Part shown: piece by piece, positions 1 through 64,000 of the stretch | Position numbering within the stretch: position 1 is the stretch's first letter | Layout of the letters: each line of letters opens with the position of its first letter | Translations under genes and position numbers: made by a program | Notes under the pieces: generated by a model | The model's database searches: none | Told to the model about the DNA's origin: nothing | Seen by the model: only the letters and a program-made list of their open reading frames with translations | NCBI RefSeq assembly: GCF_009931435.1 | Contig: NZ_CP043414.1 | Direction: 5' to 3' (one strand) | Length of the DNA stretch: 64,000 nt | Source of the DNA: Escherichia coli | Lineage (GTDB): Bacteria > Pseudomonadota > Gammaproteobacteria > Enterobacterales > Enterobacteriaceae

Positions 1-350
1 CGGTCTTCACGTTGTTCAGCAGACAAGTCGTCACGAATTTGCAGTACCGCCATCAGGTTATCGTAAACGCTGAGGCGACGAAAAATGGAGGCTTCCTGCG
101 GCAGATAGCCGATACCGCGGCGCGCGCGCGCATGCAGAGGCAGCAGACTGATATCGTCATCATCAATAATGATATTGCCCGCATCGCGCGGCACAATGCC
201 AACAACCATGTAGAAAGTGGTGGTCTTACCGGCACCGTTTGGCCCCAGCAGACCGACAATTTCCCCGGAGTTGACGGTCAGGCTAACGTCTTCTACCACG
301 CGGCGGCCTTTATAGGCTTTTGCAAGGTTCTTTGCAGTTAATGTTGCCAT
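1..350 (-). CDS. lptB: LPS export ABC transporter ATPase LptB, N-terminal part (gene continues beyond window start)
   Basis: Minus-strand reading from 350 gives MATLTAKNLAKAYKGRRVVEDVSLTVNSGEIVGLLGPNGAGKTT with Walker A; sits downstream of lptA in operon; the + ORF 12..341 is its antisense frame. Confidence 0.9.
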   Translation of the reverse strand, partial: MATLTAKNLAKAYKGRRVVEDVSLTVNSGEIVGLLGPNGAGKTTTFYMVVGIVPRDAGNIIIDDDDISLLPLHARARRGIGYLPQEASIFRRLSVYDNLMAVLQIRDDLSAEQRED

Positions 351-356
351 AACGAA

Positions 357-914
357 TTAATTACCCTTCTTCTGTGCCGGGGTCTGGCCTTTGTTGTTTT
401 TGTCCTGCAGCTGCGACGGCACCAGAACGGTGGTTACGCGCTTGCCTTTGTCGCTGAACGCCTGCATTTTCTGCTCTTTCACCAGGTAAGTGATCTTATC
501 ACCCTTAATGTTGCTATCGACCTGCTGCAGATAAGCATTACCCGTCAGAACGACAAAATCTTTTGCCAGTTCGTAGTGCATCTGGGAAGCGTGACCTTCA
601 ACGGGTTTACCGTTGTCCTGCATCTGGTAGAACGTTGCCGGTTTACCGTAGCCGTCAATCACTTCTTTACCTTGTTCGCCGCCCGGACGGGTAACGACCA
701 CTTTGTCGGCATTAATTTTGATGGTGCCTTGGGTGACGATGACATTACCGGTAAAGGTAACCACGTTGCCTTGCATATCAAGAGATTGCTGGTCCGATTC
801 AATGTGGATCGGCTGATCAGTGTCTCCGGTTACGGCAAATGCCGGAATGCTGGCGGCCAGAAGTGAGCTGGCAAGCACAAGATTAAGGCTGAGTTTGTTT
901 GTTTTGAATTTCAT
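357..914 (-). CDS. lptA: LPS transport periplasmic protein LptA
   Basis: ORF 357..935 trimmed to internal Met; MKFKTNKLSLNLVLASSLLAASIPAFA signal peptide; 185 aa. Confidence 0.93.
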   Translation of the reverse strand: MKFKTNKLSLNLVLASSLLAASIPAFAVTGDTDQPIHIESDQQSLDMQGNVVTFTGNVIVTQGTIKINADKVVVTRPGGEQGKEVIDGYGKPATFYQMQDNGKPVEGHASQMHYELAKDFVVLTGNAYLQQVDSNIKGDKITYLVKEQKMQAFSDKGKRVTTVLVPSQLQDKNNKGQTPAQKKGN

Positions 915-1458
915 AGGATGTTCTAACCTTTTCAATCAGCTCGGCGTTCTTGCTGCGTAAGTTGCCGCGCATTTTCAGACCGCTGGAGTTAAATGTTGTT
1001 CCGTATAACGTGACAAGGTCTTCAGAGGTAACATCCTGCGTCACCAGATTGATCTGCGCGTTATCCGTCGTGATTCTGCGAAGTTGAGAGTCCGGCACGA
1101 GTGCGTTGACTTCAACGTGTCCATATAAATAGAGCATCCGGTCATTGGTCAGCTTGGCTTTATCTGCTTTTACGGACCATGTCGGGATTTTATCCTTATC
1201 AAACGTGGTAAGTACCGGCTGCGTAAACCACGAAACGGCCTGATCGGAATAATATTCAACGTGTTGAGCAATCAATCGATAGCTTAGTGCCCCTTCTGGG
1301 TTATAGACGAGCGTGTCCGTATGCTCGCTTTTATAGGTGGGATCATTGTTGTTGACGACCACCTGGGCGGTATCGTCTTTTTCGGCCATATTAATGCCGA
1401 TCATCACCAGAACCGCCAGTGATAGCACAATGATAACCCAACGTCTGGCTTTACTCAT
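883..1458 (-). CDS. lptC: LPS transport inner-membrane anchor LptC
   Basis: 191 aa ORF MSKARRWVIIVLSLAVLVMIGINMA; overlaps lptA start and kdsC stop as in known operon. Confidence 0.93.
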   Translation of the reverse strand: MSKARRWVIIVLSLAVLVMIGINMAEKDDTAQVVVNNNDPTYKSEHTDTLVYNPEGALSYRLIAQHVEYYSDQAVSWFTQPVLTTFDKDKIPTWSVKADKAKLTNDRMLYLYGHVEVNALVPDSQLRRITTDNAQINLVTQDVTSEDLVTLYGTTFNSSGLKMRGNLRSKNAELIEKVRTSYEIQNKQTQP

Positions 1459-2021
1459 ATCGATTGCCCTTTGGCTTCATCCAGTTTGCCCTGCGCCAGG
1501 AGTAATAAGTCGCAAACTTCTCGCACTGCGCCACGACCGCCAGCAATGCGCGTTACGTAATCGGCGCGCGGGATCAACAGTGGATGCGCATCGGCCACGG
1601 CGACGCCTAAACCCACTTTTTCCATTACCGGCCAGTCGATGAGATCATCGCCGACATAAGCCACATTTTCCGGGGCAATCGCCAGTTTTTCCAGCAGATC
1701 GCTAAAGGCGATCAGTTTGTTTGACTGCCCCTGATACAAGTGAGTGATCCCCAATGTGGCACAACGATCTTCTACCAGTTTAGCCTTTCGCCCGGTAATG
1801 ATAGCGACTTCAATATCAGAGGTGAGCGCACAACGAATGCCATAACCGTCACGAACGTTGAACGCTTTCAGCTCTTCCCCGTTATTACCCATATAAATCA
1901 GGCCATCTGACAGTACGCCATCAACGTCGAGGATCAGCAGACGAATATTCTCTGCTTTTGCCATAACGTCGGCGCTGACAGGGCCGTAACAGGTCGCAAG
2001 CGACGCACCTGCTTTGCTCAT
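1455..2021 (-). CDS. kdsC: 3-deoxy-D-manno-octulosonate 8-phosphate phosphatase KdsC
   Basis: 188 aa HAD-family ORF with DVDGVL motif; conserved position. Confidence 0.93.
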   Translation of the reverse strand: MSKAGASLATCYGPVSADVMAKAENIRLLILDVDGVLSDGLIYMGNNGEELKAFNVRDGYGIRCALTSDIEVAIITGRKAKLVEDRCATLGITHLYQGQSNKLIAFSDLLEKLAIAPENVAYVGDDLIDWPVMEKVGLGVAVADAHPLLIPRADYVTRIAGGRGAVREVCDLLLLAQGKLDEAKGQSI

Positions 2022-2041
2022 TGTTGTTTATCCTTGAATCT

Positions 2042-3028
2042 TTACACTACGCCTGCACGCAGTAAATCATGCATATGTAACACACCGAGTAAATGGTCGC
2101 CATCGGCAACCATCACGGAGGTGATATGGCGGGACTGCATTAAGTTCAGTGCCTCAACGGCCAGAATGCCAGGGCGTACACGTATTCCCCCCGGCGTCAT
2201 CACATCGGCAATACTTAACTGACGAACATCCACACCCATATCGAAGACACGGCGTAAATCACCGTCGGTAAAGATGCCTTCAATCATCATATTGTCATCG
2301 CAAATGACCGTCATACCAAGATTTTTGCGGGTAACTTCCAGCAACGCGTCGCGCAGGCTGGCCGTTTTCTTAACATGCGGGATCTCATCGCCCGTATGCA
2401 TAATATCGTTTACGCGCAGCAGAAGTTTACGACCCAGTGCGCCGCCGGGGTGTGAGAGCGCAAAATCTTCAGCAGTAAAGCCGCGTGCTTTTAACAGCGC
2501 GACAGCGAGCGCATCGCCCATAACCAGCGTGGCGGTCGTGCTGCTGGTCGGTGCCAGCCCTAACGGACAGGCTTCTTTCGCTACTTTAACACACAGATGC
2601 ACATCTGCGGCGCGCGCCATGCTGCTCTCCGGGCGACCGGTGATGCAGATTAACGGCACGTGAAGACGCTTAAGCACTGGAATTAAGGCCGTGATTTCGC
2701 TGGATTCACCGGAGTTAGAGATAGCAATCACCACGTCCTGCGGGGTGACCATACCCAAATCACCATGAGCAGCTTCACCTGGATGGACGAAAAATGAAGG
2801 TGTACCAGTGCTGGCAAACGTTGCCGCCATTTTGCGCCCAATATGCCCCGATTTCCCCATCCCCATGACGACAACTTTCCCTTTACACCAGAACATCTTT
2901 TCACAGGCAAGCGTGAAATTCTGATTGATGTATTGATCAAGCTCCGCCAGGCAGTCACGTTCAATCGCCAGGACTTCTTTACCTGCTTGCTGAAAGTCAA
3001 AACCCGGTTGTAACTCTACGTGCGACAT
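2042..3028 (-). CDS. kdsD: D-arabinose 5-phosphate isomerase KdsD
   Basis: ORF 2042..3049 trimmed to MSHVELQPGFDF; SIS + CBS domains; 328 aa. Confidence 0.92.
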   Translation of the reverse strand: MSHVELQPGFDFQQAGKEVLAIERDCLAELDQYINQNFTLACEKMFWCKGKVVVMGMGKSGHIGRKMAATFASTGTPSFFVHPGEAAHGDLGMVTPQDVVIAISNSGESSEITALIPVLKRLHVPLICITGRPESSMARAADVHLCVKVAKEACPLGLAPTSSTTATLVMGDALAVALLKARGFTAEDFALSHPGGALGRKLLLRVNDIMHTGDEIPHVKKTASLRDALLEVTRKNLGMTVICDDNMMIEGIFTDGDLRRVFDMGVDVRQLSIADVMTPGGIRVRPGILAVEALNLMQSRHITSVMVADGDHLLGVLHMHDLLRAGVV

Positions 3029-3041
3029 AATGCGTTTCCAG

Positions 3042-4019
3042 TTATTCAACGAGTATTGGCGATAACCAGTACAACATCGCCAGCCATACGATAAATCCGC
3101 CAGTTAATAATACCCCTACACCACGGCCCGGTTGCGGGGAGCGCCGCCAGCACAGCAACGCAAAAATAATGCTCACCAACAACATCACGCTGTAGTCACG
3201 GCTGTACGCCAGTGGATCAATCTCTCCAGGCGTTATCAGCGCGGGTAAACCCAACACGATGACAATATTAAAAATGTTTGCGCCAATGATATTCCCGACA
3301 GCAATGTCGTTTTCACCTTTGCGAACCCCCGCGATTGCGGTTGCCAGCTCTGGCAGACTGGTTCCGATAGCGATTGCCGTCAGACCCATCGTCAACTCGC
3401 TGATGGCAAAGTAATTCGCCAGCACCGTGGCGTTATCAACCACCATCCGCGTGGCCACTGGCATGATGATCAGCGCAATGCCGAGCCATAAAAACGCGAC
3501 GGGCAATCCGCCTTCACGCGGCAGCTCTGCAAGCTGCTCTCTGGTCAGGCTGTCAGTCCCCTGACGTTCAGCCAGACGTGCAAGTTTAACAATGAACAGC
3601 AGCCATAGCACAGCCAGAAAGAGGAGAAAGATACCATCGCTGCGACTAAGTTGTCCGTCATAGAGTACGGAACCGGCCACCACACTGACCAACAACATTA
3701 AGGGTAATTCGCGGCGCAGAACATCGGAATGGACGGTAAAAGGACGTACCAGCGCAGCCAGACCGAGGATCAGCAAAATATTGATAATGTTTGATCCGAG
3801 GGCTACACCAACGGCTAAATCGCGTTGTTCGTGCAGTGATGCGGCAAGCGAAACGATGATTTCTGGTAACGATGTGCCAATACTGACCACCGTCATGCCG
3901 ATGATCAGTGGCGGTATGCCAAAGGATCGGCAAAGAATGGACGCGGCAAATACCAGGCGGTCGGCACTGTAAACGACCAAAAGTAAACCAACAATTAACA
4001 GTGCCGTAGCTAAAAGCAT
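3042..4019 (-). CDS. yrbG: Ca2+/Na+ antiporter-family inner membrane protein YrbG
   Basis: 325 aa polytopic membrane ORF; conserved position between kdsD and mlaF. Confidence 0.9.
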   Translation of the reverse strand: MLLATALLIVGLLLVVYSADRLVFAASILCRSFGIPPLIIGMTVVSIGTSLPEIIVSLAASLHEQRDLAVGVALGSNIINILLILGLAALVRPFTVHSDVLRRELPLMLLVSVVAGSVLYDGQLSRSDGIFLLFLAVLWLLFIVKLARLAERQGTDSLTREQLAELPREGGLPVAFLWLGIALIIMPVATRMVVDNATVLANYFAISELTMGLTAIAIGTSLPELATAIAGVRKGENDIAVGNIIGANIFNIVIVLGLPALITPGEIDPLAYSRDYSVMLLVSIIFALLCWRRSPQPGRGVGVLLTGGFIVWLAMLYWLSPILVE

Positions 4020-4228
4020 CTAACGTCCTTTCTTCAGGTATACTCGCCGGTCCGCTGAAGATTTTCAGAAAGCCGTAACGGATTCTTAATTTTGACTTTA
4101 TGCGGCTAAAAAGTAAAACAAATGCCAGCTTTCGCTAACCACGGCGGGTAATATTCTGTAAATATGTTGGGTTCAAGGTTAAATTGAGCGCCATGCTTAG
4201 AAAATCAACGCAAGACGAAGGGTGAATT

Positions 4229-5828
<1,600 letters not shown>

Positions 5829-5832
5829 GTTC

Positions 5833-6384
5833 ATGCAAACGAAAAAAAATGAAATTTGGGTGGGTATCTTTTTATTAGCAGCACTGCTGGCGGCGCTGTT
5901 TGTTTGCCTGAAGGCGGCGAACGTGACGTCCATGCGTACTGAACCAACCTACACGCTTTATGCGACGTTCGATAACATTGGCGGCCTGAAAGCGCGCTCT
6001 CCGGTCAGCATTGGTGGCGTTGTTGTGGGCCGGGTGGCGGATATTACGCTGGACCCGAAAACTTATCTGCCACGCGTAACGCTGGAAATTGAACAACGTT
6101 ATAACCACATTCCTGATACCAGTTCGCTGAGCATCCGTACTTCCGGCCTGCTGGGGGAACAATATCTGGCATTAAACGTCGGTTTTGAAGACCCGGAACT
6201 GGGGACTGCTATCCTGAAGGATGGCGATACAATCCAGGACACTAAGTCTGCGATGGTGCTGGAAGATCTCATTGGTCAGTTCCTTTACGGTAGTAAAGGC
6301 GATGACAATAAGAATAGTGGCGATGCGCCAGCTGCTGCGCCAGGTAATAATGAAACCACTGAACCTGTGGGTACAACGAAATAA
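5833..6384 (+). CDS. mlaD: MCE-domain phospholipid-binding protein MlaD
   Basis: ORF 5818..6384 trimmed to MQTKKNEIWVGIFLL; 183 aa. Confidence 0.92.
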   Translation: MQTKKNEIWVGIFLLAALLAALFVCLKAANVTSMRTEPTYTLYATFDNIGGLKARSPVSIGGVVVGRVADITLDPKTYLPRVTLEIEQRYNHIPDTSSLSIRTSGLLGEQYLALNVGFEDPELGTAILKDGDTIQDTKSAMVLEDLIGQFLYGSKGDDNKNSGDAPAAAPGNNETTEPVGTTK

Positions 6385-7037
<653 letters not shown>

Positions 7038-7038
<1 letters not shown>

Positions 7039-7331
7039 TGAGCGAGTCACTGAGCTGGATGCAGACGGGTGACACGCTGGCGTTATCCGGAGAGCTGGAT
7101 CAGGACGTTCTGCTACCGCTTTGGGAAATGCGTGAGGAGGCGGTGAAGGGGATTACCTGCATCGATCTTAGCCGTGTATCCCGCGTTGATACAGGTGGAC
7201 TGGCGCTGCTGCTCCATCTTATCGATCTGGCGAAAAAGCAGGGCAACAATGTGACGCTTCAGGGGGTAAACGACAAAGTGTATACCCTGGCGAAATTGTA
7301 TAATTTGCCTGCTGATGTTCTGCCTCGTTAA
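7038..7331 (+). CDS. mlaB: STAS-domain protein MlaB
   Basis: ATG at 7038 overlaps mlaC stop (TAATG); MSESLSWMQTGDTLALSGELD; 97 aa; ORF-track start 6942 lies inside mlaC. Confidence 0.9.
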
Positions 7332-7490
7332 ATTTTTTCAGGCCGGATAAGGCGTTAACCGCCTGTCCGGCAAACCTGCCTGCAAGTTGAGCCTTGTCTG
7401 ATTTATCAGCGAGGCTTTTTGCTTATTTATGCCAGCGCAACTTTGCTCTAAGATGTTTCGCTGGTTTATTAACTGATGATTGAAGATCCC

Positions 7491-7745
7491 ATGGAAAATA
7501 ATGAAATTCAGAGCGTGTTGATGAACGCTCTCTCCCTCCAGGAAGTCCACGTTTCCGGCGATGGCAGCCACTTTCAGGTTATTGCCGTGGGTGAGTTGTT
7601 TGACGGCATGAGTCGGGTTAAAAAACAGCAGACGGTCTATGGTCCGCTGATGGAATATATTGCGGATAACCGCATTCATGCTGTGTCGATCAAAGCGTAT
7701 ACCCCTGCGGAGTGGGCGCGCGATCGCAAACTGAACGGCTTTTGA
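7491..7745 (+). CDS. ibaG: BolA-family acid-stress protein IbaG
   Basis: ORF 7476..7745 trimmed to [28 protein letters not shown]; 84 aa. Confidence 0.9.
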
Positions 7746-7799
7746 GCTATGGGCGATTCGCCGGTAGCGGATATGAATTGTTAACTGAGAACAAACTAA

Positions 7800-9059
<1,260 letters not shown>

Positions 9060-9106
9060 TCGTCCGAGAGCTGGCAGCCCCGTTCGCGGGGCTACCGCCA
9101 GACCAC

Positions 9107-9385
9107 TCATTTTTTCGGTTTAGTGTAGCTACGCATCAACTGCGTTCTGTCGATAAACTCATGGGTCTGCGGATCATGGTAGCGTGATGGCCAGATAACC
9201 CAGGGGTCAGTTCCCAGGGCTTTCGCAATAATCATCTCTCCTTTCGGCCATGGGCGCGATAATGCGTTCGCCAGCGTTGAGGAACTCAAACCATTTCTAC
9301 GAGATTCCGCCGCCATTGACGTTCCTTTCTTGCGTAAACCCGCAATGATGTCAGCGGGATGCCAGTCAATGAAATTACTTTCCAT
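9107..9385 (-). CDS. sfsB: Ner-like DNA-binding regulator SfsB (Nlp)
   Basis: 92 aa ORF MESNFIDWHPADIIAGLRKKGTSMAA. Confidence 0.9.
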   Translation of the reverse strand: MESNFIDWHPADIIAGLRKKGTSMAAESRRNGLSSSTLANALSRPWPKGEMIIAKALGTDPWVIWPSRYHDPQTHEFIDRTQLMRSYTKPKK

Positions 9386-9613
9386 CTTTCCTCACTCCTT
9401 AAGTTAGTCGCTTTCATTCAGAACACTTCTTCTGTCGAGCATCACTATACTCCTGATGGCCTATTGCTCTAAAAAGTTCCTGTAAAGAGTGTGAATATTC
9501 AGAATATATAAAGATACATACACTGGTTTTTCAGGCGTTATTACGCTGAATAAGTGTTTTTATGGAACTTATTGGAATCATCCCGCGCACTGCGCGGGAT
9601 GAGGGGGAGGGGA

Positions 9614-10585
9614 TTAACGATCGCGTTGAACAGCGATGTGCGCGAGGCCGATGAGTGCTTCTCGCCACGGGGTGTCCGGGAGCACCTGTAACGCTGCGAT
9701 GGCTTTGTCTGCTTCTTCCTCGGCACGCTGACGCGTCCATTCAAGAGAGCCACAAGCGTTCATTGCTTCCAGAACCGGTTCCAGAAGATGACGACCGTTA
9801 CCCTGTTCGATGGCGGTACGAATCATCTGTGCCTGTTCTGGTGTGCCATGATGCATTGCATGCAGCAGCGGCAGCGTTGGTTTACCTTCGTTCAGATCAT
9901 CGCCGACGTTTTTACCCAACTGTTCGCCATCGGCATTGTAATCGAGCAAATCGTCGATCAACTGGAAAGCGGTGCCGAGATAACGCCCATAATCTTGCAG
10001 ACCTTTCTCCTCCTCCGGCGAACAACCTGCCAGAATCCCGGAACACTGCGCGGCAGCCTCAAACAGACGCGCGGTCTTGCTGTAGATAACGCGCATGTAG
10101 TTTTCTTCGGTGATGTCCGGGTCGTTAACGTTCATCAGTTGCAGAACTTCACCTTCTGCGATGACGTTTACGGCTTCAGACATCACTTCCAGCACTTTGA
10201 GCGAACCGAGGCTGGTCATCATCTGGAACGCGCGGGTATAAATAAAATCGCCTACCAGCACACTGGCAGCATTGCCAAACGCAGCGTTGGCGGTAGCTTT
10301 ACCCCTGCGCATATCTGATTCATCCACTACGTCGTCGTGTAGCAGAGTCGCCGTGTGGATAAATTCGATCAGGGCTGCAATGGTGACATGCGCATTTCCC
10401 TCATAGCCAACAGCTCGTGCAGCCAGTACAGCAATCATCGGACGAATACGTTTACCGCCGCCGCTGACGATGTAATAGCCTAACTGATTGATCAGTTGGA
10501 CGTCGGAATTAAGCTGCTCAAGGATTGCCGCATTAACACCCGCCATATCTTGCGCGGTTAACTCATTGATTTTTTCTAAATTCAT
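9614..10585 (-). CDS. ispB: octaprenyl diphosphate synthase IspB
   Basis: 323 aa with two DDxxD motifs (LLHDDVVDE, FQLIDDLLD). Confidence 0.95.
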   Translation of the reverse strand: MNLEKINELTAQDMAGVNAAILEQLNSDVQLINQLGYYIVSGGGKRIRPMIAVLAARAVGYEGNAHVTIAALIEFIHTATLLHDDVVDESDMRRGKATANAAFGNAASVLVGDFIYTRAFQMMTSLGSLKVLEVMSEAVNVIAEGEVLQLMNVNDPDITEENYMRVIYSKTARLFEAAAQCSGILAGCSPEEEKGLQDYGRYLGTAFQLIDDLLDYNADGEQLGKNVGDDLNEGKPTLPLLHAMHHGTPEQAQMIRTAIEQGNGRHLLEPVLEAMNACGSLEWTRQRAEEEADKAIAALQVLPDTPWREALIGLAHIAVQRDR

Positions 10586-10807
10586 CGCAAAAGCCGGGCT
10601 TTTCGCCCCGATTACCTTACTGTGAACAAAGGCAACTTAGGGTTTATGGTTAGGAATATAGGGTGATTGTACTGAAAAAATGGCACAGATAAACGTTACC
10701 GTACAAGTTGTGTTTTTTTTCTTCGTGTATTGACTGTAGCACTTGTCAAAGGCGTGCGTTTTGCGTAATATTCGCGCCCTATTGTGAATATTTATAGCGC
10801 ACTCTGA

Positions 10808-11433
<626 letters not shown>

Positions 11434-11457
11434 GTTTTTCGCGTCCCGGTAACGGAT

Positions 11458-11490
11458 GAAAGCCCCGCAACACGTTGCGGGGCTTTTTAC
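11458..11490 (+). terminator. intrinsic terminator after rplU-rpmA
   Basis: GC hairpin AGCCCCGCAACACGTTGCGGGGCT followed by TTTTT. Confidence 0.85.
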
Positions 11491-11559
11491 ATTCGATAAC
11501 CGGTAAAAATTCGCATCGTGCGGCGTTAACTCGCAAATGCGTTTTGTAGGGAATACGGT

Positions 11560-12525
11560 ATGAAGCAGCAGGCAGGCATTGGCATTCTTTTGGCGCTCAC
11601 CACAGCAATTTGCTGGGGGGCGTTGCCAATTGCAATGAAGCAGGTGCTGGAGGTGATGGAACCTCCGACAATCGTGTTTTACCGTTTCTTGATGGCGAGT
11701 ATTGGCCTTGGCGCCATTCTTGCGGTGAAGAAGAGGTTGCCGCCATTACGCGTGTTTCGTAAGCCACGCTGGTTGATTTTGTTGGCAGTGGCGACCGCCG
11801 GGCTGTTTGGGAACTTCATCCTGTTCAGCTCATCCTTGCAATACCTGAGTCCGACCGCTTCGCAGGTGATTGGGCAACTCTCGCCAGTTGGCATGATGGT
11901 TGCCAGCGTATTTATCCTGAAAGAGAAAATGCGCAGCACCCAGGTCGTGGGGGCATTGATGCTCCTGAGCGGCCTGGTGATGTTTTTTAACACCAGTCTG
12001 GTTGAGATATTTACAAAGCTCACCGATTACACCTGGGGAGTTATCTTTGGGGTCGGTGCGGCGACGGTTTGGGTGAGTTATGGCGTAGCGCAGAAGGTTT
12101 TATTGCGTCGGCTGGCCTCACCGCAGATCCTGTTTTTGCTGTACACTTTATGTACAATTGCGCTCTTCCCTCTGGCAAATCCTGGAGTGATAGCGCAGCT
12201 TAGCCACTGGCAGCTCGCATGTTTAATTTTTTGCGGACTGAATACATTGGTAGGATATGGCGCCCTGGCGGAAGCGATGGCTCGCTGGCAGGCAGCGCAG
12301 GTGAGCGCGATCATCACGCTCACCCCACTGTTTACGCTGTTTTTTTCAGATCTTTTATCACTGGCCTGGCCCGATTTCTTCGCCAGACCGATGTTAAACC
12401 TTTTAGGTTATCTCGGTGCGTTTGTCGTGGTTGCGGGCGCGATGTATTCCGCCATTGGTCATCGTATTTGGGGCGGATTACGTAAGCATACAACGGTGGT
12501 ATCGCAACCCCGCGCAGGCGAATGA
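11560..12525 (+). CDS. yhbE: EamA/DMT-family inner membrane transporter YhbE
   Basis: 321 aa polytopic ORF at conserved position upstream of obgE. Confidence 0.9.
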   Translation: MKQQAGIGILLALTTAICWGALPIAMKQVLEVMEPPTIVFYRFLMASIGLGAILAVKKRLPPLRVFRKPRWLILLAVATAGLFGNFILFSSSLQYLSPTASQVIGQLSPVGMMVASVFILKEKMRSTQVVGALMLLSGLVMFFNTSLVEIFTKLTDYTWGVIFGVGAATVWVSYGVAQKVLLRRLASPQILFLLYTLCTIALFPLANPGVIAQLSHWQLACLIFCGLNTLVGYGALAEAMARWQAAQVSAIITLTPLFTLFFSDLLSLAWPDFFARPMLNLLGYLGAFVVVAGAMYSAIGHRIWGGLRKHTTVVSQPRAGE

Positions 12526-13713
<1,188 letters not shown>

Positions 13714-13718
13714 TCAGC

Positions 13719-13750
13719 TAAACCCCGGCCATGTGCCGGGGTTTCTCTTT
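13719..13750. terminator. shared hairpin terminator between convergent obgE and dacB
   Basis: AAACCCCGGCCATGTGCCGGGGTTTCTCTTT between the two stop codons. Confidence 0.75.
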
Positions 13751-13753
13751 AGA

Positions 13754-15187
13754 CTAATTATTCTGATAAATATCTTTATACAAACGGCTTTCAAAACGCA
13801 CTAACGGAATGCGGCGATTACGCTGATCCGCGGGTTCTACCGCATAGCCAGAAAGATATTGTACAAACGCCATTCGTTGCCCGCTCGCTGTGGTAATGAA
13901 TCCCGCCAGGTTATATACCCCCTGCAAAGAGCCGGTTTTTGCTGAGACCTTTCCGTCCACGCCAGCCTGATGCAGGCCCGCACGGTACTGCAAAGAGCCG
14001 TCATAGCCTGCCAGCGGCAGCATAGAGATAAAGTTAAGTTCATTGTCATGTTGGGCAATGTATTGCAGCACCTGCATCATGGTGGCAGGTGCAATCAGGT
14101 TATGCCGCGAAAGCCCTGAACCATCGGCAATAATCGTGTTACCAATATCGATACCAGCTTGCTGACGCAGGATCTGACGTACGGCATCCGATCCGGCCCG
14201 CCATGTTCCGGGCACATTGAAGCGCGCATGGCCTATCATGCGGAAAACCGTATCGGCAATCATGTTGTCTGACTTTTTCAGCATAATCTTAAGCAGATCG
14301 TGCAACGGGGCCGACTGTTTACTGGCAACTACCGTTCCGGGTTCATTAACCTGAGTCTGGCGCAGCAGTGTTCCGCTCCAGGTGATACCTGCCTGTTTTA
14401 ACTCATCTTTCAGAATTGCACCGGCATAGCTGGCTCCATCCTGTATGGCAAAAGCCAACGGGAGCGGCTCAGAACGTTGTGGCAGGCATCCGGTCAGCGT
14501 AAAGCGGTTCAGGTCGCCTGGCACCACATCCAGCTCGCAATATTGCGCTTCGGCAGAACCACGGGGGAGGGTGCGTACCTGGCTGAACATCGTAACAGGG
14601 TAATAAGATGCCACGCGTATAAAGGCCATATCACCGGGTTTTTGGGCACTGTAGAGCGAGACGGAGAAACAGTTGCGGTCAACTATGGCGGCGGCAGGCG
14701 GAGCGCTAAAGCATTGTGTCATGTCATTCCACGGCCAGCCGGGTGCTTTATCGTGGCTGGCAAAAATGGAGGTGTCTATCAACACATTACCATCAATTTG
14801 GTTGACGCCAGATTTTTTCAAAGTCGTGACCATATTGCGAATATCCTGACGTTTTAACGTCGGATCGGCACCAAATCGCGCCACTAAGTCACCCTTGAGT
14901 ACGCCGTTTTCCACATTGCCTTTGGTTTCAAGCGTAGTAGTAAAACGAAAATCGGGGCCGAGTTGAATCAACGCCGCCAGCGCAGTAATCACTTTCTGCG
15001 TACTGGCGGGCAGCGCCATCTGCTGACTGTGGTAATCAATAGCGGGGGCCGATGCGCCGACTTTTTGCACCATCAGGGCAAGGTTGGCACCAGCGGGGAG
15101 TTGAGTAATGTACTCATCAACATTCGCGGCCTGAACACTGAACGCTATACAGCTGGTCAATCCGATGATAAATCTGGAAAATCGCAT
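13754..15187 (-). CDS. dacB: D-alanyl-D-alanine carboxypeptidase/endopeptidase PBP4 (DacB)
   Basis: 477 aa with signal peptide; STQK active-site motif (ASTQKVITALAAL). Confidence 0.95.
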   Translation of the reverse strand: MRFSRFIIGLTSCIAFSVQAANVDEYITQLPAGANLALMVQKVGASAPAIDYHSQQMALPASTQKVITALAALIQLGPDFRFTTTLETKGNVENGVLKGDLVARFGADPTLKRQDIRNMVTTLKKSGVNQIDGNVLIDTSIFASHDKAPGWPWNDMTQCFSAPPAAAIVDRNCFSVSLYSAQKPGDMAFIRVASYYPVTMFSQVRTLPRGSAEAQYCELDVVPGDLNRFTLTGCLPQRSEPLPLAFAIQDGASYAGAILKDELKQAGITWSGTLLRQTQVNEPGTVVASKQSAPLHDLLKIMLKKSDNMIADTVFRMIGHARFNVPGTWRAGSDAVRQILRQQAGIDIGNTIIADGSGLSRHNLIAPATMMQVLQYIAQHDNELNFISMLPLAGYDGSLQYRAGLHQAGVDGKVSAKTGSLQGVYNLAGFITTASGQRMAFVQYLSGYAVEPADQRNRRIPLVRFESRLYKDIYQNN

Positions 15188-15434
15188 AATCTCGCGCTAA
15201 CAACCTGGAATCGAGCCGTCATACTACGGCGCAACGCCCTATAAAGTAAACGATGACCCTGCGGGAACTTCAGGGTAAAATGACTATCAAAATGTGAATT
15301 GCAGCTGACCTGGGACTTGTACCCGGGTCGGTATTTTTTTGCTTCTGGTCCCGGTGAGGAGTTATGCCGGGCAGGCCGAACAGCTGGGGTGGGTGGAGAC
15401 TCGCCCCATCAGGAATATTCAAGAGGTATAACAA

Positions 15435-15911
<477 letters not shown>

Positions 15912-15954
15912 GAATTACCCAATACTCAAGATGTTGATGTATTGTAAAGAAAGG

Positions 15955-15982
15955 AAAAAGGCCGCTATGCGGCCTTTTATCA
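15955..15982 (+). terminator. intrinsic terminator after greA
   Basis: AAAAAGGCCGCTATGCGGCCTTTTAT. Confidence 0.8.
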
Positions 15983-16066
15983 ACGAACAGAGCGTGGCAT
16001 TTTGCTCTCCTGCCTGCGGAAAACCCCTCGTTTTACACAGCAAATGTGTGTAACTTTAGGATAATC

Positions 16067-16360
16067 TTAGCGTGGCAACGAGATTTTACGTTCTTTAGTT
16101 GGGCGATAAAGCACCAGCGTTTTACCGATGACCTGTACATTACAGGCGCCGGTTTCGCGCACGATAGCTTCCACGATCAAGGTTTTAGTTTCGCGATCTT
16201 CGGTGGCGATTTTCACCTTGATGAGTTCATGGTGCTCTAACGCTTGTTCAATCTCGGCCAGTACCCCTTCGGTCAAACCATTACTGCCAAGCAGAACAAC
16301 TGGCTTGAGCGGATGTGCCAGACCTTTCAGGTGCTGTTTTTGTTTAGTACTCAGATTCAT
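16067..16360 (-). CDS. yhbY: CRS1/YhbY-family RNA-binding protein
   Basis: 97 aa MNLSTKQKQHLKGLAHPLKPVVLLG; divergent from rlmE. Confidence 0.93.
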   Translation of the reverse strand: MNLSTKQKQHLKGLAHPLKPVVLLGSNGLTEGVLAEIEQALEHHELIKVKIATEDRETKTLIVEAIVRETGACNVQVIGKTLVLYRPTKERKISLPR

Positions 16361-16485
16361 CGTATTTTTTGCTTACGTTGGGATTGAAAACGGGTCATTC
16401 TACCGCCATCTCCCATATATCACCAAATAGGCGCGTAAAAATTTACGCAATTGGTTACGATGAGTTATCCCCATGGGAAAGTTAA

Positions 16486-17115
16486 ATGACAGGTAAGAAG
16501 CGTTCTGCCAGCTCCAGCCGCTGGCTTCAGGAACACTTTAGCGATAAATATGTTCAACAGGCACAGAAAAAGGGGTTACGTTCCCGTGCCTGGTTTAAAC
16601 TTGATGAAATACAGCAAAGTGACAAACTCTTTAAACCGGGAATGACGGTTGTCGACCTTGGTGCTGCTCCGGGTGGTTGGTCACAATATGTGGTCACCCA
16701 AATTGGCGGCAAAGGCCGCATCATCGCTTGCGATCTTTTACCTATGGATCCTATCGTTGGTGTGGACTTTCTTCAGGGCGATTTTCGTGATGAACTGGTG
16801 ATGAAAGCACTGCTGGAGCGCGTTGGCGACAGCAAAGTCCAGGTTGTCATGTCCGATATGGCACCAAACATGAGCGGAACACCGGCGGTGGATATCCCCC
16901 GTGCCATGTATCTGGTGGAACTGGCGTTAGAAATGTGTCGTGATGTATTAGCGCCAGGTGGCAGTTTTGTAGTGAAGGTGTTCCAGGGCGAAGGTTTCGA
17001 TGAGTATCTAAGGGAAATTCGCTCCCTGTTTACGAAGGTCAAAGTTCGTAAGCCGGACTCTTCTCGTGCACGTTCGCGGGAAGTGTATATTGTAGCGACC
17101 GGGCGTAAACCCTAA
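16486..17115 (+). CDS. rlmE: 23S rRNA U2552 2'-O-methyltransferase RlmE (FtsJ)
   Basis: 209 aa; SAM motif [13 protein letters not shown]. Confidence 0.96.
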
Positions 17116-17214
17116 CCGGGAGATTTCAGACGAAAGTTTGAAAGATGCTGGATATAGAGTATCCTGACGCTGTTTTTAACACAGTTGTAATAAGAGGTTA
17201 ATCCCTTGAGTGAC

Positions 17215-19149
17215 ATGGCGAAAAACCTAATTCTCTGGCTGGTCATTGCCGTTGTGCTGATGTCAGTATTCCAGAGCTTTGGGCCCAGCGAGTCTAATGG
17301 CCGTAAGGTGGATTACTCTACCTTCCTACAAGAGGTCAATAACGACCAGGTTCGTGAAGCGCGTATCAACGGACGTGAAATCAACGTTACCAAGAAAGAT
17401 AGTAACCGTTATACCACTTACATTCCGGTTCAGGATCCGAAATTACTGGATAACCTGTTGACCAAGAACGTCAAGGTTGTCGGTGAACCGCCTGAAGAAC
17501 CAAGCCTGCTGGCTTCTATCTTCATCTCCTGGTTCCCGATGCTGTTGCTGATTGGTGTCTGGATCTTCTTCATGCGTCAAATGCAGGGCGGCGGTGGCAA
17601 AGGTGCCATGTCGTTCGGTAAGAGCAAAGCGCGCATGCTGACGGAAGATCAGATCAAAACGACCTTTGCTGACGTTGCGGGCTGCGACGAAGCAAAAGAA
17701 GAAGTTGCTGAACTGGTTGAGTATCTGCGCGAGCCGAGCCGCTTCCAGAAACTCGGCGGTAAGATCCCGAAAGGCGTCCTGATGGTCGGTCCTCCGGGTA
17801 CCGGTAAAACGCTGCTGGCGAAAGCGATTGCAGGCGAAGCGAAAGTTCCGTTCTTTACTATCTCCGGTTCTGACTTCGTAGAAATGTTCGTCGGTGTGGG
17901 TGCATCCCGTGTTCGTGACATGTTCGAACAGGCGAAGAAAGCGGCTCCGTGCATCATCTTTATCGATGAAATCGACGCCGTAGGCCGCCAGCGTGGCGCA
18001 GGACTGGGCGGTGGTCACGATGAACGTGAACAGACTCTGAACCAGATGCTGGTTGAGATGGATGGCTTCGAAGGTAACGAAGGTATCATCGTTATCGCTG
18101 CGACTAACCGTCCGGACGTTCTCGACCCGGCGCTGCTGCGTCCAGGCCGTTTCGACCGTCAGGTTGTGGTTGGCTTGCCAGATGTTCGCGGTCGTGAGCA
18201 GATCCTGAAAGTTCACATGCGTCGCGTACCATTGGCACCCGATATCGACGCGGCAATCATTGCCCGTGGTACTCCTGGTTTCTCCGGTGCTGACCTGGCG
18301 AACCTGGTGAACGAAGCGGCACTGTTCGCTGCTCGTGGCAACAAACGTGTTGTGTCGATGGTTGAGTTCGAGAAAGCGAAAGACAAAATCATGATGGGTG
18401 CGGAACGTCGCTCCATGGTGATGACGGAAGCGCAGAAAGAATCGACTGCTTACCACGAAGCAGGTCACGCGATTATCGGTCGCCTGGTGCCGGAACACGA
18501 TCCGGTGCACAAAGTAACGATTATCCCGCGCGGTCGTGCGCTGGGTGTGACCTTCTTTTTGCCTGAGGGCGACGCAATCAGCGCCAGCCGTCAGAAACTG
18601 GAAAGCCAGATTTCTACACTGTACGGCGGTCGTCTGGCAGAAGAGATCATCTACGGGCCAGAACATGTTTCTACCGGGGCGTCCAACGATATTAAAGTTG
18701 CGACCAACCTGGCGCGTAACATGGTTACCCAGTGGGGCTTCTCTGAGAAACTCGGTCCGCTGCTGTATGCGGAAGAAGAAGGTGAAGTGTTCCTCGGTCG
18801 TAGCGTAGCGAAAGCGAAACATATGTCCGATGAAACGGCACGTATCATCGACCAGGAAGTGAAAGCACTGATCGAGCGTAACTATAATCGTGCGCGTCAG
18901 CTTCTGACCGACAATATGGATATTCTGCATGCGATGAAAGATGCTCTCATGAAATATGAGACTATCGACGCACCGCAGATTGATGACCTGATGGCACGTC
19001 GCGATGTACGTCCGCCAGCGGGCTGGGAAGAACCAGGCGCTTCTAACAATTCTGGCGACAATGGTAGTCCAAAGGCTCCGCGTCCGGTTGATGAACCGCG
19101 TACGCCGAACCCGGGTAACACCATGTCAGAGCAGTTAGGCGACAAGTAA
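17215..19149 (+). CDS. ftsH: ATP-dependent zinc metalloprotease FtsH
   Basis: 644 aa from ATG 17215 ([10 protein letters not shown]); Walker [14 protein letters not shown] zinc motif; the ORF track starts 3 codons earlier at TTG 17206. Confidence 0.95.
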
Positions 19150-19180
19150 GTTCCCGCATTAGATGACTGTATTTGTACCG

Positions 19181-19213
19181 AAAACCCCGGGGCGTGCTCC
19201 GGGGTTTTTTCTT
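19181..19213 (+). terminator. intrinsic terminator after ftsH
   Basis: AAAACCCCGGGGCGTGCTCCGGGGTTTTTTCTT. Confidence 0.85.
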
Positions 19214-19238
19214 ATCAATTCATACCAGGGATAACATC

Positions 19239-20087
19239 ATGAAACTCTTTGCCCAGGGCACTTCACTGGACCTTAGCCATCCTCACGTAATGGGGATCCT
19301 CAACGTTACGCCTGATTCCTTTTCGGATGGCGGCACGCATAACTCGCTGATAGATGCGGTGAAACATGCGAATCTGATGATCAACGCTGGTGCGACGATC
19401 ATTGACGTTGGTGGCGAGTCCACGCGCCCAGGGGCGGCGGAAGTTAGCGTTGAAGAAGAGTTGCAGCGTGTTATTCCTGTGGTTGAGGCAATTGCTCAAC
19501 GCTTCGAAGTCTGGATCTCAGTAGATACTTCCAAACCAGAAGTCATACGTGAGTCAGCGAAAGTTGGTGCTCACATTATTAACGATATTCGCTCTCTTTC
19601 CGAACCTGGCGCTCTGGAAGCTGCTGCAGAAACCGGTTTGCCAGTTTGCCTGATGCATATGCAGGGAAATCCAAAAACCATGCAGGAAGCCCCGAAGTAT
19701 GACGATGTCTTTGCGGAAGTGAATCGCTACTTTATTGAGCAGATAGCTCGTTGTGAGCAGGCGGGTATCGCAAAAGAGAAATTGTTGCTCGACCCCGGAT
19801 TCGGTTTCGGTAAAAATCTCTCCCATAACTATTCATTACTGGCGCGCCTGGCTGAATTTCACCATTTCAACCTGCCGCTGTTGGTGGGTATGTCACGAAA
19901 ATCGATGATTGGGCAATTGCTGAACGTGGGGCCGTCCGAGCGCCTGAGCGGTAGTTTGGCCTGTGCGGTCATTGCCGCAATGCAAGGTGCGCACATCATT
20001 CGTGTTCATGACGTCAAAGAAACCGTAGAAGCGATGCGGGTGGTGGAAGCCACTCTGTCTGCAAAGGAAAACAAACGCTATGAGTAA
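19239..20087 (+). CDS. folP: dihydropteroate synthase FolP
   Basis: ORF 19173..20087 trimmed to [32 protein letters not shown]; 282 aa; upstream ORF portion covers the ftsH terminator. Confidence 0.93.
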
Positions 20088-21417
20088 TCGTAAATATTTC
20101 GGTACCGATGGGATTCGTGGTCGTGTAGGGGATGCGCCGATCACCCCTGATTTTGTACTTAAGTTGGGTTGGGCCGCCGGTAAAGTGCTGGCGCGCCACG
20201 GCTCGCGTAAGATCATTATTGGTAAAGACACGCGTATTTCTGGCTATATGCTGGAGTCAGCACTGGAAGCGGGTCTGGCGGCTGCGGGCCTTTCCGCACT
20301 CTTTACAGGCCCGATGCCTACACCTGCCGTGGCTTATCTGACGCGTACCTTCCGCGCAGAGGCCGGGATTGTAATTTCTGCATCGCATAACCCATTCTAC
20401 GATAACGGCATTAAATTCTTTTCTATTGACGGTACTAAGCTGCCGGATGCAGTTGAAGAAGCCATCGAAGCGGAAATGGAAAAAGAGATCAGCTGTGTTG
20501 ATTCGGCAGAACTGGGTAAAGCCAGCCGTATCGTTGATGCTGCGGGTCGCTATATCGAGTTTTGCAAAGCCACGTTCCCGAACGAACTTAGCCTCAGTGA
20601 ACTGAAGATTGTGGTGGATTGTGCAAACGGCGCGACTTATCACATCGCGCCGAACGTGCTGCGTGAACTGGGGGCGAACGTTATCGCTATCGGTTGTGAG
20701 CCGAACGGCGTAAACATCAATGCCGAAGTGGGGGCAACAGATGTTCGTGCGTTACAGGCGCGCGTACTGGCTGAAAAAGCAGATCTTGGGATCGCCTTTG
20801 ACGGTGACGGCGACCGCGTGATTATGGTTGACCATGAAGGCAATAAAGTCGATGGCGACCAGATTATGTATATCATCGCGCGCGAAGGTCTGCGTCAGGG
20901 CCAACTGCGTGGTGGCGCGGTGGGTACATTGATGAGCAACATGGGGCTGGAACTCGCCCTGAAACAGCTAGGAATTCCGTTTGCTCGTGCGAAAGTGGGT
21001 GATCGCTACGTACTGGAAAAAATGCAGGAGAAAGGCTGGCGTATCGGTGCAGAGAATTCTGGTCATGTGATCCTGCTGGATAAAACCACAACCGGTGACG
21101 GCATCGTTGCTGGTTTGCAGGTGCTGGCGGCGATGGCGCGTAACCATATGAGCCTGCACGATCTTTGCAGCGGCATGAAAATGTTCCCGCAGATTCTGGT
21201 TAACGTGCGTTACACCGCAGGTAGCGGCGATCCGCTGGAGCATGAATCAGTCAAAGCTGTAACCGCAGAAGTTGAAGCGGCGCTGGGTAGCCGTGGACGT
21301 GTGCTGTTGCGTAAATCCGGCACCGAACCGTTAATTCGCGTGATGGTAGAAGGCGAAGACGAAGCGCAGGTGACTGAATTTGCACACCGCATCGCCGATG
21401 CAGTAAAAGCCGTTTAA
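20080..21417 (+). CDS. glmM: phosphoglucosamine mutase GlmM
   Basis: 445 aa; active-site SASHNP; 8-nt overlap with folP. Confidence 0.96.
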
Positions 21418-21435
21418 CGCGTTATATAACTGTCT

Positions 21436-21466
21436 AAAAAGGCGGCGATTGTCGCCTTTTTTCTCG
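21436..21466 (+). terminator. intrinsic terminator after glmM
   Basis: AAAAAGGCGGCGATTGTCGCCTTTTTTCT. Confidence 0.85.
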
Positions 21467-21644
21467 GTGAACATATCGGTTTTGCTGTTTTTTTCCGCAG
21501 TTGATACAATGCGATAAAATTGCCCTTGCGAAGGTCATTCGCTTTGGTTAGTATTCACACCCGCTTCAGTGGGAAAGATTAGAAATTCCCGCTTTATTGG
21601 TTGAAGCATTGGTACGCGGCAACTCCGCAAGGAACAGGTTGATT

Positions 21645-21977
21645 ATGTACGAAGCTCTTTTAGTAGTTTTCCTTATTGTGGCAATTGGCCTTGTTGGTCT
21701 GATCATGCTGCAGCAAGGTAAAGGCGCTGATATGGGAGCCTCCTTCGGAGCAGGCGCTTCCGCTACGCTGTTTGGTTCAAGTGGTTCTGGTAACTTCATG
21801 ACCCGCATGACGGCGCTGCTGGCAACGTTATTCTTCATCATCAGTCTGGTGCTGGGTAACATCAATAGCAACAAAACCAATAAAGGTAGTGAATGGGAAA
21901 ACCTGAGTGCACCGGCCAAAACCGAACAAACTCAGCCAGCTGCTCCGGCTAAGCCGACCAGCGATATCCCGAACTAA
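21645..21977 (+). CDS. secG: preprotein translocase subunit SecG
   Basis: ORF 21597..21977 trimmed to MYEALLVVFLIVAIGLVGLIMLQQGKGADMG; 110 aa. Confidence 0.93.
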   Translation: MYEALLVVFLIVAIGLVGLIMLQQGKGADMGASFGAGASATLFGSSGSGNFMTRMTALLATLFFIISLVLGNINSNKTNKGSEWENLSAPAKTEQTQPAAPAKPTSDIPN

Positions 21978-21990
21978 AAGTAGTATCCGT

Positions 21991-22077
21991 GCCGAGGTGG
22001 TGGAATTGGTAGACACGCTACCTTGAGGTGGTAGTGCCCAATAGGGCTTACGGGTTCAAGTCCCGTCCTCGGTACCA
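21991..22077 (+). tRNA. leuU: tRNA-Leu (anticodon GAG)
   Basis: GCCGAGGTGGTGGAATTGGTAGACACGCTACCTTGAGGTGGTAGTGCCCAATAGGGCTTACGGGTTCAAGTCCCGTCCTCGGTACCA; long variable arm; 14 nt after secG stop. Confidence 0.95.
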
Positions 22078-22085
22078 AATTCCAG

Positions 22086-22119
22086 AAAAGAGACGCTGAA
22101 AAGCGTCTTTTTTCGTTTT
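22086..22119 (+). terminator. intrinsic terminator after secG-leuU
   Basis: AGAGACGCTGAAAAGCGTCTTTTTTCGTTTT. Confidence 0.85.
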
Positions 22120-22533
22120 GGTCCTGGTCTGAGGAATGGTTGTCAGATATCTGTATCTCGTCCAGTTGCTTTACTCGTAGCTGGTACTTTGAAACGATGG
22201 TGCCGGTACGCCTTAGTTATAAACTTTTCCCTACTGCTGACATAATTGGCACTTTATTGTGTCAACTCCAGTTCCGGTACGAATACGGATATGTTTACTT
22301 CTCGATAAACCATCCTGCTCCTGTCAGTATAACTACTGATGGCTACGTTCTGCGTAATGTTTAGAGACGCATTGATAATGTTATTTAATTACTGAGAACA
22401 ATGGCCGCATCATTTAAAAAGAAAAAACTAACAGTGTTTCGGTCTGATATGGATCAGCATTGAAAAACATGTCTGATATAAAATTGAACATTGTTGATAA
22501 TTGTTTATATTGGTTGTGAACTTGGATTTCTGG

Positions 22534-24159
22534 ATGACAGTATTCAACAAATTTGTTAGAAGTTTTAAATCTCATTGGTTGTTGTATCTTTGTGTTATTG
22601 TTTTTGGTATTACGAACTTAGTCGCCTCTTCCGGAGCGCATATGGTTCAGCGATTGCTGTTCTTCGTTCTGACCATCCTGGTTGTTAAACGTATATCATC
22701 CCTTCCGCTTCGCCTGCTTGTTGCCGCACCATTTGTGTTACTGACAGCGGCAGACATGAGTATTAGCCTCTATTCATGGTGTACCTTTGGTACAACTTTC
22801 AATGATGGATTTGCGATTAGTGTGCTGCAGAGTGATCCGGATGAAGTTGTCAAAATGCTGGGGATGTATATCCCTTATCTATGTGCTTTTGCCTTTTTAT
22901 CCCTTCTTTTTTTGGCAGTAATAATAAAATATGATGTTTCCTTGCCGACGAAAAAAGTGACAGGAATATTATTGCTGATTGTCATTTCGGGCAGTTTATT
23001 TTCCGCTTGTCAATTTGCTTATAAAGATGCAAAAAATAAAAAAGCGTTCAGTCCATATATACTAGCGTCGCGATTTGCTACCTATACACCGTTTTTCAAT
23101 CTCAATTATTTTGCTTTAGCAGCGAAAGAGCATCAAAGATTACTCTCAATTGCAAACACGGTGCCGTATTTTCAATTATCAGTCAGGGATACAGGTATTG
23201 ATACCTACGTGTTGATTGTGGGGGAGTCTGTACGTGTCGACAATATGTCTTTGTATGGATATACACGCTCTACGACACCGCAAGTCGAAGCACAAAGAAA
23301 ACAGATCAAACTGTTTAATCAAGCAATAAGCGGTGCACCTTACACTGCGCTGTCGGTTCCCCTTTCTTTAACTGCTGATTCTGTTTTGAGTCATGACATT
23401 CATAATTACCCGGACAACATTATTAATATGGCTAATCAAGCAGGATTTCAGACTTTCTGGCTAAGCTCGCAATCCGCTTTTCGGCAGAATGGTACAGCAG
23501 TTACCAGTATCGCCATGCGCGCCATGGAAACAGTCTATGTCAGAGGATTTGATGAATTGTTGTTGCCGCATTTATCGCAAGCGTTACAGCAAAAGACGCA
23601 GCAAAAGAAACTGATTGTTCTTCATTTAAATGGAAGCCATGAACCGGCTTGTAGCGCCTATCCGCAATCCAGCGCCGTGTTTCAACCACAGGACGATCAG
23701 GATGCCTGCTATGACAACTCCATTCATTACACAGATAGTTTGCTAGGTCAGGTTTTTGAATTATTAAAAGATCGCCGAGCCTCGGTCATGTATTTTGCCG
23801 ACCATGGCCTGGAACGCGACCCGACGAAGAAGAACATTTATTTTCATGGAGGCAGGGAGGCCAGCCAGCAGGCATATCATGTTCCGATGTTTATCTGGTA
23901 TAGCCCCGTTCTTGGGGATGGCGTGGATCGCACAACGGAAAACGATATCTTTTCCACTGCTTACAATAATTACCTTATTAATGCGTGGATGGGGGTAACA
24001 AAGCCGGAACAGCCGCAAACGCTGGAGGAAGTGATTGCACACTATAAAGGAGATTCACGGGTTGTAGATGCAAACCATGATGTTTTCGATTTTGTGATGC
24101 TAAGAAAGGAGTTTACTGAGGATAAGCAAGGTAACCCCACCCCTGAAGGGCAGGGTTGA
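22534..24159 (+). CDS. yhbX: EptA/OpgE-family inner-membrane phosphoethanolamine-transferase-like protein YhbX
   Basis: ORF 22501..24159 trimmed to MTVFNKFVRSFKSHWLLYL; 541 aa; N-terminal TM helices plus sulfatase-like domain; AT-rich. Confidence 0.85.
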   Translation: MTVFNKFVRSFKSHWLLYLCVIVFGITNLVASSGAHMVQRLLFFVLTILVVKRISSLPLRLLVAAPFVLLTAADMSISLYSWCTFGTTFNDGFAISVLQSDPDEVVKMLGMYIPYLCAFAFLSLLFLAVIIKYDVSLPTKKVTGILLLIVISGSLFSACQFAYKDAKNKKAFSPYILASRFATYTPFFNLNYFALAAKEHQRLLSIANTVPYFQLSVRDTGIDTYVLIVGESVRVDNMSLYGYTRSTTPQVEAQRKQIKLFNQAISGAPYTALSVPLSLTADSVLSHDIHNYPDNIINMANQAGFQTFWLSSQSAFRQNGTAVTSIAMRAMETVYVRGFDELLLPHLSQALQQKTQQKKLIVLHLNGSHEPACSAYPQSSAVFQPQDDQDACYDNSIHYTDSLLGQVFELLKDRRASVMYFADHGLERDPTKKNIYFHGGREASQQAYHVPMFIWYSPVLGDGVDRTTENDIFSTAYNNYLINAWMGVTKPEQPQTLEEVIAHYKGDSRVVDANHDVFDFVMLRKEFTEDKQGNPTPEGQG

Positions 24160-24166
24160 TGTCGAA

Positions 24167-25525
<1,359 letters not shown>

Positions 25526-25561
25526 TTAATTAACTGATGAGGAGCCTGGATTTCCGCTCTC

Positions 25562-25599
25562 ACTGAATTTTTATGCAAAATAAATGAGTTTTCATTTAA
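25562..25599 (-). promoter_or_regulatory. tandem ARG boxes (ArgR operator) in argG promoter
   Basis: ACTGAATTTTTATGCAAA and AAATGAGTTTTCATTTAA, 2 bp apart, match the TGAAT-n4-ATTCA ARG-box pattern upstream of argG. Confidence 0.75.
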
Positions 25600-25734
25600 T
25601 CATCTTTTATCGGTGACAGGAAGAGTTTAGTGTGTTTTTTGTAAAATAATGCGCTTAAGGAGGAGCAGTAGAGGGCAAAAGTATTCGACAAACGAAAGTG
25701 AACTGGATATTCATTCACGCGATTAGCAATAAAT

Positions 25735-25764
25735 GTTGACAAAATGTGGCGTGGATCACTATAA
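25735..25764 (+). promoter_or_regulatory. metY operon promoter (consensus sigma70 -35/-10)
   Basis: TTGACA at 25735-25740, 18 bp spacer, TATAAT at 25759-25764. Confidence 0.75.
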
Positions 25765-25857
25765 TGCCTGCAGATTTTACGTCCCGTCTCGGTACACCAA
25801 ATCCCAGCAGTATTTGCATTTTTTACCCAAAACGAGTAGAATTTGCCACGTTTCAGG

Positions 25858-25934
<77 letters not shown>

Positions 25935-26056
25935 CTTTCCCTTAGAGTCCTTTTTCAAATATACTGTGAAGACTTCGGCCTTCGTAGTGGGATTTGAAAA
26001 AATCCTTCTGGAAAGTGCTCCAGACCGCAGTTGCGGTTATAGGGTTCAGTTATATA

Positions 26057-26087
26057 AAGCCCCGATTTATCGGGGTTTTTTGTTATC
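26057..26087 (+). terminator. intrinsic terminator/attenuator between metY and rimP
   Basis: AAAGCCCCGATTTATCGGGGTTTTTTGTT. Confidence 0.75.
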
Positions 26088-26140
26088 TGACTACAGAATA
26101 ACTGGGCTTTAGGCCCTTTTTTTATGTCTTGGGGGTGGGC

Positions 26141-26593
26141 TTGTCCACATTAGAGCAAAAATTAACAGAGATGATTACTGCGCCAGTTGAGGCCCTGGGT
26201 TTTGAACTGGTTGGCATCGAGTTTATTCGCGGTCGCACATCCACACTGCGCATCTATATTGATAGTGAAGATGGCATCAATGTTGATGATTGTGCTGATG
26301 TGAGCCACCAGGTAAGTGCTGTGCTGGATGTCGAAGATCCCATCACCGTTGCTTATAACCTGGAAGTCTCCTCACCGGGTCTCGATCGCCCACTGTTCAC
26401 GGCTGAACACTACGCCCGTTTCGTCGGAGAAGAGGTGACTCTGGTTCTCCGTATGGCGGTACAAAACCGTCGTAAATGGCAGGGCGTTATCAAAGCGGTA
26501 GACGGTGAAATGATCACAGTTACCGTCGAAGGTAAAGATGAAGTGTTCGCGCTGAGTAATATCCAGAAGGCGAACCTGGTTCCCCACTTTTAA
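26141..26593 (+). CDS. rimP: ribosome maturation factor RimP
   Basis: TTG start at 26141 giving (M)[24 protein letters not shown]; 150 aa; ORF-track start 26129 is also TTG. Confidence 0.88.
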
Positions 26594-26620
26594 TAGTCTG
26601 GATGAGGTGAAAAGCCCGCG

Positions 26621-28108
<1,488 letters not shown>

Positions 28109-28132
28109 TAAACTGTAGCAGGAAGGAACAGC

Positions 28133-30805
28133 ATGACAGATGTAACGATTAAAACGCTGGCCGCAGAGCGACAGACCTCCGTGGAACGCCTGGTACAGCA
28201 ATTTGCTGATGCAGGTATCCGGAAGTCTGCTGACGACTCTGTGTCCGCACAAGAGAAACAGACTTTAATTGACCACCTGAATCAGAAAAATTCAGGCCCG
28301 GACAAATTAACGCTGCAACGTAAAACCCGCAGCACCCTTAACATTCCTGGTACCGGTGGAAAAAGCAAATCGGTACAAATCGAAGTCCGCAAGAAACGCA
28401 CCTTTGTGAAACGCGATCCGCAAGAGGCTGAACGCCTTGCTGCGGAAGAGCAGGCGCAGCGTGAAGCGGAAGAGCAAGCCCGTCGTGAGGCAGAAGAATC
28501 GGCCAAACGCGAGGCGCAACAAAAAGCTGAACGTGAGGCCGCAGAACAAGCTAAGCGTGAAGCCGCTGAACAAGCGAAACGTGAAGCTGCGGAAAAAGAC
28601 AAAGTGAGCAATCAACAAGACGATATGACTAAAAACGCCCAGGCTGAAAAAGCCCGCCGTGAGCAGGAAGCTGCAGAGCTCAAGCGTAAAGCTGAAGAAG
28701 AAGCGCGTCGTAAACTCGAAGAAGAAGCACGTCGCGTTGCTGAAGAAGCACGTCGTATGGCGGAAGAAAACAAATGGACTGATAACGCGGAACCGACTGA
28801 AGATTCCAGCGATTATCACGTTACTACTTCTCAACATGCTCGCCAGGCAGAAGACGAAAGCGATCGTGAAGTCGAAGGCGGCCGTGGCCGTGGTCGTAAC
28901 GCGAAAGCAGCGCGTCCGAAGAAAGGCAACAAACACTCTGAATCAAAAGCTGATCGTGAAGAAGCACGCGCAGCAGTACGTGGCGGTAAAGGCGGGAAAC
29001 GTAAAGGTTCTTCGCTGCAGCAAGGCTTCCAGAAGCCAGCTCAGGCCGTTAACCGTGACGTTGTGATTGGCGAAACCATCACCGTTGGCGAACTGGCGAA
29101 CAAGATGGCGGTTAAAGGTTCTCAGGTCATCAAAGCGATGATGAAACTGGGCGCAATGGCAACCATCAACCAGGTTATCGATCAGGAAACCGCACAGCTG
29201 GTTGCTGAAGAGATGGGCCACAAAGTTATCCTGCGTCGTGAAAACGAGCTGGAAGAAGCGGTAATGAGCGACCGTGACACGGGTGCTGCGGCTGAACCGC
29301 GCGCGCCGGTTGTGACCATCATGGGTCACGTTGACCACGGTAAAACCTCTTTGCTGGACTACATTCGTTCAACGAAAGTGGCCTCTGGCGAAGCGGGCGG
29401 CATTACCCAGCACATTGGTGCATACCACGTTGAAACTGAAAACGGCATGATCACCTTCCTGGACACCCCGGGGCACGCCGCGTTTACTTCAATGCGTGCA
29501 CGTGGTGCGCAGGCAACGGACATCGTAGTCCTGGTTGTTGCTGCCGACGACGGCGTAATGCCGCAGACCATCGAAGCAATTCAGCACGCGAAAGCGGCAG
29601 GCGTGCCGGTTGTGGTTGCAGTGAACAAGATCGACAAACCAGAAGCCGATCCAGATCGCGTTAAGAACGAACTCTCTCAGTACGGCATCCTGCCGGAAGA
29701 GTGGGGCGGTGAAAGCCAGTTCGTACACGTGTCTGCGAAAGCAGGTACCGGTATCGATGAACTGCTGGACGCTATCCTGTTGCAGGCAGAAGTTCTGGAA
29801 CTGAAAGCGGTACGTAAAGGTATGGCGAGCGGTGCGGTTATCGAATCCTTCCTCGATAAAGGTCGTGGTCCGGTTGCTACTGTTCTGGTACGTGAAGGTA
29901 CTCTGCACAAGGGCGACATCGTTCTGTGTGGTTTCGAATACGGTCGTGTTCGCGCAATGCGTAACGAAATGGGTCAGGAAGTGCTGGAAGCAGGTCCGTC
30001 CATTCCAGTTGAAATCCTTGGCTTGTCCGGTGTTCCGGCTGCGGGTGACGAAGTTACCGTAGTGCGTGACGAGAAGAAAGCTCGTGAAGTTGCACTGTAT
30101 CGTCAGGGCAAATTCCGTGAAGTTAAACTGGCACGTCAGCAGAAATCGAAACTCGAGAACATGTTTGCCAACATGACTGAAGGCGAAGTTCACGAAGTGA
30201 ACATCGTTCTGAAGGCAGACGTTCAGGGTTCCGTGGAAGCGATCTCCGACTCCTTGCTGAAACTGTCTACTGACGAAGTTAAAGTGAAGATCATCGGTTC
30301 TGGCGTAGGTGGTATCACCGAAACCGACGCTACCCTGGCTGCGGCGTCCAACGCCATCCTGGTTGGCTTCAACGTACGTGCTGATGCCTCTGCACGTAAA
30401 GTGATTGAAGCGGAAAGCCTGGATCTGCGTTACTACTCCGTCATCTATAACCTGATCGACGAAGTGAAAGCGGCGATGAGCGGTATGCTGTCTCCGGAAC
30501 TGAAACAGCAGATTATCGGTCTGGCGGAAGTTCGTGATGTGTTCAAATCACCGAAATTTGGTGCCATCGCAGGTTGTATGGTTACTGAAGGTGTGGTTAA
30601 ACGTCACAATCCGATCCGCGTTCTGCGCGACAACGTGGTTATCTACGAAGGCGAGCTGGAGTCCCTGCGCCGCTTCAAAGATGACGTTAACGAAGTCCGT
30701 AACGGTATGGAATGTGGTATCGGCGTTAAGAACTACAACGACGTCCGCACTGGCGATGTGATCGAAGTATTCGAAATCATCGAGATCCAACGTACCATCG
30801 CTTAA
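28133..30805 (+). CDS. infB: translation initiation factor IF-2
   Basis: 890 aa; G-domain GHVDHGKTS; N-terminal [12 protein letters not shown] repeats. Confidence 0.97.
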
Positions 30806-30820
30806 GGTTTTTAGGGTTCT

Positions 30821-30896
30821 ATGCGGGATAAGGCGTTTACGCTGCATCCGGCATGGATTGCCTGATGCGACGCTGGCGCGTCTTATCAGGCCTACG
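30821..30896. repeat. REP pair (BIME) between infB and rbfA
   Basis: inverted copies of the GCCTGATGCGACGC...CTTATCAGGCCTAC REP motif. Confidence 0.8.
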
Positions 30897-30968
30897 TGAA
30901 CAGCCCTTCCACCTGAAATTAATTTTAAAAAGGGGCTAACAGCCCCTTTTTTGTCAGGAGAATTTATT

Positions 30969-31370
30969 ATGGCGAAAGAATTTGGTCGCCCGCAGCGCGT
31001 AGCGCAGGAAATGCAAAAAGAGATCGCTCTCATCCTGCAACGCGAAATTAAAGATCCTCGTCTGGGCATGATGACCACCGTTTCCGGTGTCGAAATGTCT
31101 CGCGACCTGGCGTATGCAAAAGTATATGTGACGTTCCTTAACGACAAAGATGAAGACGCGGTTAAAGCGGGCATCAAAGCGTTGCAGGAAGCCTCTGGTT
31201 TCATCCGCAGCCTGCTGGGGAAAGCGATGCGCCTGCGTATCGTGCCGGAACTGACCTTCTTCTACGACAACTCGCTGGTTGAAGGGATGCGTATGTCAAA
31301 CCTGGTGACCAGCGTGGTCAAACATGACGAAGAACGTCGTGTTAACCCGGACGACAGCAAGGAGGACTAA
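30969..31370 (+). CDS. rbfA: ribosome-binding factor A
   Basis: ORF 30951..31370 trimmed to [23 protein letters not shown]; 133 aa. Confidence 0.93.
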
Positions 31371-32314
31371 TGAGTCGTCCTCGTCGTCGCGGTCGCGACA
31401 TTAACGGCGTTTTGTTGCTGGATAAACCGCAGGGTATGTCCAGCAACGATGCACTGCAAAAAGTGAAACGGATTTATAACGCTAATCGTGCCGGGCATAC
31501 CGGTGCGCTGGACCCGCTGGCGACCGGCATGTTGCCGATTTGCCTCGGAGAAGCGACGAAGTTTTCCCAGTATCTGCTGGACTCCGACAAACGCTATCGG
31601 GTGATTGCGCGTCTTGGACAGCGTACTGATACTTCTGACGCTGACGGACAAATCGTTGAAGAACGTCCGGTAACCTTTAGTGCAGAGCAACTGGCGGCGG
31701 CACTGGATACTTTCCGTGGTGATATCGAACAGATCCCTTCGATGTATTCAGCACTGAAATACCAGGGCAAAAAACTGTACGAATATGCGCGTCAGGGAAT
31801 TGAAGTCCCGCGTGAAGCACGCCCGATTACCGTTTATGAATTGCTGTTTATTCGCCACGAAGGCAATGAACTGGAGCTGGAAATTCACTGCTCAAAAGGC
31901 ACCTATATCCGCACTATCATTGACGATCTCGGCGAAAAACTCGGCTGTGGCGCGCATGTTATTTACCTGCGTCGTCTGGCTGTAAGTAAATATCCGGTTG
32001 AACGGATGGTGACTCTGGAACATCTGCGTGAACGGGTTGAGCAAGCCGAGCAGCAGGATATTCCGGCAGCGGAGTTACTTGATCCATTACTGATGCCAAT
32101 GGACAGTCCAGCTTCGGACTATCCGGTGGTGAATCTTCCGTTAACGTCTTCTGTTTACTTCAAAAATGGTAACCCGGTTCGTACATCCGGTGCGCCGCTG
32201 GAAGGACTGGTTCGCGTTACAGAAGGTGAGAATGGCAAGTTTATCGGTATGGGCGAAATTGACGATGAAGGCCGCGTTGCGCCTCGTCGCCTGGTGGTTG
32301 AATACCCGGCGTAA
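31370..32314 (+). CDS. truB: tRNA pseudouridine-55 synthase TruB
   Basis: 314 aa; [16 protein letters not shown] catalytic-Asp motif; start overlaps rbfA stop (TAATG). Confidence 0.96.
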
Positions 32315-32366
32315 TGTTAACCGTCTTGCGATAACAAGTCGCTACGAGTAGAATACTGCCGCTTAA

Positions 32367-32732
<366 letters not shown>

Positions 32733-32747
32733 TTCTTGCGAGTTTCA

Positions 32748-32778
32748 GAAAAGGGGCCTGAGTGGCCCCTTTTTTCAA
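32748..32778 (+). terminator. rpsO intrinsic terminator
   Basis: GAAAAGGGGCCTGAGTGGCCCCTTTTTTCAA. Confidence 0.88.
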
Positions 32779-32977
32779 ACTGACGGCAGCAATTCACTGG
32801 AAACTAATGTATTGTTGCTATGAATGATCTTCCGTTGCAGAGGTTCGCGCGGCTAATGAGAGGCTTTACCCACATTGGGCTGGGTTAGGGTTGTCATTAG
32901 TCGCGAGGATGCGCAGAAGATCGGGTATTAACACCAGTGCCGTAAGGTGCTGTCTAAGAAAGAGAAAGGATATTACA

Positions 32978-35113
32978 TTGCTTAATCCGATCGTTCGTAA
33001 ATTCCAGTACGGCCAACACACCGTGACTCTGGAAACCGGCATGATGGCTCGTCAGGCTACTGCCGCTGTTATGGTTAGCATGGATGACACCGCGGTATTC
33101 GTTACCGTTGTTGGTCAGAAAAAAGCCAAACCAGGTCAGGACTTCTTCCCGCTGACCGTTAACTATCAGGAGCGTACCTACGCTGCTGGTCGTATCCCAG
33201 GTAGCTTCTTCCGTCGTGAAGGCCGCCCAAGCGAAGGCGAAACCTTGATTGCGCGTCTGATTGACCGCCCGATTCGCCCGCTGTTCCCGGAAGGCTTCGT
33301 CAACGAAGTTCAGGTTATCGCCACCGTGGTTTCTGTTAACCCGCAGGTTAACCCGGATATCGTTGCGATGATTGGTGCTTCCGCAGCACTTTCTCTGTCT
33401 GGTATTCCGTTCAATGGTCCGATTGGTGCTGCCCGCGTAGGTTACATCAATGACCAGTACGTACTGAACCCGACTCAGGACGAACTGAAAGAGAGCAAAC
33501 TGGATCTGGTTGTTGCCGGTACAGAAGCTGCCGTGCTGATGGTTGAATCTGAAGCTGAACTGCTGAGCGAAGACCAAATGCTGGGCGCAGTGGTGTTCGG
33601 TCATGAACAACAGCAGGTTGTTATTCAGAACATCAATGAACTGGTGAAAGAAGCCGGTAAACCGCGTTGGGATTGGCAGCCGGAGCCGGTAAACGAAGCG
33701 CTGAACGCGCGCGTTGCTGCGCTGGCTGAAGCTCGTCTGAGCGATGCTTATCGCATCACCGACAAACAAGAGCGTTATGCGCAGGTTGATGTCATCAAAT
33801 CTGAAACCATCGCGACGCTGCTTGCTGAAGATGAAACCCTGGACGAAAACGAACTGGGTGAAATTCTGCACGCTATCGAGAAAAATGTTGTTCGTAGCCG
33901 CGTACTGGCAGGCGAACCGCGTATCGACGGTCGTGAAAAAGATATGATCCGTGGTCTGGATGTGCGTACTGGCGTGCTGCCGCGTACTCACGGTTCTGCG
34001 TTGTTCACCCGTGGTGAAACGCAGGCACTGGTTACCGCAACGCTGGGTACTGCACGTGACGCACAGGTTCTTGATGAACTGATGGGCGAACGTACTGACA
34101 CCTTCCTGTTCCACTACAACTTCCCTCCGTATTCCGTAGGTGAAACTGGCATGGTCGGTTCTCCGAAGCGTCGTGAAATTGGTCACGGTCGTCTGGCGAA
34201 GCGCGGCGTGCTGGCAGTAATGCCGGATATGGACAAATTCCCGTACACCGTACGTGTAGTGTCTGAAATTACCGAATCCAACGGTTCTTCTTCTATGGCT
34301 TCCGTGTGCGGTGCGTCTCTGGCGCTGATGGACGCAGGTGTGCCAATCAAAGCTGCTGTTGCGGGTATCGCAATGGGGCTGGTGAAAGAAGGCGACAACT
34401 ACGTTGTACTGTCTGACATTTTGGGCGACGAAGATCACCTGGGCGATATGGACTTCAAAGTTGCGGGTTCCCGCGACGGTATCTCTGCACTGCAGATGGA
34501 TATCAAAATTGAAGGTATCACCAAAGAGATCATGCAGGTTGCGCTGAATCAAGCTAAAGGTGCGCGTCTGCATATCCTGGGCGTCATGGAGCAGGCGATC
34601 AACGCGCCGCGTGGTGATATCTCTGAGTTTGCACCGCGTATCCATACCATCAAGATCAATCCGGACAAGATCAAAGACGTTATCGGTAAAGGCGGTTCTG
34701 TTATCCGTGCCCTGACCGAAGAAACTGGCACCACCATCGAAATCGAAGATGACGGTACTGTGAAGATCGCAGCGACCGACGGCGAGAAAGCGAAAAACGC
34801 TATTCGTCGTATCGAAGAAATCACCGCAGAAATCGAAGTGGGCCGCGTCTACAATGGTAAAGTGACCCGTATCGTTGACTTTGGCGCGTTTGTTGCCATC
34901 GGCGGCGGTAAAGAAGGTCTGGTCCACATCTCTCAAATCGCCGACAAGCGTGTTGAGAAAGTGACCGACTACCTGCAGATGGGTCAGGAAGTTCCGGTGA
35001 AAGTTCTGGAAGTTGATCGCCAGGGCCGTATCCGTCTGAGCATTAAAGAAGCGACTGAGCAGTCTCAACCTGCTGCAGCACCGGAAGCTCCGGCTGCAGA
35101 ACAGGGCGAGTAA
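32978..35113 (+). CDS. pnp: polynucleotide phosphorylase
   Basis: TTG start at 32978 giving (M)[20 protein letters not shown]; 711 aa with RNase PH, KH and S1 domains; the 740 aa ORF-track call is over-extended upstream. Confidence 0.93.
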
Positions 35114-35123
35114 GGTTGCCATT

Positions 35124-35152
35124 TGCCCTCCGCTGCGGCGGGGGGCTTTTAA
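35124..35152 (+). terminator. probable terminator after pnp
   Basis: GCCCTCCGCTGCGGCGGGGGGCTTTT imperfect hairpin plus short T run. Confidence 0.6.
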
Positions 35153-35221
35153 CCGGGCAGGACGCCTTGTTAGCAACCGGGAACAGGACGTTCATTCAAC
35201 CGTGGTCTTCGGGAGTGGGAA

Positions 35222-36106
35222 ATGAAGCCTTTTTTGCGCTGGTGTTTCGTTGCGACAGCACTTACGCTTGCAGGATGCAGTAATACTTCCTGGCGTAAAA
35301 GTGAAGTCCTCGCGGTACCATTGCAACCGACTTTACAGCAGGAAGTGATTCTGGCACGTATGGAACAAATCCTTGCCAGTCGGGCTTTAACCGATGACGA
35401 ACGCGCACAGCTTTTATATGAGCGCGGAGTGTTGTATGATAGTCTCGGTCTGAGGGCATTAGCGCGTAACGATTTTTCGCAAGCGCTGGCAATCCGACCG
35501 GATATGCCGGAAGTATTCAATTACTTAGGCATATATTTAACGCAGGCAGGCAATTTTGATGCTGCCTATGAAGCGTTTGATTCTGTACTTGAGCTTGATC
35601 CAACTTACAACTACGCGCACTTGAATCGCGGGATCGCATTATATTACGGCGGTCGTGACAAGTTAGCGCAAGATGATCTGCTGGCGTTTTATCAAGACGA
35701 TCCCAATGATCCTTTCCGTAGTCTGTGGCTTTATCTCGCCGAGCAGAAGCTCGATGAGAAGCAGGCTAAAGAAGTGTTAAAACAGCACTTCGAAAAATCG
35801 GATAAGGAACAGTGGGGATGGAACATTGTCGAGTTCTACCTGGGCAACATTAGCGAACAAACGTTAATGGAAAGGCTCAAGGCGGACGCAACGGATAACA
35901 CCTCGCTCGCTGAGCATCTCAGTGAAACCAACTTCTATTTAGGTAAGTACTACCTAAGTCTGGGGGATTTGGACAGCGCCACGGCACTGTTCAAACTGGC
36001 GGTTGCCAACAACGTTCATAACTTTGTTGAGCACCGATACGCATTGTTGGAATTATCGCTCCTGGGCCAGGACCAAGATGACCTGGCAGAATCGGACCAG
36101 CAATAG
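35222..36106 (+). CDS. nlpI: TPR-repeat lipoprotein NlpI
   Basis: 294 aa; lipobox LTLAGCSN. Confidence 0.96.
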
Positions 36107-36212
36107 CTGACGTACACATCAGCCCGTAATCTTTTTTGATTGCCATCACCTTAACGGGTGAGGGCGTTGTTGTTCGTTAATACACCTACTTTGAGCCGGT
36201 TCACACTTTTCA

Positions 36213-36293
36213 ATGAAAATTGCTGATCAATTTCATGATGAGTTATGTAGACTGGCCGCCATTAATTTTGAGGCACACGTACTACATGGCTGA
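36213..36293 (+). CDS. yrbN: small protein YrbN (26 aa) overlapping the deaD start
   Basis: [26 protein letters not shown]; position and length match my recollection of the annotated E. coli small protein upstream of deaD; no obvious SD. Confidence 0.5.
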
Positions 36294-38175
36294 ATTCGAA
36301 ACCACTTTTGCAGATCTGGGCCTGAAGGCTCCTATCCTTGAAGCCCTTAACGATCTGGGTTACGAAAAACCATCTCCAATTCAGGCAGAGTGTATTCCAC
36401 ATCTGCTGAATGGCCGCGACGTTCTGGGTATGGCCCAGACGGGGAGCGGAAAAACGGCAGCATTCTCTTTACCTCTGCTGCAAAATCTTGATCCTGAGCT
36501 GAAAGCACCACAGATTCTGGTGCTGGCACCGACCCGCGAACTGGCGGTACAGGTTGCTGAGGCAATGACGGATTTCTCTAAACACATGCGCGGCGTAAAC
36601 GTGGTTGCCCTGTACGGCGGCCAGCGTTATGACGTGCAATTACGCGCCCTGCGTCAGGGGCCGCAGATCGTTGTCGGTACTCCAGGCCGTCTGCTGGACC
36701 ACCTGAAACGTGGCACTCTGGACCTCTCTAAACTGAGCGGTCTGGTTCTGGATGAAGCTGACGAAATGCTGCGCATGGGCTTCATCGAAGACGTTGAAAC
36801 CATTATGGCGCAGATCCCGGAAGGTCATCAGACCGCTCTGTTCTCTGCAACTATGCCGGAAGCGATTCGTCGCATTACCCGCCGCTTTATGAAAGAGCCG
36901 CAGGAAGTACGCATTCAGTCCAGCGTGACTACCCGTCCTGACATCAGCCAGAGCTACTGGACTGTGTGGGGGATGCGTAAAAACGAAGCGCTGGTACGTT
37001 TCCTGGAAGCGGAAGATTTTGATGCGGCGATTATCTTCGTTCGTACTAAAAACGCGACTTTGGAAGTGGCAGAAGCTCTTGAGCGTAACGGCTACAACAG
37101 CGCTGCACTGAACGGTGACATGAACCAGGCGCTGCGTGAGCAGACTCTGGAACGCCTGAAAGATGGTCGTCTGGATATCCTGATTGCGACCGACGTTGCG
37201 GCCCGTGGCCTGGACGTTGAGCGTATCAGCCTGGTAGTTAACTACGATATCCCGATGGATTCCGAGTCTTACGTTCACCGTATTGGTCGTACCGGCCGTG
37301 CGGGGCGTGCTGGTCGTGCGCTGCTGTTCGTTGAGAACCGCGAGCGTCGTCTGCTGCGCAACATTGAACGCACTATGAAGCTGACCATTCCGGAAGTAGA
37401 ACTGCCGAACGCAGAACTGCTGGGCAAACGCCGTCTGGAAAAATTCGCCGCTAAAGTACAGCAGCAGCTGGAAAGCAGCGATCTGGATCAATACCGTGCA
37501 CTGCTGAGCAAAATTCAGCCGACGGCGGAAGGTGAAGAGCTGGATCTCGAAACTCTGGCAGCCGCACTGCTGAAAATGGCACAGGGTGAACGTACTCTGA
37601 TTGTTCCGCCAGATGCGCCGATGCGCCCGAAACGTGAATTCCGCGACCGTGACGACCGTGGTCCGCGCGATCGTAACGACCGTGGCCCACGTGGCGACCG
37701 TGAAGATCGTCCGCGTCGTGAACGTCGTGATGTTGGCGATATGCAGCTGTACCGTATTGAAGTGGGCCGCGATGATGGTGTTGAAGTTCGTCATATCGTT
37801 GGCGCGATTGCTAACGAAGGTGACATCAGCAGCCGTTACATCGGTAACATCAAGCTGTTTGCTTCTCACTCCACCATCGAACTGCCGAAAGGTATGCCGG
37901 GTGAAGTGCTGCAACACTTTACGCGTACTCGCATTCTCAACAAGCCGATGAACATGCAGTTGCTGGGCGATGCACAGCCGCATACTGGTGGTGAGCGTCG
38001 TGGTGGTGGTCGTGGTTTCGGTGGCGAACGTCGTGAAGGCGGTCGTAACTTCAGCGGTGAGCGCCGTGAAGGTGGTCGTGGTGATGGTCGTCGTTTTAGC
38101 GGCGAACGTCGTGAAGGCCGCGCACCGCGTCGTGATGACTCTACTGGTCGTCGTCGTTTCGGTGGTGATGCGTAA
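36286..38175 (+). CDS. deaD: cold-shock DEAD-box RNA helicase DeaD (CsdA)
   Basis: ORF 36220..38175 trimmed to [21 protein letters not shown]; 629 aa; motifs [25 protein letters not shown]; RGG/ER-rich C-tail. Confidence 0.95.
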
Positions 38176-38200
38176 TCAACGCTGAACAGCGAACACAATC

Positions 38201-38218
38201 TGTAAAATAATATATACA
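38201..38218 (+). promoter_or_regulatory. TyrR box upstream of mtr
   Basis: TGTAAAATAATATATACA matches TGTAAA-n6-TTTACA with one mismatch. Confidence 0.6.
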
Positions 38219-38252
38219 GCCCCGATTTTAACCATCGGGGCTTTTTTTCTGT
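38216..38252 (+). terminator. intrinsic terminator after deaD
   Basis: ACAGCCCCGATTTTAACCATCGGGGCTTTTTTTCTG. Confidence 0.85.
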
Positions 38253-38257
38253 CTTTT

Positions 38258-38275
38258 GTACTCGTGTACTGGTAC
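38258..38275 (+). promoter_or_regulatory. TrpR operator in mtr promoter
   Basis: GTACTCGTGTACTGGTAC, palindromic GTACT...AGTAC type, about 50 bp upstream of mtr ATG. Confidence 0.65.
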
Positions 38276-38328
38276 AGTGCAATGCATAACAACGCAGTCG
38301 CACTATTTTTCACTGGAGAGAAGCCCTC

Positions 38329-39573
38329 ATGGCAACACTAACCACCACCCAAACGTCACCGTCGCTGCTTGGCGGCGTGGTGATTATCGGCGGCACCATT
38401 ATTGGCGCAGGGATGTTTTCTCTGCCAGTGGTCATGTCCGGTGCGTGGTTCTTCTGGTCAATGGCGGCGCTGATCTTTACCTGGTTTTGTATGCTGCATT
38501 CCGGCTTGATGATTCTGGAAGCTAACCTGAATTATCGAATTGGCTCGAGCTTTGACACCATCACCAAAGACTTGCTGGGCAAAGGCTGGAACGTGGTCAA
38601 CGGCATTTCCATTGCCTTTGTGCTCTATATCCTGACCTATGCCTATATTTCTGCCAGCGGTTCGATTCTGCATCACACCTTCGCGGAGATGTCGCTGAAT
38701 GTTCCGGCACGAGCTGCAGGTTTTGGTTTTGCGCTACTGGTGGCGTTTGTGGTGTGGTTGAGCACCAAAGCCGTCAGCCGGATGACGGCGATTGTGCTTG
38801 GGGCGAAAGTTATTACCTTCTTCCTCACTTTCGGCAGTTTGCTGGGGCATGTGCAGCCTGCGACATTGTTTAACGTCGCGGAAAGCAATGCGTCTTATGC
38901 ACCGTATCTGTTGATGACCCTACCGTTCTGTCTGGCCTCATTTGGTTATCACGGTAACGTGCCGAGCCTGATGAAGTATTACGGCAAAGATCCGAAAACT
39001 ATCGTGAAATGCCTGGTCTACGGTACGCTGATGGCGCTGGCGCTGTATACCATCTGGTTGCTGGCGACGATGGGCAACATCCCTCGTCCGGAGTTTATCG
39101 GAATCGCCGAGAAGGGCGGTAATATTGATGTGCTGGTACAGGCATTAAGCGGTGTATTGAACAGCCGTAGCCTGGACCTTCTGCTGGTCGTGTTCTCAAA
39201 CTTTGCAGTGGCGAGTTCGTTCCTCGGCGTAACGCTGGGTTTGTTTGACTATCTGGCAGATCTGTTTGGTTTTGACGACTCTGCCCTGGGCCGCTTGAAA
39301 ACGGCACTGTTGACCTTTGCACCGCCTGTCGTGGGTGGCCTGCTGTTCCCGAACGGATTCCTGTACGCCATTGGTTATGCTGGCTTAGCGGCTACCATCT
39401 GGGCTGCAATTGTTCCGGCGCTGTTGGCCCGCGCATCGCGTAAACGCTTTGGCAGCCCGAAATTCCGTGTCTGGGGCGGCAAGCCGATGATTGCACTGAT
39501 TCTGGTGTTTGGTGTTGGCAACGCACTGGTGCATATTTTATCGAGCTTTAATTTGCTGCCGGTGTATCAGTAA
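38329..39573 (+). CDS. mtr: tryptophan-specific permease Mtr
   Basis: 414 aa [42 protein letters not shown]; 11 TM. Confidence 0.96.
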
Positions 39574-39579
39574 TCAGCG

Positions 39580-39672
39580 GTGCCTTATCCGACATTTCTG
39601 CTGCCTACACAATGCCTGATGTGCTTCGCTTATCAGGCCTACGTAGGACAGCGTTGCCAGCTCGGATAAGGC
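39580..39672. repeat. REP/BIME cluster downstream of mtr
   Basis: GCCTGATGTGCTTCGCTTATCAGGCCTACG plus flanking GCCTTATCCGAC / CGGATAAGGC copies. Confidence 0.75.
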
Positions 39673-39690
39673 TTCCCACGTTAAAACACA

Positions 39691-40698
39691 CTATCCCAGT
39701 AACTCTTCCTTAACATCCATCGCCAGCTCAAACGAATGCAGGCGCGCCTGGTGATCGAAAATCTGCCCGTTAACCATAATCTCATCCGCGTCGGTTTCGC
39801 GCAGGATCGACTGCAAACCATGACGCACTTTCGCTTTATCACCCACCAGCGACATACTCAGCGCCTGCTGCACGCCATACTGCTCAGACGGTGACCAGAA
39901 CTGATCCATATTTTGAATCGGTGGCGGCAGTTGCCCGGTTTCACCGCGGCGCAGCTTCACAAAGGCTTGCTGCATTGAGGTAAACAGAAATTCAGCGTCG
40001 CGGTTGCTGTCGGCGGCGATAATATTGATGCACACCATCGCATACGGTTTTTCCAGTCGTGCCGACGGTTTGAAGTTGCTGCGATAAAGATGCAGCGCCT
40101 GGAATAGCATATCCGGTGCGAAGTGTGAGGCAAACGCGAACGGCAGACCAAGCTGCGCCGCCAGTTGTGCACTGTAAAGGCTGGAGCCTAATAACCACAC
40201 GGGGATTTTCTCGCCATAGCCTGGTACCGGGCGCACATGCGGATTGGGATCGCGGGCGTCAAACCAGTCCACCAGCTCCGCGACATCGCGGGGGAAATTA
40301 TCAATATCGCCGCTCATATGACGACGTAGAGCCATCATGGTTCGCTGGTCACTACCCGGAGCACGGCCCAGCCCCAAATCGATTCGCCCCGGATAGAGCG
40401 TATTGAGCGTGCCGAACTGTTCGGCGATCACCAACGGTGAGTGGTTTGGTAACATCACGCCGCCAGACCCCAGATGCAGCGTAGTGGTATTCGCCGCCAG
40501 ATAGCCAATCAAAACTGATGTTGCAGCACTGGCAATACCGGTCATATTGTGGTGTTCTGCCAGCCAGTAGCGATGATAGCCGCGCTTTTCAGCCAGACGG
40601 GCGAGGTCGAGAGAGTGGGAGAACGCTTCTCGCGCTGAAGAACCTTCTGGGATGGGGGCCAGATCGAGTAGCGAAAACGCAGTGGTTTTATCAGTCAT
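39691..40698 (-). CDS. yhbW: luciferase-like (LLM-class) flavin-dependent monooxygenase YhbW
   Basis: 335 aa [50 protein letters not shown]. Confidence 0.92.
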
Positions 40699-40778
40699 AA
40701 CAGCTCACTTTGTTACCGATTAATCTTTAATACTGCATTAAAGGGTAGTTAAAGTTGTTAACAAAGTGAGCTATTTGC

Positions 40779-41657
40779 TTAGGCTTGCAGTTCCAGCCCA
40801 GCCAGCCGTCTCCAGTAGCCGTTACAGTCGCTGTTTGCCGTCAACGGGAGTGGTGCAGCGCCATTTTCATTAGCGCGGAAGGCGTCGAGCATCGCGAAAG
40901 TGTCAGTACCCTGCGGTGACAGGCGGACCACATCAACCAGCCCCTGCATGGATGCCAGCTCGTTACCGAGGTTGTACACGTAGCCGCTCATGGTCTGAAT
41001 GCCATTGAGCACAAACACTTGTTGGTTTTCCTGCGACAGCACGTTGCGCCCGTTCGGATACTTAATGCAGCAGGTTTCACACTCATCTTTTGGGCGGTCT
41101 TCCGAACGCGCGGTAAAGCAGCGGGCGGAGTAGGCCAGCGGCAGATGACCGTAGCTCAAGACTTCCACTTCAAACTGGTTGCGAATGCCCAGCTCATCGC
41201 ACTGATTAAGCAGATTCACCAGCCAGTCGCGGGAAAGTTCCACCGGCATACACCAGCGCATCATTCCCTGTTTGAGCAATATTTTCAGCGTCACCGCGTT
41301 GTAGCAGTTCAGAGCGTGTCCGGCGACGAACGGCAGTTTGCGCTCAGCGCACATATTCACCACGCCGAGATCGCTGGCTTCAATCAGAAACTCACCGTTC
41401 TCAACATAGCGTTTCAGTTCGCCCAGTTCGGAGGATGCCTGCACCAGCGCCAGCGTGGAGAGCACAATCTGCTTGCCACTTCCGGCGAGCGATTTTGCCA
41501 TCTCCAGCCAGTCGCCAACTTTGGTTGCCCGGCGTTTGCTACAGACCGCTTCACCGAGATAAATCACGTCTGCGCTGCTGGCGGCGGCCTGCTGATAAAA
41601 ATCTTCCAGCGTCTCTTTTGGCCAGTACCACAGCACCGGCCCTAAGGAATATTTCAT
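40779..41657 (-). CDS. ubiV: U32-family O2-independent ubiquinone biosynthesis protein UbiV (YhbV)
   Basis: ORF 40779..41675 trimmed to MKYSLGPVLWYWPKE; 292 aa. Confidence 0.88.
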   Translation of the reverse strand: MKYSLGPVLWYWPKETLEDFYQQAAASSADVIYLGEAVCSKRRATKVGDWLEMAKSLAGSGKQIVLSTLALVQASSELGELKRYVENGEFLIEASDLGVVNMCAERKLPFVAGHALNCYNAVTLKILLKQGMMRWCMPVELSRDWLVNLLNQCDELGIRNQFEVEVLSYGHLPLAYSARCFTARSEDRPKDECETCCIKYPNGRNVLSQENQQVFVLNGIQTMSGYVYNLGNELASMQGLVDVVRLSPQGTDTFAMLDAFRANENGAAPLPLTANSDCNGYWRRLAGLELQA

Positions 41658-41665
41658 TACTTTTC

Positions 41666-42661
41666 TCACTGCCATTTACGGTGATACGCGCCAAGAGTGG
41701 TTTGTGTGCCTTCGGACATCGACCCGAGCGTCTCCATCCACGCGCTTTGCGGCACGAAGTTTTGCGGATCGGCCTTACAACGGTCGATAGCCTGACGCCA
41801 GACTTTCGCTACCTGGCTGACATACGCAGGGCTACGCTGGCGGCCTTCAATTTTCACCGAAGCGATATTCGCCGCCATTAACTCCGGCAGTAGCTCAAGG
41901 GTATTGAGACTGGTTGGTTCTTCCAGCGCATGATAGCGCTCGCCGTCCACCAGATAACGCCCTTTACACAGCGTCGGATAACCTGCGTTTTCGCCGTCCT
42001 GATAACGGTCGATCAGCACTTCGTTCAGGCGGGATTCCAGCCCCTGCGGCGTTTGCTGCCAGCGCACGAAACGGGCCGGAGAACATGCCCCCACGGTGTT
42101 GGGCGACTCACCCGTCAGATACGACGACAGATAGCAACGACCTTCCGACATAATGCACAGACTGCCGAAAGCGAACACTTCCAGCGGTACAGGCGTGACC
42201 CGCGCCAGTTGTTTCACCTGATGAATCGATAACACGCGCGGCAGCACCACGCGGGCAACGTCAAAATGGCGATGATAAAAGTGAATCGCCTCTTCATTGG
42301 TCGCCGAAGCCTGCACTGACACATGACGCTCAATATGCGGGTAACGCTCGGCGGCGTACTCCAGCATGGCGAGGTCGGCGAGAATCAGCGCGTCGGCACC
42401 CAGCTGCGCCGCCATATCCACGGCGCGCTGCCAGCGGGCGTAACCGTCCGGATGCGCAAAAGTGTTAATCGCGATGTGAAGTTTGCGGCGATGTTGATGG
42501 ACAAAACTCACCGCTTCCTGCAATTTTTTCTCGGTAAAGTTAAGGCCGGCGAAGTGACGGGCATTGGTATCATCTTTTAGCCCGATATAAACAGCATCTG
42601 CGCCGTTTTCGATGGCCGCCTTAAGCGCCGGGAGATTTCCGGCAGGGCAGAGCAGCTCCAT
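41666..42661 (-). CDS. ubiU: U32-family O2-independent ubiquinone biosynthesis protein UbiU (YhbU)
   Basis: ORF 41666..42688 trimmed to MELLCPAGNLPALKAAIENGADAVYIG; 331 aa. Confidence 0.88.
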   Translation of the reverse strand: MELLCPAGNLPALKAAIENGADAVYIGLKDDTNARHFAGLNFTEKKLQEAVSFVHQHRRKLHIAINTFAHPDGYARWQRAVDMAAQLGADALILADLAMLEYAAERYPHIERHVSVQASATNEEAIHFYHRHFDVARVVLPRVLSIHQVKQLARVTPVPLEVFAFGSLCIMSEGRCYLSSYLTGESPNTVGACSPARFVRWQQTPQGLESRLNEVLIDRYQDGENAGYPTLCKGRYLVDGERYHALEEPTSLNTLELLPELMAANIASVKIEGRQRSPAYVSQVAKVWRQAIDRCKADPQNFVPQSAWMETLGSMSEGTQTTLGAYHRKWQ

Positions 42662-42869
42662 AATTTTTCCTGAAGGGTGCGCTATCAAAGCGCAAAAATG
42701 TTAACGAACTGGGATTTTAGTTAACCTTGCTGCGACAATTTTTGATTTAAGGCAGTTAAAGTTGTATTGGTGGTAGCAGCAATTTCATATGGAATTGTTG
42801 ATTTATACCGCTATGTTATTTTTCTGATATGGCAAAATAGGATGATTGTTGAAACAGGGAGTAAAACTC

Positions 42870-43394
42870 GTGTTGGATAAACTGCGTTCCCGTATTGTGC
42901 ATTTGGGGCCATCTCTGTTGAGTGTACCGGTAAAACTGACGCCATTTGCGCTAAAACGCCAGGTTCTTGAGCAGGTCTTAAGCTGGCAATTCCGTCAGGC
43001 GCTGGATGATGGCGAGCTGGAGTTTCTTGAAGGCCGCTGGTTAAGTATTCATGTGCGTGATATTGACCTGCAATGGTTTACCTCGGTGGTGAATGGCAAA
43101 CTGGTCGTTAGCCAGAACGCGCAAGCTGATGTGAGTTTTAGTGCCGACGCCAGCGATCTGCTGATGATTGCGGCGCGTAAACAGGATCCGGACACGCTCT
43201 TCTTCCAGCGTCGGCTGGTGATTGAAGGCGATACGGAGCTGGGATTATATGTGAAAAACCTGATGGACGCCATTGAACTGGAGCAAATGCCGAAAGCCTT
43301 ACGCATGATGCTGCTGCAACTGGCGGATTTTGTTGAGGCGGGAATGAAAACCACGCCTGAAACCAAACAGACATCGGTAGGTGAACCATGCTAA
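42870..43394 (+). CDS. ubiT: SCP2-domain lipid-binding protein UbiT (YhbT)
   Basis: GTG start at 42870 with SD AGGGA 10 nt upstream; (M)LDKLRSRIVHLGPSLLS; 174 aa; divergent from ubiUV. Confidence 0.85.
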   Translation: MLDKLRSRIVHLGPSLLSVPVKLTPFALKRQVLEQVLSWQFRQALDDGELEFLEGRWLSIHVRDIDLQWFTSVVNGKLVVSQNAQADVSFSADASDLLMIAARKQDPDTLFFQRRLVIEGDTELGLYVKNLMDAIELEQMPKALRMMLLQLADFVEAGMKTTPETKQTSVGEPC

Positions 43395-43891
43395 TTCGAG
43401 TAGAAATTCCAATTGATGCGCCGGGTATTGATGCCCTGCTGCGTCGTTCATTCGAAAGCGATGCGGAAGCGAAGCTGGTTCACGATCTGCGTGAAGATGG
43501 CTTTCTGACGCTGGGGCTGGTGGCGACAGATGACGAAGGTCAGGTCATTGGCTATGTGGCATTCAGTCCGGTTGATGTGCAGGGCGAAGACCTGCAATGG
43601 GTCGGCATGGCACCGCTGGCGGTAGATGAAAAATACCGTGGACAGGGACTGGCACGCCAACTGGTCTATGAAGGACTCGATTCGCTTAATGAGTTCGGCT
43701 ATGCCGCAGTGGTGACGCTGGGCGATCCGGCGCTGTACAGCCGTTTCGGCTTTGAACTGGCGGCACATCACGATCTGCGTTGCCGCTGGCCGGGCACTGA
43801 AAGCGCCTTCCAGGTACATCGTTTAGCGGATGATGCGCTGAATGGCGTAACCGGTTTGGTTGAGTATCACGAACACTTCAATCGCTTTTAA
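43388..43891 (+). CDS. yhbS: GNAT-family N-acetyltransferase YhbS
   Basis: 167 aa [24 protein letters not shown]; overlaps ubiT stop. Confidence 0.9.
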
Positions 43892-44180
43892 TCTTTGGGG
43901 TTTGCAGGCTGCTCAACAGTTCTGCAAACCCTGCGCCTTCTGCTACCAGACGCTCTTTTTGCCGTTTGGTCAGTTGCTTGATGCGATATTCCATCCGTAA
44001 CGCCAGCGAGCGGTCGCCCACTGGCGCGGAAAACGCCAGCGTCAGTTCTCCTTTCCCGCGCAGTGCTTTCGCCCCTTTTCCGCTTTGGTGCTGCTGATAG
44101 CGGCGTTCAACATCCGTGGTGATCCCGGTATAAAGCTTATTGTCGGCGGTACGGATCAAGTAAAGAAACCAGGGTGTCAT
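43878..44180 (-). CDS. yhbQ: GIY-YIG domain protein YhbQ
   Basis: ORF 43878..44192 trimmed to [27 protein letters not shown]; 100 aa; 3' end overlaps yhbS 3' end (convergent). Confidence 0.85.
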
Positions 44181-44230
44181 CGTCTGCGTCACATGTTAAG
44201 GTCAGGCCCACAGTATAAAAGAGAACAGCT

Positions 44231-44653
44231 ATGGAAACACTCACCGCCATCAGCCGTTGGCTGGCAAAACAACATGTTGTCACCTGGTGTGTGCAGCAGG
44301 AAGGGGAATTGTGGTGCGCCAATGCCTTTTATCTTTTTGATGCACAGAAAGTTGCCTTCTACATTTTGACGGAGGAAAAAACGCGTCACGCGCAGATGAG
44401 TGGGCCGCAGGCGGCAGTTGCTGGAACGGTAAACGGTCAGCCGAAAACGGTAGCGTTAATTCGCGGCGTGCAGTTTAAAGGTGAGATCCGCAGACTGGAA
44501 GGTGAGGAAAGCGACTTTGCGCGCAAGGCGTATAATCGTCGCTTTCCGGTTGCCAGAATGCTGTCGGCGCCGGTGTGGGAAATCCGGCTTGATGAAATCA
44601 AATTCACTGACAACACGCTGGGCTTTGGTAAAAAAATGATTTGGCTACGTAGC

Positions 44654-44674
<21 letters not shown>
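44231..44674 (+). CDS. yhbP: UPF0306 / PNPOx-like protein YhbP
   Basis: 147 aa [34 protein letters not shown]. Confidence 0.9.
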
Positions 44675-45210
<536 letters not shown>

Positions 45211-45211
45211 T

Positions 45212-45262
<51 letters not shown>

Positions 45263-45289
45263 GGGAGCGCAAGGCAGACAATTCTGTAA

Positions 45290-45935
<646 letters not shown>

Positions 45936-46007
45936 TTATTCCCAAGAATTGATAGTGAGCGTAATATTCACGCGCTCAATTATCATAACTTATTCCTGGG
46001 GAATGCT

Positions 46008-47048
46008 ATGACTGGTCAGTCTTCATCTCAGGCGGCAACGCCCATTCAGTGGTGGAAACCCGCGCTTTTCTTTCTCGTTGTCATTGCTGGTCTCTGGTAT
46101 GTGAAATGGCAACCTTACTACGGCAAAGCGTTTACCGCCGCCGAAACTCACAACATCGGTAAATCAATACTCTCACAGGCGGATGCTAATCCGTGGCAGG
46201 CGGCGTTGGATTACGCGATGGTCTATTTCCTCGCGGTATGGAAAGCGGCGGTGCTGGGAGTGATCCTCGGGTCGTTGATTCAGGTGCTGATCCCTCGTGA
46301 CTGGCTGCTACGCACGCTTGGGCAATCGCGCTTTCGCGGCACGCTGCTGGGAACGCTGTTTTCGCTGCCGGGCATGATGTGTACTTGCTGTGCGGCACCG
46401 GTCGCGGCGGGGATGCGTCGCCAACAGGTGTCGATGGGCGGGGCGCTGGCATTCTGGATGGGCAATCCGTTGTTAAACCCGGCGACGCTGGTGTTTATGG
46501 GTTTTGTCCTCGGCTGGGGCTTTGCGGCGATTCGTCTGGTGGCGGGACTGGTGATGGTGTTGCTGATTGCGACCCTGGTGCAAAAATGGGTGCGTGAAAC
46601 ACCGCAAACACAGGCACCGGTCGAAATTGACATGCCGGAAGTGCAGGGCGGATTCTTTAGCCGCTGGGGTAGGGCGCTATGGACGCTTTTCTGGAGTACG
46701 ATCCCGGTATATATCCTTGCCGTACTGGCGTTGGGTGCTGCTCGCGTCTGGTTATTCCCCCATGCCGATGGTGCTGTCGATGACAGCCTGATGTGGGTGA
46801 TTGCGATGGCGGTAGCGGGATGCTTGTTTGTCATTCCCACGGCAGCAGAAATTCCGATTGTACAAACGATGATGCTGGCAGGTATGGGAACCGCTCCGGC
46901 GCTGGCATTGTTGATGACGCTTCCTGCTGTAAGTTTGCCGTCGCTGATAATGTTGCGTAAAGCGTTCCCGGCGAAAGCCTTATGGCTGACGGGTGCGATG
47001 GTGGCGGTGTCTGGTGTGATTGTCGGCGGGCTGGCGCTGTTGTTCTGA
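46008..47048 (+). CDS. yraQ: inner-membrane permease-family protein YraQ
   Basis: 346 aa polytopic ORF. Confidence 0.9.
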   Translation: MTGQSSSQAATPIQWWKPALFFLVVIAGLWYVKWQPYYGKAFTAAETHNIGKSILSQADANPWQAALDYAMVYFLAVWKAAVLGVILGSLIQVLIPRDWLLRTLGQSRFRGTLLGTLFSLPGMMCTCCAAPVAAGMRRQQVSMGGALAFWMGNPLLNPATLVFMGFVLGWGFAAIRLVAGLVMVLLIATLVQKWVRETPQTQAPVEIDMPEVQGGFFSRWGRALWTLFWSTIPVYILAVLALGAARVWLFPHADGAVDDSLMWVIAMAVAGCLFVIPTAAEIPIVQTMMLAGMGTAPALALLMTLPAVSLPSLIMLRKAFPAKALWLTGAMVAVSGVIVGGLALLF

Positions 47049-47062
47049 TTTGAGGGAAAACA

Positions 47063-47239
47063 TGTCGGATGCGGCGTAAACGCCTTATCCGACCTACGGT
47101 TTGCATCGTTGCAGGCCTGATAAGACGCGGCAAGCGTCGCATCAGGCAACGGCAGTCGGATGCGGCGCAGGCGCCTTATTCGACCTACGGTTTGTGTCGT
47201 GTAGGCCTGATAAGACGCGGCAAGCGTCGCATCAGGCAT
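47063..47239. repeat. tandem BIME: two ~91 bp units each carrying two REP motifs
   Basis: unit 47065-47147 and near-identical unit 47156-47237 (TCGGATGCGGCG...GCCTGATAAGACGCGGCAAGCGTCGCATCAGGCA). Confidence 0.85.
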
Positions 47240-47251
47240 TACAAGGTGCTG

Positions 47252-47827
47252 CTATTTAATAAACGTAAACGCTGTGGTTACACGTTTTACGCCGCTCACC
47301 CGACTGGCAATATCTGCCGCCGCTTTCGCTTCACGTTCAGTCACCAGCCCCATCAGGAACACTTCACCATTTTCAGTGGTCACTTTCACGTTGGAGGATT
47401 TCACCAGATCGCTGGTTAACAGCTGCGAACGCACTTTGGTGGTGATCCACGTATCGTTAGACGCTTCGCCCAGACCAATCGGCTGGCCCTGACGAATCTC
47501 GTTATACACTTCGTTGGCACCGTCTACGCCCATAGCAATCTGTTTGGCGCGAGCCGAAAGTTCAGCGTTTGGTGACTGCCCAACCAGCAGCACTTTGCCC
47601 TGATAGGCCGTTACATTAATGCGAGCTTCTTTCTTGATTTGTTCGTCTTTCGACAATGCGCTGTTCACGCGCACTTCCAGGGTTCCATCGTCCACCTGGG
47701 TGCCGACACTGCGTGGGTCAGTTGCGGCTTTTGTACCCACAGCCGCGGTGCCCACTACGGCGGCAGCAACGCAACCTTGCAACAGCAGTGCGGAAATAAG
47801 GACTGCGATTGGCGATAATGCCTTCAT
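47252..47827 (-). CDS. dolP: BON-domain outer-membrane lipoprotein DolP (YraP)
   Basis: 191 aa; lipobox LLLQGC. Confidence 0.93.
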   Translation of the reverse strand: MKALSPIAVLISALLLQGCVAAAVVGTAAVGTKAATDPRSVGTQVDDGTLEVRVNSALSKDEQIKKEARINVTAYQGKVLLVGQSPNAELSARAKQIAMGVDGANEVYNEIRQGQPIGLGEASNDTWITTKVRSQLLTSDLVKSSNVKVTTENGEVFLMGLVTEREAKAAADIASRVSGVKRVTTAFTFIK

Positions 47828-47836
47828 GTATTCTCC

Positions 47837-48427
47837 TTAAACATCCTGGTGAGGGAAAAGCGTGTTATCGATCAGATCGCACAAGCAATTTACCGTCAGC
47901 ATATGCATTTCCTGAATGCGAGCACTACGATGCGAAGGAATGCGGATCTCCACATCCTGTGGCCCTAACAACCCTGCAAGTTCACCGCCGTCATAGCCAG
48001 TCAATGCCACAATGGTCATATCACGCGTAACAGCAGCTTCTACTGCTTTTACGATATCGCGGCTGTTGCCACGGGTGGAAATGGCTAACAACACATCTCC
48101 CGCATGCCCCAGCGCCCGCACTTGTTTTGCATACACTTCATCATGTAAGCGATCGTTGGCAATCGCCGTTAAGACAACATTATCAGTATTTAGTGCAATG
48201 GCAGGTAAGCTGGGCCGCTCCGTTTCGAATCGGTTGATCATGCTGGCAGCAAAATGCTGTGCGTTGGCAGCGGAAGTTCCATTACCACAACAGAGGATTT
48301 TGTTGCCATTGAGCAGAGACTGAACCAGCGTCATGGCTGCACGGGAGATGGCATCCGGAAGCGCCTCTGCTGCCGCAATTTGAGTTTGAATGCTTTCAGT
48401 GAAGCAAGCTTTAATTCGTTCTTGCAC
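47837..48427 (-). CDS. diaA: DnaA initiator-associating protein DiaA
   Basis: 196 aa SIS-domain [30 protein letters not shown]. Confidence 0.93.
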
Positions 48428-48446
48428 GCTAATCCTTAAACCTTAA

Positions 48447-48842
48447 TTATGAGTGGTCATTAAAGGCATCCTTAATCCACTCAACTTCATTCCCGGTGAA
48501 GGCTACCACATCGAACCGGCAATCCACAGTATCAAAACTCCCATTATGACGCGCGAGCCACAAGCGGGCAGTCTGTAATAATTTGTGTTGTTTGCTGCGG
48601 GTCACACTGGCTGCCGCACCACCGTAAAGGGCTGAGCGGCGGTAACGCACCTCGACAAAAACGGTGGTCCTGCCTTCACGCATTATCAGATCGATCTCGC
48701 CGCCACGCTCGTTCACGTTAGCGGCGACAAACCGCAGTCCTTTGCTCTCCAGCCAGCGACGCGCTTGTGCTTCCCACGCATCGCCGGTCTGTTTAGTGGT
48801 TAACTGGCGGGGACTACCTGACCTTGTTGGTACTGTAGCCAT
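48447..48842 (-). CDS. yraN: UPF0102 family protein YraN
   Basis: 131 aa [43 protein letters not shown]. Confidence 0.88.
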
Positions 48843-50836
48843 GATAACTTCCTGTTAATTACGCAATCCGGGTTAGCCGTCAGACTTCCGGTATTACCGT
48901 TGATTTCGAAACCCTGAACCTGGCGCATTTGTGAGAAATGATTTGCCAACGACCAGGCATCAACGCCCATCGCATACATGCGAGCCAGCGAATAATCGTT
49001 ATTCACCGCACTGAGCGCCTGCTGCATTAATGGCAGATTACCGCCCGCCAGCATCGGGATTTCGCTATATTGCAAACCTTCCATTTCCAGACGGAAATCC
49101 GGACCCGCGGTGCCTTGTGCGCTTCGGGAGCTTGCGTACAGCGTTGCACCGCTCTGGCTACCGTTACGCATGGCGATCATCGGTTTGATAAAAGCGATTT
49201 CACCCGGCGTTGCCACAATGTACACCGCATCGACACGACCGCCATTATTGGTGAACTGGTCATAGGTTGGCGTGGTTTGCAGCATTGGATTGTTGGTCGT
49301 TATGCCTGAATCGGTTGTCGCTCTGGGAGTAATCGGGCTACCGGTTAAAGCGATACCAGAACCACCGTTAACTCCCGCGCGTAATTCGCTGGTGGAACCA
49401 AATTTTTGTTGCAAAACGGTACCGCCGCCCAGCTTCTGCCACTCTTGCGCAAACGCATTGGCTACGCGATCGCCCAGCGAACTGCGAGGGATCAGCACCA
49501 GTGGCGCTTGTTTACCCTGGTCACGAATATGACGCGCTGCATCGCGCGCTTCGTCTTCCGGTGAAAGCGCGAAGTAACAAATATTGACGCGGTTTTCGAT
49601 ATTTTCCGGCTGGTTCAGTGCCAGCACGTTCAGCGGGGTGTTGCTTTTCAGTAACTCTTCAACGTTATTTTTCAGCAACGGACCGACCACAATACTCGCG
49701 CCATCCTGCTGAACCTGGTTGAGGATCTGGCTAAGCGGTTGTGATGAGGTATCATAAATTTTCAGCTCTGCGGATGGATTCGCGGGGGCGCTTACCGCCG
49801 CAGTGTTTGCCGCCGGGGCGCTTACAGGCACTGGTTGAGCCGCGGTTTCTTCGCCTGTCAGATCGCTAACCGAGGCTTGTGCCGGGCTGGCAACGCCGTC
49901 AACAGTTTGCTGCTGGGGTTGTTCTGCAACGTCTGCGATTGGTGCGGCAGTTGCCTGTGCCGCCACTGGCTGAGTGCCGATATTTTTCGCCGCTTCAAAG
50001 CCTTGCTGAATAGTGCGGCCAAATACTGCGGCCTGACCATTCAACGGCAATAACAGGGCTATTTTGTTGGTTGACGCTGGTTTAAATGCTTTTACGTTTA
50101 CCAACTGCGTAGGCAGCATTTTCGCGCCCGGGTTGTTCGGATAACGTTTCTGCCAGTCGGCGATCCCAGCTTTCATCATGTCGGGATCGTTACGGTTATC
50201 AAACCAGACGCGCTGCAGATCAAGCCAGCCTTGCAGAATATTTTCGTCGGCGTTGATCACCAGCGTATTCGCCTGGTCCTGAGTCATGGAGGAGAGTGCC
50301 TGCCATGTAGCATCAATATTCTGTTGCTTTTCTTTCGCGCCGAGCAGGGGTTCCTGAGCAATTAAGGCGCGCAGTAAATCAATGGAAGGACGCCCCTGAC
50401 TGGCATCGATTTTTGCCTGCCAGTAACGCGCCTGCTGGTTTTGATCTAAATCGGCAGGTGTGATTTTCGCCAGCAGGGTTTGTGCGCCAGCAAAATCTTT
50501 CTGCGCCAGCTTAATTTCTACTGCCAGAAGAGTTTTCTCGCGACGCTGGTAATCGTTCAGTTCCTGCGGCAGCTGGTTAAACAGCTCCACCGCCTGCCCG
50601 GTTTTACCTTCTTTCACCAGTGCACGAATGGCGAGTAATTGCCAGTTGATCCTGGTATCATCAGCGCTTTGCTGCATCTGCTGAAGATAAAAGGCAGAAT
50701 CAGCCTGCGCCGTGCCCTGCATATAGGCAGTGGACTGATCGGGAGTATGGGTGCCACAACCGGCGAAAATCAGGGCTGCCAGAACAACAGGCAGACAACG
50801 CGCGGCTTTCAAACGAGAAAATGTTGAGGGTACCAT
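48800..50836 (-). CDS. lpoA: PBP1A activator lipoprotein LpoA
   Basis: ORF 48800..50866 trimmed to [30 protein letters not shown] (lipobox); 678 aa; 3' end overlaps yraN start by 43 nt. Confidence 0.9.
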
Positions 50837-50900
50837 AATGTATCCAGTGATATTTTTTTTACGCAATGCTCAATATTAAATCGGCAATACGGACGACACA

Positions 50901-51764
50901 ATGAAACAACACCAATCGGCGGATAATTCTCAGGGCCAGCTTTACATTGTACCGACGCCAATCGGCAATCTGGCAGATATCACCCAGCGTGCGTTGGAGG
51001 TTTTACAGGCCGTTGATCTGATTGCCGCCGAGGATACGCGTCATACCGGTTTACTGCTGCAACATTTTGGAATTAACGCCAGGTTGTTCGCCTTGCACGA
51101 CCATAACGAACAACAGAAAGCCGAAACGTTACTGGCGAAGCTGCAGGAAGGGCAAAACATTGCGCTGGTGTCCGATGCCGGAACGCCACTAATTAACGAT
51201 CCCGGCTATCATCTGGTGCGTACCTGCCGAGAAGCGGGGATTCGCGTGGTGCCACTACCGGGGCCGTGTGCTGCTATCACTGCATTAAGTGCTGCGGGTT
51301 TACCATCCGATCGTTTTTGTTATGAAGGCTTTTTACCTGCCAAATCAAAAGGCCGCCGTGATGCGCTAAAAGCCATTGAAGCGGAGCCGCGCACGCTGAT
51401 TTTTTATGAATCGACCCACCGTCTGTTAGATAGCCTGGAAGATATCGTTGCGGTATTAGGCGAATCCCGCTACGTCGTTCTGGCGCGTGAGCTGACCAAA
51501 ACCTGGGAAACCATTCACGGCGCGCCCGTTGGCGAGCTGCTGGCGTGGGTCAAAGAAGATGAAAACCGTCGCAAAGGTGAAATGGTGCTGATTGTTGAAG
51601 GCCATAAAGCACAGGAAGAAGACTTACCTGCCGATGCCCTGCGCACGCTGGCGTTGTTACAGGCTGAGCTTCCGCTGAAGAAAGCGGCGGCGCTGGCGGC
51701 AGAGATTCACGGCGTGAAAAAAAACGCGCTGTATAAGTATGCGCTGGAACAGCAGGGGGAGTGA
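50901..51764 (+). CDS. rsmI: 16S rRNA C1402 2'-O-methyltransferase RsmI
   Basis: 287 aa [35 protein letters not shown]; divergent from lpoA. Confidence 0.93.
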
Positions 51765-51813
51765 TTACAGGCGTCGCAGCAAGAATAGAGCTGCAACGCC
51801 TACACCGGGCGAT

Positions 51814-52581
51814 TTAACGACGACACATCTCATCAATCATGCATGTGAAATAGTTATGCAGCCATAAAAACGAAGCCGGGATAGCGGTAGAGACTTTAGC
51901 CGTGAGAAAACGTTCTGTCGCATCCTGCTTTCCTTCGCCAGTCACCAGTAGCAAAACTTCGCGGGTATTGAGAATATCCTTCAGGCCTAAGGTGATCCCA
52001 CGAGTCACGGGGCGACCCGCGGTTTTTAACATCTCATGTTGCTGTGTTCTGGCATCAAGTTGACTGATATGGCAGGCCGGTTGCAGGCTTTCTCCCGGTT
52101 CGTTCAGCCCAAGATGACCGTTTTTCCCCAATCCGAGAACGCATAAATCCAGACCGCCTTTGCGCGCAATCAGGTTCGTTACCCGTTCGCACTCTGTCTC
52201 ATTTATCTCTTCGGAGCGAAAGCTGATGAGCTGGTCTTCACGTAGCCCCAGCGGCTGCACGATATGCTGTTGAAGGAAAGTTTCGCAGGTGCCAGGCATC
52301 GTTAATGGCAGATCCACCCATTCGTCGAGCTTCACGAAGGTGAGCTGGCTGACATCAACCTGCTGCTGGTGGATTTTTTCTACCAGATAATGATACGTCA
52401 GTAATGGCGTGGCTCCGGTCGCCAGGCAAATCACGGCATCCGGTTTGCTACGGATCACGGCCAATAAATATTCGCTGGCACGTTCACTTAACGCCGTATA
52501 GTTTTCAACTTGTTGAAGGGTTTGCACAGGATGAAATTCCTTTAGTAAAGAGGCACCACCAGACGCAGTGCCTCGTTCCAT
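51814..52581 (-). CDS. agaI: NagB-like galactosamine-6-phosphate deaminase/isomerase AgaI
   Basis: 255 aa ORF with NagB/Pgl-type sequence; last gene of aga cluster; exact start uncertain. Confidence 0.85.
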   Translation of the reverse strand: MERGTASGGASLLKEFHPVQTLQQVENYTALSERASEYLLAVIRSKPDAVICLATGATPLLTYHYLVEKIHQQQVDVSQLTFVKLDEWVDLPLTMPGTCETFLQQHIVQPLGLREDQLISFRSEEINETECERVTNLIARKGGLDLCVLGLGKNGHLGLNEPGESLQPACHISQLDARTQQHEMLKTAGRPVTRGITLGLKDILNTREVLLLVTGEGKQDATERFLTAKVSTAIPASFLWLHNYFTCMIDEMCRR

Positions 52582-53373
52582 TTACAAAATGCCGAATGCG
52601 GAACAAACAATAGAGAGCACAAAAGTCACGCCGATTAACAGCACCGGATGCGCTTTTTTCACCCGCAGGAAGTAATACATCAGCAGGGTATAGGCCATCG
52701 GTAAAATGTTCGGGAAGACTTTATCGAAGAAATCCTGCTGCAGGGCGACGCTGTGGGTACTGTCGATCGCAAACGATGTCACCACGTTAATATGCACATA
52801 CGAAGCGATCAGCCCGCCGATTACCGTGATCCCGAGGATGGTTGCCGAACGAGCAATCATCTGCGAGTTCTCTCGCACTTTATCGATCGCCTTCACGCCG
52901 ACTGAATAACCGACGTGGGTCCAGCCGACGCGCAGGAAGAAGATAAGCAGGTAAACGGCGAAAAATAGAATCGGCCCCAGCAAGTTTCCCTGGCTGGCAA
53001 ATGATGAGCAAATTCCCGCCATAATCGGCAATAAGGTAAACCAGAAAATCGCATCGCCAATCCCGGCGATTGGGCCAAACAGTGCCACTTTGAGGCCTTT
53101 AATGGTGTCGCGGTTTTCTCCTTTTTCTTCCATCGAAATTAATAACCCCATCAGGAATCCGACCAGATTCGGGTGGGTATTAATAAATTCGAGGTTATCT
53201 TTCATCGCCGCGCTTAGGCCCGGTTTGTCGTCCTTATAAATCTTTTTCAGGATCGGCAACATCGCCCAGGTAAAACCGCCCGCCTGCATCCTTTCGTAGT
53301 TAAAGCTTGCTTGTAGCAGTGACGAACGAAAGCCCAGACGGGTGATATCTTTTTTACTGATTTCAGATCCCAT
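52582..53373 (-). CDS. agaD: PTS galactosamine-specific EIID component AgaD
   Basis: ORF 52582..53520 trimmed to MGSEISKKDITRLGFRSSLLQASFNYERMQ with SD AGAGGA; 263 aa. Confidence 0.9.
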   Translation of the reverse strand: MGSEISKKDITRLGFRSSLLQASFNYERMQAGGFTWAMLPILKKIYKDDKPGLSAAMKDNLEFINTHPNLVGFLMGLLISMEEKGENRDTIKGLKVALFGPIAGIGDAIFWFTLLPIMAGICSSFASQGNLLGPILFFAVYLLIFFLRVGWTHVGYSVGVKAIDKVRENSQMIARSATILGITVIGGLIASYVHINVVTSFAIDSTHSVALQQDFFDKVFPNILPMAYTLLMYYFLRVKKAHPVLLIGVTFVLSIVCSAFGIL

Positions 53374-54166
53374 TGCTGTAGTCCTCTTCTTCATTTTTAC
53401 TGGCAACGGGCTGCGGTTGCGCTTGCTGCCGGGATTTCGCATTGAAAAACTCATACACCGCAAAGCCTGCGCCCAGTACGGCAACCGGCAACAGGTTGCT
53501 GACCTGGATGTAGCAAACAAACAGGAAACCGGCGATCAGGTAAGGGATATATTGCGCTTTGAACATTACGCGCAGCAGCAAGCCAAAACCAACGGCAGGC
53601 AGAATACCGCCAGCCACTTCAAAGCCGTGGGTCAGCCAGGCGGGCATCGCTTTCACCAGCGCCTGCATCGCCCCTTGCGCCAGGTAAGTACAGAGGAAAG
53701 CAATCACCGCATACGCTGAAGCGACGATGAGCATCGTTGTCCAGTTAAGTCGGGAAAACGCTGCTGTATCCGCCTCTTTCGCACAATTATCAGCTTTGGT
53801 CATGAATAATGAGAAAGCGGAATAGAAGAACAGAATGACGTACTGCATTAACAAACTAAACGGCAGACCAAGACCAATTGCCGTTTTGGCATCGACGCCC
53901 GTAGACCATGCAATGACGGTGGTCATCAGACCCGCCATAATTGGGTTGGGCGGCTGAACACCACCTGCGGGGGTTAATCCGGCGAAAGCCAGTTCTGTCA
54001 GGCCACCGGTAATTAAGCCAATCTGAATATCACCGAGAATAGCACCTGTAAGGGTACAAACGATTATCGGGCGGAATAAAAATAAGGCTTCCAGCCAAAA
54101 ATCAATCCCCAGAACGAAAACTAACGCCGCCAGGGATAATCCCTGAATTAGGGTTATTTCATGCAT
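53363..54166 (-). CDS. agaC: PTS galactosamine-specific EIIC component AgaC
   Basis: 267 aa MHEITLIQGLSLAALVFVLGIDFW. Confidence 0.92.
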   Translation of the reverse strand: MHEITLIQGLSLAALVFVLGIDFWLEALFLFRPIIVCTLTGAILGDIQIGLITGGLTELAFAGLTPAGGVQPPNPIMAGLMTTVIAWSTGVDAKTAIGLGLPFSLLMQYVILFFYSAFSLFMTKADNCAKEADTAAFSRLNWTTMLIVASAYAVIAFLCTYLAQGAMQALVKAMPAWLTHGFEVAGGILPAVGFGLLLRVMFKAQYIPYLIAGFLFVCYIQVSNLLPVAVLGAGFAVYEFFNAKSRQQAQPQPVASKNEEEDYSNGI

Positions 54167-54204
54167 TTTTATTACCTCAAACCAGTATTAAGGCGATTTT
54201 AAAT

Positions 54205-54681
54205 TTAGTCAGGGATTTGTTCTTTTTGATCGCCGGGGACGTCCTGAATAAAAATATTCACACCGCGTTGTTTAATAAAGCGTAAGTCCGCGAGATCTTG
54301 ATCGTCGATATAAACTTTACTGCTGATTTGCTTTTTACCTTCCGAGAAATGCATATTGCCGACGTTGACATCTTTCAGGTCAATGCCACCTTCTATCAAT
54401 TTACGTACCGTTTGCGGCGTACGGCAAATCAAGAAGATTTTCTGATGCGGTGCAGCTTTGCCGATGACGTTAATGGTTTTTTCGATAGTAAAGAAACGAA
54501 TGCCAAAGCCGTAGGTTTCCGCGGTAATACCCATTAATTTTTGTTGAATATCATCGTTAGCGACAACATCATCCACGACTACCAGCAGATTTGCACCGAT
54601 GGTAGATGTCCAGGTCACACCAACCTGACCGTGAACCAGACGGTTATCAATACGGGTTAAGAGAATATTTGGACTGCTCAT
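54205..54681 (-). CDS. agaB: PTS galactosamine-specific EIIB component AgaB
   Basis: 158 aa MSSPNILLTRIDNRLVHGQVGVTW. Confidence 0.92.
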   Translation of the reverse strand: MSSPNILLTRIDNRLVHGQVGVTWTSTIGANLLVVVDDVVANDDIQQKLMGITAETYGFGIRFFTIEKTINVIGKAAPHQKIFLICRTPQTVRKLIEGGIDLKDVNVGNMHFSEGKKQISSKVYIDDQDLADLRFIKQRGVNIFIQDVPGDQKEQIPD

Positions 54682-54847
54682 TGTGTAATCCTCACCATAA
54701 AGTTGAATAATATAATTTTTTTAAATATATTATTGTTGCGATATTTTACTGATGTATTTATTAAGGTTTAGTTATCTCCTTTACCATTAAGGCACTCCCC
54801 GATATTAATCGGGAAGTACATTGGGATAAATCATAAAAAACTAATGA

Positions 54848-55720
<873 letters not shown>

Positions 55721-56875
55721 TTATGCCTGCCACGGATGAATGATTACGCCTTGCACCACGCGGTTAACGGTGCCGCTGGCTGATGGGGTATCCGGCGTAT
55801 TGCCCATATGCAGCGACTGCATCAGTGCAAACGTCTGGGCGTACATCAGGAAGCAAAATGCCTGCTCAACGTCGATAAAGTGACGTGACGGCGGCAGGAT
55901 GATATGTGGACCGGCGGTAATAACGTCGTTGCCTTCCGCGGCGATGGCGATTACGCGCATTGCCTGGTTGTCACGGCGGAGTTCTGCCAGCAGATCAAGA
56001 TCATACTGACGCGTATAGGGGTGGCTGGAGACAAACACCACCACCAGCGTTTCGTTATCGACCAGCGATTTCGGGCCATGACGGAATCCGGTCGGGGAAT
56101 CATAAAAGGCCGCCAGTTTACCCGCCGTCAGTTCCAGTACTTTCAGCGCCGACTCGCGTGCTGCGCCCTGTAAGCCACCGCTGCCGAGATAAACGATCCG
56201 TTTCCACGGTGCGTAACCAAACACACCTTCGCTGAAATCGCCCAGTGAGGTCAGGATCGCCTGGCAACGATCCGCTACGTCGCGGAAGGTCTGGCTATTG
56301 ATTGTCTCAGGTGCGAAAACCGCGAGGCAGCTGGCCATCATAGTGGTAATGCTGCTTGTCATTGCAAAGCCGCGATCGTGCGTTTCTGCGGGCATCAGCA
56401 GGGCAAACGCGTTGTCGCTGTTGATCGCGTTTTGGTAAAGAGCGCCCGCTTCGTTGCAGGTGATCGGCAGGTGATAGCATTCCGGTACAAACTGATTCGC
56501 CAGTTCCACGGCGGCGACGCTTTCCGGGCTGTTGCCAGATCGACCGAAGGAGATCAACAGCAGTGGATGAGCTGGATTCAGGTAGTCCATCGGATTAGTG
56601 ACCAGATCGGTGGTCGGTACGGCGCTGAAGTTTTTACCGGTATGGCTGGCGAGCCACGGCGCGATGATATCACCGATAAATGCCGAGGTTCCGGCTCCGG
56701 TCAGGATGATCCGCAGATTCTCTTTGCGCAGTAACGGTTCAAGGAAGTTATTGAGCGCGGAACGTAGCGCGTCGATGTTGGTGAGTGAACGGATCCATGC
56801 GCGAGGCTGATGGCGGATCTCTTCTTCAGTCCATGTGCCGGTGGTGGCGGCCGCTGGGGTGTAATTTTCTGGCAT
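55721..56875 (-). CDS. agaS: SIS-domain galactosamine-6-phosphate deaminase/isomerase AgaS
   Basis: 384 aa with two SIS domains. Confidence 0.93.
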   Translation of the reverse strand: MPENYTPAAATTGTWTEEEIRHQPRAWIRSLTNIDALRSALNNFLEPLLRKENLRIILTGAGTSAFIGDIIAPWLASHTGKNFSAVPTTDLVTNPMDYLNPAHPLLLISFGRSGNSPESVAAVELANQFVPECYHLPITCNEAGALYQNAINSDNAFALLMPAETHDRGFAMTSSITTMMASCLAVFAPETINSQTFRDVADRCQAILTSLGDFSEGVFGYAPWKRIVYLGSGGLQGAARESALKVLELTAGKLAAFYDSPTGFRHGPKSLVDNETLVVVFVSSHPYTRQYDLDLLAELRRDNQAMRVIAIAAEGNDVITAGPHIILPPSRHFIDVEQAFCFLMYAQTFALMQSLHMGNTPDTPSASGTVNRVVQGVIIHPWQA

Positions 56876-56928
56876 AACTCAATCCTTAGTCTGATGAACT
56901 TGACTTCCGGCATTGCAGGCTTCGCTTG

Positions 56929-57045
56929 CCTTTCGTTTCATTTCACTTGGTGATTCGTTTCGTTGATTAAAATCTATAGAAAAGAAATCGAAAGTTCAAT
57001 GGAGAAAAAAGAAATAAAACGAAATTTGTGATCGTTGAAAGAAAA
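56929..57045 (-). promoter_or_regulatory. agaS promoter region with AgaR-type TTTC-repeat operator motifs
   Basis: CGTTTCATTTCACTTGGTGATTCGTTTCGTT and GAAATCGAAAG...AAAACGAAATTTG repeats upstream of agaS. Confidence 0.55.
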
Positions 57046-57099
57046 GACAAGGGAAGATTAAAGGATTGCGTGATAACGTCGCTATGTGTACCGATTGCT

Positions 57100-57146
57100 G
57101 GAAGCGGCGTACCGTAGAGCGGATAAGACGCGCCAGCGTCGCATTC
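57100..57146. repeat. partial REP element in agaA-agaS intergenic region
   Basis: GGATAAGACGCGCCAGCGTCGCAT REP-like half. Confidence 0.5.
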
Positions 57147-57225
57147 GACACCACTGCACAGATTAAAACGAAAGAAAAAGAAAGGCCTTACGGGGGAAGT
57201 GAAGGCCCAATAAAGGAGCAAACCA

Positions 57226-58359
57226 TCAAAACGAAGCTAATTGACCCTGAATCCAGATTTGTTGCACATGCAGTCCGCTATTCAGCGCAACGACGCTGGC
57301 GCGTTTGCCCGGTTTAAGTGATCCCAGAACACCATCAACACCCAGCATACGCGCCGGATGCAGCGATGCCATATGGATGGCTTCCGCAGGCGTTACGCCC
57401 GTCAACTCGACCATGTTGCGCACTGCCGCATCGACAGACAGCGTACTGCCCGCCAGCCCACCGGACGCGGTACGGACAACGCCACCGTGCATCTGCACTT
57501 CTTCACCACATAACGTATAGCGACCATCCGGCATCCCGGCTGCCTGCATCGCGTCGGTGATGAGCACGATTCTCTCTTTCGCACAGCAACAACACAGCGA
57601 CATCGCCGCCGGATGAACATGATGCCCATCGGCTATCAGTTCCAGCCAGGCGCGCTTGTCCGTTAAACCCGCGCCAACCATTCCCGGTTCGCGGTGATGT
57701 AATCCTGTCATCCCGTTATAGCAATGCACCAGGCCGTCTGCGCCAGCATCAAATGCGGCGCGGGTTTGTTGCCAGGTTGCTGCGCTATGTCCCAGCATTA
57801 CCCGCACGTTCTGCTGTTTAAGATGACGAATGGCTTGTAACGCGCCCGTTTTTTCCGGTGCCAGCGCCACCACGCGCAAGGTATGCCGTGAAACAGCAAT
57901 CAATTGATCCAGCTCGGCAATTTCCAGCTCGCGAAACAGCTCCGGCGGATGTGCGCCTTTATTCTGCGGCGTGAAGTACGGCCCTTCGAGATAACTCCCC
58001 AGCACTTGCGCACCAGGTCCACCGCGCTGGCAGCGTAGCGCAATACGTTCCAGCGCCGCATGAATGGTATTAAGCGGCGCGGTTACGGTAGTCGGCAACC
58101 AACTGCCGACACCTTCCCGTGCCTTGTGCATTGCCAGCTTGTCGAGCGCATCCGGCGCGTCATCCATAACATCAACGCCCGCACCACCGTGTACATGGGT
58201 ATCGATATAAGCGGGGCAGAGCAGTTCCGCATCGCGTTCAGTCACGCCCACTGGAATCGGTTCGATTGCTGCGATTACACCGTCAGCAATACACAACTGA
58301 TGGTCATCGAGCCATCCCTCTTCAGTCAGCAGCCTTCTGGCGCGCAGAACGTGTGTCAT
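57226..58359 (-). CDS. agaA: N-acetylgalactosamine-6-phosphate deacetylase AgaA (full length)
   Basis: ORF 57226..58380 trimmed to MTHVLRARRLLTEEGWLDDHQL with SD GAGGAAGGAA; 377 aa; NagA-type HxH metal motif (DTHVHGG); start overlaps agaF stop (ATGA). Confidence 0.9.
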   Translation of the reverse strand: MTHVLRARRLLTEEGWLDDHQLCIADGVIAAIEPIPVGVTERDAELLCPAYIDTHVHGGAGVDVMDDAPDALDKLAMHKAREGVGSWLPTTVTAPLNTIHAALERIALRCQRGGPGAQVLGSYLEGPYFTPQNKGAHPPELFRELEIAELDQLIAVSRHTLRVVALAPEKTGALQAIRHLKQQNVRVMLGHSAATWQQTRAAFDAGADGLVHCYNGMTGLHHREPGMVGAGLTDKRAWLELIADGHHVHPAAMSLCCCCAKERIVLITDAMQAAGMPDGRYTLCGEEVQMHGGVVRTASGGLAGSTLSVDAAVRNMVELTGVTPAEAIHMASLHPARMLGVDGVLGSLKPGKRASVVALNSGLHVQQIWIQGQLASF

Positions 58360-58790
58360 ATTCCTTCCTCGACCGGACATTCTTCATGGCAGCGGCCTAA
58401 CTCGTCTACCAGACTGGTCAGCCCACGGTGTCCACACTCCAGCGCCTGCACACGGAATTCTTCACCGCTTAACCCTTCGCGCTCCAGCACCATTTCCAGT
58501 AACAGTTGCAAATTGGTGCCGGTGATCACTTCATAGCCCGGTTTTTGCATCGCCAGCGTTGAAGCCACGCGAAACGGTGTGCCGCCCAGCAAATCTGTCA
58601 GAAAAACAATGCCGTCTTCACAATCCAGTTTGGCAATGGCTTCTTCAAGCTGCGATGTAAGCAGCGCAGTGCTTGAGGTTTCCGGAAAATCAATGGCGAT
58701 AAACTGCGACTGCTCGCCGAGGATTTGCTTCATTGCTTTTTCCATGCCGCTGGCAAATCCGCCATGCCCTGTCAAAATAATACTTAACAT
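58356..58790 (-). CDS. agaF: PTS N-acetylgalactosamine-specific EIIA component AgaF
   Basis: 144 aa MLSIILTGHGGFASGMEKAMKQILGEQ. Confidence 0.9.
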   Translation of the reverse strand: MLSIILTGHGGFASGMEKAMKQILGEQSQFIAIDFPETSSTALLTSQLEEAIAKLDCEDGIVFLTDLLGGTPFRVASTLAMQKPGYEVITGTNLQLLLEMVLEREGLSGEEFRVQALECGHRGLTSLVDELGRCHEECPVEEGI

Positions 58791-58807
58791 CTAATACCTC
58801 ATTGTAT

Positions 58808-59692
58808 TTAAAGGAAATGACAGAATTTACCGACGATGCCAAGAACCACGGTAACCGCAATCAGGCGCAGCGGACTCCAGCCGCGGCGTACCAGCCAGAA
58901 CATGGTCAGGGTGTAGACCAGCGGTAAGAAGGCAGGCATCAGTTTGTCGATAACGTCAGCCTGCAGCTTAACCACTGCATCGCCCGCCGTGATTTCCAGC
59001 GTGGTGCTTAAACGAACATAGGTTGCCACCAGCGCGCCGATCACCGTCATCCCAACGATAGACGCTGCATGGCCGACTTTTTTGGTATTCGCTTTAATGA
59101 GTGGGATCGCCGCCACGCCCATGCGGTAAGCATAATGCGCCAGACCAAAACGCAGCCCCAGGTGTACCACGTTAAACAGCACAATAAACACGACTGCGCC
59201 AAGAATAGAGCCTTGCAATGCCAGACTGGCACCAATCCCGCCACAAATCGGCAGTAACGTTAGCCAGAACATGGCATCGCCAATCCCACCGAGCGGCGCA
59301 CCGACGGCAATTTTGGTGCTCTGAATACTGTTAACGTCCTGCTTAGAACGCTCCATCGCGAGGATAATGCCAATAACAAACGTCACCAGAAACGGATGGG
59401 TATTGAAGAAACCCATATGCCCCTTCATGGCGCGCGCCAGGTCGCGTTTATTAGTGTGGATCTTTTTCAGAGCAGGCAGCAGACCGTACAACCAGCCGGA
59501 AGCCTGCATACGTTCGTAGTTAAAAGACGCTTGTAACAGCATGGAACGCCAGGCGACGCGGTTGATATCTTTTTTTGTTAGCTCCGCGCCAATGCTCTGA
59601 TCTTCATACACGTTTTCATTGACGCCTGTCAGTAGTGTTTCTTCGTTTTCACTGACGTTCGGCAGGGTAGTTTGATTAGATGCCATCTTCAA
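58808..59692 (-). CDS. agaE: PTS N-acetylgalactosamine-specific EIID component AgaE
   Basis: 294 aa ORF (alternative Met 2 codons in at 59686); paralog of AgaD (shared LLQASFNYERMQA); overlaps agaW 3' end. Confidence 0.88.
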   Translation of the reverse strand: MKMASNQTTLPNVSENEETLLTGVNENVYEDQSIGAELTKKDINRVAWRSMLLQASFNYERMQASGWLYGLLPALKKIHTNKRDLARAMKGHMGFFNTHPFLVTFVIGIILAMERSKQDVNSIQSTKIAVGAPLGGIGDAMFWLTLLPICGGIGASLALQGSILGAVVFIVLFNVVHLGLRFGLAHYAYRMGVAAIPLIKANTKKVGHAASIVGMTVIGALVATYVRLSTTLEITAGDAVVKLQADVIDKLMPAFLPLVYTLTMFWLVRRGWSPLRLIAVTVVLGIVGKFCHFL

Positions 59693-60455
59693 ATTCCTCT
59701 TTCTGTGCCGCAGGTTGAGTCGGTTCAGGAGATTTACGCAGCAGGTCGATCAGCGCCATCGCCAGCGCGGCGGCAGCAATAGCCAGCACCGGTAACTTGA
59801 GCCAGGCGGCGGCAACGAAGCCCAGGATGAAGTAGGGGATATAGACGTTTTTCATCATGATTTTCAGCAGCACGGCAAAACCGATTGCTGGCATGATGCC
59901 GCCCGCGACGCCAAGGCCGTCGATTAACCGTTGCGGCAGGACATCAATGATGGTTTTTGCATGCTCCGCGCCGAAGTAGATAGGCAGGAAAGCGCAGAGA
60001 AAATAGAACGTGCCGAGTGCCAGCAATGCCAGATAGTTCACGCGTTCAATGCCGCGAGTATCGGCGTTCTCCGCCATCCGGTCGCAGCGGGACATCACGC
60101 CAGACATCACCGAGAACAGGAAGGTAATCCCCATCTGTACTGCGACAGCGAAAGGTACGGCGACACCGACCGCGACATCCGGTTTCACGCCAGTAGTAAT
60201 GGCAAACGCCGTGCCGACGATAGTTCCGATAATCACGTTAGGCGGCTGTGCGCCCGCCAGCGGTGCCAGCCCCATCCACACCAGTTCCAGCGTACCGCCG
60301 GTTAAAATACCGGTATGCAGATCGCCAAGCACCAACCCAACTAACGGGCCGAGGACCACCGGGCGGTGCATATGGGTTAGGCCGTTAAACATATCCAGGC
60401 CAGCGATAAAGGCGATAATGCCCAACGCAAATGCCTGCAACAGACTGATTTCCAT
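59676..60455 (-). CDS. agaW: PTS N-acetylgalactosamine-specific EIIC component AgaW (full length)
   Basis: 259 aa MEISLLQAFALGIIAFIAGLDMFNG; paralog of AgaC. Confidence 0.9.
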   Translation of the reverse strand: MEISLLQAFALGIIAFIAGLDMFNGLTHMHRPVVLGPLVGLVLGDLHTGILTGGTLELVWMGLAPLAGAQPPNVIIGTIVGTAFAITTGVKPDVAVGVAVPFAVAVQMGITFLFSVMSGVMSRCDRMAENADTRGIERVNYLALLALGTFYFLCAFLPIYFGAEHAKTIIDVLPQRLIDGLGVAGGIMPAIGFAVLLKIMMKNVYIPYFILGFVAAAWLKLPVLAIAAAALAMALIDLLRKSPEPTQPAAQKEEFEDGI

Positions 60456-60465
60456 GATGAATCCC

Positions 60466-60939
60466 TCAAAGTAATTTAAAGAGGTCCACAGCAGGCTCTG
60501 TCGGGACGCCCTGAACGAAGCATTCCACCCCAGCGGCTTTCAGGTCGTTAAATGCTGCGATATCGCCCGCATCCACAGAAACCGTTTTGGCGATTTGTTG
60601 CTTGCCATTGGCGTAGTGCATATTGCCAACGTTAATGCGATTCACCGGAACGCCACCTTTCACCAGCGTCAGGAAATCGGCAGGTGTTTTACAAACCAGC
60701 AGGATTTTCTGTCGATCGGCGGCGCGATGAATGTTGTCGATCACTTTTTGCAGCGTCCAGAAACGTACGGCGATCCCTTCTGCCAGCACCATTTCCATCA
60801 GGTTTTGTTGTACCGGATCTTCGGCAACCTCATCATTGGCTACCAGCACCAGATTTGCCCCCGCAAATCCGACCCACTGAACGCCGACCTGACCGTGAAT
60901 CAAGCGTTCATCAATCCGGCTTAAAACAATATTTGGCAT
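60466..60939 (-). CDS. agaV: PTS N-acetylgalactosamine-specific EIIB component AgaV
   Basis: ORF 60466..60975 trimmed to MPNIVLSRIDERLIHGQVGVQW with SD GAGGAA; 157 aa. Confidence 0.9.
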   Translation of the reverse strand: MPNIVLSRIDERLIHGQVGVQWVGFAGANLVLVANDEVAEDPVQQNLMEMVLAEGIAVRFWTLQKVIDNIHRAADRQKILLVCKTPADFLTLVKGGVPVNRINVGNMHYANGKQQIAKTVSVDAGDIAAFNDLKAAGVECFVQGVPTEPAVDLFKLL

Positions 60940-60961
60940 AGCGTGTTCCTCTTTGTTTTGC

Positions 60962-62242
60962 TTATTGGCCTTCACAGGCTGTGTGGTACTGCGCCAGGAT
61001 GTCCTGAATATGGTTGATAATGAGTTCCCGTGGCGTTGGCTGCAGCTCGCCGGAGCGAACTTTCACGTATTGCAGCGGCAGGTACTGACTGATGAGCGGC
61101 AGCGGAATTGGCGCATCCGCCAGGTTACGAACCAGATGAGCGAAAGCGTCATCAATCTGGCTGTCCGGCCAGTAATAGCGCACGCGATCCGAGTAGCTAT
61201 AACCACGCGCCAGACGACGCGCGTTGCCGTCACCGTGGTAGTGGCTTTGCCAGTATTCCGGGCGGTCGAGCATCACGTTTTCCAGCACCTGACGCAGACC
61301 GGAACAGGCTTTTGCTGGCACCAGTTCTTCTTCAATCGCCGCCAGAGAGAACAGAGCTTCACGCAGGGCGAAGGTCAGCGCTGGGCCAACTTTCAGAATG
61401 GCAAAGTGGTCAATCACCAGCTGGCGCAGCGATTGCGGCGTTTGGTAATCGGTAGAGTGCGCTTCGAAAATCAGCGTTTCGTAGTTTTCGACCATCTGGC
61501 TTAAGGCGGTCGCTTTAGCTGGCTGATAATCAATAACGTTGGTGTGATCGAATTCGACGCCGGGTTGTACCACCAGAGCAATGATGCGTGGCCAGATGGC
61601 ATTCAGACCTTGCTTTTCAAAGGCGTGACGATGGGCTTCCAGCGTGGCGCGGGCGGCATCCGGCGTAGTGACCGCCAGCTCGCTTAAGGTTTCATGCGCG
61701 CCGCCAGGTACCGGCACTTCGGTACCAATGACATACACCAGATCGGCTTCGCCAAAGTGTTCACGGCAGGTTTCTTCCGCGACTTTAGCCAGTCGGGCGG
61801 CGCGTTCAGCCACGATGTCATCGGTTAAGGGAACCGGATCGTCCTGACAGGACATGCTGCAATCAAGGTGAATTTTTTTGAATCCTGCCGCCACGTAGCT
61901 TTTAATCAAATCATCGGCATTGGCCATCGCCTGAGCTGCAGGCAGGTTTTGCCAGCGGTTTGGCCCCAGATGATCGCCACCCAGAATCAACGCGTCTTGT
62001 GGGAAATTCAATGAGTCGGCGAGCTGACAAACAAAGCCGCGAAAATCGGCGGGTGTCATTCCGGTATAACCACCGAACTGGTCCACCTGATTGGATGTCG
62101 CTTCAATCAGTAACGGTGTTTGGTTTACACTGGCGTAGCGGATTGCAGCTTCCAGCACCAGCGGGTGTGCGGAACAAACGGCATAAATCCCATTTGTTTT
62201 GCCCTCTTTGTGCTGCCTCACCATTTCTGTCAGATGTTTCAC
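60962..62242 (-). CDS. kbaZ: tagatose-bisphosphate aldolase non-catalytic subunit KbaZ (AgaZ)
   Basis: GTG start at 62242 with SD GGAGAGG, giving (M)[26 protein letters not shown]; 426 aa; ORF-track ATG at 62308 is a possible longer alternative. Confidence 0.85.
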
Positions 62243-62490
62243 TTTCCTCTCCAGTTCAGATTGCTGCGATATTAATCTTTCGTTTTGTTTCAGTTGATAC
62301 TGCGTCATGGTGAGATAAAAATAAAACGAAAGATAATAGTTTTCTGATCTGATTCACAAAAGAAACATAATGAAAGTCACTGAAACGAGAGTAGCTTGCG
62401 TCAATGGGCAAGGTGGGCTTGCATTTGCTCAATAGAAAGGCGTAAATAGGCAAAACGAAATGAAACGAAAGTTTTACGAAAGGACTTACT
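62243..62490. promoter_or_regulatory. divergent kbaZ / agaR promoter region with AgaR-type operator repeats
   Basis: ATAAAACGAAAGATAATAGTTTTC, GAAACATAATGAAAGTCACTGAAACGAG and AAACGAAATGAAACGAAAGTTTTACGAAAGG (TTTCGTTT-type repeats on both strands). Confidence 0.6.
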
Positions 62491-63300
62491 ATGAGTAATA
62501 CCGACGCTTCAGGCGAGAAGCGAGTGACAGGCACCAGCGAGCGACGAGAACAAATCATTCAGCGCCTGCGACAGCAAGGGAGTGTGCAGGTTAACGATCT
62601 GTCGGCATTGTATGGCGTATCTACTGTGACGATCCGCAACGATCTGGCTTTTCTGGAAAAGCAGGGGATCGCTGTGCGGGCCTATGGCGGCGCGTTGATC
62701 TGCGATAGCACGACGCCGTCAGTCGAGCCATCAGTGGAAGATAAAAGCGCGCTGAACACTGCGATGAAACGCAGCGTTGCGAAAGCTGCCGTTGAGTTGA
62801 TTCAGCCAGGTCATCGGGTGATCCTCGATTCCGGGACCACCACGTTTGAGATTGCTCGTCTGATGCGCAAGCACACCGACGTAATTGCGATGACCAATGG
62901 TATGAACGTAGCCAATGCACTGCTGGAAGCAGAAGGCGTTGAACTTCTTATGACCGGCGGGCATCTGCGGCGTCAGTCGCAATCTTTTTACGGCGATCAG
63001 GCTGAACAATCGCTACAAAATTACCACTTTGATATGCTTTTTCTCGGCGTAGATGCGATCGATCTGGAGCGCGGCGTCAGCACGCATAATGAAGATGAAG
63101 CCCGTTTAAACCGTCGGATGTGCGAAGTTGCGGAACGGATCATTGTGGTCACCGATTCCAGTAAGTTCAACCGTTCCAGTTTACATAAGATCATTGATAC
63201 TCAACGTATCGACATGATCATTGTTGATGAAGGCATTCCTGCGGATAGTCTGGAAGGCCTGCGAAAGGCTGGGGTTGAAGTGATTCTGGTCGGGGAGTGA
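62491..63300 (+). CDS. agaR: DeoR-family repressor of the aga cluster, AgaR
   Basis: 269 aa; N-terminal HTH ...[17 protein letters not shown]...; divergent from kbaZ. Confidence 0.93.
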
Positions 63301-63832
63301 GAAATGGCGCCCGTAGCTCAACACGGATGTGTTCGGCGGGCATTGTTCACTGACCTTTTACAGCCTGTTTTCTGCTCAAATTAGAAACTTCAGCAAAGGT
63401 AATGCAAATGCATTATTAACAGCAGAAAGCGCCAGAACCAACGAAAAAAGAGAGCATGTTTCCCATTTTGCGAGGCGCTTTCCAAATCACCCGCTCAGTC
63501 CCCTCGCGTTGCAGTGCTAAAAGCACTATTTTGCAAATTTGTGACCTTCTTCACTCTCCCAAAAGGCGGTGATCTCACGGTGGGGATCCACTTTCTGCTT
63601 TCGCTTTTCTGCCGTTAGCACTCGCTATTTCGGCATCTCTTCTTTTCACTTTTTCAGTTTGTCATTTTCATTTGCGGTCAACCGAAAGTTCTGGAGTCGA
63701 TTTTTCCAGGTTTCAACGCCGTTGTCGCGTTCACAAATTCACTTCTTTTCTTCTGATGTAATGCATTCAAAAGAAAATGAAAGCTGCAAAATGCAAGAAT
63801 GCAACGAAATACTTTTTCAGGGAGCGATAAAC

Positions 63833-64000
63833 ATGCTAGATAGCCTAAGACGCCGCGAACAAATCATTGATTTGTTATGTGCCCAGGGAAGCGTACGCGT
63901 TGAGCCGCTCAGCATCCATTTTGGTGTCTCATCGGTCACGATCCGCAATGACTTACGGTATCTGGAGCAAAAAGGTTGCGTCATGCGTTCCTATGGCGGT
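63833..64000 (+). CDS. DeoR-family (AgaR-like) transcriptional regulator, N-terminal 56 codons only; runs off window end
   Basis: ATG 63833 with SD CAGGGAG 7 nt upstream; MLDSLRRREQIIDLLCAQGSVRVEPLSIHFGVSSVTIRNDLRYLEQKGCVMRSYGG, shares SVTIRNDL and R(A/S)YGG with AgaR; not in ORF track because no stop in window. Confidence 0.7.
   Translation, partial: MLDSLRRREQIIDLLCAQGSVRVEPLSIHFGVSSVTIRNDLRYLEQKGCVMRSYGG

Follow-up and report, generated by a model that had tools for sequence, protein, structure and literature searches.

The empty junction between rsmI and agaI in an Escherichia coli genome is probably the older allele of the yra fimbrial slot

In the window, the whole stretch of 64,000 nucleotides of Escherichia coli DNA analysed here (contig NZ_CP043414.1), the genes rsmI and agaI are convergent and adjacent, and only a 49-bp gap, free of entries in the ORF list, separates their stop codons at the place where E. 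coli K-12 carries the yraHIJK chaperone-usher fimbrial operon. We conclude that this empty site is probably the older allele and not the outcome of a recent clean deletion, because the same junction is shared across Escherichia, rsmI and agaI are also neighbors in outgroups, the junction holds no remnants of yra, the edges of the K-12 yra segment carry no repeats, this segment is low in G+C, and a published reconstruction has the yra-bearing E. coli lineage gaining the operon (PMC6896753). An earlier interpretation made from the letters alone (the sequence-only reading) had offered an ancestral empty site and a clean deletion as the two explanations of the junction; the evidence favors the former. 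The empty form of the junction would be no younger than the split from E. albertii, and is probably as old as that from Citrobacter.

Both genes match the NCBIfam equivalog models of their families, RsmI with 629 bits to NF011570 (cutoff 502) and AgaI with 472 bits to NF007291 (cutoff 271), and agaI is followed by agaD, agaC and agaB, all on the minus strand and likewise recognized with NCBIfam (Table 1). The distance of 49 bp between the stop codons is exactly the one that the sequence-only reading had given. That reading had also placed yraHIJK between the two genes in K-12, and the MG1655 annotation agrees, with the order agaI (b3141), yraH, yraI, yraJ, yraK and rsmI (b3146); agaI and rsmI are therefore not adjacent in K-12, the one circumstance that it had named as able to overturn its claim. 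Its size of about 4.5 kb for the intervening DNA was too small: the K-12 stop codons of agaI and rsmI are 5449 bp apart, and 5007 bp separate the start of yraH from the stop of yraK. The absence of the operon from the window was borne out by tblastn searches with the four K-12 Yra proteins, none of which had a match in the 64 kb. The ORF list of the window contains no integrase or transposase gene near the junction. Upstream of rsmI, the lpoA ORF (48800-50866, 688 aa, with an upstream TTG start) has no NCBIfam match at E <= 0.001, and its product is 97% identical to K-12 LpoA by tblastn; the missing match is probably a gap in the NCBIfam library and not a peculiarity of the gene.

Table 1. Features at the rsmI/agaI junction, in window coordinates
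Feature	Position	Strand	Remarks
rsmI, 16S rRNA C1402 2'-O-methyltransferase	50901..51764	+	287 aa; ORF list; NF011570 full length
agaI, galactosamine-6-phosphate isomerase	51814..52581	-	255 aa, intact; ORF list; NF007291 model positions 1-236/236
Spacer between the convergent stop codons	51765..51813	.	49 bp; "empty" allele of the yra slot
Stem-loop	51769..51801	.	arms 51770-51780 and 51790-51800; 9-nt loop; extra A-T pair 51769/51801
Haplotype-specific segment	51759..51856	.	98 bp; blastn breakpoints against K-12, the same for LF82 against K-12

The difference between the window and K-12 extends beyond the spacer. Blastn homology between them ends after 51758 and resumes at 51857, and the 98 bp in between stand opposite 5483 bp in K-12 (L001 8996..14478), which contain yraK-yraJ-yraI-yraH, their promoter region and alternative tails of the flanking genes. 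The variable segment takes in the final codon of rsmI and the final 14 of agaI, and since it reaches into both gene ends, the two alleles are not related by a simple insertion into the spacer. At the protein level, RsmI ends in ...EQQGE in the window and in ...EQQG in K-12, and the final 14 agaI codons (51814-51856) end in ...NYFTCMIDEMCRR in the window and in ...SNFICLINT in K-12 (slightly longer, ...HNYFTCMIDEMCRR against ...HSNFICLINT). Homology between the two AgaI tails is still recognizable (NYFTCMID against SNFICLIN), but about 50% of their bases differ, beside coding sequence that differs at about 2%, which gives this stretch the look of an imported segment. LF82, a yra-negative strain, has the identical two breakpoints against K-12, and the identity of its flanks stays at an ordinary 97.5-97.8% as far as the breakpoints themselves. 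Apart from the length of the variable segment and the AgaI tail, the K-12 locus (b3141-b3146, with its cryptic chaperone-usher fimbrial operon) resembles that of the window in its flanking genes and their orientation, with flanks that are 94-99% identical.

The content and the edges of the K-12 segment were examined for traces of how the two states arose. The genes yraH, yraI, yraJ and yraK are the only ones inside the insert, which has no recombinase gene, and the G+C content of the yra segment is 45.3%, compared with 50.6-53.8% in the flanks. The sequence-only reading had proposed short direct repeats at the insertion edges as a sign of which state is derived; neither direct nor inverted repeats were found to span the K-12 yra edges (L001 8996 and 14478). 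A blastn-short search of the 98 bp against the K-12 segment recovered chance matches only, of 7-14 nt and E >= 0.096. Truncated tails of the K-12 type are likewise absent from the junction, where both tails are full-length alternative versions.

The junction and its flanks were aligned to the K-12 boundaries and to E. coli genomes, as had been suggested from the sequence, and besides the contrast of 98 bp with 5483 bp this revealed that the empty form is widespread. The 49-bp gap, the hairpin inside it and the tails AgaI ...DEMCRR and RsmI ...QQGE also occur in E. albertii NBRC 107761, in E69 (an E. coli about 93% identical to the window) and in LF82. The 49-bp spacer is present as well in PA45B, in R32_14_1F (98.5% identical to the window) and in five further E. 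coli chosen across the range of identity to the window. Two junction alignments (A1 and A2) had mean column identities of 94-95% and equal spacer length. Between the window and E. albertii, identity is about 91% in the bin that holds the junction and 90.7% in the flanks; a junction that diverges at the rate of its flanks is the pattern expected of vertical descent. The yra-negative alleles of LF82, EC958, PA45B and E. albertii thus share with the window lpoA, rsmI, a convergent agaI and agaD, as well as spacer length, hairpin and gene tails; they differ in that most of them match the window spacer at 88-92% identity and that the window has CTACAC in place of CTGTAC.

Direct convergence of rsmI and agaI is not restricted to Escherichia: Citrobacter youngae, C. 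werkmanii and Citrobacter sp. FP75 show it, with gaps of 141 bp, as do an Enterobacter, Trabulsiella and two Phytobacter species. The Citrobacter spacer contains a hairpin, GCGTTGCAGC...CTGCAACGC, with the same stem core as in Escherichia, GCGTTGCAG/CTGCAACGC. This cross-species comparison drew on 80 loci, none of them from E. fergusonii, and the Salmonella locus (L031) entered it through the tblastn map. As a separate observation, GTCGGAAGAAAT occurs three times in tandem upstream of the hairpin in the 141-bp Citrobacter spacer (L010, L012 and L018, ~10880-10925), a repeat that has no Escherichia counterpart.

We then counted the states of the slot in 5426 complete E. coli genomes. A 1049-bp probe found the rsmI-agaI junction contiguous in 1835 of them, and the 98-bp segment was present in 1869 (in 1821 at a coverage of at least 80%). 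The K-12 yra segment occurred in 3523 genomes, and overall about 34% of slots are empty and about 65% hold yra. Strains with an empty slot include LF82, EC958 and PA45B. The inference that the strain is not K-12 was correct, but the junction is a weak marker, given that about 34% of complete E. coli share the empty site, and the overall identity of the window to K-12 shows as much without recourse to the yra slot. The version in the window is itself rare: its spacer is at least 99% identical to that of only 15 genomes. The presence/absence polymorphism of yra in E. coli is common and has already been described. Relative to phylogroup D as the reference, the E/B1/A lineage was inferred to have gained yra (PMC6896753), and yra genes are among those expressed only in A/B1 urinary isolates (PMC4128348); in the chaperone-usher survey of Wurpel et al. 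2013 (PMC3559732), yra appears in figures and tables only and not in the main text. Yra fimbriae are a known lineage marker, present in E/B1/A, to which K-12 belongs, and absent in D/F/G/B2, and the slot has little importance beyond strain typing.

The spacer had been described as one near-perfect hairpin with 10 of 11 pairs, and both the arms and the pair count stand. The arms GGCGTCGCAGC and GCTGCAACGCC form 10 Watson-Crick pairs out of 11, and the single odd pair is C-A in plus-strand RNA and G-U in minus-strand RNA. The predicted fold has an energy of -26.2 kcal/mol on the minus strand (z = -4.45, equaled by 0 of 200 shuffles) and of -18.7 kcal/mol on the plus strand (z = -2.41, equaled by 3 of 200 shuffles); because these energies beat those of shuffled sequences, the hairpin is more than a chance palindrome. 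It lies 5 nt past the rsmI stop and 13 nt past the agaI stop, and its stem, GC-rich and 11-13 bp long, is of the kind found in the stem-loop of an intrinsic terminator. There is no U-tract next to the hairpin on either strand (3' flanks UACACCGG on the plus and UGUAAUCAC on the minus strand), a promoter and terminator scan returned no sites and no terminator-like site at the hairpin, and Rfam gave nothing at E <= 1 across 50800-52700 of the window. We infer that the hairpin is a candidate 3'-end stem-loop shared by the convergent rsmI and agaI transcripts, which might serve as the terminator of both or as a block to exonucleases. Like bidirectional intrinsic terminators, it is a lone GC-rich stem-loop located 5-13 nt from both stop codons and stable on both strands; unlike them, it has neither the defining U-tract nor the A-tract, and the role proposed for it is a predicted one.

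The hairpin varies among strains. In most others the stem reaches 15-16 bp (TTACAGGCG.../...CGCCTGTAA), and the two changes that turn CTGTAC into CTACAC on the 3' side of the stem shorten this extended stem in the window. The hairpin is conserved across Escherichia. Among 11 Escherichia sequences (7 of them distinct), compensatory change is limited to a single pair, which goes from G-C to A-U in E69, and the covariation score of this set is no better than that of shuffles, 78 of 500 of which attain it; conservation is therefore seen, and statistical proof of a selected structure is not. The core GCGTTGC...GCAACGC is also found 3' of rsmI in Citrobacter, K-12 and E. whittamii, the last two having the core GCGTTGCG...CGCAACG in their rsmI-yraK spacers. 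In K-12 the hairpin (core GCGTTGC/GCAACG) comes just after rsmI; a T-rich run, CTTCTTTT, comes next, ahead of the yraK stop. The hairpin is thus an old rsmI-proximal element that was kept in both the empty and the yra alleles, with yra lying between the hairpin and agaI.

The slot accommodates contents other than yra (L091 580-3000, L085 9747-14768 and L092 1501-2351). For example, strain wlxctx60 has a 2.4-kb cassette with an MBL-fold hydrolase and a LysR regulator between rsmI and agaI, which was recovered at a coverage of at least 80% in 64 genomes. In O145:H28 strains the annotation places this cassette next to a PTS IIB gene fragment. Strain 2020CK-00188, which with 99.8% identity comes closest to the window over the first 24 kb, has the cassette too, and there malX- and malY-like genes take the place of agaBCDI. 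In about a dozen genomes the slot is instead filled by a RelE/ParE toxin and an HTH antitoxin, in a cassette that shares edges of ~165 bp and ~220 bp with the MBL-LysR cassette. In this slot, Escherichia sp. MOD1-EC7003 (L016 1680-7071) carries a yra-like chaperone-usher operon whose proteins are 53-65% identical to K-12 Yra; the Klebsiella and Citrobacter operons are closer to K-12 than this one, which suggests an allelic replacement of the whole operon.

The rsmI/agaI slot is, in our assessment, a small integration hotspot without a mobile-element signature. In the work of Touchon and colleagues (2009) and Oliveira and colleagues (2017), E. coli hotspots are reportedly pairs of conserved core genes that enclose alternative accessory cassettes. 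Like such hotspots, the slot is framed by a single pair of core genes, takes at least five alternative contents and has boundaries that fall sharply at the gene ends; unlike them, it has no tRNA, integrase or mobile-element signature. Cassette exchange here appears to be driven purely by homology of the flanks. It is highly doubtful that the hairpin itself marks or promotes recombination and that the slot is a dedicated site of cassette exchange, an arrangement that, if true, would account for the precise ending of five or more different cassettes at both stop codons. The hairpin core is retained in the empty and yra alleles and in Citrobacter, and not in the MBL-LysR or toxin-antitoxin states.

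Could an ancestor with a K-12-like yraHIJK have lost the operon in a single precise event that left a 49-bp scar? The yra-family operons that adjoin rsmI in Klebsiella, Citrobacter sp. MGH106, Superficieibacter and E. whittamii make an old presence conceivable, and the homologous rsmI-side hairpin of the two haplotypes is compatible with either polarity. Such a deletion would, however, have to predate the genus, because the 49-bp junction and its gene tails are common to E. albertii, E69, B2 strains and the window lineage and have diverged at the rate of the flanks. The adjacency of rsmI and agaI and the hairpin core extend to Citrobacter; the window keeps no yra remnants, the K-12 edges offer no repeats that could mediate a precise loss, and the gene tails, differing at about 50% of bases, are not truncated K-12 tails. 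Taken together, these observations make a clean deletion quite improbable. We give somewhat more thought to, and still consider unlikely, an old polymorphism, balanced or repeatedly exchanged, in which both alleles predate the diversification of Escherichia and were swapped by recombination in the flanks, neither being derived within E. coli. Such a history would fit the sharing of both alleles across species (the empty one by E. albertii, E69, the window lineage and B2, the yra one by K-12 and E. whittamii, whose breakpoints are identical), the three other cassettes in the slot, and window flanks that differ in history (dS against K-12 and LF82 of 0.27-0.30 on the left and 0.05-0.13 on the right). 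Within E. coli, however, the distribution of yra has been reported to follow deep lineages and is not scattered (PMC6896753), and the flanks of K-12 and LF82 are ordinarily divergent up to the breakpoints, leaving no long divergent block of the kind produced by balancing selection.

The remaining explanation concerns the hairpin, which would be a copy of a dispersed repeat of the REP or BIME kind, or else a scar left by a mobile element or the attachment site of one. As a GC-rich palindrome flanked by convergent genes, it does sit in a typical REP location, and the Trabulsiella spacer has REP-like GCCGGATAAG palindromes at the same position. The 98-bp segment is nevertheless present in exactly one copy (lowest, median and highest) in all of the 1869 genomes that have it, which led us to reject a REP or dispersed-repeat identity, and the hairpin has no Rfam match, no flanking repeats and no integrase or transposase nearby. 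We therefore regard a repeat or mobile-element origin as extremely unlikely.

If the empty site is the older allele, as we favor, the most likely route of entry for yra is homologous recombination with a relative that already had the operon at this position. One crossover would have fallen in the last rsmI codons and the other within agaI, about 44 nt from its 3' end, and the incoming DNA would have replaced the hairpin and both gene tails with the versions of the donor; it is this replacement of the tails that points to homologous recombination rather than to a mobile element. On the simplest reading, an early insertion brought the operon into some enterobacterial lineage, and it later moved between relatives through homology in rsmI and agaI. 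A yra operon that is colinear with the one of K-12 (83-90% amino-acid identity) and has the same breakpoints is present in E. whittamii, and the gain of yra is for this reason not limited to E/B1/A. Further yra-like operons lie directly downstream of rsmI, with no aga genes, in Klebsiella spallanzanii, K. oxytoca, Citrobacter sp. MGH106 and Superficieibacter. Their ushers are 63-69% identical to that of K-12, which is close to the 67-81% of LpoA and argues that a yra-family operon at rsmI is also old. Between K-12 and E. whittamii, dS is 0.67-0.88 for the yra genes and 0.32-0.55 for the flanking genes, a pattern that fits neither simple vertical descent nor recent transfer between these lineages.

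The first 24 kb of the window are about 97.5% identical to nearly every E. coli, B2 included, and reach at least 99% in only 18 of the 5426 genomes; over its whole length, the window is about 97% identical to K-12. These identities point to a deep lineage of which few genomes have been sequenced, possibly cryptic clade I. The lpoA-rsmI side is 92-95% identical to K-12 and the aga side 96-99%. Measured as dS against K-12 and LF82, lpoA and rsmI (48800-51764) reach 0.27-0.30, compared with 0.05-0.13 for agaI and agaD (51857-53400). This contrast may reflect an old boundary of recombination at the junction or just a faster evolution of lpoA and rsmI in this stretch. A sharply bounded introgressed block ending at the junction was considered and rejected, since identity to K-12 fluctuates between 93 and 99.7% over the whole window. 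Farther into the aga cluster, positions 57785-60079 have no match in K-12, in agreement with the annotated K-12 pseudogenes agaW and agaA; the window has here an intact N-acetylgalactosamine branch, with an agaE-like IID gene at 58832-59593.

Follow-up and report, generated by a model that had tools for sequence, protein, structure and literature searches.

Which sequences around the aga/gam operons of this Escherichia chromosome are read by the DeoR-family repressor AgaR, and is the partial REP element found among them linked to the deletion that interrupts the same cluster in E. coli K-12? Both questions go back to a first-pass annotation of the stretch of DNA analysed here, 64,000 nt of contig NZ_CP043414.1 (assembly GCF_009931435.1; hereafter the window), which had placed AgaR-type operators in front of agaS and in the divergent promoter region of kbaZ and agaR and had suggested that the REP element may mark a recombination-prone spot close to the K-12 deletion. 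The sequence comparisons reported below argue strongly that the TTTC-repeat clusters of these two regions are AgaR operators that would repress the promoters of agaS (PS), kbaZ (PZ) and, by autoregulation, agaR itself (PR), and we hold this reading with high confidence. The operator system as such is already known, having been described for E. coli K-12 in 2004.

A complete aga/gam cluster lies in the window in reverse orientation, as judged from its open reading frames, the RefSeq annotation of near-identical loci, and tblastn. The minus strand carries kbaZ (agaZ; 60962-62242), then agaV, agaW, agaE, and agaF between kbaZ and agaA (57226-58380), followed by agaS (55721-56875), kbaY (54848-55708), agaB (54205-54681), agaC and agaD between agaB and agaI, and finally agaI (51814-52581). 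On the plus strand, agaR (62491-63300) encodes the DeoR-family repressor that would read the boxes; by tblastn, its product is 100% identical to AgaR of K-12, and it also passes the AgaR equivalog models of NCBIfam (PRK09802, 577 bits with a cut-off of 351; NF040755 AgaR, 465 bits). Two intergenic regions are at issue, the agaA-agaS spacer (56876-57225, 350 bp) and the kbaZ-agaR spacer (62243-62490, 248 bp). At the far end of the cluster, rsmI directly follows agaI (junction 51765-51813), and the yraHIJK fimbrial genes, which lie downstream of agaI in K-12, are missing both in the window and in RMDEC465.

Of 5426 complete E. coli genomes, 5313 contain the agaS spacer, in most cases at 90-95% identity. 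Over the housekeeping stretch from lpoA to rsmI (48800-51760), only 25 of the 5426 genomes reach at least 95% identity and 5399 of the remaining ones stand at 90-95%; by this measure, the window belongs to a divergent Escherichia lineage that is classified as E. coli.

TTTC-repeat boxes in the two spacers

The clustered, phased TTTCRTTT-like repeats that had been reported for both spacers are real. The window contains 18 copies of TTTCRTTT, where shuffles give 7.8 ± 2.7, and 9 of the 18 matches fall within the two spacers, which make up 0.9% of the window. The window was also searched, allowing up to 3 mismatches and with shuffles as the null, for a 24-nt degenerate AgaR consensus, WRMMTTTCRTTTYRTTTYNYTTKK, which we take to be the one of Ray & Larson 2004; a full-text literature search with the consensus string returned nothing relevant. 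Five matches lie in the 598 bp of spacers (two boxes without mismatch, two with 1, and one with 3) and one in the other 63 kb, while shuffles give an expectation of 0.15 for all 64 kb. This sixth match (5835-5858; 3 mismatches, 21.4 bits with the matrix introduced below) sits in coding DNA at the junction of two genes, presumably mlaE and mlaD as read from their translation, and was set aside as a chance match. Without any motif being given, the best words common to both spacers are identical at 15 of 16, 17 of 20, and 20 of 24 positions, values that 0-1 of 100 dinucleotide shuffles attained. Unconstrained expectation-maximisation on these spacers together with a third region (63301-63832; see below) yielded a poly-A composition model and was discarded, its place being taken by the shared-word test against shuffles and by phylogenetic footprinting.

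A matrix was built from 163 distinct non-Escherichia sites; these had been picked with the consensus, and the motif shape that they show is no independent discovery. The six strongest spacer boxes take the top six scores of the whole window with this matrix (22.7-35.8 bits). In all, seven boxes of the form CTTTC-R-TTT-Y-R-TTTC were mapped, every one of them within the agaA-agaS or the kbaZ-agaR spacer. The information profile of the matrix reads CTTTC / GTTTY / RTTTC / nYTT, with peaks every 5 nt within a box and a 10-nt step from the strong CTTTC unit to the strong TTTC unit.

Conservation beyond Escherichia was assessed on 80 loci, belonging to about 25 Enterobacterales genera, which were obtained by an AgaR-protein scan of one genome per species and in which the aga genes were located by tblastn. 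With up to 2 mismatches and the two spacers as delimited per locus, these orthologous loci hold 193 consensus matches, 180 of them within the spacers (67 in 21.3 kb of sequence upstream of agaS and 113 in 18.2 kb of kbaZ-agaR spacer). The remaining 1.34 Mb contain 13, of which 12 lie just upstream of agaR at loci whose spacer boundaries could not be set; this leaves a single match elsewhere in around 1.3 Mb. Alignments with one sequence per genus show otherwise diverged spacers with conserved islands at the boxes, promoter-like hexamers, CRP-like sites, and ribosome-binding sites, and the AgaR boxes are the main conserved blocks of both spacers throughout the roughly 25 genera. Box order, strand, and spacing are conserved as well, following the pattern OZ1-55-OZ2-44-OZ3-95/96-OR on one side and OS1-64-OS2 and OS1-94/95-OS3 on the other (distances in nt), so that the phasing of the repeats is evident at two scales, as 5-nt peaks inside each box and as inter-box distances kept across genera. 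Between the window and K-12, all 24-nt boxes are identical, and the kbaZ-agaR spacer agrees at 244 of 248 positions with every box unchanged. In Cedecea, Pantoea, Phytobacter, and some Yersinia and Serratia (loci L073, L057, L077, and others), agaF lies directly upstream of agaS with no agaA match between the two genes, and these loci still retain the agaS promoter boxes.

Consensus matches, shared words, cross-genus conservation, box identity with K-12, and the identity of AgaR itself thus converge on the boxes being AgaR operators, and the proposal that both the agaS promoter and the divergent promoter between kbaZ and agaR carry such operators gains support from the K-12 identity and the conservation in about 25 genera. 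Read towards agaS, the agaS spacer consists of a terminator hairpin, a REP remnant, a CRP-like site, OS3, a -35 hexamer, OS2, a -10 hexamer, OS1, the Shine-Dalgarno sequence, and the ATG. A strict sigma-70 promoter scan found no promoter in this spacer and only poorly conserved candidates in the kbaZ-agaR spacer; since the scan was uninformative at both, promoter hexamers were assigned from conservation. The putative core promoter PS (56971-56999, minus strand) comprises -35 TTGAAC (56999-56994), a 17-nt spacer, and -10 TAGATT (56976-56971), both hexamers being conserved across genera, and would start transcription near 56964. OS1 (TGCCTTTCGTTTCATTTCACTTGG, 56927-56950, plus strand; 0 mismatches, 32.6 bits) is identical in K-12 and conserved in 22 aligned sequences, and would lie downstream of the agaS start at about +14 to +37. 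OS2 is a variant box (CTTTCGATTTCTTTTC, 56979-56994, minus strand; conserved block AAAAGAAAnnGAAAG) situated almost wholly between the -35 and -10 of PS; it lies at a constant 64 nt from OS1 and shares one base, the last, with the -35 hexamer. Its matrix score is only 7.2 bits because one extra base shifts the repeat frame, its K-12 counterpart TTTCAGTTTC differs at two bases, and the promoter itself may account for some of its conservation. OS3 (CAAATTTCGTTTTATTTCTTTTTT, 57005-57028, minus strand; 1 mismatch, 31.3 bits), again identical in K-12 and conserved across genera at 94-95 nt from OS1, lies upstream of the -35 hexamer at about -41 to -64 of PS. Next to it is a putative CRP site (TGTGATCGTTGAAAGA, 57027-57042, plus strand; 7 of 10 consensus positions) centred about -70 relative to the predicted start, the left half of which, TGTGATC, is conserved across genera while the right half is weak. 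Of the repeat range originally given for this spacer, 56929-57045, the last stretch, 57037-57045, lacks conservation outside Escherichia.

The kbaZ-agaR spacer begins on the kbaZ side with OZ1 (AATCTTTCGTTTTGTTTCAGTTGA, 62274-62297, plus strand; 3 mismatches, 28.5 bits), a conserved box, identical in K-12, that would cover both the kbaZ start (near 62290) and the -10 hexamer (CAGTAT, 62302-62297). OZ2 (TATCTTTCGTTTTATTTTTATCTC, 62312-62335, minus strand; 22.7 bits, conserved block TAAAAATAAAACGAAAGATAAT) covers the likely -35 region of PZ at 55 nt from OZ1 in most loci and is identical in K-12; by the matrix, it is like OS2 a weaker variant of the AgaR box. A CRP site (TCTGATCTGATTCACA, 62343-62358, plus strand; 9 of 10 consensus positions), identical in K-12 and part of a conserved GATCTGTTTCACAAAAG block, is placed at about -61 of the predicted PZ start and is abutted by OZ3 (TGACTTTCATTATGTTTCTTTTGT, 62356-62379, minus strand; 1 mismatch, 27.6 bits), which is conserved as well and stands 44 nt from OZ2 in 39 loci. 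At class I CRP-assisted promoters, a TGTGA-N6-TCACA site would be centred near -61.5 or -71.5, and how the sites at PZ and PS compare with this depends on the predicted starts. The putative core promoter PR (62419-62448, plus strand) has weak hexamers, -35 TTGCAT (62419-62424) and -10 TAAATA (62443-62448), lying in conserved blocks GGCTTGCATT and GTTAATAGG. OR (AAACTTTCGTTTCATTTCGTTTTG, 62451-62474, minus strand; 0 mismatches) has the highest matrix score in the window, 35.8 bits, is identical in K-12, and is found 95-96 nt from OZ3 in 46 loci. It would cover the agaR transcription start, predicted near 62455, which is the position that autoregulation requires and agrees with the earlier suggestion of it. 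The repeat range first proposed here, 62315-62483, misses OZ1; within it, the set at 62453-62483 corresponds to OR for the most part, and its GAAAG at 62477-62483 overlaps the conserved Shine-Dalgarno sequence of agaR.

A second AgaR-like gene next to agaR

Directly downstream of agaR, a second DeoR-family gene starts at 63834 and runs past the end of the window (63834-64000). Its product is 44% identical to AgaR, has the recognition helix VS(T/S)VTIRNDL in common with it, and passes the general AgaR model of NCBIfam while failing the E. coli AgaR model. Annotations of the adjoining DNA (L001 13634-20625) list a ROK family protein, a Gfo/Idh/MocA oxidoreductase, and a ChbG deacetylase after the paralogue, and the island also includes a 6-phospho-beta-glucosidase, ChbC, and a PTS IIB. 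In K-12, the place of the paralogue and this chb-like PTS / 6-phospho-beta-glucosidase island is taken by the toxin-antitoxin pair prlF-yhaV. The arrangement occurs in only 3 complete E. coli genomes, and several Citrobacter species and Enterobacteriaceae RIT691 have it next to agaR as well.

The region between the two regulator genes had been expected to share the motif of the spacers and to be recovered with them in a joint motif search. The two spacers do share words above shuffles, whereas 63301-63832 has no word in common with either of them above that level, and the best AgaR-matrix score in 63301-63833 is 11.1 bits as opposed to 23-36 bits for the six top boxes. On the shared-word test and the matrix score, we therefore rejected it as a carrier of the same motif; it is the promoter region of the second AgaR-like gene. 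This promoter has TTTC-type boxes of its own and a CRP-like site, TGTGACCTTCTTCACT, that are kept across Escherichia and Citrobacter (conserved elements at window 63542-63557, 63598-63609, 63680-63688, and 63768-63785), and a conserved box, CTTTCGGTAGGTTTCT, precedes the chb-like operon (L001 20841-20864). These TTTC boxes and the chb-operon box are probably operators of the paralogue, and cross-talk between them and AgaR is possible.

With its shared recognition helix, its match to the NCBIfam AgaR model, and TTTC boxes at its own promoter, the paralogue starting at 63834 is the obvious example of another DeoR-family protein that might be the main reader of the seven boxes in place of AgaR, and it is a very unlikely one: The gene is present in only 8 of 82 loci (81 related ones apart from K-12) and the boxes in all of them, its own region is without the motif above chance, and K-12, which does without the paralogue, has identical 24-nt boxes with AgaR as the repressor (PMC3668189). 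AgaR thus stays the favoured reader of the boxes in both spacers.

Terminator tail and REP remnant of the agaS spacer

The agaA side of the agaS spacer carries a terminator-like hairpin (57183-57208, minus strand; -10.2 kcal/mol, z -1.83) followed by the T-tract TTTCTTTTTCTTTCGTTTT (57160-57182, minus strand). This is the combination of a G+C-rich hairpin and a T-run that characterizes intrinsic terminators, and hairpin plus tail are conserved in other genera with compensatory changes in the stem; a terminator pattern scan missed the hairpin because its loop is longer than 8 nt. The TTTC run at 57160-57187 is the T-tract and tail of this terminator, and part of it (GGCCTTTCTTTTTCTTTCGTTTTA, 57164-57187, minus strand; 18.0 bits) resembles an AgaR box, here called candidate OS4. 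At 19 loci, other genera have an OS4-like box at a distance of 101-103 nt upstream of OS3, compared to about 2 unrelated matches of at least 14 bits in 1.33 Mb, while in Escherichia the candidate lies at 159 nt, displaced by the REP insertion. That the agaA T-tract may be a fourth, distal AgaR box and that the paralogues may cross-bind each other's operators is a tentative proposal, which we rate as rather doubtful. If AgaR did bind 57164-57187, it could loop to the PS boxes or could tie the termination of the operon upstream to the repression of the next one.

That the terminator T-tract also reaches 18 bits with the matrix, that the spacers are A+T-rich, and that expectation-maximisation collapsed to a poly-A model would fit TTTC/GAAA runs that are low-complexity A+T-rich promoter DNA (UP-element-like or curved) without any specific reader, but this is extremely improbable given that dinucleotide-preserving shuffles fail to reproduce the matches, that the C and G/A positions of the boxes are conserved in about 25 genera while the flanking spacer has diverged, and that matches are nearly absent from 1.3 Mb of flanks holding many other promoters and terminators.

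The partial REP element noted in the agaS intergenic region is genuine, as its intact K-12 orthologue and its dispersed copies show. It comprises a decayed REP (57114-57149, minus strand) and a 16-nt remnant of a second, inverted REP (57093-57108, minus strand), a partner that is largely deleted, in place of the intact REP pair of K-12. The 41-nt K-12 element is a dispersed repeat, for which E. coli genomes have a median of 20 places each, a second copy of the same REP type, GATGCGACGCTGGCGCGTCTTATC, lies at window 30864-30887, and no REP was seen in the agaS spacer of other genera in alignments with one sequence per genus. K-12 REP1 folds at -21.8 kcal/mol (z -3.55). The window copy has stem-breaking substitutions, its fold (z -0.43) is no better than those of shuffles, and it forms no stable palindromic REP hairpin of about 35 nt; it is therefore a remnant and not an intact REP. 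Like the REP/BIME elements of E. coli, it belongs to a dispersed 41-nt repeat, located 3' of an operon between the terminator and the next promoter, and unlike them it has a disrupted stem that does not form the defining hairpin. A reading of this zone as an RNA element was dropped, given that Rfam hits were sub-threshold only (naRNA4, overlapping the REP zone, at 20.8 bits with a gathering score of 59.5; suhB at 16.6 bits).

The K-12 deletion corresponds to window 57785-60079 (agaW' to agaA'), with both ends in coding DNA, of agaA and agaW. Its junction shows an imperfect 6-nt repeat, GC(G/A)ACC, within agaW and agaA, which suggests that the deletion was microhomology-mediated. The agaS spacer lies 559 bp away from the junction and the REP about 640 bp, and the REP element consequently does not mark the spot of the deletion. 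It is hardly credible that the REP acted as the recombination hotspot behind the agaW'-agaA' deletion of K-12: REP/BIME elements are indeed variable and it is in the REP zone that the spacers of K-12 and the window differ most, yet the agaS spacer is intact at 350 bp in both, and the mapped ends lie at the coding-DNA microhomology instead.

Regulatory logic of the aga/gam cluster

Previous work on K-12 had already established that AgaR binds and represses PR, PZ, and PS (Ray & Larson 2004, as cited in PMC3668189 and PMC4694137). In agaR deletants, expression of agaA and agaS is constitutive (PMC3668189), kbaZ-agaVWEFA and agaS-kbaY-agaBCDI are derepressed when AgaR is lost (PMC10101011), and AgaR binding or AgaR-dependent repression is known for both K-12 and E. 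coli C (PMC3668189, PMC4694137, PMC10101011). The window shares with the K-12 regulon the same genes, spacers, 24-nt boxes, and repressor protein as well as the same logic of two repressed catabolic operons plus autoregulation, with CRP sites alongside. It differs from K-12 in its complete 13-gene cluster without the 2.3-kb deletion, in a decayed REP where K-12 has the intact pair, and in the second AgaR-like gene that takes the place of prlF-yhaV.

Based on the identity of boxes and repressor with those of K-12 and on the K-12 literature, steric exclusion is the most likely mechanism. Each operator is a run of 5-nt units, (C)TTTC / GTTTY / RTTTC / nYTT, with two strong TTTC units one helical turn apart and thus on the same DNA face, an arrangement well suited to an oligomeric DeoR-type protein whose winged-helix domains would bind in tandem. 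When no inducer is present, AgaR on the boxes would sterically exclude RNA polymerase and probably CRP too, so that kbaZ-agaVWEFA, agaS-kbaY-agaBCDI, and agaR itself would be off. Cells growing on N-acetylgalactosamine or galactosamine would form an effector, presumably a phosphorylated intermediate, that releases AgaR, and cAMP-CRP would then help the weak promoters to fire. Boxes that stand about 95 nt apart could plausibly bind AgaR cooperatively or be joined by looping.

Operators of similar design have been described for other DeoR-family regulators. The predicted motifs of RhaR groups are imperfect direct repeats with a 10-11 bp period (PMC3870299) and resemble those of AgaR in that two such repeats are separated by about one helical turn, each promoter has several sites, and a sugar catabolic cluster is controlled locally; the TTTC unit is specific to AgaR, and an intermediate unit of half strength gives its boxes a 5-nt sub-period. 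TagR of E. coli Nissle 1917 likewise belongs to the DeoR family, and its operators tagO1 and tagO2 combine CTTTC/GAAAG sequences with a neighbouring CRP site in a divergent spacer (PMC12226905). The authors of that study pointed out their likeness to the aga cluster, where they noted paired CRP and repressor sites (PMC12226905). TagR is another regulator for another sugar, D-tagatose, and its predicted operators are 19 nt long with an inverted CTTTC...GAAAG arrangement.

The box-like terminator tail and the neighbouring paralogue are only mildly new points, which may go beyond the 2004 description. The value of our analysis is mainly one of annotation, in that the cis-regulatory sites of a textbook-level local regulon are now placed in a divergent Escherichia genome. 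The map of seven boxes with their strands and fixed spacing should be useful for building AgaR-based expression switches and for predicting GalNAc utilisation in enteric isolates.

Follow-up and report, generated by a model that had tools for sequence, protein, structure and literature searches.

The aga/gam cluster of Escherichia coli is a well-described system whose genes, pathway and regulation, as well as the deletion that disrupts it in K-12, have all been published previously. All 13 genes are present in E. coli C, an Aga+ Gam+ strain, and strains B, W and Crooks share agaV through agaI; REL606 grows on N-acetylgalactosamine (GalNAc), whereas MG1655 does not (PMC3668189, PMC3032704, PMC3446290). 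The deletion reported for K-12 measures 2.3 kb (PMC3668189, PMC3032704). EDL933 and Sakai are Aga+ Gam-, the Gam- state of O157:H7 resulting from amber stops at codon 8 of agaC and codon 72 of agaI, and a single substitution in AgaF, G91S, renders O157 spinach-outbreak isolates Aga- (PMC3668189).

Here, we analyzed a stretch of 64,000 nucleotides from an E. coli genome (assembly GCF_009931435.1, contig NZ_CP043414.1), referred to below as the window. It very probably contains a complete, wild-type kbaZ-agaVWEFA operon, which forms the aga/gam regulon's GalNAc branch, at its usual place beside agaR and agaS-kbaY-agaBCD-agaI (Table 1). Sequence comparison covered K-12, O157:H7 NE1127, RMDEC465 and 2020CK-00188, and the status of E. 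coli C and B was taken from papers.

Table 1. Features of the aga/gam locus, with positions in the window and curated model.
Feature	Position	Strand	Description	Model, score in bits (cut-off), coverage
agaS-kbaY-agaB-agaC-agaD-agaI	51814-56875	-	second operon: deaminase, aldolase, galactosamine (GalN) transporter, AgaI; completes the 13-gene cluster	
agaA-agaS spacer	56876-57225	.	weak terminator-like hairpin, then T-rich run; REP-like element; agaS promoter region with TTTCRTTT repeats	
agaA	57226-58359	-	GalNAc-6-phosphate deacetylase, NagA paralogue, 377 aa; only the 3' part remains in K-12	TIGR00221, 287 (226), profile positions 5-379 of 380
agaF	58356-58790	-	PTS EIIA common to the GalNAc and GalN transporters, 144 aa; absent from K-12	NF040761 AgaF, 218 (130), profile covered end to end
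agaE	58808-59686	-	PTS EIID for GalNAc, 292 aa; absent from K-12	NF040760 AgaE, 618 (500), positions 1-292 of 292
agaW	59676-60455	-	PTS EIIC for GalNAc, 259 aa; only the 5' part remains in K-12	NF040757 AgaW, 411 (300), all 249 profile positions
agaV	60466-60939	-	PTS EIIB for GalNAc, 157 aa	NF008508, 320 (180), positions 1-157 of 157
kbaZ (agaZ)	60962-62242	-	tagatose-1,6-bisphosphate aldolase, non-catalytic subunit; starts at GTG; 426 aa	NF012002 KbaZ equivalog, 897 (707), residues 1-426
agaR-kbaZ divergent control region	62243-62490	.	published Pr and Pz promoters; clustered TTTCRTTT repeats	
agaR	62491-63300	+		NCBIfam NF007316, 577 (351), full length

The initial annotation described uninterrupted, full-length reading frames for the six genes of the GalNAc branch. 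This is confirmed here: the genes contain no internal stops, have the lengths of their RefSeq homologues and match NCBIfam equivalogs with E-values between 5e-65 and 1.7e-270, while careful re-translation revealed neither a frameshift nor a premature stop, and the coding sequences align to those of RMDEC465 and O157 with no indels. The genes lie on one strand in the order kbaZ-agaV-agaW-agaE-agaF-agaA, a synteny shared with annotated E. coli genomes. Both overlaps noted earlier are real, with agaF and agaA sharing an ATGA at 58359-58356 (the agaA ATG over the agaF TGA) and the start of agaE lying 11 nt inside the 3' end of agaW (59676-59686); the remaining spacers are 22, 10 and 17 nt. Every start in this run is preceded by a Shine-Dalgarno-like sequence as read from the DNA. 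At the GTG start of kbaZ, GGAGAGGAAA lies 5', and the program-made reading frame extends to an upstream ATG at 62308.

At the protein level, the translations retain His15 of AgaV within an RLIHGQ motif, as well as His9 and Gly91 of AgaF. AgaA aligns over its whole length with solved NagA structures, keeping the HxH, LEGP, GHS, HxYN and TDA motifs, and scores only 224 bits against the housekeeping-NagA model NF008371, under its cut-off of 483. The roles of these phosphorylation-site and catalytic residues are established for EIIA and EIIB of the mannose family and for NagA. AgaW has the same protein sequence as in O157, RMDEC465 and 2020CK-00188. KbaZ differs from its K-12 and O157 counterparts by eight substitutions; many public contigs encode exactly this KbaZ, and one of them (in GCA_902709095.2) is 99.98% identical over 6 kb. 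A large public collection contains no record of the exact AgaA protein (377 or 384 aa), whose residues C23, A71 and N360 are absent from all three comparison genomes. Substitutions relative to O157 are mostly synonymous (agaA, pS 0.18 and pN 0.012; agaE, pS 0.17 and pN 0), which argues for continued purifying selection.

The contrast with K-12 drawn in the initial annotation, namely, loss of agaE and agaF with truncation of agaW and agaA, is likewise borne out and matches the published 2.3-kb deletion. Alignment to the K-12 agaW' and agaA' remnants (blastn and MAFFT) places the segment missing from MG1655 at 57775-60079 of the window, comprising 2,305 bp: agaE and agaF in their entirety, together with 404 nt from the 3' end of agaW and the initial 585 nt of agaA. 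This loss leaves agaW and agaA as pseudogenes in K-12, with agaE and agaF absent and agaS, kbaY and agaBCD retained. The junction falls at a 3-bp ACC microhomology within an imperfect 10-mer, CGCTGCGACC in agaW and CGCAGCAACC in agaA. The segment absent from K-12 is carried, counted as presence of the DNA, by 4,944 of the 5,426 complete E. coli genomes (91%), making an intact GalNAc branch ordinary, and the K-12 junction occurs in only 370 of them (6.8%). The intact branch is the common state in E. coli, and K-12 is the exception. The endpoints and population frequencies are useful bookkeeping; they restate published knowledge and matter little past correct annotation.

The second operon and the divergent agaR complete the full 13-gene cluster proposed earlier. 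The 13 genes are free of internal stops, and all 13 pass a curated NCBIfam cut-off, agaS that of an AgaS-family subfamily model and kbaY, agaBCD and agaI those of equivalogs. Eleven are equal in length to their annotations in O157:H7 NE1127, RMDEC465 and, where present, K-12; agaI, at 768 nt, has the length of its RMDEC465 counterpart and exceeds the O157 and K-12 genes by 12 nt, and kbaY exceeds that of 2020CK-00188 by 3 nt. AgaR shows no amino acid difference from the K-12 or O157 protein. Codon 8 of agaC encodes Gln and agaI lacks an amber codon. None of the published inactivating lesions (AgaF G91S, the agaC codon-8 amber, the agaI amber and the K-12 deletion) occurs in this locus. Of the strains offered earlier as full-cluster Aga+ Gam+ examples, E. 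coli C stands (PMC3668189); O157 does not, being Aga+ but Gam-, with both stops present in NE1127.

Both control regions are enriched in the octamer TTTCRTTT, which we take to be the half-site consensus of the AgaR operator, the sites here being presumed. The window contains 18 matches, five of them in the agaR-kbaZ region (62278-62470) and four in the agaA-agaS spacer (56931-57173), so that 9 of the 18 fall within about 600 bp; for the longer CTTTCRTTTY, three of six matches lie in the agaR-kbaZ region, with 0.86 expected for the whole window. The spacer is the least conserved part of the locus relative to K-12 and O157 (88.8% identity, with 5-bp indels), and its terminator-like hairpin after agaA (57209-57184) folds with a z-score of only -1.25. 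A sigma-70 scan of the minus strand yielded no convincing promoter and fewer matches than shuffled sequences, although the scan is crude and uninformative; the kbaZ and agaS promoters are expected to need activation. Rfam structured RNAs were not matched between 47185 and 64000.

Together, these genes are predicted on good grounds to allow the source strain to grow on GalNAc and galactosamine. In the published pathway, a mannose-family PTS consisting of AgaV (IIB), AgaW (IIC), AgaE (IID) and AgaF (IIA) imports GalNAc and phosphorylates it, with AgaF serving the GalN transporter AgaBCD as well. AgaA then deacetylates GalNAc-6-P, a step in which NagA can replace it, and AgaS converts GalN-6-P to tagatose-6-P by deamination and isomerization. 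Following phosphorylation, tagatose-1,6-bisphosphate is cleaved by the KbaY/KbaZ aldolase. In the same published scheme, AgaR keeps the agaR, kbaZ and agaS promoters repressed until GalNAc or GalN is present. The ability to use mucin-derived GalNAc and galactosamine, as predicted here, bears on gut colonization.

We consider it improbable that the cluster is open-framed yet phenotypically silent, the strain being rendered Aga- by altered regulation or by a missense change, in AgaA or KbaZ for instance. Inactivation by one residue has a precedent in AgaF G91S of the O157:H7 spinach-outbreak isolates (PMC3668189), AgaA is the allele with residues unique among the compared genomes and no exact record, and divergence within the locus is greatest in the agaA-agaS spacer. 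However, growth on GalNAc does not require AgaA, since NagA takes over its role (PMC3668189), and the unique residues of AgaA fall in variable parts of the NagA alignment. In addition, the four PTS proteins match those of Aga+ O157 exactly or almost exactly, Gly91 is present, and the low pN/pS favors continued selection.

The source is a divergent E. coli lineage: across the aga locus, nucleotide identity is about 96.5% with K-12 and reaches 98.0% at most with any of the complete E. coli genomes. The locus is mosaic. The yraHIJK and prlF-yhaV genes that flank it in K-12 and O157 are missing from the window. A rare island, present in 3 of the 5,426 complete E. coli genomes, starts at 63420, just outside the GalNAc branch, and opens with a second AgaR paralogue (44% identical) that has comparable TTTC-rich repeats upstream; the island of a related genome goes on with genes for a ROK kinase, a Gfo/Idh/MocA protein, a ChbG deacetylase, a GH4 phospho-beta-glucosidase and PTS IIC and IIB. 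This island is more unusual than the aga cluster, itself conventional. A speculative scenario, to which we give little credence, is that the two repressors cross-regulate, which would couple GalNAc catabolism to uptake of an N-acetylated disaccharide that, once broken down, feeds the aga pathway.

Less probable than a silent cluster, and in our opinion barely credible, is that the operon's main substrate here is something other than GalNAc, candidates being glucose (with agaR mutated) and a product of the neighboring PTS island. The Aga PTS is reported to carry glucose in E. coli C evolved to have agaR mutations (PMC9628945), and the AgaR paralogue with its repeats does adjoin the cluster; yet all proteins fit GalNAc-specific equivalogs far better than paralogous models, AgaR is unchanged from that of K-12, and we observe no sequence sign of altered specificity. 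Finally, chance or mis-framed reading frames are ruled out by the full-length equivalog matches and codon-level comparison, and a hidden frameshift or stop was found in none of the 13 genes, which show no coding indels relative to two intact genomes.

The preferred reading, a complete GalNAc branch in a conventional cluster, agrees with the known systems. The E. coli C aga/gam cluster (Brinkkotter et al. 2000; Hu et al. 2013, PMC3668189) agrees with the window in its 13 genes, their order, their orientation and their open frames, and is likewise arranged as two operons and a divergent agaR. K-12 MG1655 (b3131-b3141) is collinear with the window outside the deletion, with AgaR identical and KbaY, AgaV and AgaD each differing by one residue. 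In O157:H7 of the EDL933/Sakai type, compared here through NE1127, the GalNAc branch is intact with the same gene lengths and overlaps; AgaW and AgaE are identical, AgaV differs by one residue and AgaF by two, and NE1127 carries amber codons in agaC (Q8*) and agaI, neither of which is seen in the window. The GlcNAc system nagE-nagBACD, whose NagA is the paralogue of AgaA (itself under the NF008371 cut-off), and the mannose PTS ManXYZ, with AgaVWEF as mannose-family IIB, IIC, IID and IIA scoring under the ManX and ManZ cut-offs, are paralogous systems distinct from the aga system.

The GalNAc branch of the aga cluster is confirmed to be intact, with kbaZ, agaV, agaW, agaE, agaF, and agaA lying back-to-back as six ORFs on the minus strand (62242 to 57226) at exactly the coordinates of the initial annotation. 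The operon-style overlaps it described are also found: ATGA at 58359-58356 is common to agaF and agaA, and there is an 11-nt overlap between agaW and agaE. Spacers of 22, 10, and 17 nt separate the other genes, and a Shine-Dalgarno-like sequence can be read ahead of every start. The mechanical ORF of kbaZ runs upstream to an ATG at 62308, with GTG being the start in RefSeq homologues. Together with agaR and agaS-kbaY-agaB-agaC-agaD-agaI, all 13 aga/gam cluster genes are therefore present as claimed, none with an internal stop.

Genes of the aga/gam cluster and alignment blocks shared with K-12 MG1655
Feature	Window position	Strand	Details	NCBIfam score/cut-off (bits)
agaR	62491-63300	plus	upstream of kbaZ, divergent	
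kbaZ	60962-62242	minus	426 aa; GTG start behind GGAGAGGAAA	897/707
agaV	60466-60939	minus	157 aa	320/180
agaW	59676-60455	minus	259 aa	411/300
agaE	58808-59686	minus	292 aa	618/500
agaF	58356-58790	minus	144 aa	218/130
agaA	57226-58359	minus	377 aa	287/226 (TIGR00221)
agaS	55721-56875	minus	downstream of agaA	
kbaY	54848-55708	minus	downstream of agaA	
agaB	54205-54681	minus	downstream of agaA	
agaC	53363-54166	minus	downstream of agaA	
agaD	52582-53373	minus	downstream of agaA	
agaI	51814-52581	minus	downstream of agaA	
Block 1	63346-60080		K-12 3277810-3281076	
Block 2	57784-51857		K-12 3281067-3286994	

All six GalNAc-branch proteins pass the equivalog cut-offs of curated NCBIfam models, with end-to-end profile coverage for KbaZ, AgaV, AgaE, and AgaF, 249 of 249 positions for AgaW, and positions 5-379 of 380 for AgaA; the other seven cluster genes also score above curated cut-offs. 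AgaA aligns to solved NagA structures along its whole length and keeps the HxH, LEGP, GHS, HxYN, and TDA motifs. Its score against the housekeeping-NagA model NF008371 (224, under the cut-off of 483) fits a paralogue and not NagA itself. In a codon-by-codon comparison with three annotated genomes retaining the branch, plus K-12 where the gene exists, we observe no internal stops in the window's aga genes and no coding-sequence indels. The six genes have the same lengths as in the compared genomes, and retranslation revealed neither frameshift nor premature stop, so that the claim of uninterrupted full-length ORFs stands. Divergence from O157:H7 is chiefly synonymous (agaA, pS 0.18 and pN 0.012; agaE, 0.17 and 0; agaW, 0.11 and 0), and the AgaW and AgaE proteins are identical to those of O157. 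AgaA residues C23, A71, and N360 were unseen in the three genomes compared, and its exact sequence was not found in a large protein-position index; that of KbaZ occurs in 525 blocks of the index.

MG1655 aligns in two blocks, each approximately 96.5% identical to the window. The K-12 junction reads CGCTGCGACC|TGGCAAC, and the window holds a left repeat copy, CGCTGCGACC, ending at 60080 in agaW, and a right copy, CGCAGCAACC, ending at 57775 in agaA; K-12 therefore lacks window positions 57775-60079 (2,305 bp). The breakpoint falls within a 3-bp ACC microhomology inside an imperfect repeat matching at 8 of 10 positions, and MAFFT places the same gap. K-12 has lost agaE and agaF entirely, together with 404 nt from the 3' end of agaW and 585 nt from the 5' end of agaA, which bears out the deletion that the initial annotation had described. 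This extent agrees with the annotated agaW' and agaA' pseudogenes and with the published 2.3-kb deletion (PMC3668189; PMC3032704).

Among 5,426 complete E. coli genomes, counted for presence of the DNA and not for reading-frame integrity, 4,944 contain the segment deleted in K-12 (4,930 with at least 80% of it in one place), and the K-12 junction occurs in 370, many of them laboratory derivatives. The agaB-agaI stretch is present at ≥80% coverage in 5,245. The window thus shows what is normal for the species, with K-12 as the exception; an intact aga cluster is the already known, majority state.

Across its 64 kb, the window contains 18 copies of the octamer TTTCRTTT (7.8 expected), nine of them in the two aga control regions, agaR-kbaZ (62278-62470) and agaA-agaS (56931-57173). 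These regions also hold five of the six CTTTCRTTTY matches (0.86 expected). Given this enrichment, the repeats are putative operators. The agaA-agaS spacer contains a REP-like element (57060-57160; ...GAATGCGACGCTGGCGCGTCTTATCCGCTCTAC...) for which Rfam gave no match; no other stretch of the locus is as poorly conserved against K-12 and O157, identity being 88.8% with paired indels of 5 bp at 57079 and 57093. Elsewhere, Rfam gathering-score hits at 15218-47185 (greA, rimP, and S15 leaders, SraG, two naRNA4, and two tRNAs) are those expected for this chromosomal region, none looking unusual.

Following the published pathway (PMC3668189), GalNAc would be taken up and phosphorylated by the mannose-family PTS AgaV, AgaW, AgaE, and AgaF, with AgaF common to this system and AgaBCD. 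AgaA would deacetylate the product, being dispensable because NagA substitutes; AgaS would act as deaminase/isomerase, AgaI not being needed, and KbaY/KbaZ would cleave tagatose-1,6-bisphosphate.

The 20-44 kb portion of the window shares 99.9% identity with strain 2020CK-00188, approximately 99% with a handful of other genomes, and at most 97.5% with the remaining ~5,400, and the source therefore belongs to a divergent E. coli lineage; our guess is cryptic clade I. The best match over the aga locus is only 98.0%, and similarity to the individual relatives varies with position along it. Judged by flanking sequence, no complete genome is closer than 2020CK-00188 (99.9% across 24 kb), yet it is only ~97.8% identical across the aga genes, and the locus is therefore a recombination mosaic. 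Such mosaicism is common in E. coli. Over 6 kb, the window is 99.98% identical to a public contig, GCA_902709095.2. 2020CK-00188 lacks the agaBCDI present in the window (L003 2693-7714 versus window 51814-54700), carrying instead malX-like and MalY/PatB-like genes, a LysR regulator, and an MBL-fold hydrolase; gene content thus varies even among near relatives.

Directly 3' of agaR, a rare accessory island (63420-64000) runs past the window end, its 581 bp matched in only 3 of the 5,426 genomes. Its first gene, with its ATG at 63834, encodes a second paralogue that shares 44% identity with AgaR; TTTC-rich repeats lie ahead of the gene, among them TTTCATTT at 63666 and 63775. In genome RMDEC465 (L001 15834-22825), the island continues with ROK, Gfo/Idh/MocA, ChbG, GH4 6-phospho-beta-glucosidase, PTS IIC, and PTS IIB genes, whereas K-12, O157, and 2020CK-00188 have the prlF-yhaV toxin-antitoxin pair at this site. 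At the other end (51764-51857), the window has no yraHIJK fimbrial operon, which in K-12 and O157 lies 3' of agaI, so that agaI here adjoins rsmI. K-12 homology stops ~40 nt ahead of the agaI stop codon; the last AgaI residues therefore differ (LHNYFTCMIDEMCRR in the window, LHSNFICLIN... in K-12), as does its length (255 versus 251 aa).

None of the published natural inactivating lesions (PMC3668189) is present in the window. AgaF residue 91 is Gly, G91S being the change that renders spinach-outbreak O157 Aga- (PMC3668189); AgaC codon 8 is Gln, and agaI has no amber codon. RMDEC465, which matches the window best across the aga region, carries a premature agaB stop, W24* (L001 6206-6682). Point inactivation of the galactosamine branch is thus recurrent in natural strains, but the window is free of it. 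E. coli C is Aga+ Gam+, agaV-I is common to B, W, and Crooks, and phenotype arrays record growth on GalNAc in REL606 and not MG1655 (PMC3032704, PMC3446290). We strongly infer that the source strain would be Aga+/Gam+. The initial interpretation is supported apart from its use of O157:H7 as a fully intact Aga+/Gam+ example: EDL933 and Sakai are Aga+ but Gam- due to amber codons in agaC and agaI (PMC3668189), and the compared O157:H7 genome, NE1127, has the agaC Q8* already published as well as a stop within agaI, whereas the window has neither.

Follow-up and report, generated by a model that had tools for sequence, protein, structure and literature searches.

The window, a 64,000-nucleotide stretch of Escherichia coli DNA, ends in a segment (63420–64000) that is best explained as part of a rare chromosomal island for sugar utilisation: its left end, with a DeoR-family regulator gene, AgaR2, and that gene's own promoter–operator region, a reading that we consider probable. 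The boundaries of this segment, its rarity, the regulator's family, the conserved promoter boxes and the genes present in relatives are established, and the locus is real and uncommon, yet an ordinary sort of locus.

The junction, together with the ROK–Gfo–ChbG core of the island, occurs in three of 5,426 complete E. coli genomes, so the non-K-12 arrangement noted in an earlier, sequence-only reading of this DNA is indeed rare and not a common occupant of this position. Junction identity is 99.4–99.6% to strains RMDEC465 and R32_14_1F and 94.7% to strain GF4-3. The window itself stops at codon 56 of AgaR2, and the content beyond 64000 was taken from three relatives, in which the island is 7,838 bp long, occupies the slot between prlF and garD and ends at the garD stop codon; this strain presumably carries the whole of it. 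A mobile genomic island would be marked by an integrase, a transposase, a tRNA target or flanking repeats; here each of the three annotated copies consists of seven genes, metabolic or regulatory and none of them for mobility, and no copy was found on plasmids. A literature search on the island or the junction returned nothing relevant, in part because the word 'agar' swamps the term AgaR.

Table 1 Features at the agaR–island junction and in the AgaR2 promoter–operator region.
Feature	Sequence	Position	Strand	Remark
agaR CDS, 269 aa		62491–63300	+	Open reading frame; canonical E. coli-type AgaR
Retained agaR 3' flank		63301–63346		Elsewhere the agaR/yhaV convergent spacer
yhaV–prlF deletion joint		63336–63346		Overlaps agaR flank and prlF remnant
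Orphaned prlF 5' region, promoter side		63344–63419	-	Now directed into the agaR 3' end
Accessory island, left end		63420–64000	+	K-12-type similarity ends at 63419
Inverted repeat	GAAAGCGCC / GGCGCTTTC	63425–63482		9-bp arms, 40 nt apart
CRP-like site	TGTGACCTTCTTCACT	63540–63555		~220 bp ahead of the predicted start of transcription
Distal operator-like boxes	CTTTCTGCTTTCGCTTTT	63591–63608	+	CTTTCG box conserved across genera
TTTC-run tract	TCTTTTCACTTTTTCAGTTTGTCATTTTCATTTG	63641–63688		Imperfect inverted CTTTC...GAAAG element; ends CGAAAG
Conserved block	TTCACAAATTCACT	63730–63743	+	CACAA-TTC invariant in alignment
Predicted extended -10	TGATGTAAT	63754–63762	+	Implied start near 63769
Proximal operator O1 (predicted)	TCAAAAGAAAATGAAAGC	63767–63784	+	GAAAG-type repeats overlapping the predicted transcription start
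Shine–Dalgarno	GGGAG	63820–63824	+	GGAG conserved in the orthologous-promoter alignment
AgaR2, first 56 codons (HTH)		63833–64000	+	Gene cut by window end

On the left of the junction, agaR is the usual gene: its product scores 577 bits against NF007316 (cut-off 351) and 465 bits against NF040755 (both NCBIfam), and its DNA is 95–96% identical to agaR of most E. coli. The sequence-only reading had described about 530 bp of non-coding DNA beyond it and the absence there of the prlF-yhaV toxin–antitoxin pair. The gap to the next start measures 532 bp (63301–63832) and is non-coding, and tblastn found no PrlF or YhaV homologue in the whole 64-kb window. However, the gap is not the single unit it had been taken for, as alignments split it into four components: 46 bp of agaR flank, an 11-bp joint, ~76 bp of prlF 5' region and 413 bp of island. 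Positions 63201–63346 align at 94.5% with the end of agaR and the 46 bp downstream of it in strains that have prlF-yhaV, and 63336–63419 match, at ~90.5%, the prlF start and its upstream DNA in 5,142 E. coli genomes. These two alignments to the K-12-type locus share the 11 bases of the joint. Here GCGGGCAT (63336–63343) has one copy downstream of agaR and another at the prlF start codon, the CAT at 63341–63343 being the prlF ATG on the minus strand. Of this type II toxin–antitoxin locus, whose two coding sequences would lie between agaR and garD, the window keeps only the prlF start codon and ~76 bp of upstream DNA, with the palindrome TAATGCAAATGCATTA at 63400–63415.

The earlier reading had raised the possibility that the new DNA replaced prlF-yhaV. 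This proved wrong, as GF4-3 keeps both genes alongside the island (yhaV is a pseudogene there), and the loss is a separate deletion via GCGGGCAT. In the order of events that we propose, the island would have been inserted upstream of prlF, with the prlF promoter region on one side of it and the garD stop codon on the other, and yhaV–prlF would later have been deleted in this lineage through the 8–11 bp of microhomology, a deletion by which agaR and the island would have become neighbours.

The start of a DeoR-family gene behind GGGAG, with 56 codons visible, was read correctly from the sequence (ATG at 63833–63835), and the relationship of its HTH to that of AgaR holds up. The residues encoded in the window are 100% identical to residues 1–56 of WP_105287720.1, a 256-aa protein of R32_14_1F and RMDEC465. 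For the DeoR/AgaR subfamily we required a score above the cut-off, a DeoR-type HTH at the N terminus and, at the C terminus, a DeoR domain of the kind that binds sugar phosphates. AgaR2 belongs to the subfamily, with 365.3 bits against NF040755 (AgaR, NCBIfam; cut-off 260) over residues 2–254 of the R32_14_1F protein, the HTH part alone lying inside the window. Against the E. coli-type AgaR equivalog NF007316 (PRK09802) it reaches 271.5 bits, below the cut-off of 351, and it is 44% identical to AgaR at full length (60.5% over 38 HTH residues); AgaR2 is a paralogue of AgaR and not a second copy.

E. coli AgaR is the regulator of the aga (GalNAc/GalN) regulon (Ray & Larson 2004, as cited in PMC4694137). 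AgaR2 resembles it in combining an HTH with a DeoR C-terminal domain, in a 10-residue recognition-helix segment that is nearly identical in the two proteins (VSSVTIRNDL in AgaR2), in TTTC/GAAAG-repeat operators with a 5–10 bp phase, and in predicted autoregulation and CRP-like sites, and the two genes are adjacent on the chromosome. It differs in overall identity, in its equivalog score and in lacking a match to the 24-bp K-12 operator, and its presumed target is an operon of chb-like PTS, Gfo and ROK genes rather than kbaZ or agaS.

The ~300 bp from 63540 to 63832 appear to form AgaR2's own promoter–operator region, a tract conserved across five genera in an alignment of 12 orthologous promoters. 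The CRP-like site at its distal end keeps TGTGA-N6-TCAC in 12/12 of these promoters, with invariant columns G44, A45, T52, C53 and A54. At about -220 it is unusually far from the predicted start. Downstream, the conserved block falls where a CRP site centred near -41.5 would have its right half, TCACA. At this place Hafnia and Photorhabdus carry TGTAA-N6-TCACA, and the window's version of the left half is degenerate. A two-hexamer consensus scan found no canonical sigma-70 -35/-10 pair, so the promoter is predicted from the conserved extended -10, whose TGnTGTAAT is invariant in all 12 aligned promoters and was found in 24/24 orthologues examined. O1 directly follows the -10 in the same number of orthologues (24/24). 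Defining an AgaR2-type operator from the orthologues in this analysis as GAAAG-N5-GAAAG straight after a TGnTGTAAT -10, we regard O1 as a putative operator of this type.

An AgaR2 operator matrix built from 12 non-Escherichia orthologous sites gives O1 23.1 bits, the best score in 64 kb and one reached by 0/300 shuffles; the region's second-best match (12.5 bits) lies among the distal boxes, at 63597 on the minus strand. Besides O1 there are two CTTTC/GAAAG clusters, about 100 and 175 bp upstream. Within the TTTC-run tract the 12-promoter alignment shows no variation in the TTTC and CGAAAG columns, Serratia has a perfect CTTTCGG-N13-CCGAAAG in the same place, and TCATTTTCATTTG is 92% complementary to 63768–63780. 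The operator over the predicted start, together with conserved boxes in both promoters of the island, suggests that AgaR2 acts as a repressor. It would repress its own gene and also the convergent operon described below, with derepression by a phosphorylated amino-sugar intermediate; we infer DNA binding, inducer and substrate alike.

In Hafnia, Photorhabdus and Edaphovirga, bona fide aga operons open with uncharacterised orthologues that are 75–78% identical to AgaR2. Their promoters resemble that of AgaR2 in the distal TGTGA-N6-TCAC, the CTTTCG box, the TGnTGTAAT and the GAAAG-N5-GAAAG after the -10. However, the regulator there heads an operon (regulator-kbaZ-agaS-agaVWEF-kbaY), whereas E. 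coli and Citrobacter have it as a monocistronic gene opposite a convergent operon. A related DeoR regulator accompanies ABC–Gfo–ROK genes beside agaS in Serratia (64% identical; with kbaY) and Photobacterium (with kbaZ). Citrobacter and Escherichia sp. MOD1-EC7003 use the same agaR–garD slot for agaR, AgaR2, ROK, Gfo and ABC transporter genes and garD, with 91–93% identity to the island in the regulator, 84–86% in ROK and 83–84% in Gfo, and with a homologous catabolic promoter. This version relies for uptake on an ABC transporter, made up of a binding protein, two permeases and an ATPase, and the E. coli one on PTS IIB–IIC, with GH4 and ChbG. The E. coli cassette is also lower in GC content (37–45% against 48–51%).

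The earlier reading saw here the likeliest site in the window for an accessory sugar-utilisation locus, and in the three genomes with the junction the regulator does head one, with PTS, glycosidase, deacetylase, oxidoreductase and kinase genes. The relatives' island consists of the 256-aa AgaR2 and then a convergent operon for IIB, IIC, a GH4 phospho-beta-glucosidase, a ChbG-like deacetylase, a Gfo/Idh/MocA enzyme and a ROK kinase. IIC scores 801 bits against the ChbC model (cut-off 760), IIB 190 bits against the PTS IIB model (cut-off 157) and the deacetylase 350 bits against the ChbG model (cut-off 227; all NCBIfam). The GH4 enzyme matches solved 6-phospho-beta-glucosidases (E=1e-153), and the kinase is NagK-like, at 306 bits, under the cut-off of 380. 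Gene order (IIB-IIC...GH4-deacetylase) follows E. coli chbBCARFG, with protein identities of 81% (IIB), 73% (IIC), 75% (GH4 to ChbF) and 57% (ChbG). Unlike chbBCARFG, the island lacks both chbA (IIA) and chbR, which encodes an AraC-type regulator; its genes are joined to Gfo and ROK genes, and a DeoR-type repressor is apparently in charge. The cassette does not qualify as a chb-type PTS for chitobiose and is a partial, rewired chb paralogue.

At the island's far end, beside garD, sits the promoter of the operon. Its CRP site is strong and its GAAACCTACCGAAAG box conserved, and both are common to the homologous promoters of the E. coli PTS and Citrobacter ABC versions. With the AgaR2 matrix the box scores 11.3–12.9 bits (p=0.02 and 0.007); matches at the Citrobacter and Serratia transporter promoters were not significant (p=0.12 and 0.31). 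In the pathway that we propose, the chb-like PTS, borrowing ChbA as its IIA component, would import a beta-linked N-acetylhexosamine disaccharide, which the ChbG-like and GH4 enzymes would deacetylate and cleave. The ROK kinase and the Gfo/Idh/MocA enzyme would process the released sugar, and the products would probably enter the adjacent aga pathway.

The TTTC/GAAA runs beyond agaR had been noted to resemble AgaR operator repeats. Their abundance exceeds chance: 63420–63832 holds 19 TTTC/GAAA where dinucleotide shuffles hold 12.0 ± 2.5 (p=0.004), and is the densest 413-bp stretch in 64 kb, followed by the agaS promoter and the kbaZ–agaR intergenic region. It is nevertheless conceivable that the tract is a fortuitous product of AT-rich non-coding DNA with no regulatory role, because CTTTC/GAAAG pentamers taken alone are marginal (6 versus 2.6, p=0.045; p=0.14 within 63531–63832) and two of the six, those at 63425 and 63478, form the arms of an unrelated inverted repeat. 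We find this extremely improbable, as the boxes occupy invariant columns of a five-genus alignment with a mean column identity of 58%, and O1, the top matrix match, keeps a fixed spacing from the -10 in every orthologue examined. Whether the tract serves the resident AgaR is another matter. The 24-bp K-12 AgaR operator consensus is reportedly WRMMTTTCRTTTYRTTTYNYTTKK. Validated here solely by its recovery of five sites with 0–3 mismatches in the aga promoters, it has no match at ≤3 mismatches in 63420–63832; the best has 6 mismatches, which 72% of 300 dinucleotide shuffles equal. This is chance level, and the tract therefore cannot be called an AgaR operator array; its conserved CTTTC/GAAAG boxes are related to, yet distinct from, AgaR operators. 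An account in which the tract holds operators for AgaR, the island belongs to the AgaR regulon and both paralogues cross-regulate aga and island can appeal to the shared recognition segment and to O1, which at 63769–63782 is one mismatch from the 14-bp AgaR core TTTCRTTTYRTTTY. The new region, the agaS promoter and the kbaZ–agaR spacer account for five of the six best AgaR2-matrix matches in 64 kb and are also the window's three most TTTC-dense spots, and the promoter of the Photorhabdus orthologue beats shuffles on the K-12 consensus (3 mismatches, p=0.003). Given the chance-level score, the five good sites that true aga promoters yield with the same consensus, and the low overall identity of the two regulators, we rate this account as rather unlikely. 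The orthologue-derived matrix ranks 63767–63784 above every other site in the window and places the aga promoters directly after it, which makes cross-regulation of the island with aga plausible. Two further candidates in the window, a CTTTC-dense region at ~9000–9400 (the murA end) and an AgaR-consensus match at 5835 (the mlaE/mlaD junction), are in coding sequence and look like chance.

The locus might also be inert or decaying, an orphan regulator beside a non-functional operon with boxes inherited from a donor and now unused in E. coli. The missing IIA gene and ChbR, the yhaV pseudogene of GF4-3 and the island's extreme rarity fit such a state, as does RMDEC465, with a frameshift in its IIC gene and a stop codon inside agaB; the frameshift indicates that the locus may be decaying in some strains. 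Yet none of the seven island genes is broken in R32_14_1F or GF4-3, and chbA, which is normally present in E. coli, could supply IIA. Moreover, the two island variants are ~11% apart in DNA over ROK–Gfo–ChbG, keep their frames open and both retain the promoter boxes, and we judge general decay to be quite improbable.

The island's Gfo/Idh/MocA enzyme has its best sequence and fold matches in YjhC and RgNanOx (2,7-anhydro-Neu5Ac oxidoreductases) and other Gfo/Idh/MocA sugar enzymes, at only 15–18% identity and TM-scores of 0.62–0.70, and Pfam returns generic GFO_IDH_MocA domains only, with no assignable reaction. It forms a separate clade, ~60% conserved across phyla, with invariant C229, C232, C238 and C282. 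A role as a GH109-type NAD-dependent alpha-N-acetylgalactosaminidase was considered and is unsupported, with no GH109 structure among the matches listed. Since the clade is widespread, highly conserved, unstudied and repeatedly linked to amino-sugar genes, its reaction is worth determining. A bolder proposal, which we hold to be doubtful, is that AgaR2 and the Gfo/ROK pair mark an unrecognised catabolic branch for N-acetylhexosamines, probably GalNAc-glycosides, in which the cysteine-rich Gfo enzyme is a new NAD-dependent step, either an ABC or a chb-like PTS module can take the uptake role behind a single promoter under AgaR2 control, and island and aga cross-regulate through an operator vocabulary common to both AgaR paralogues. 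In that step an amino-sugar glycoside or anhydro-sugar might be cleaved or converted after its import.

These findings alter no major concept. They add a rare accessory carbohydrate locus of E. coli in a defined chromosomal slot also used in Citrobacter, and an example of locus rebuilding, in which a trimmed chb-like PTS cassette took the place of an ABC uptake cassette while the regulated promoter in front stayed the same, and the neighbouring toxin–antitoxin pair was afterwards lost by microhomology deletion. Adjacent AgaR paralogues with overlapping operator vocabulary also offer a small natural test case of regulator–operator divergence and cross-talk.

A search of 63000–64000 against Rfam gave no non-coding RNA match. 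The stretch 63420–63540, which holds the GAAAGCGCC / GGCGCTTTC repeat, is confined to Escherichia versions of the locus. The nearest ChbG proteins outside the island are 65–67% identical to the island's and in Salmonella lie within a second, complete chb-like operon.

The locus beyond agaR is real and rare, and mechanistically ordinary. It appears to comprise a gene for an AgaR-family repressor, here AgaR2, with a conserved, probably autoregulatory promoter, at the left end of a sugar-utilisation island that is mosaic in make-up, accompanied by what looks like a microhomology deletion of prlF-yhaV. The sequence-only reading had reported prlF-yhaV missing, about 530 bp of non-coding DNA, and then a GGGAG and ATG opening 56 visible codons. 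That description was accurate: coordinates agreed, tblastn of PrlF and YhaV against the window gave no match to either, and the 532 bp from the agaR stop to the next start hold no credible ORF.

Features of the agaR-AgaR2 junction and the predicted promoter-operator region
Feature	Position	Remark
agaR	62491-63300 (+)	kbaZ divergent from agaR
Normal agaR 3' flank	63301-63346	
prlF start codon and ~76 bp of prlF upstream DNA	63336-63419	CAT (prlF start) at 63341-63343
Palindrome TAATGCAAATGCATTA	63400-63415	inside prlF upstream remnant
Island DNA	from 63420	
TGTGA-N6-TCAC	63540-63555	invariant, 12-promoter alignment
CTTTCG box	63591-63602	invariant, 12-promoter alignment
TTTC...CGAAAG	63662-63688	invariant, 12-promoter alignment
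CACAAATTC	63732-63740	invariant, 12-promoter alignment
TGnTGTAAT	63754-63762	invariant, 12-promoter alignment
Invariant GAAAG-type repeats right after TGnTGTAAT	63767-63784	12-promoter alignment
Shine-Dalgarno GGGAG	63820-63824	before ATG 63833
Regulator reading frame	from ATG 63833	runs off window end; 56 codons visible

The agaR-flank and prlF blocks overlap by 11 bases and GCGGGCAT is present at both original sites, which argues that yhaV-prlF was lost by microhomology deletion. From 63419/63420 to the garD stop is 72 bp in K-12-type genomes versus 7,838 bp in island genomes. In GF4-3, an E. coli strain with the island, prlF and a pseudogene of yhaV still stand between agaR and the inserted DNA, so insertion and deletion were two distinct events. 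The prlF promoter region and ATG outlive the deletion and now point at agaR (63218-63419, minus strand). A chimeric 41-aa ORF, from 63343 down to 63218 on the minus strand, opens with PrlF residues 1-3 (MPA) and is antisense to the final 83 bp of agaR; with PrlF absent, the prlF promoter could be derepressed and make antisense RNA against agaR.

Megablast of 63301-64000 against 5,426 complete E. coli genomes gave full-length junction matches in three only (RMDEC465, 99.4%; R32_14_1F, 99.6%; GF4-3, 94.7%), so this is not an ordinary regulator found here in most E. coli. In 5,142 genomes the match was limited to 63336-63419, over the prlF start (~90.5%), and agaR was found in 5,317 (~95-96% identity). 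The internal ROK-Gfo-ChbG genes occurred in the same three genomes, chromosomal every time; no island was found on plasmids. Window 44000-64000 is 98.0-98.3% identical to the RMDEC465 and R32_14_1F loci (L001 and L003) over 12-20 kb of aga and flanks and 99.4-99.6% identical across the junction. Recombination may thus have carried the island end from one lineage to another after the surrounding DNA had diverged.

We read the island's content from these three annotated relatives, the window itself reaching only codon 56 of the regulator, and assigned families by NCBIfam profile scores against model cut-offs. In them the accessory sugar-utilisation locus anticipated from the sequence is present: the DeoR regulator (256 aa, PGAP name 'transcriptional repressor AgaR'), a NagK-like ROK kinase encoded on the other strand (306 bits, under the cut-off of 380), a Gfo/Idh/MocA protein (418 aa), a ChbG-like deacetylase, a GH4 6-phospho-beta-glucosidase (matching PDB 5c3m and 1s6y at E=1e-153), and a ChbC-like IIC with a IIB. 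IIB, IIC, ChbF and ChbG are 81%, 73%, 75% and 57% identical to those of K-12 chb, the chitobiose operon, but, unlike it, the cassette has no chbA or chbR. GC content is 48-51% in the regulator, ROK and Gfo genes and 37-45% in the PTS, GH4 and ChbG part; the island is a mosaic. A second chb-like operon, complete with IIB-IIC-IIA-AraC-GH4-YdjC, sits between frdD and blc in some Salmonella enterica (L037 and L038 4589-9759), and its ChbG is the nearest non-island relative of the island deacetylase (67%). The two E. coli island variants (L002, GF4-3, 21312-24295; L003 13346-16333) are themselves mosaic: protein identity is 97-99% for GH4, IIC, IIB and the regulator and 96% for ROK, with Gfo and ChbG only 88-89% and the ROK-Gfo-ChbG stretch 89.3% at the DNA level. 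The pattern points to recombination with another, unsampled donor.

AgaR2 proved, as proposed, to be an AgaR paralogue: it shares 44% identity with the AgaR of the window and scores above the cut-off of AgaR model NF040755 (365 vs 260 bits), but below that of the E. coli-type equivalog NF007316 (271 vs 351 bits). Its recognition segment, compared with AgaR's 10-residue counterpart, is VSSVTIRNDL. Across 100,044 species genomes, orthologues were found in Escherichia sp. MOD1-EC7003 (93%), Citrobacter (77-91%, mostly 91%), Enterobacteriaceae bacterium RIT691 (86%), Hafnia (78%), and Photorhabdus and Edaphovirga (75-76%). Directly 3' of the regulator gene lies kbaZ in Hafnia, Photorhabdus and Edaphovirga, and the whole operon, regulator-kbaZ-agaS-agaV-W-E-F-kbaY, was verified in Photorhabdus, which argues that this clade regulates GalNAc genes. 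The Citrobacter gene occupies the same slot as the window's, after agaR and before garD; that of MOD1-EC7003 also precedes garD, its contig ending upstream. In both, the convergent operon has ROK-Gfo and an ABC transporter where the E. coli island has the PTS cassette. The cryptic-clade MOD1-EC7003 locus has the same left-end segment (L005 1-62, equivalent to window 63420-63540), preceded by unrelated GC-rich sequence at the contig end (GTGGGAAGCCTCGCCGTTTACGGCGGGGAGCAGTCAC), perhaps a repeat element that interrupted the assembly.

The TTTC-rich tract (63420-63832) holds 19 TTTC/GAAA motifs where dinucleotide shuffles have 12.0 ± 2.5 (p=0.004), the top density in the 64 kb, followed by the promoter of agaS and the spacer between kbaZ and agaR. 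Twelve orthologous upstream regions from five genera aligned at 58% mean column identity, and GAAAG-type repeats followed TGnTGTAAT in 24/24 orthologues examined. TGnTGTAAT would be an extended -10 promoter, with an operator overlapping a start near 63769 and auxiliary operators ~100 and ~175 bp upstream. Looping between operators is known in the DeoR family, and the arrangement would be compatible with it.

A 24-bp AgaR operator consensus, reportedly that of Ray & Larson 2004, picked out five sites, each with 0-3 mismatches, in the promoters of agaS and kbaZ/agaR, and six matches in all versus 0.15 expected, which validated it. Two further candidates, each in or beside coding sequence, look like chance: a three-mismatch match at the mlaE/mlaD junction (5835-5858) and a CTTTC-dense stretch after murA (~9000-9400). 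The proposed likeness of the tract to AgaR operators held in part. The best 24-bp match in the new region had 6 mismatches, no better than shuffles; only the 14-bp core matched, at 63769-63782 with one mismatch. In a matrix built from 12 non-Escherichia sites orthologous to the predicted operator O1, 63767-63784 was the best site in the window (23.1 bits, reached by 0/300 shuffles), and five of the top six lay in the new region, agaS promoter and kbaZ-agaR spacer. This ranking, with the strict consensus unmatched, indicates that AgaR and AgaR2 operator vocabularies overlap and that sites in the new region are probably AgaR2-type. Cross-talk with aga is plausible.

At the garD end, the region upstream of IIB is homologous over ~300 bp to the Citrobacter ABC operon promoter. 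The two share a CRP site (AGTGATAACTCTCACA), TTGACA as the -35, and a box, GAAACCTACCGAAAG, that is invariant and gives the best O1-matrix score in this region (11.3-12.9 bits; p=0.02 and 0.007). This homology between PTS and ABC versions argues that uptake cassettes were exchanged behind one regulated promoter.

The island Gfo/Idh/MocA protein (L003 14276-15532) belongs to a clade without a name (P0001-P0120), ~60% conserved across phyla from Enterobacteria to Lentisphaerae and Anaerolineae, with C229, C232, C238 and C282 invariant. Its AlphaFold model (pLDDT 86) is about equally close to YjhC/NanOx, levoglucosan dehydrogenase and NAD-dependent glycosidase (TM-scores 0.62-0.70). The clade recurs beside aga genes or beside a sugar kinase of the APH type, to which some genomes add a nucleotidyltransferase. 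Neighbourhoods include GH123 / ABC-Gfo-ROK-DeoR-AgaS-KbaY in Serratia and ABC / Gfo, DeoR, ROK / KbaZ-AgaS-AgaVWE with the start of AgaF in Photobacterium; in one Vibrio and two metagenomic genomes Gfo adjoins the kinase, followed by a DUF4922 gene in Vibrio and the nucleotidyltransferase in the metagenomes. The physiological ligand of AgaR is reported to be unknown (PMC4694137). The window's aga cluster (59676-60975 and upstream) is the complete non-K-12 form, with full-length agaW (259 aa) and agaV; near-identical relatives also have agaE, agaF and a nagA-type deacetylase gene, and the K-12 cluster is a truncated version.
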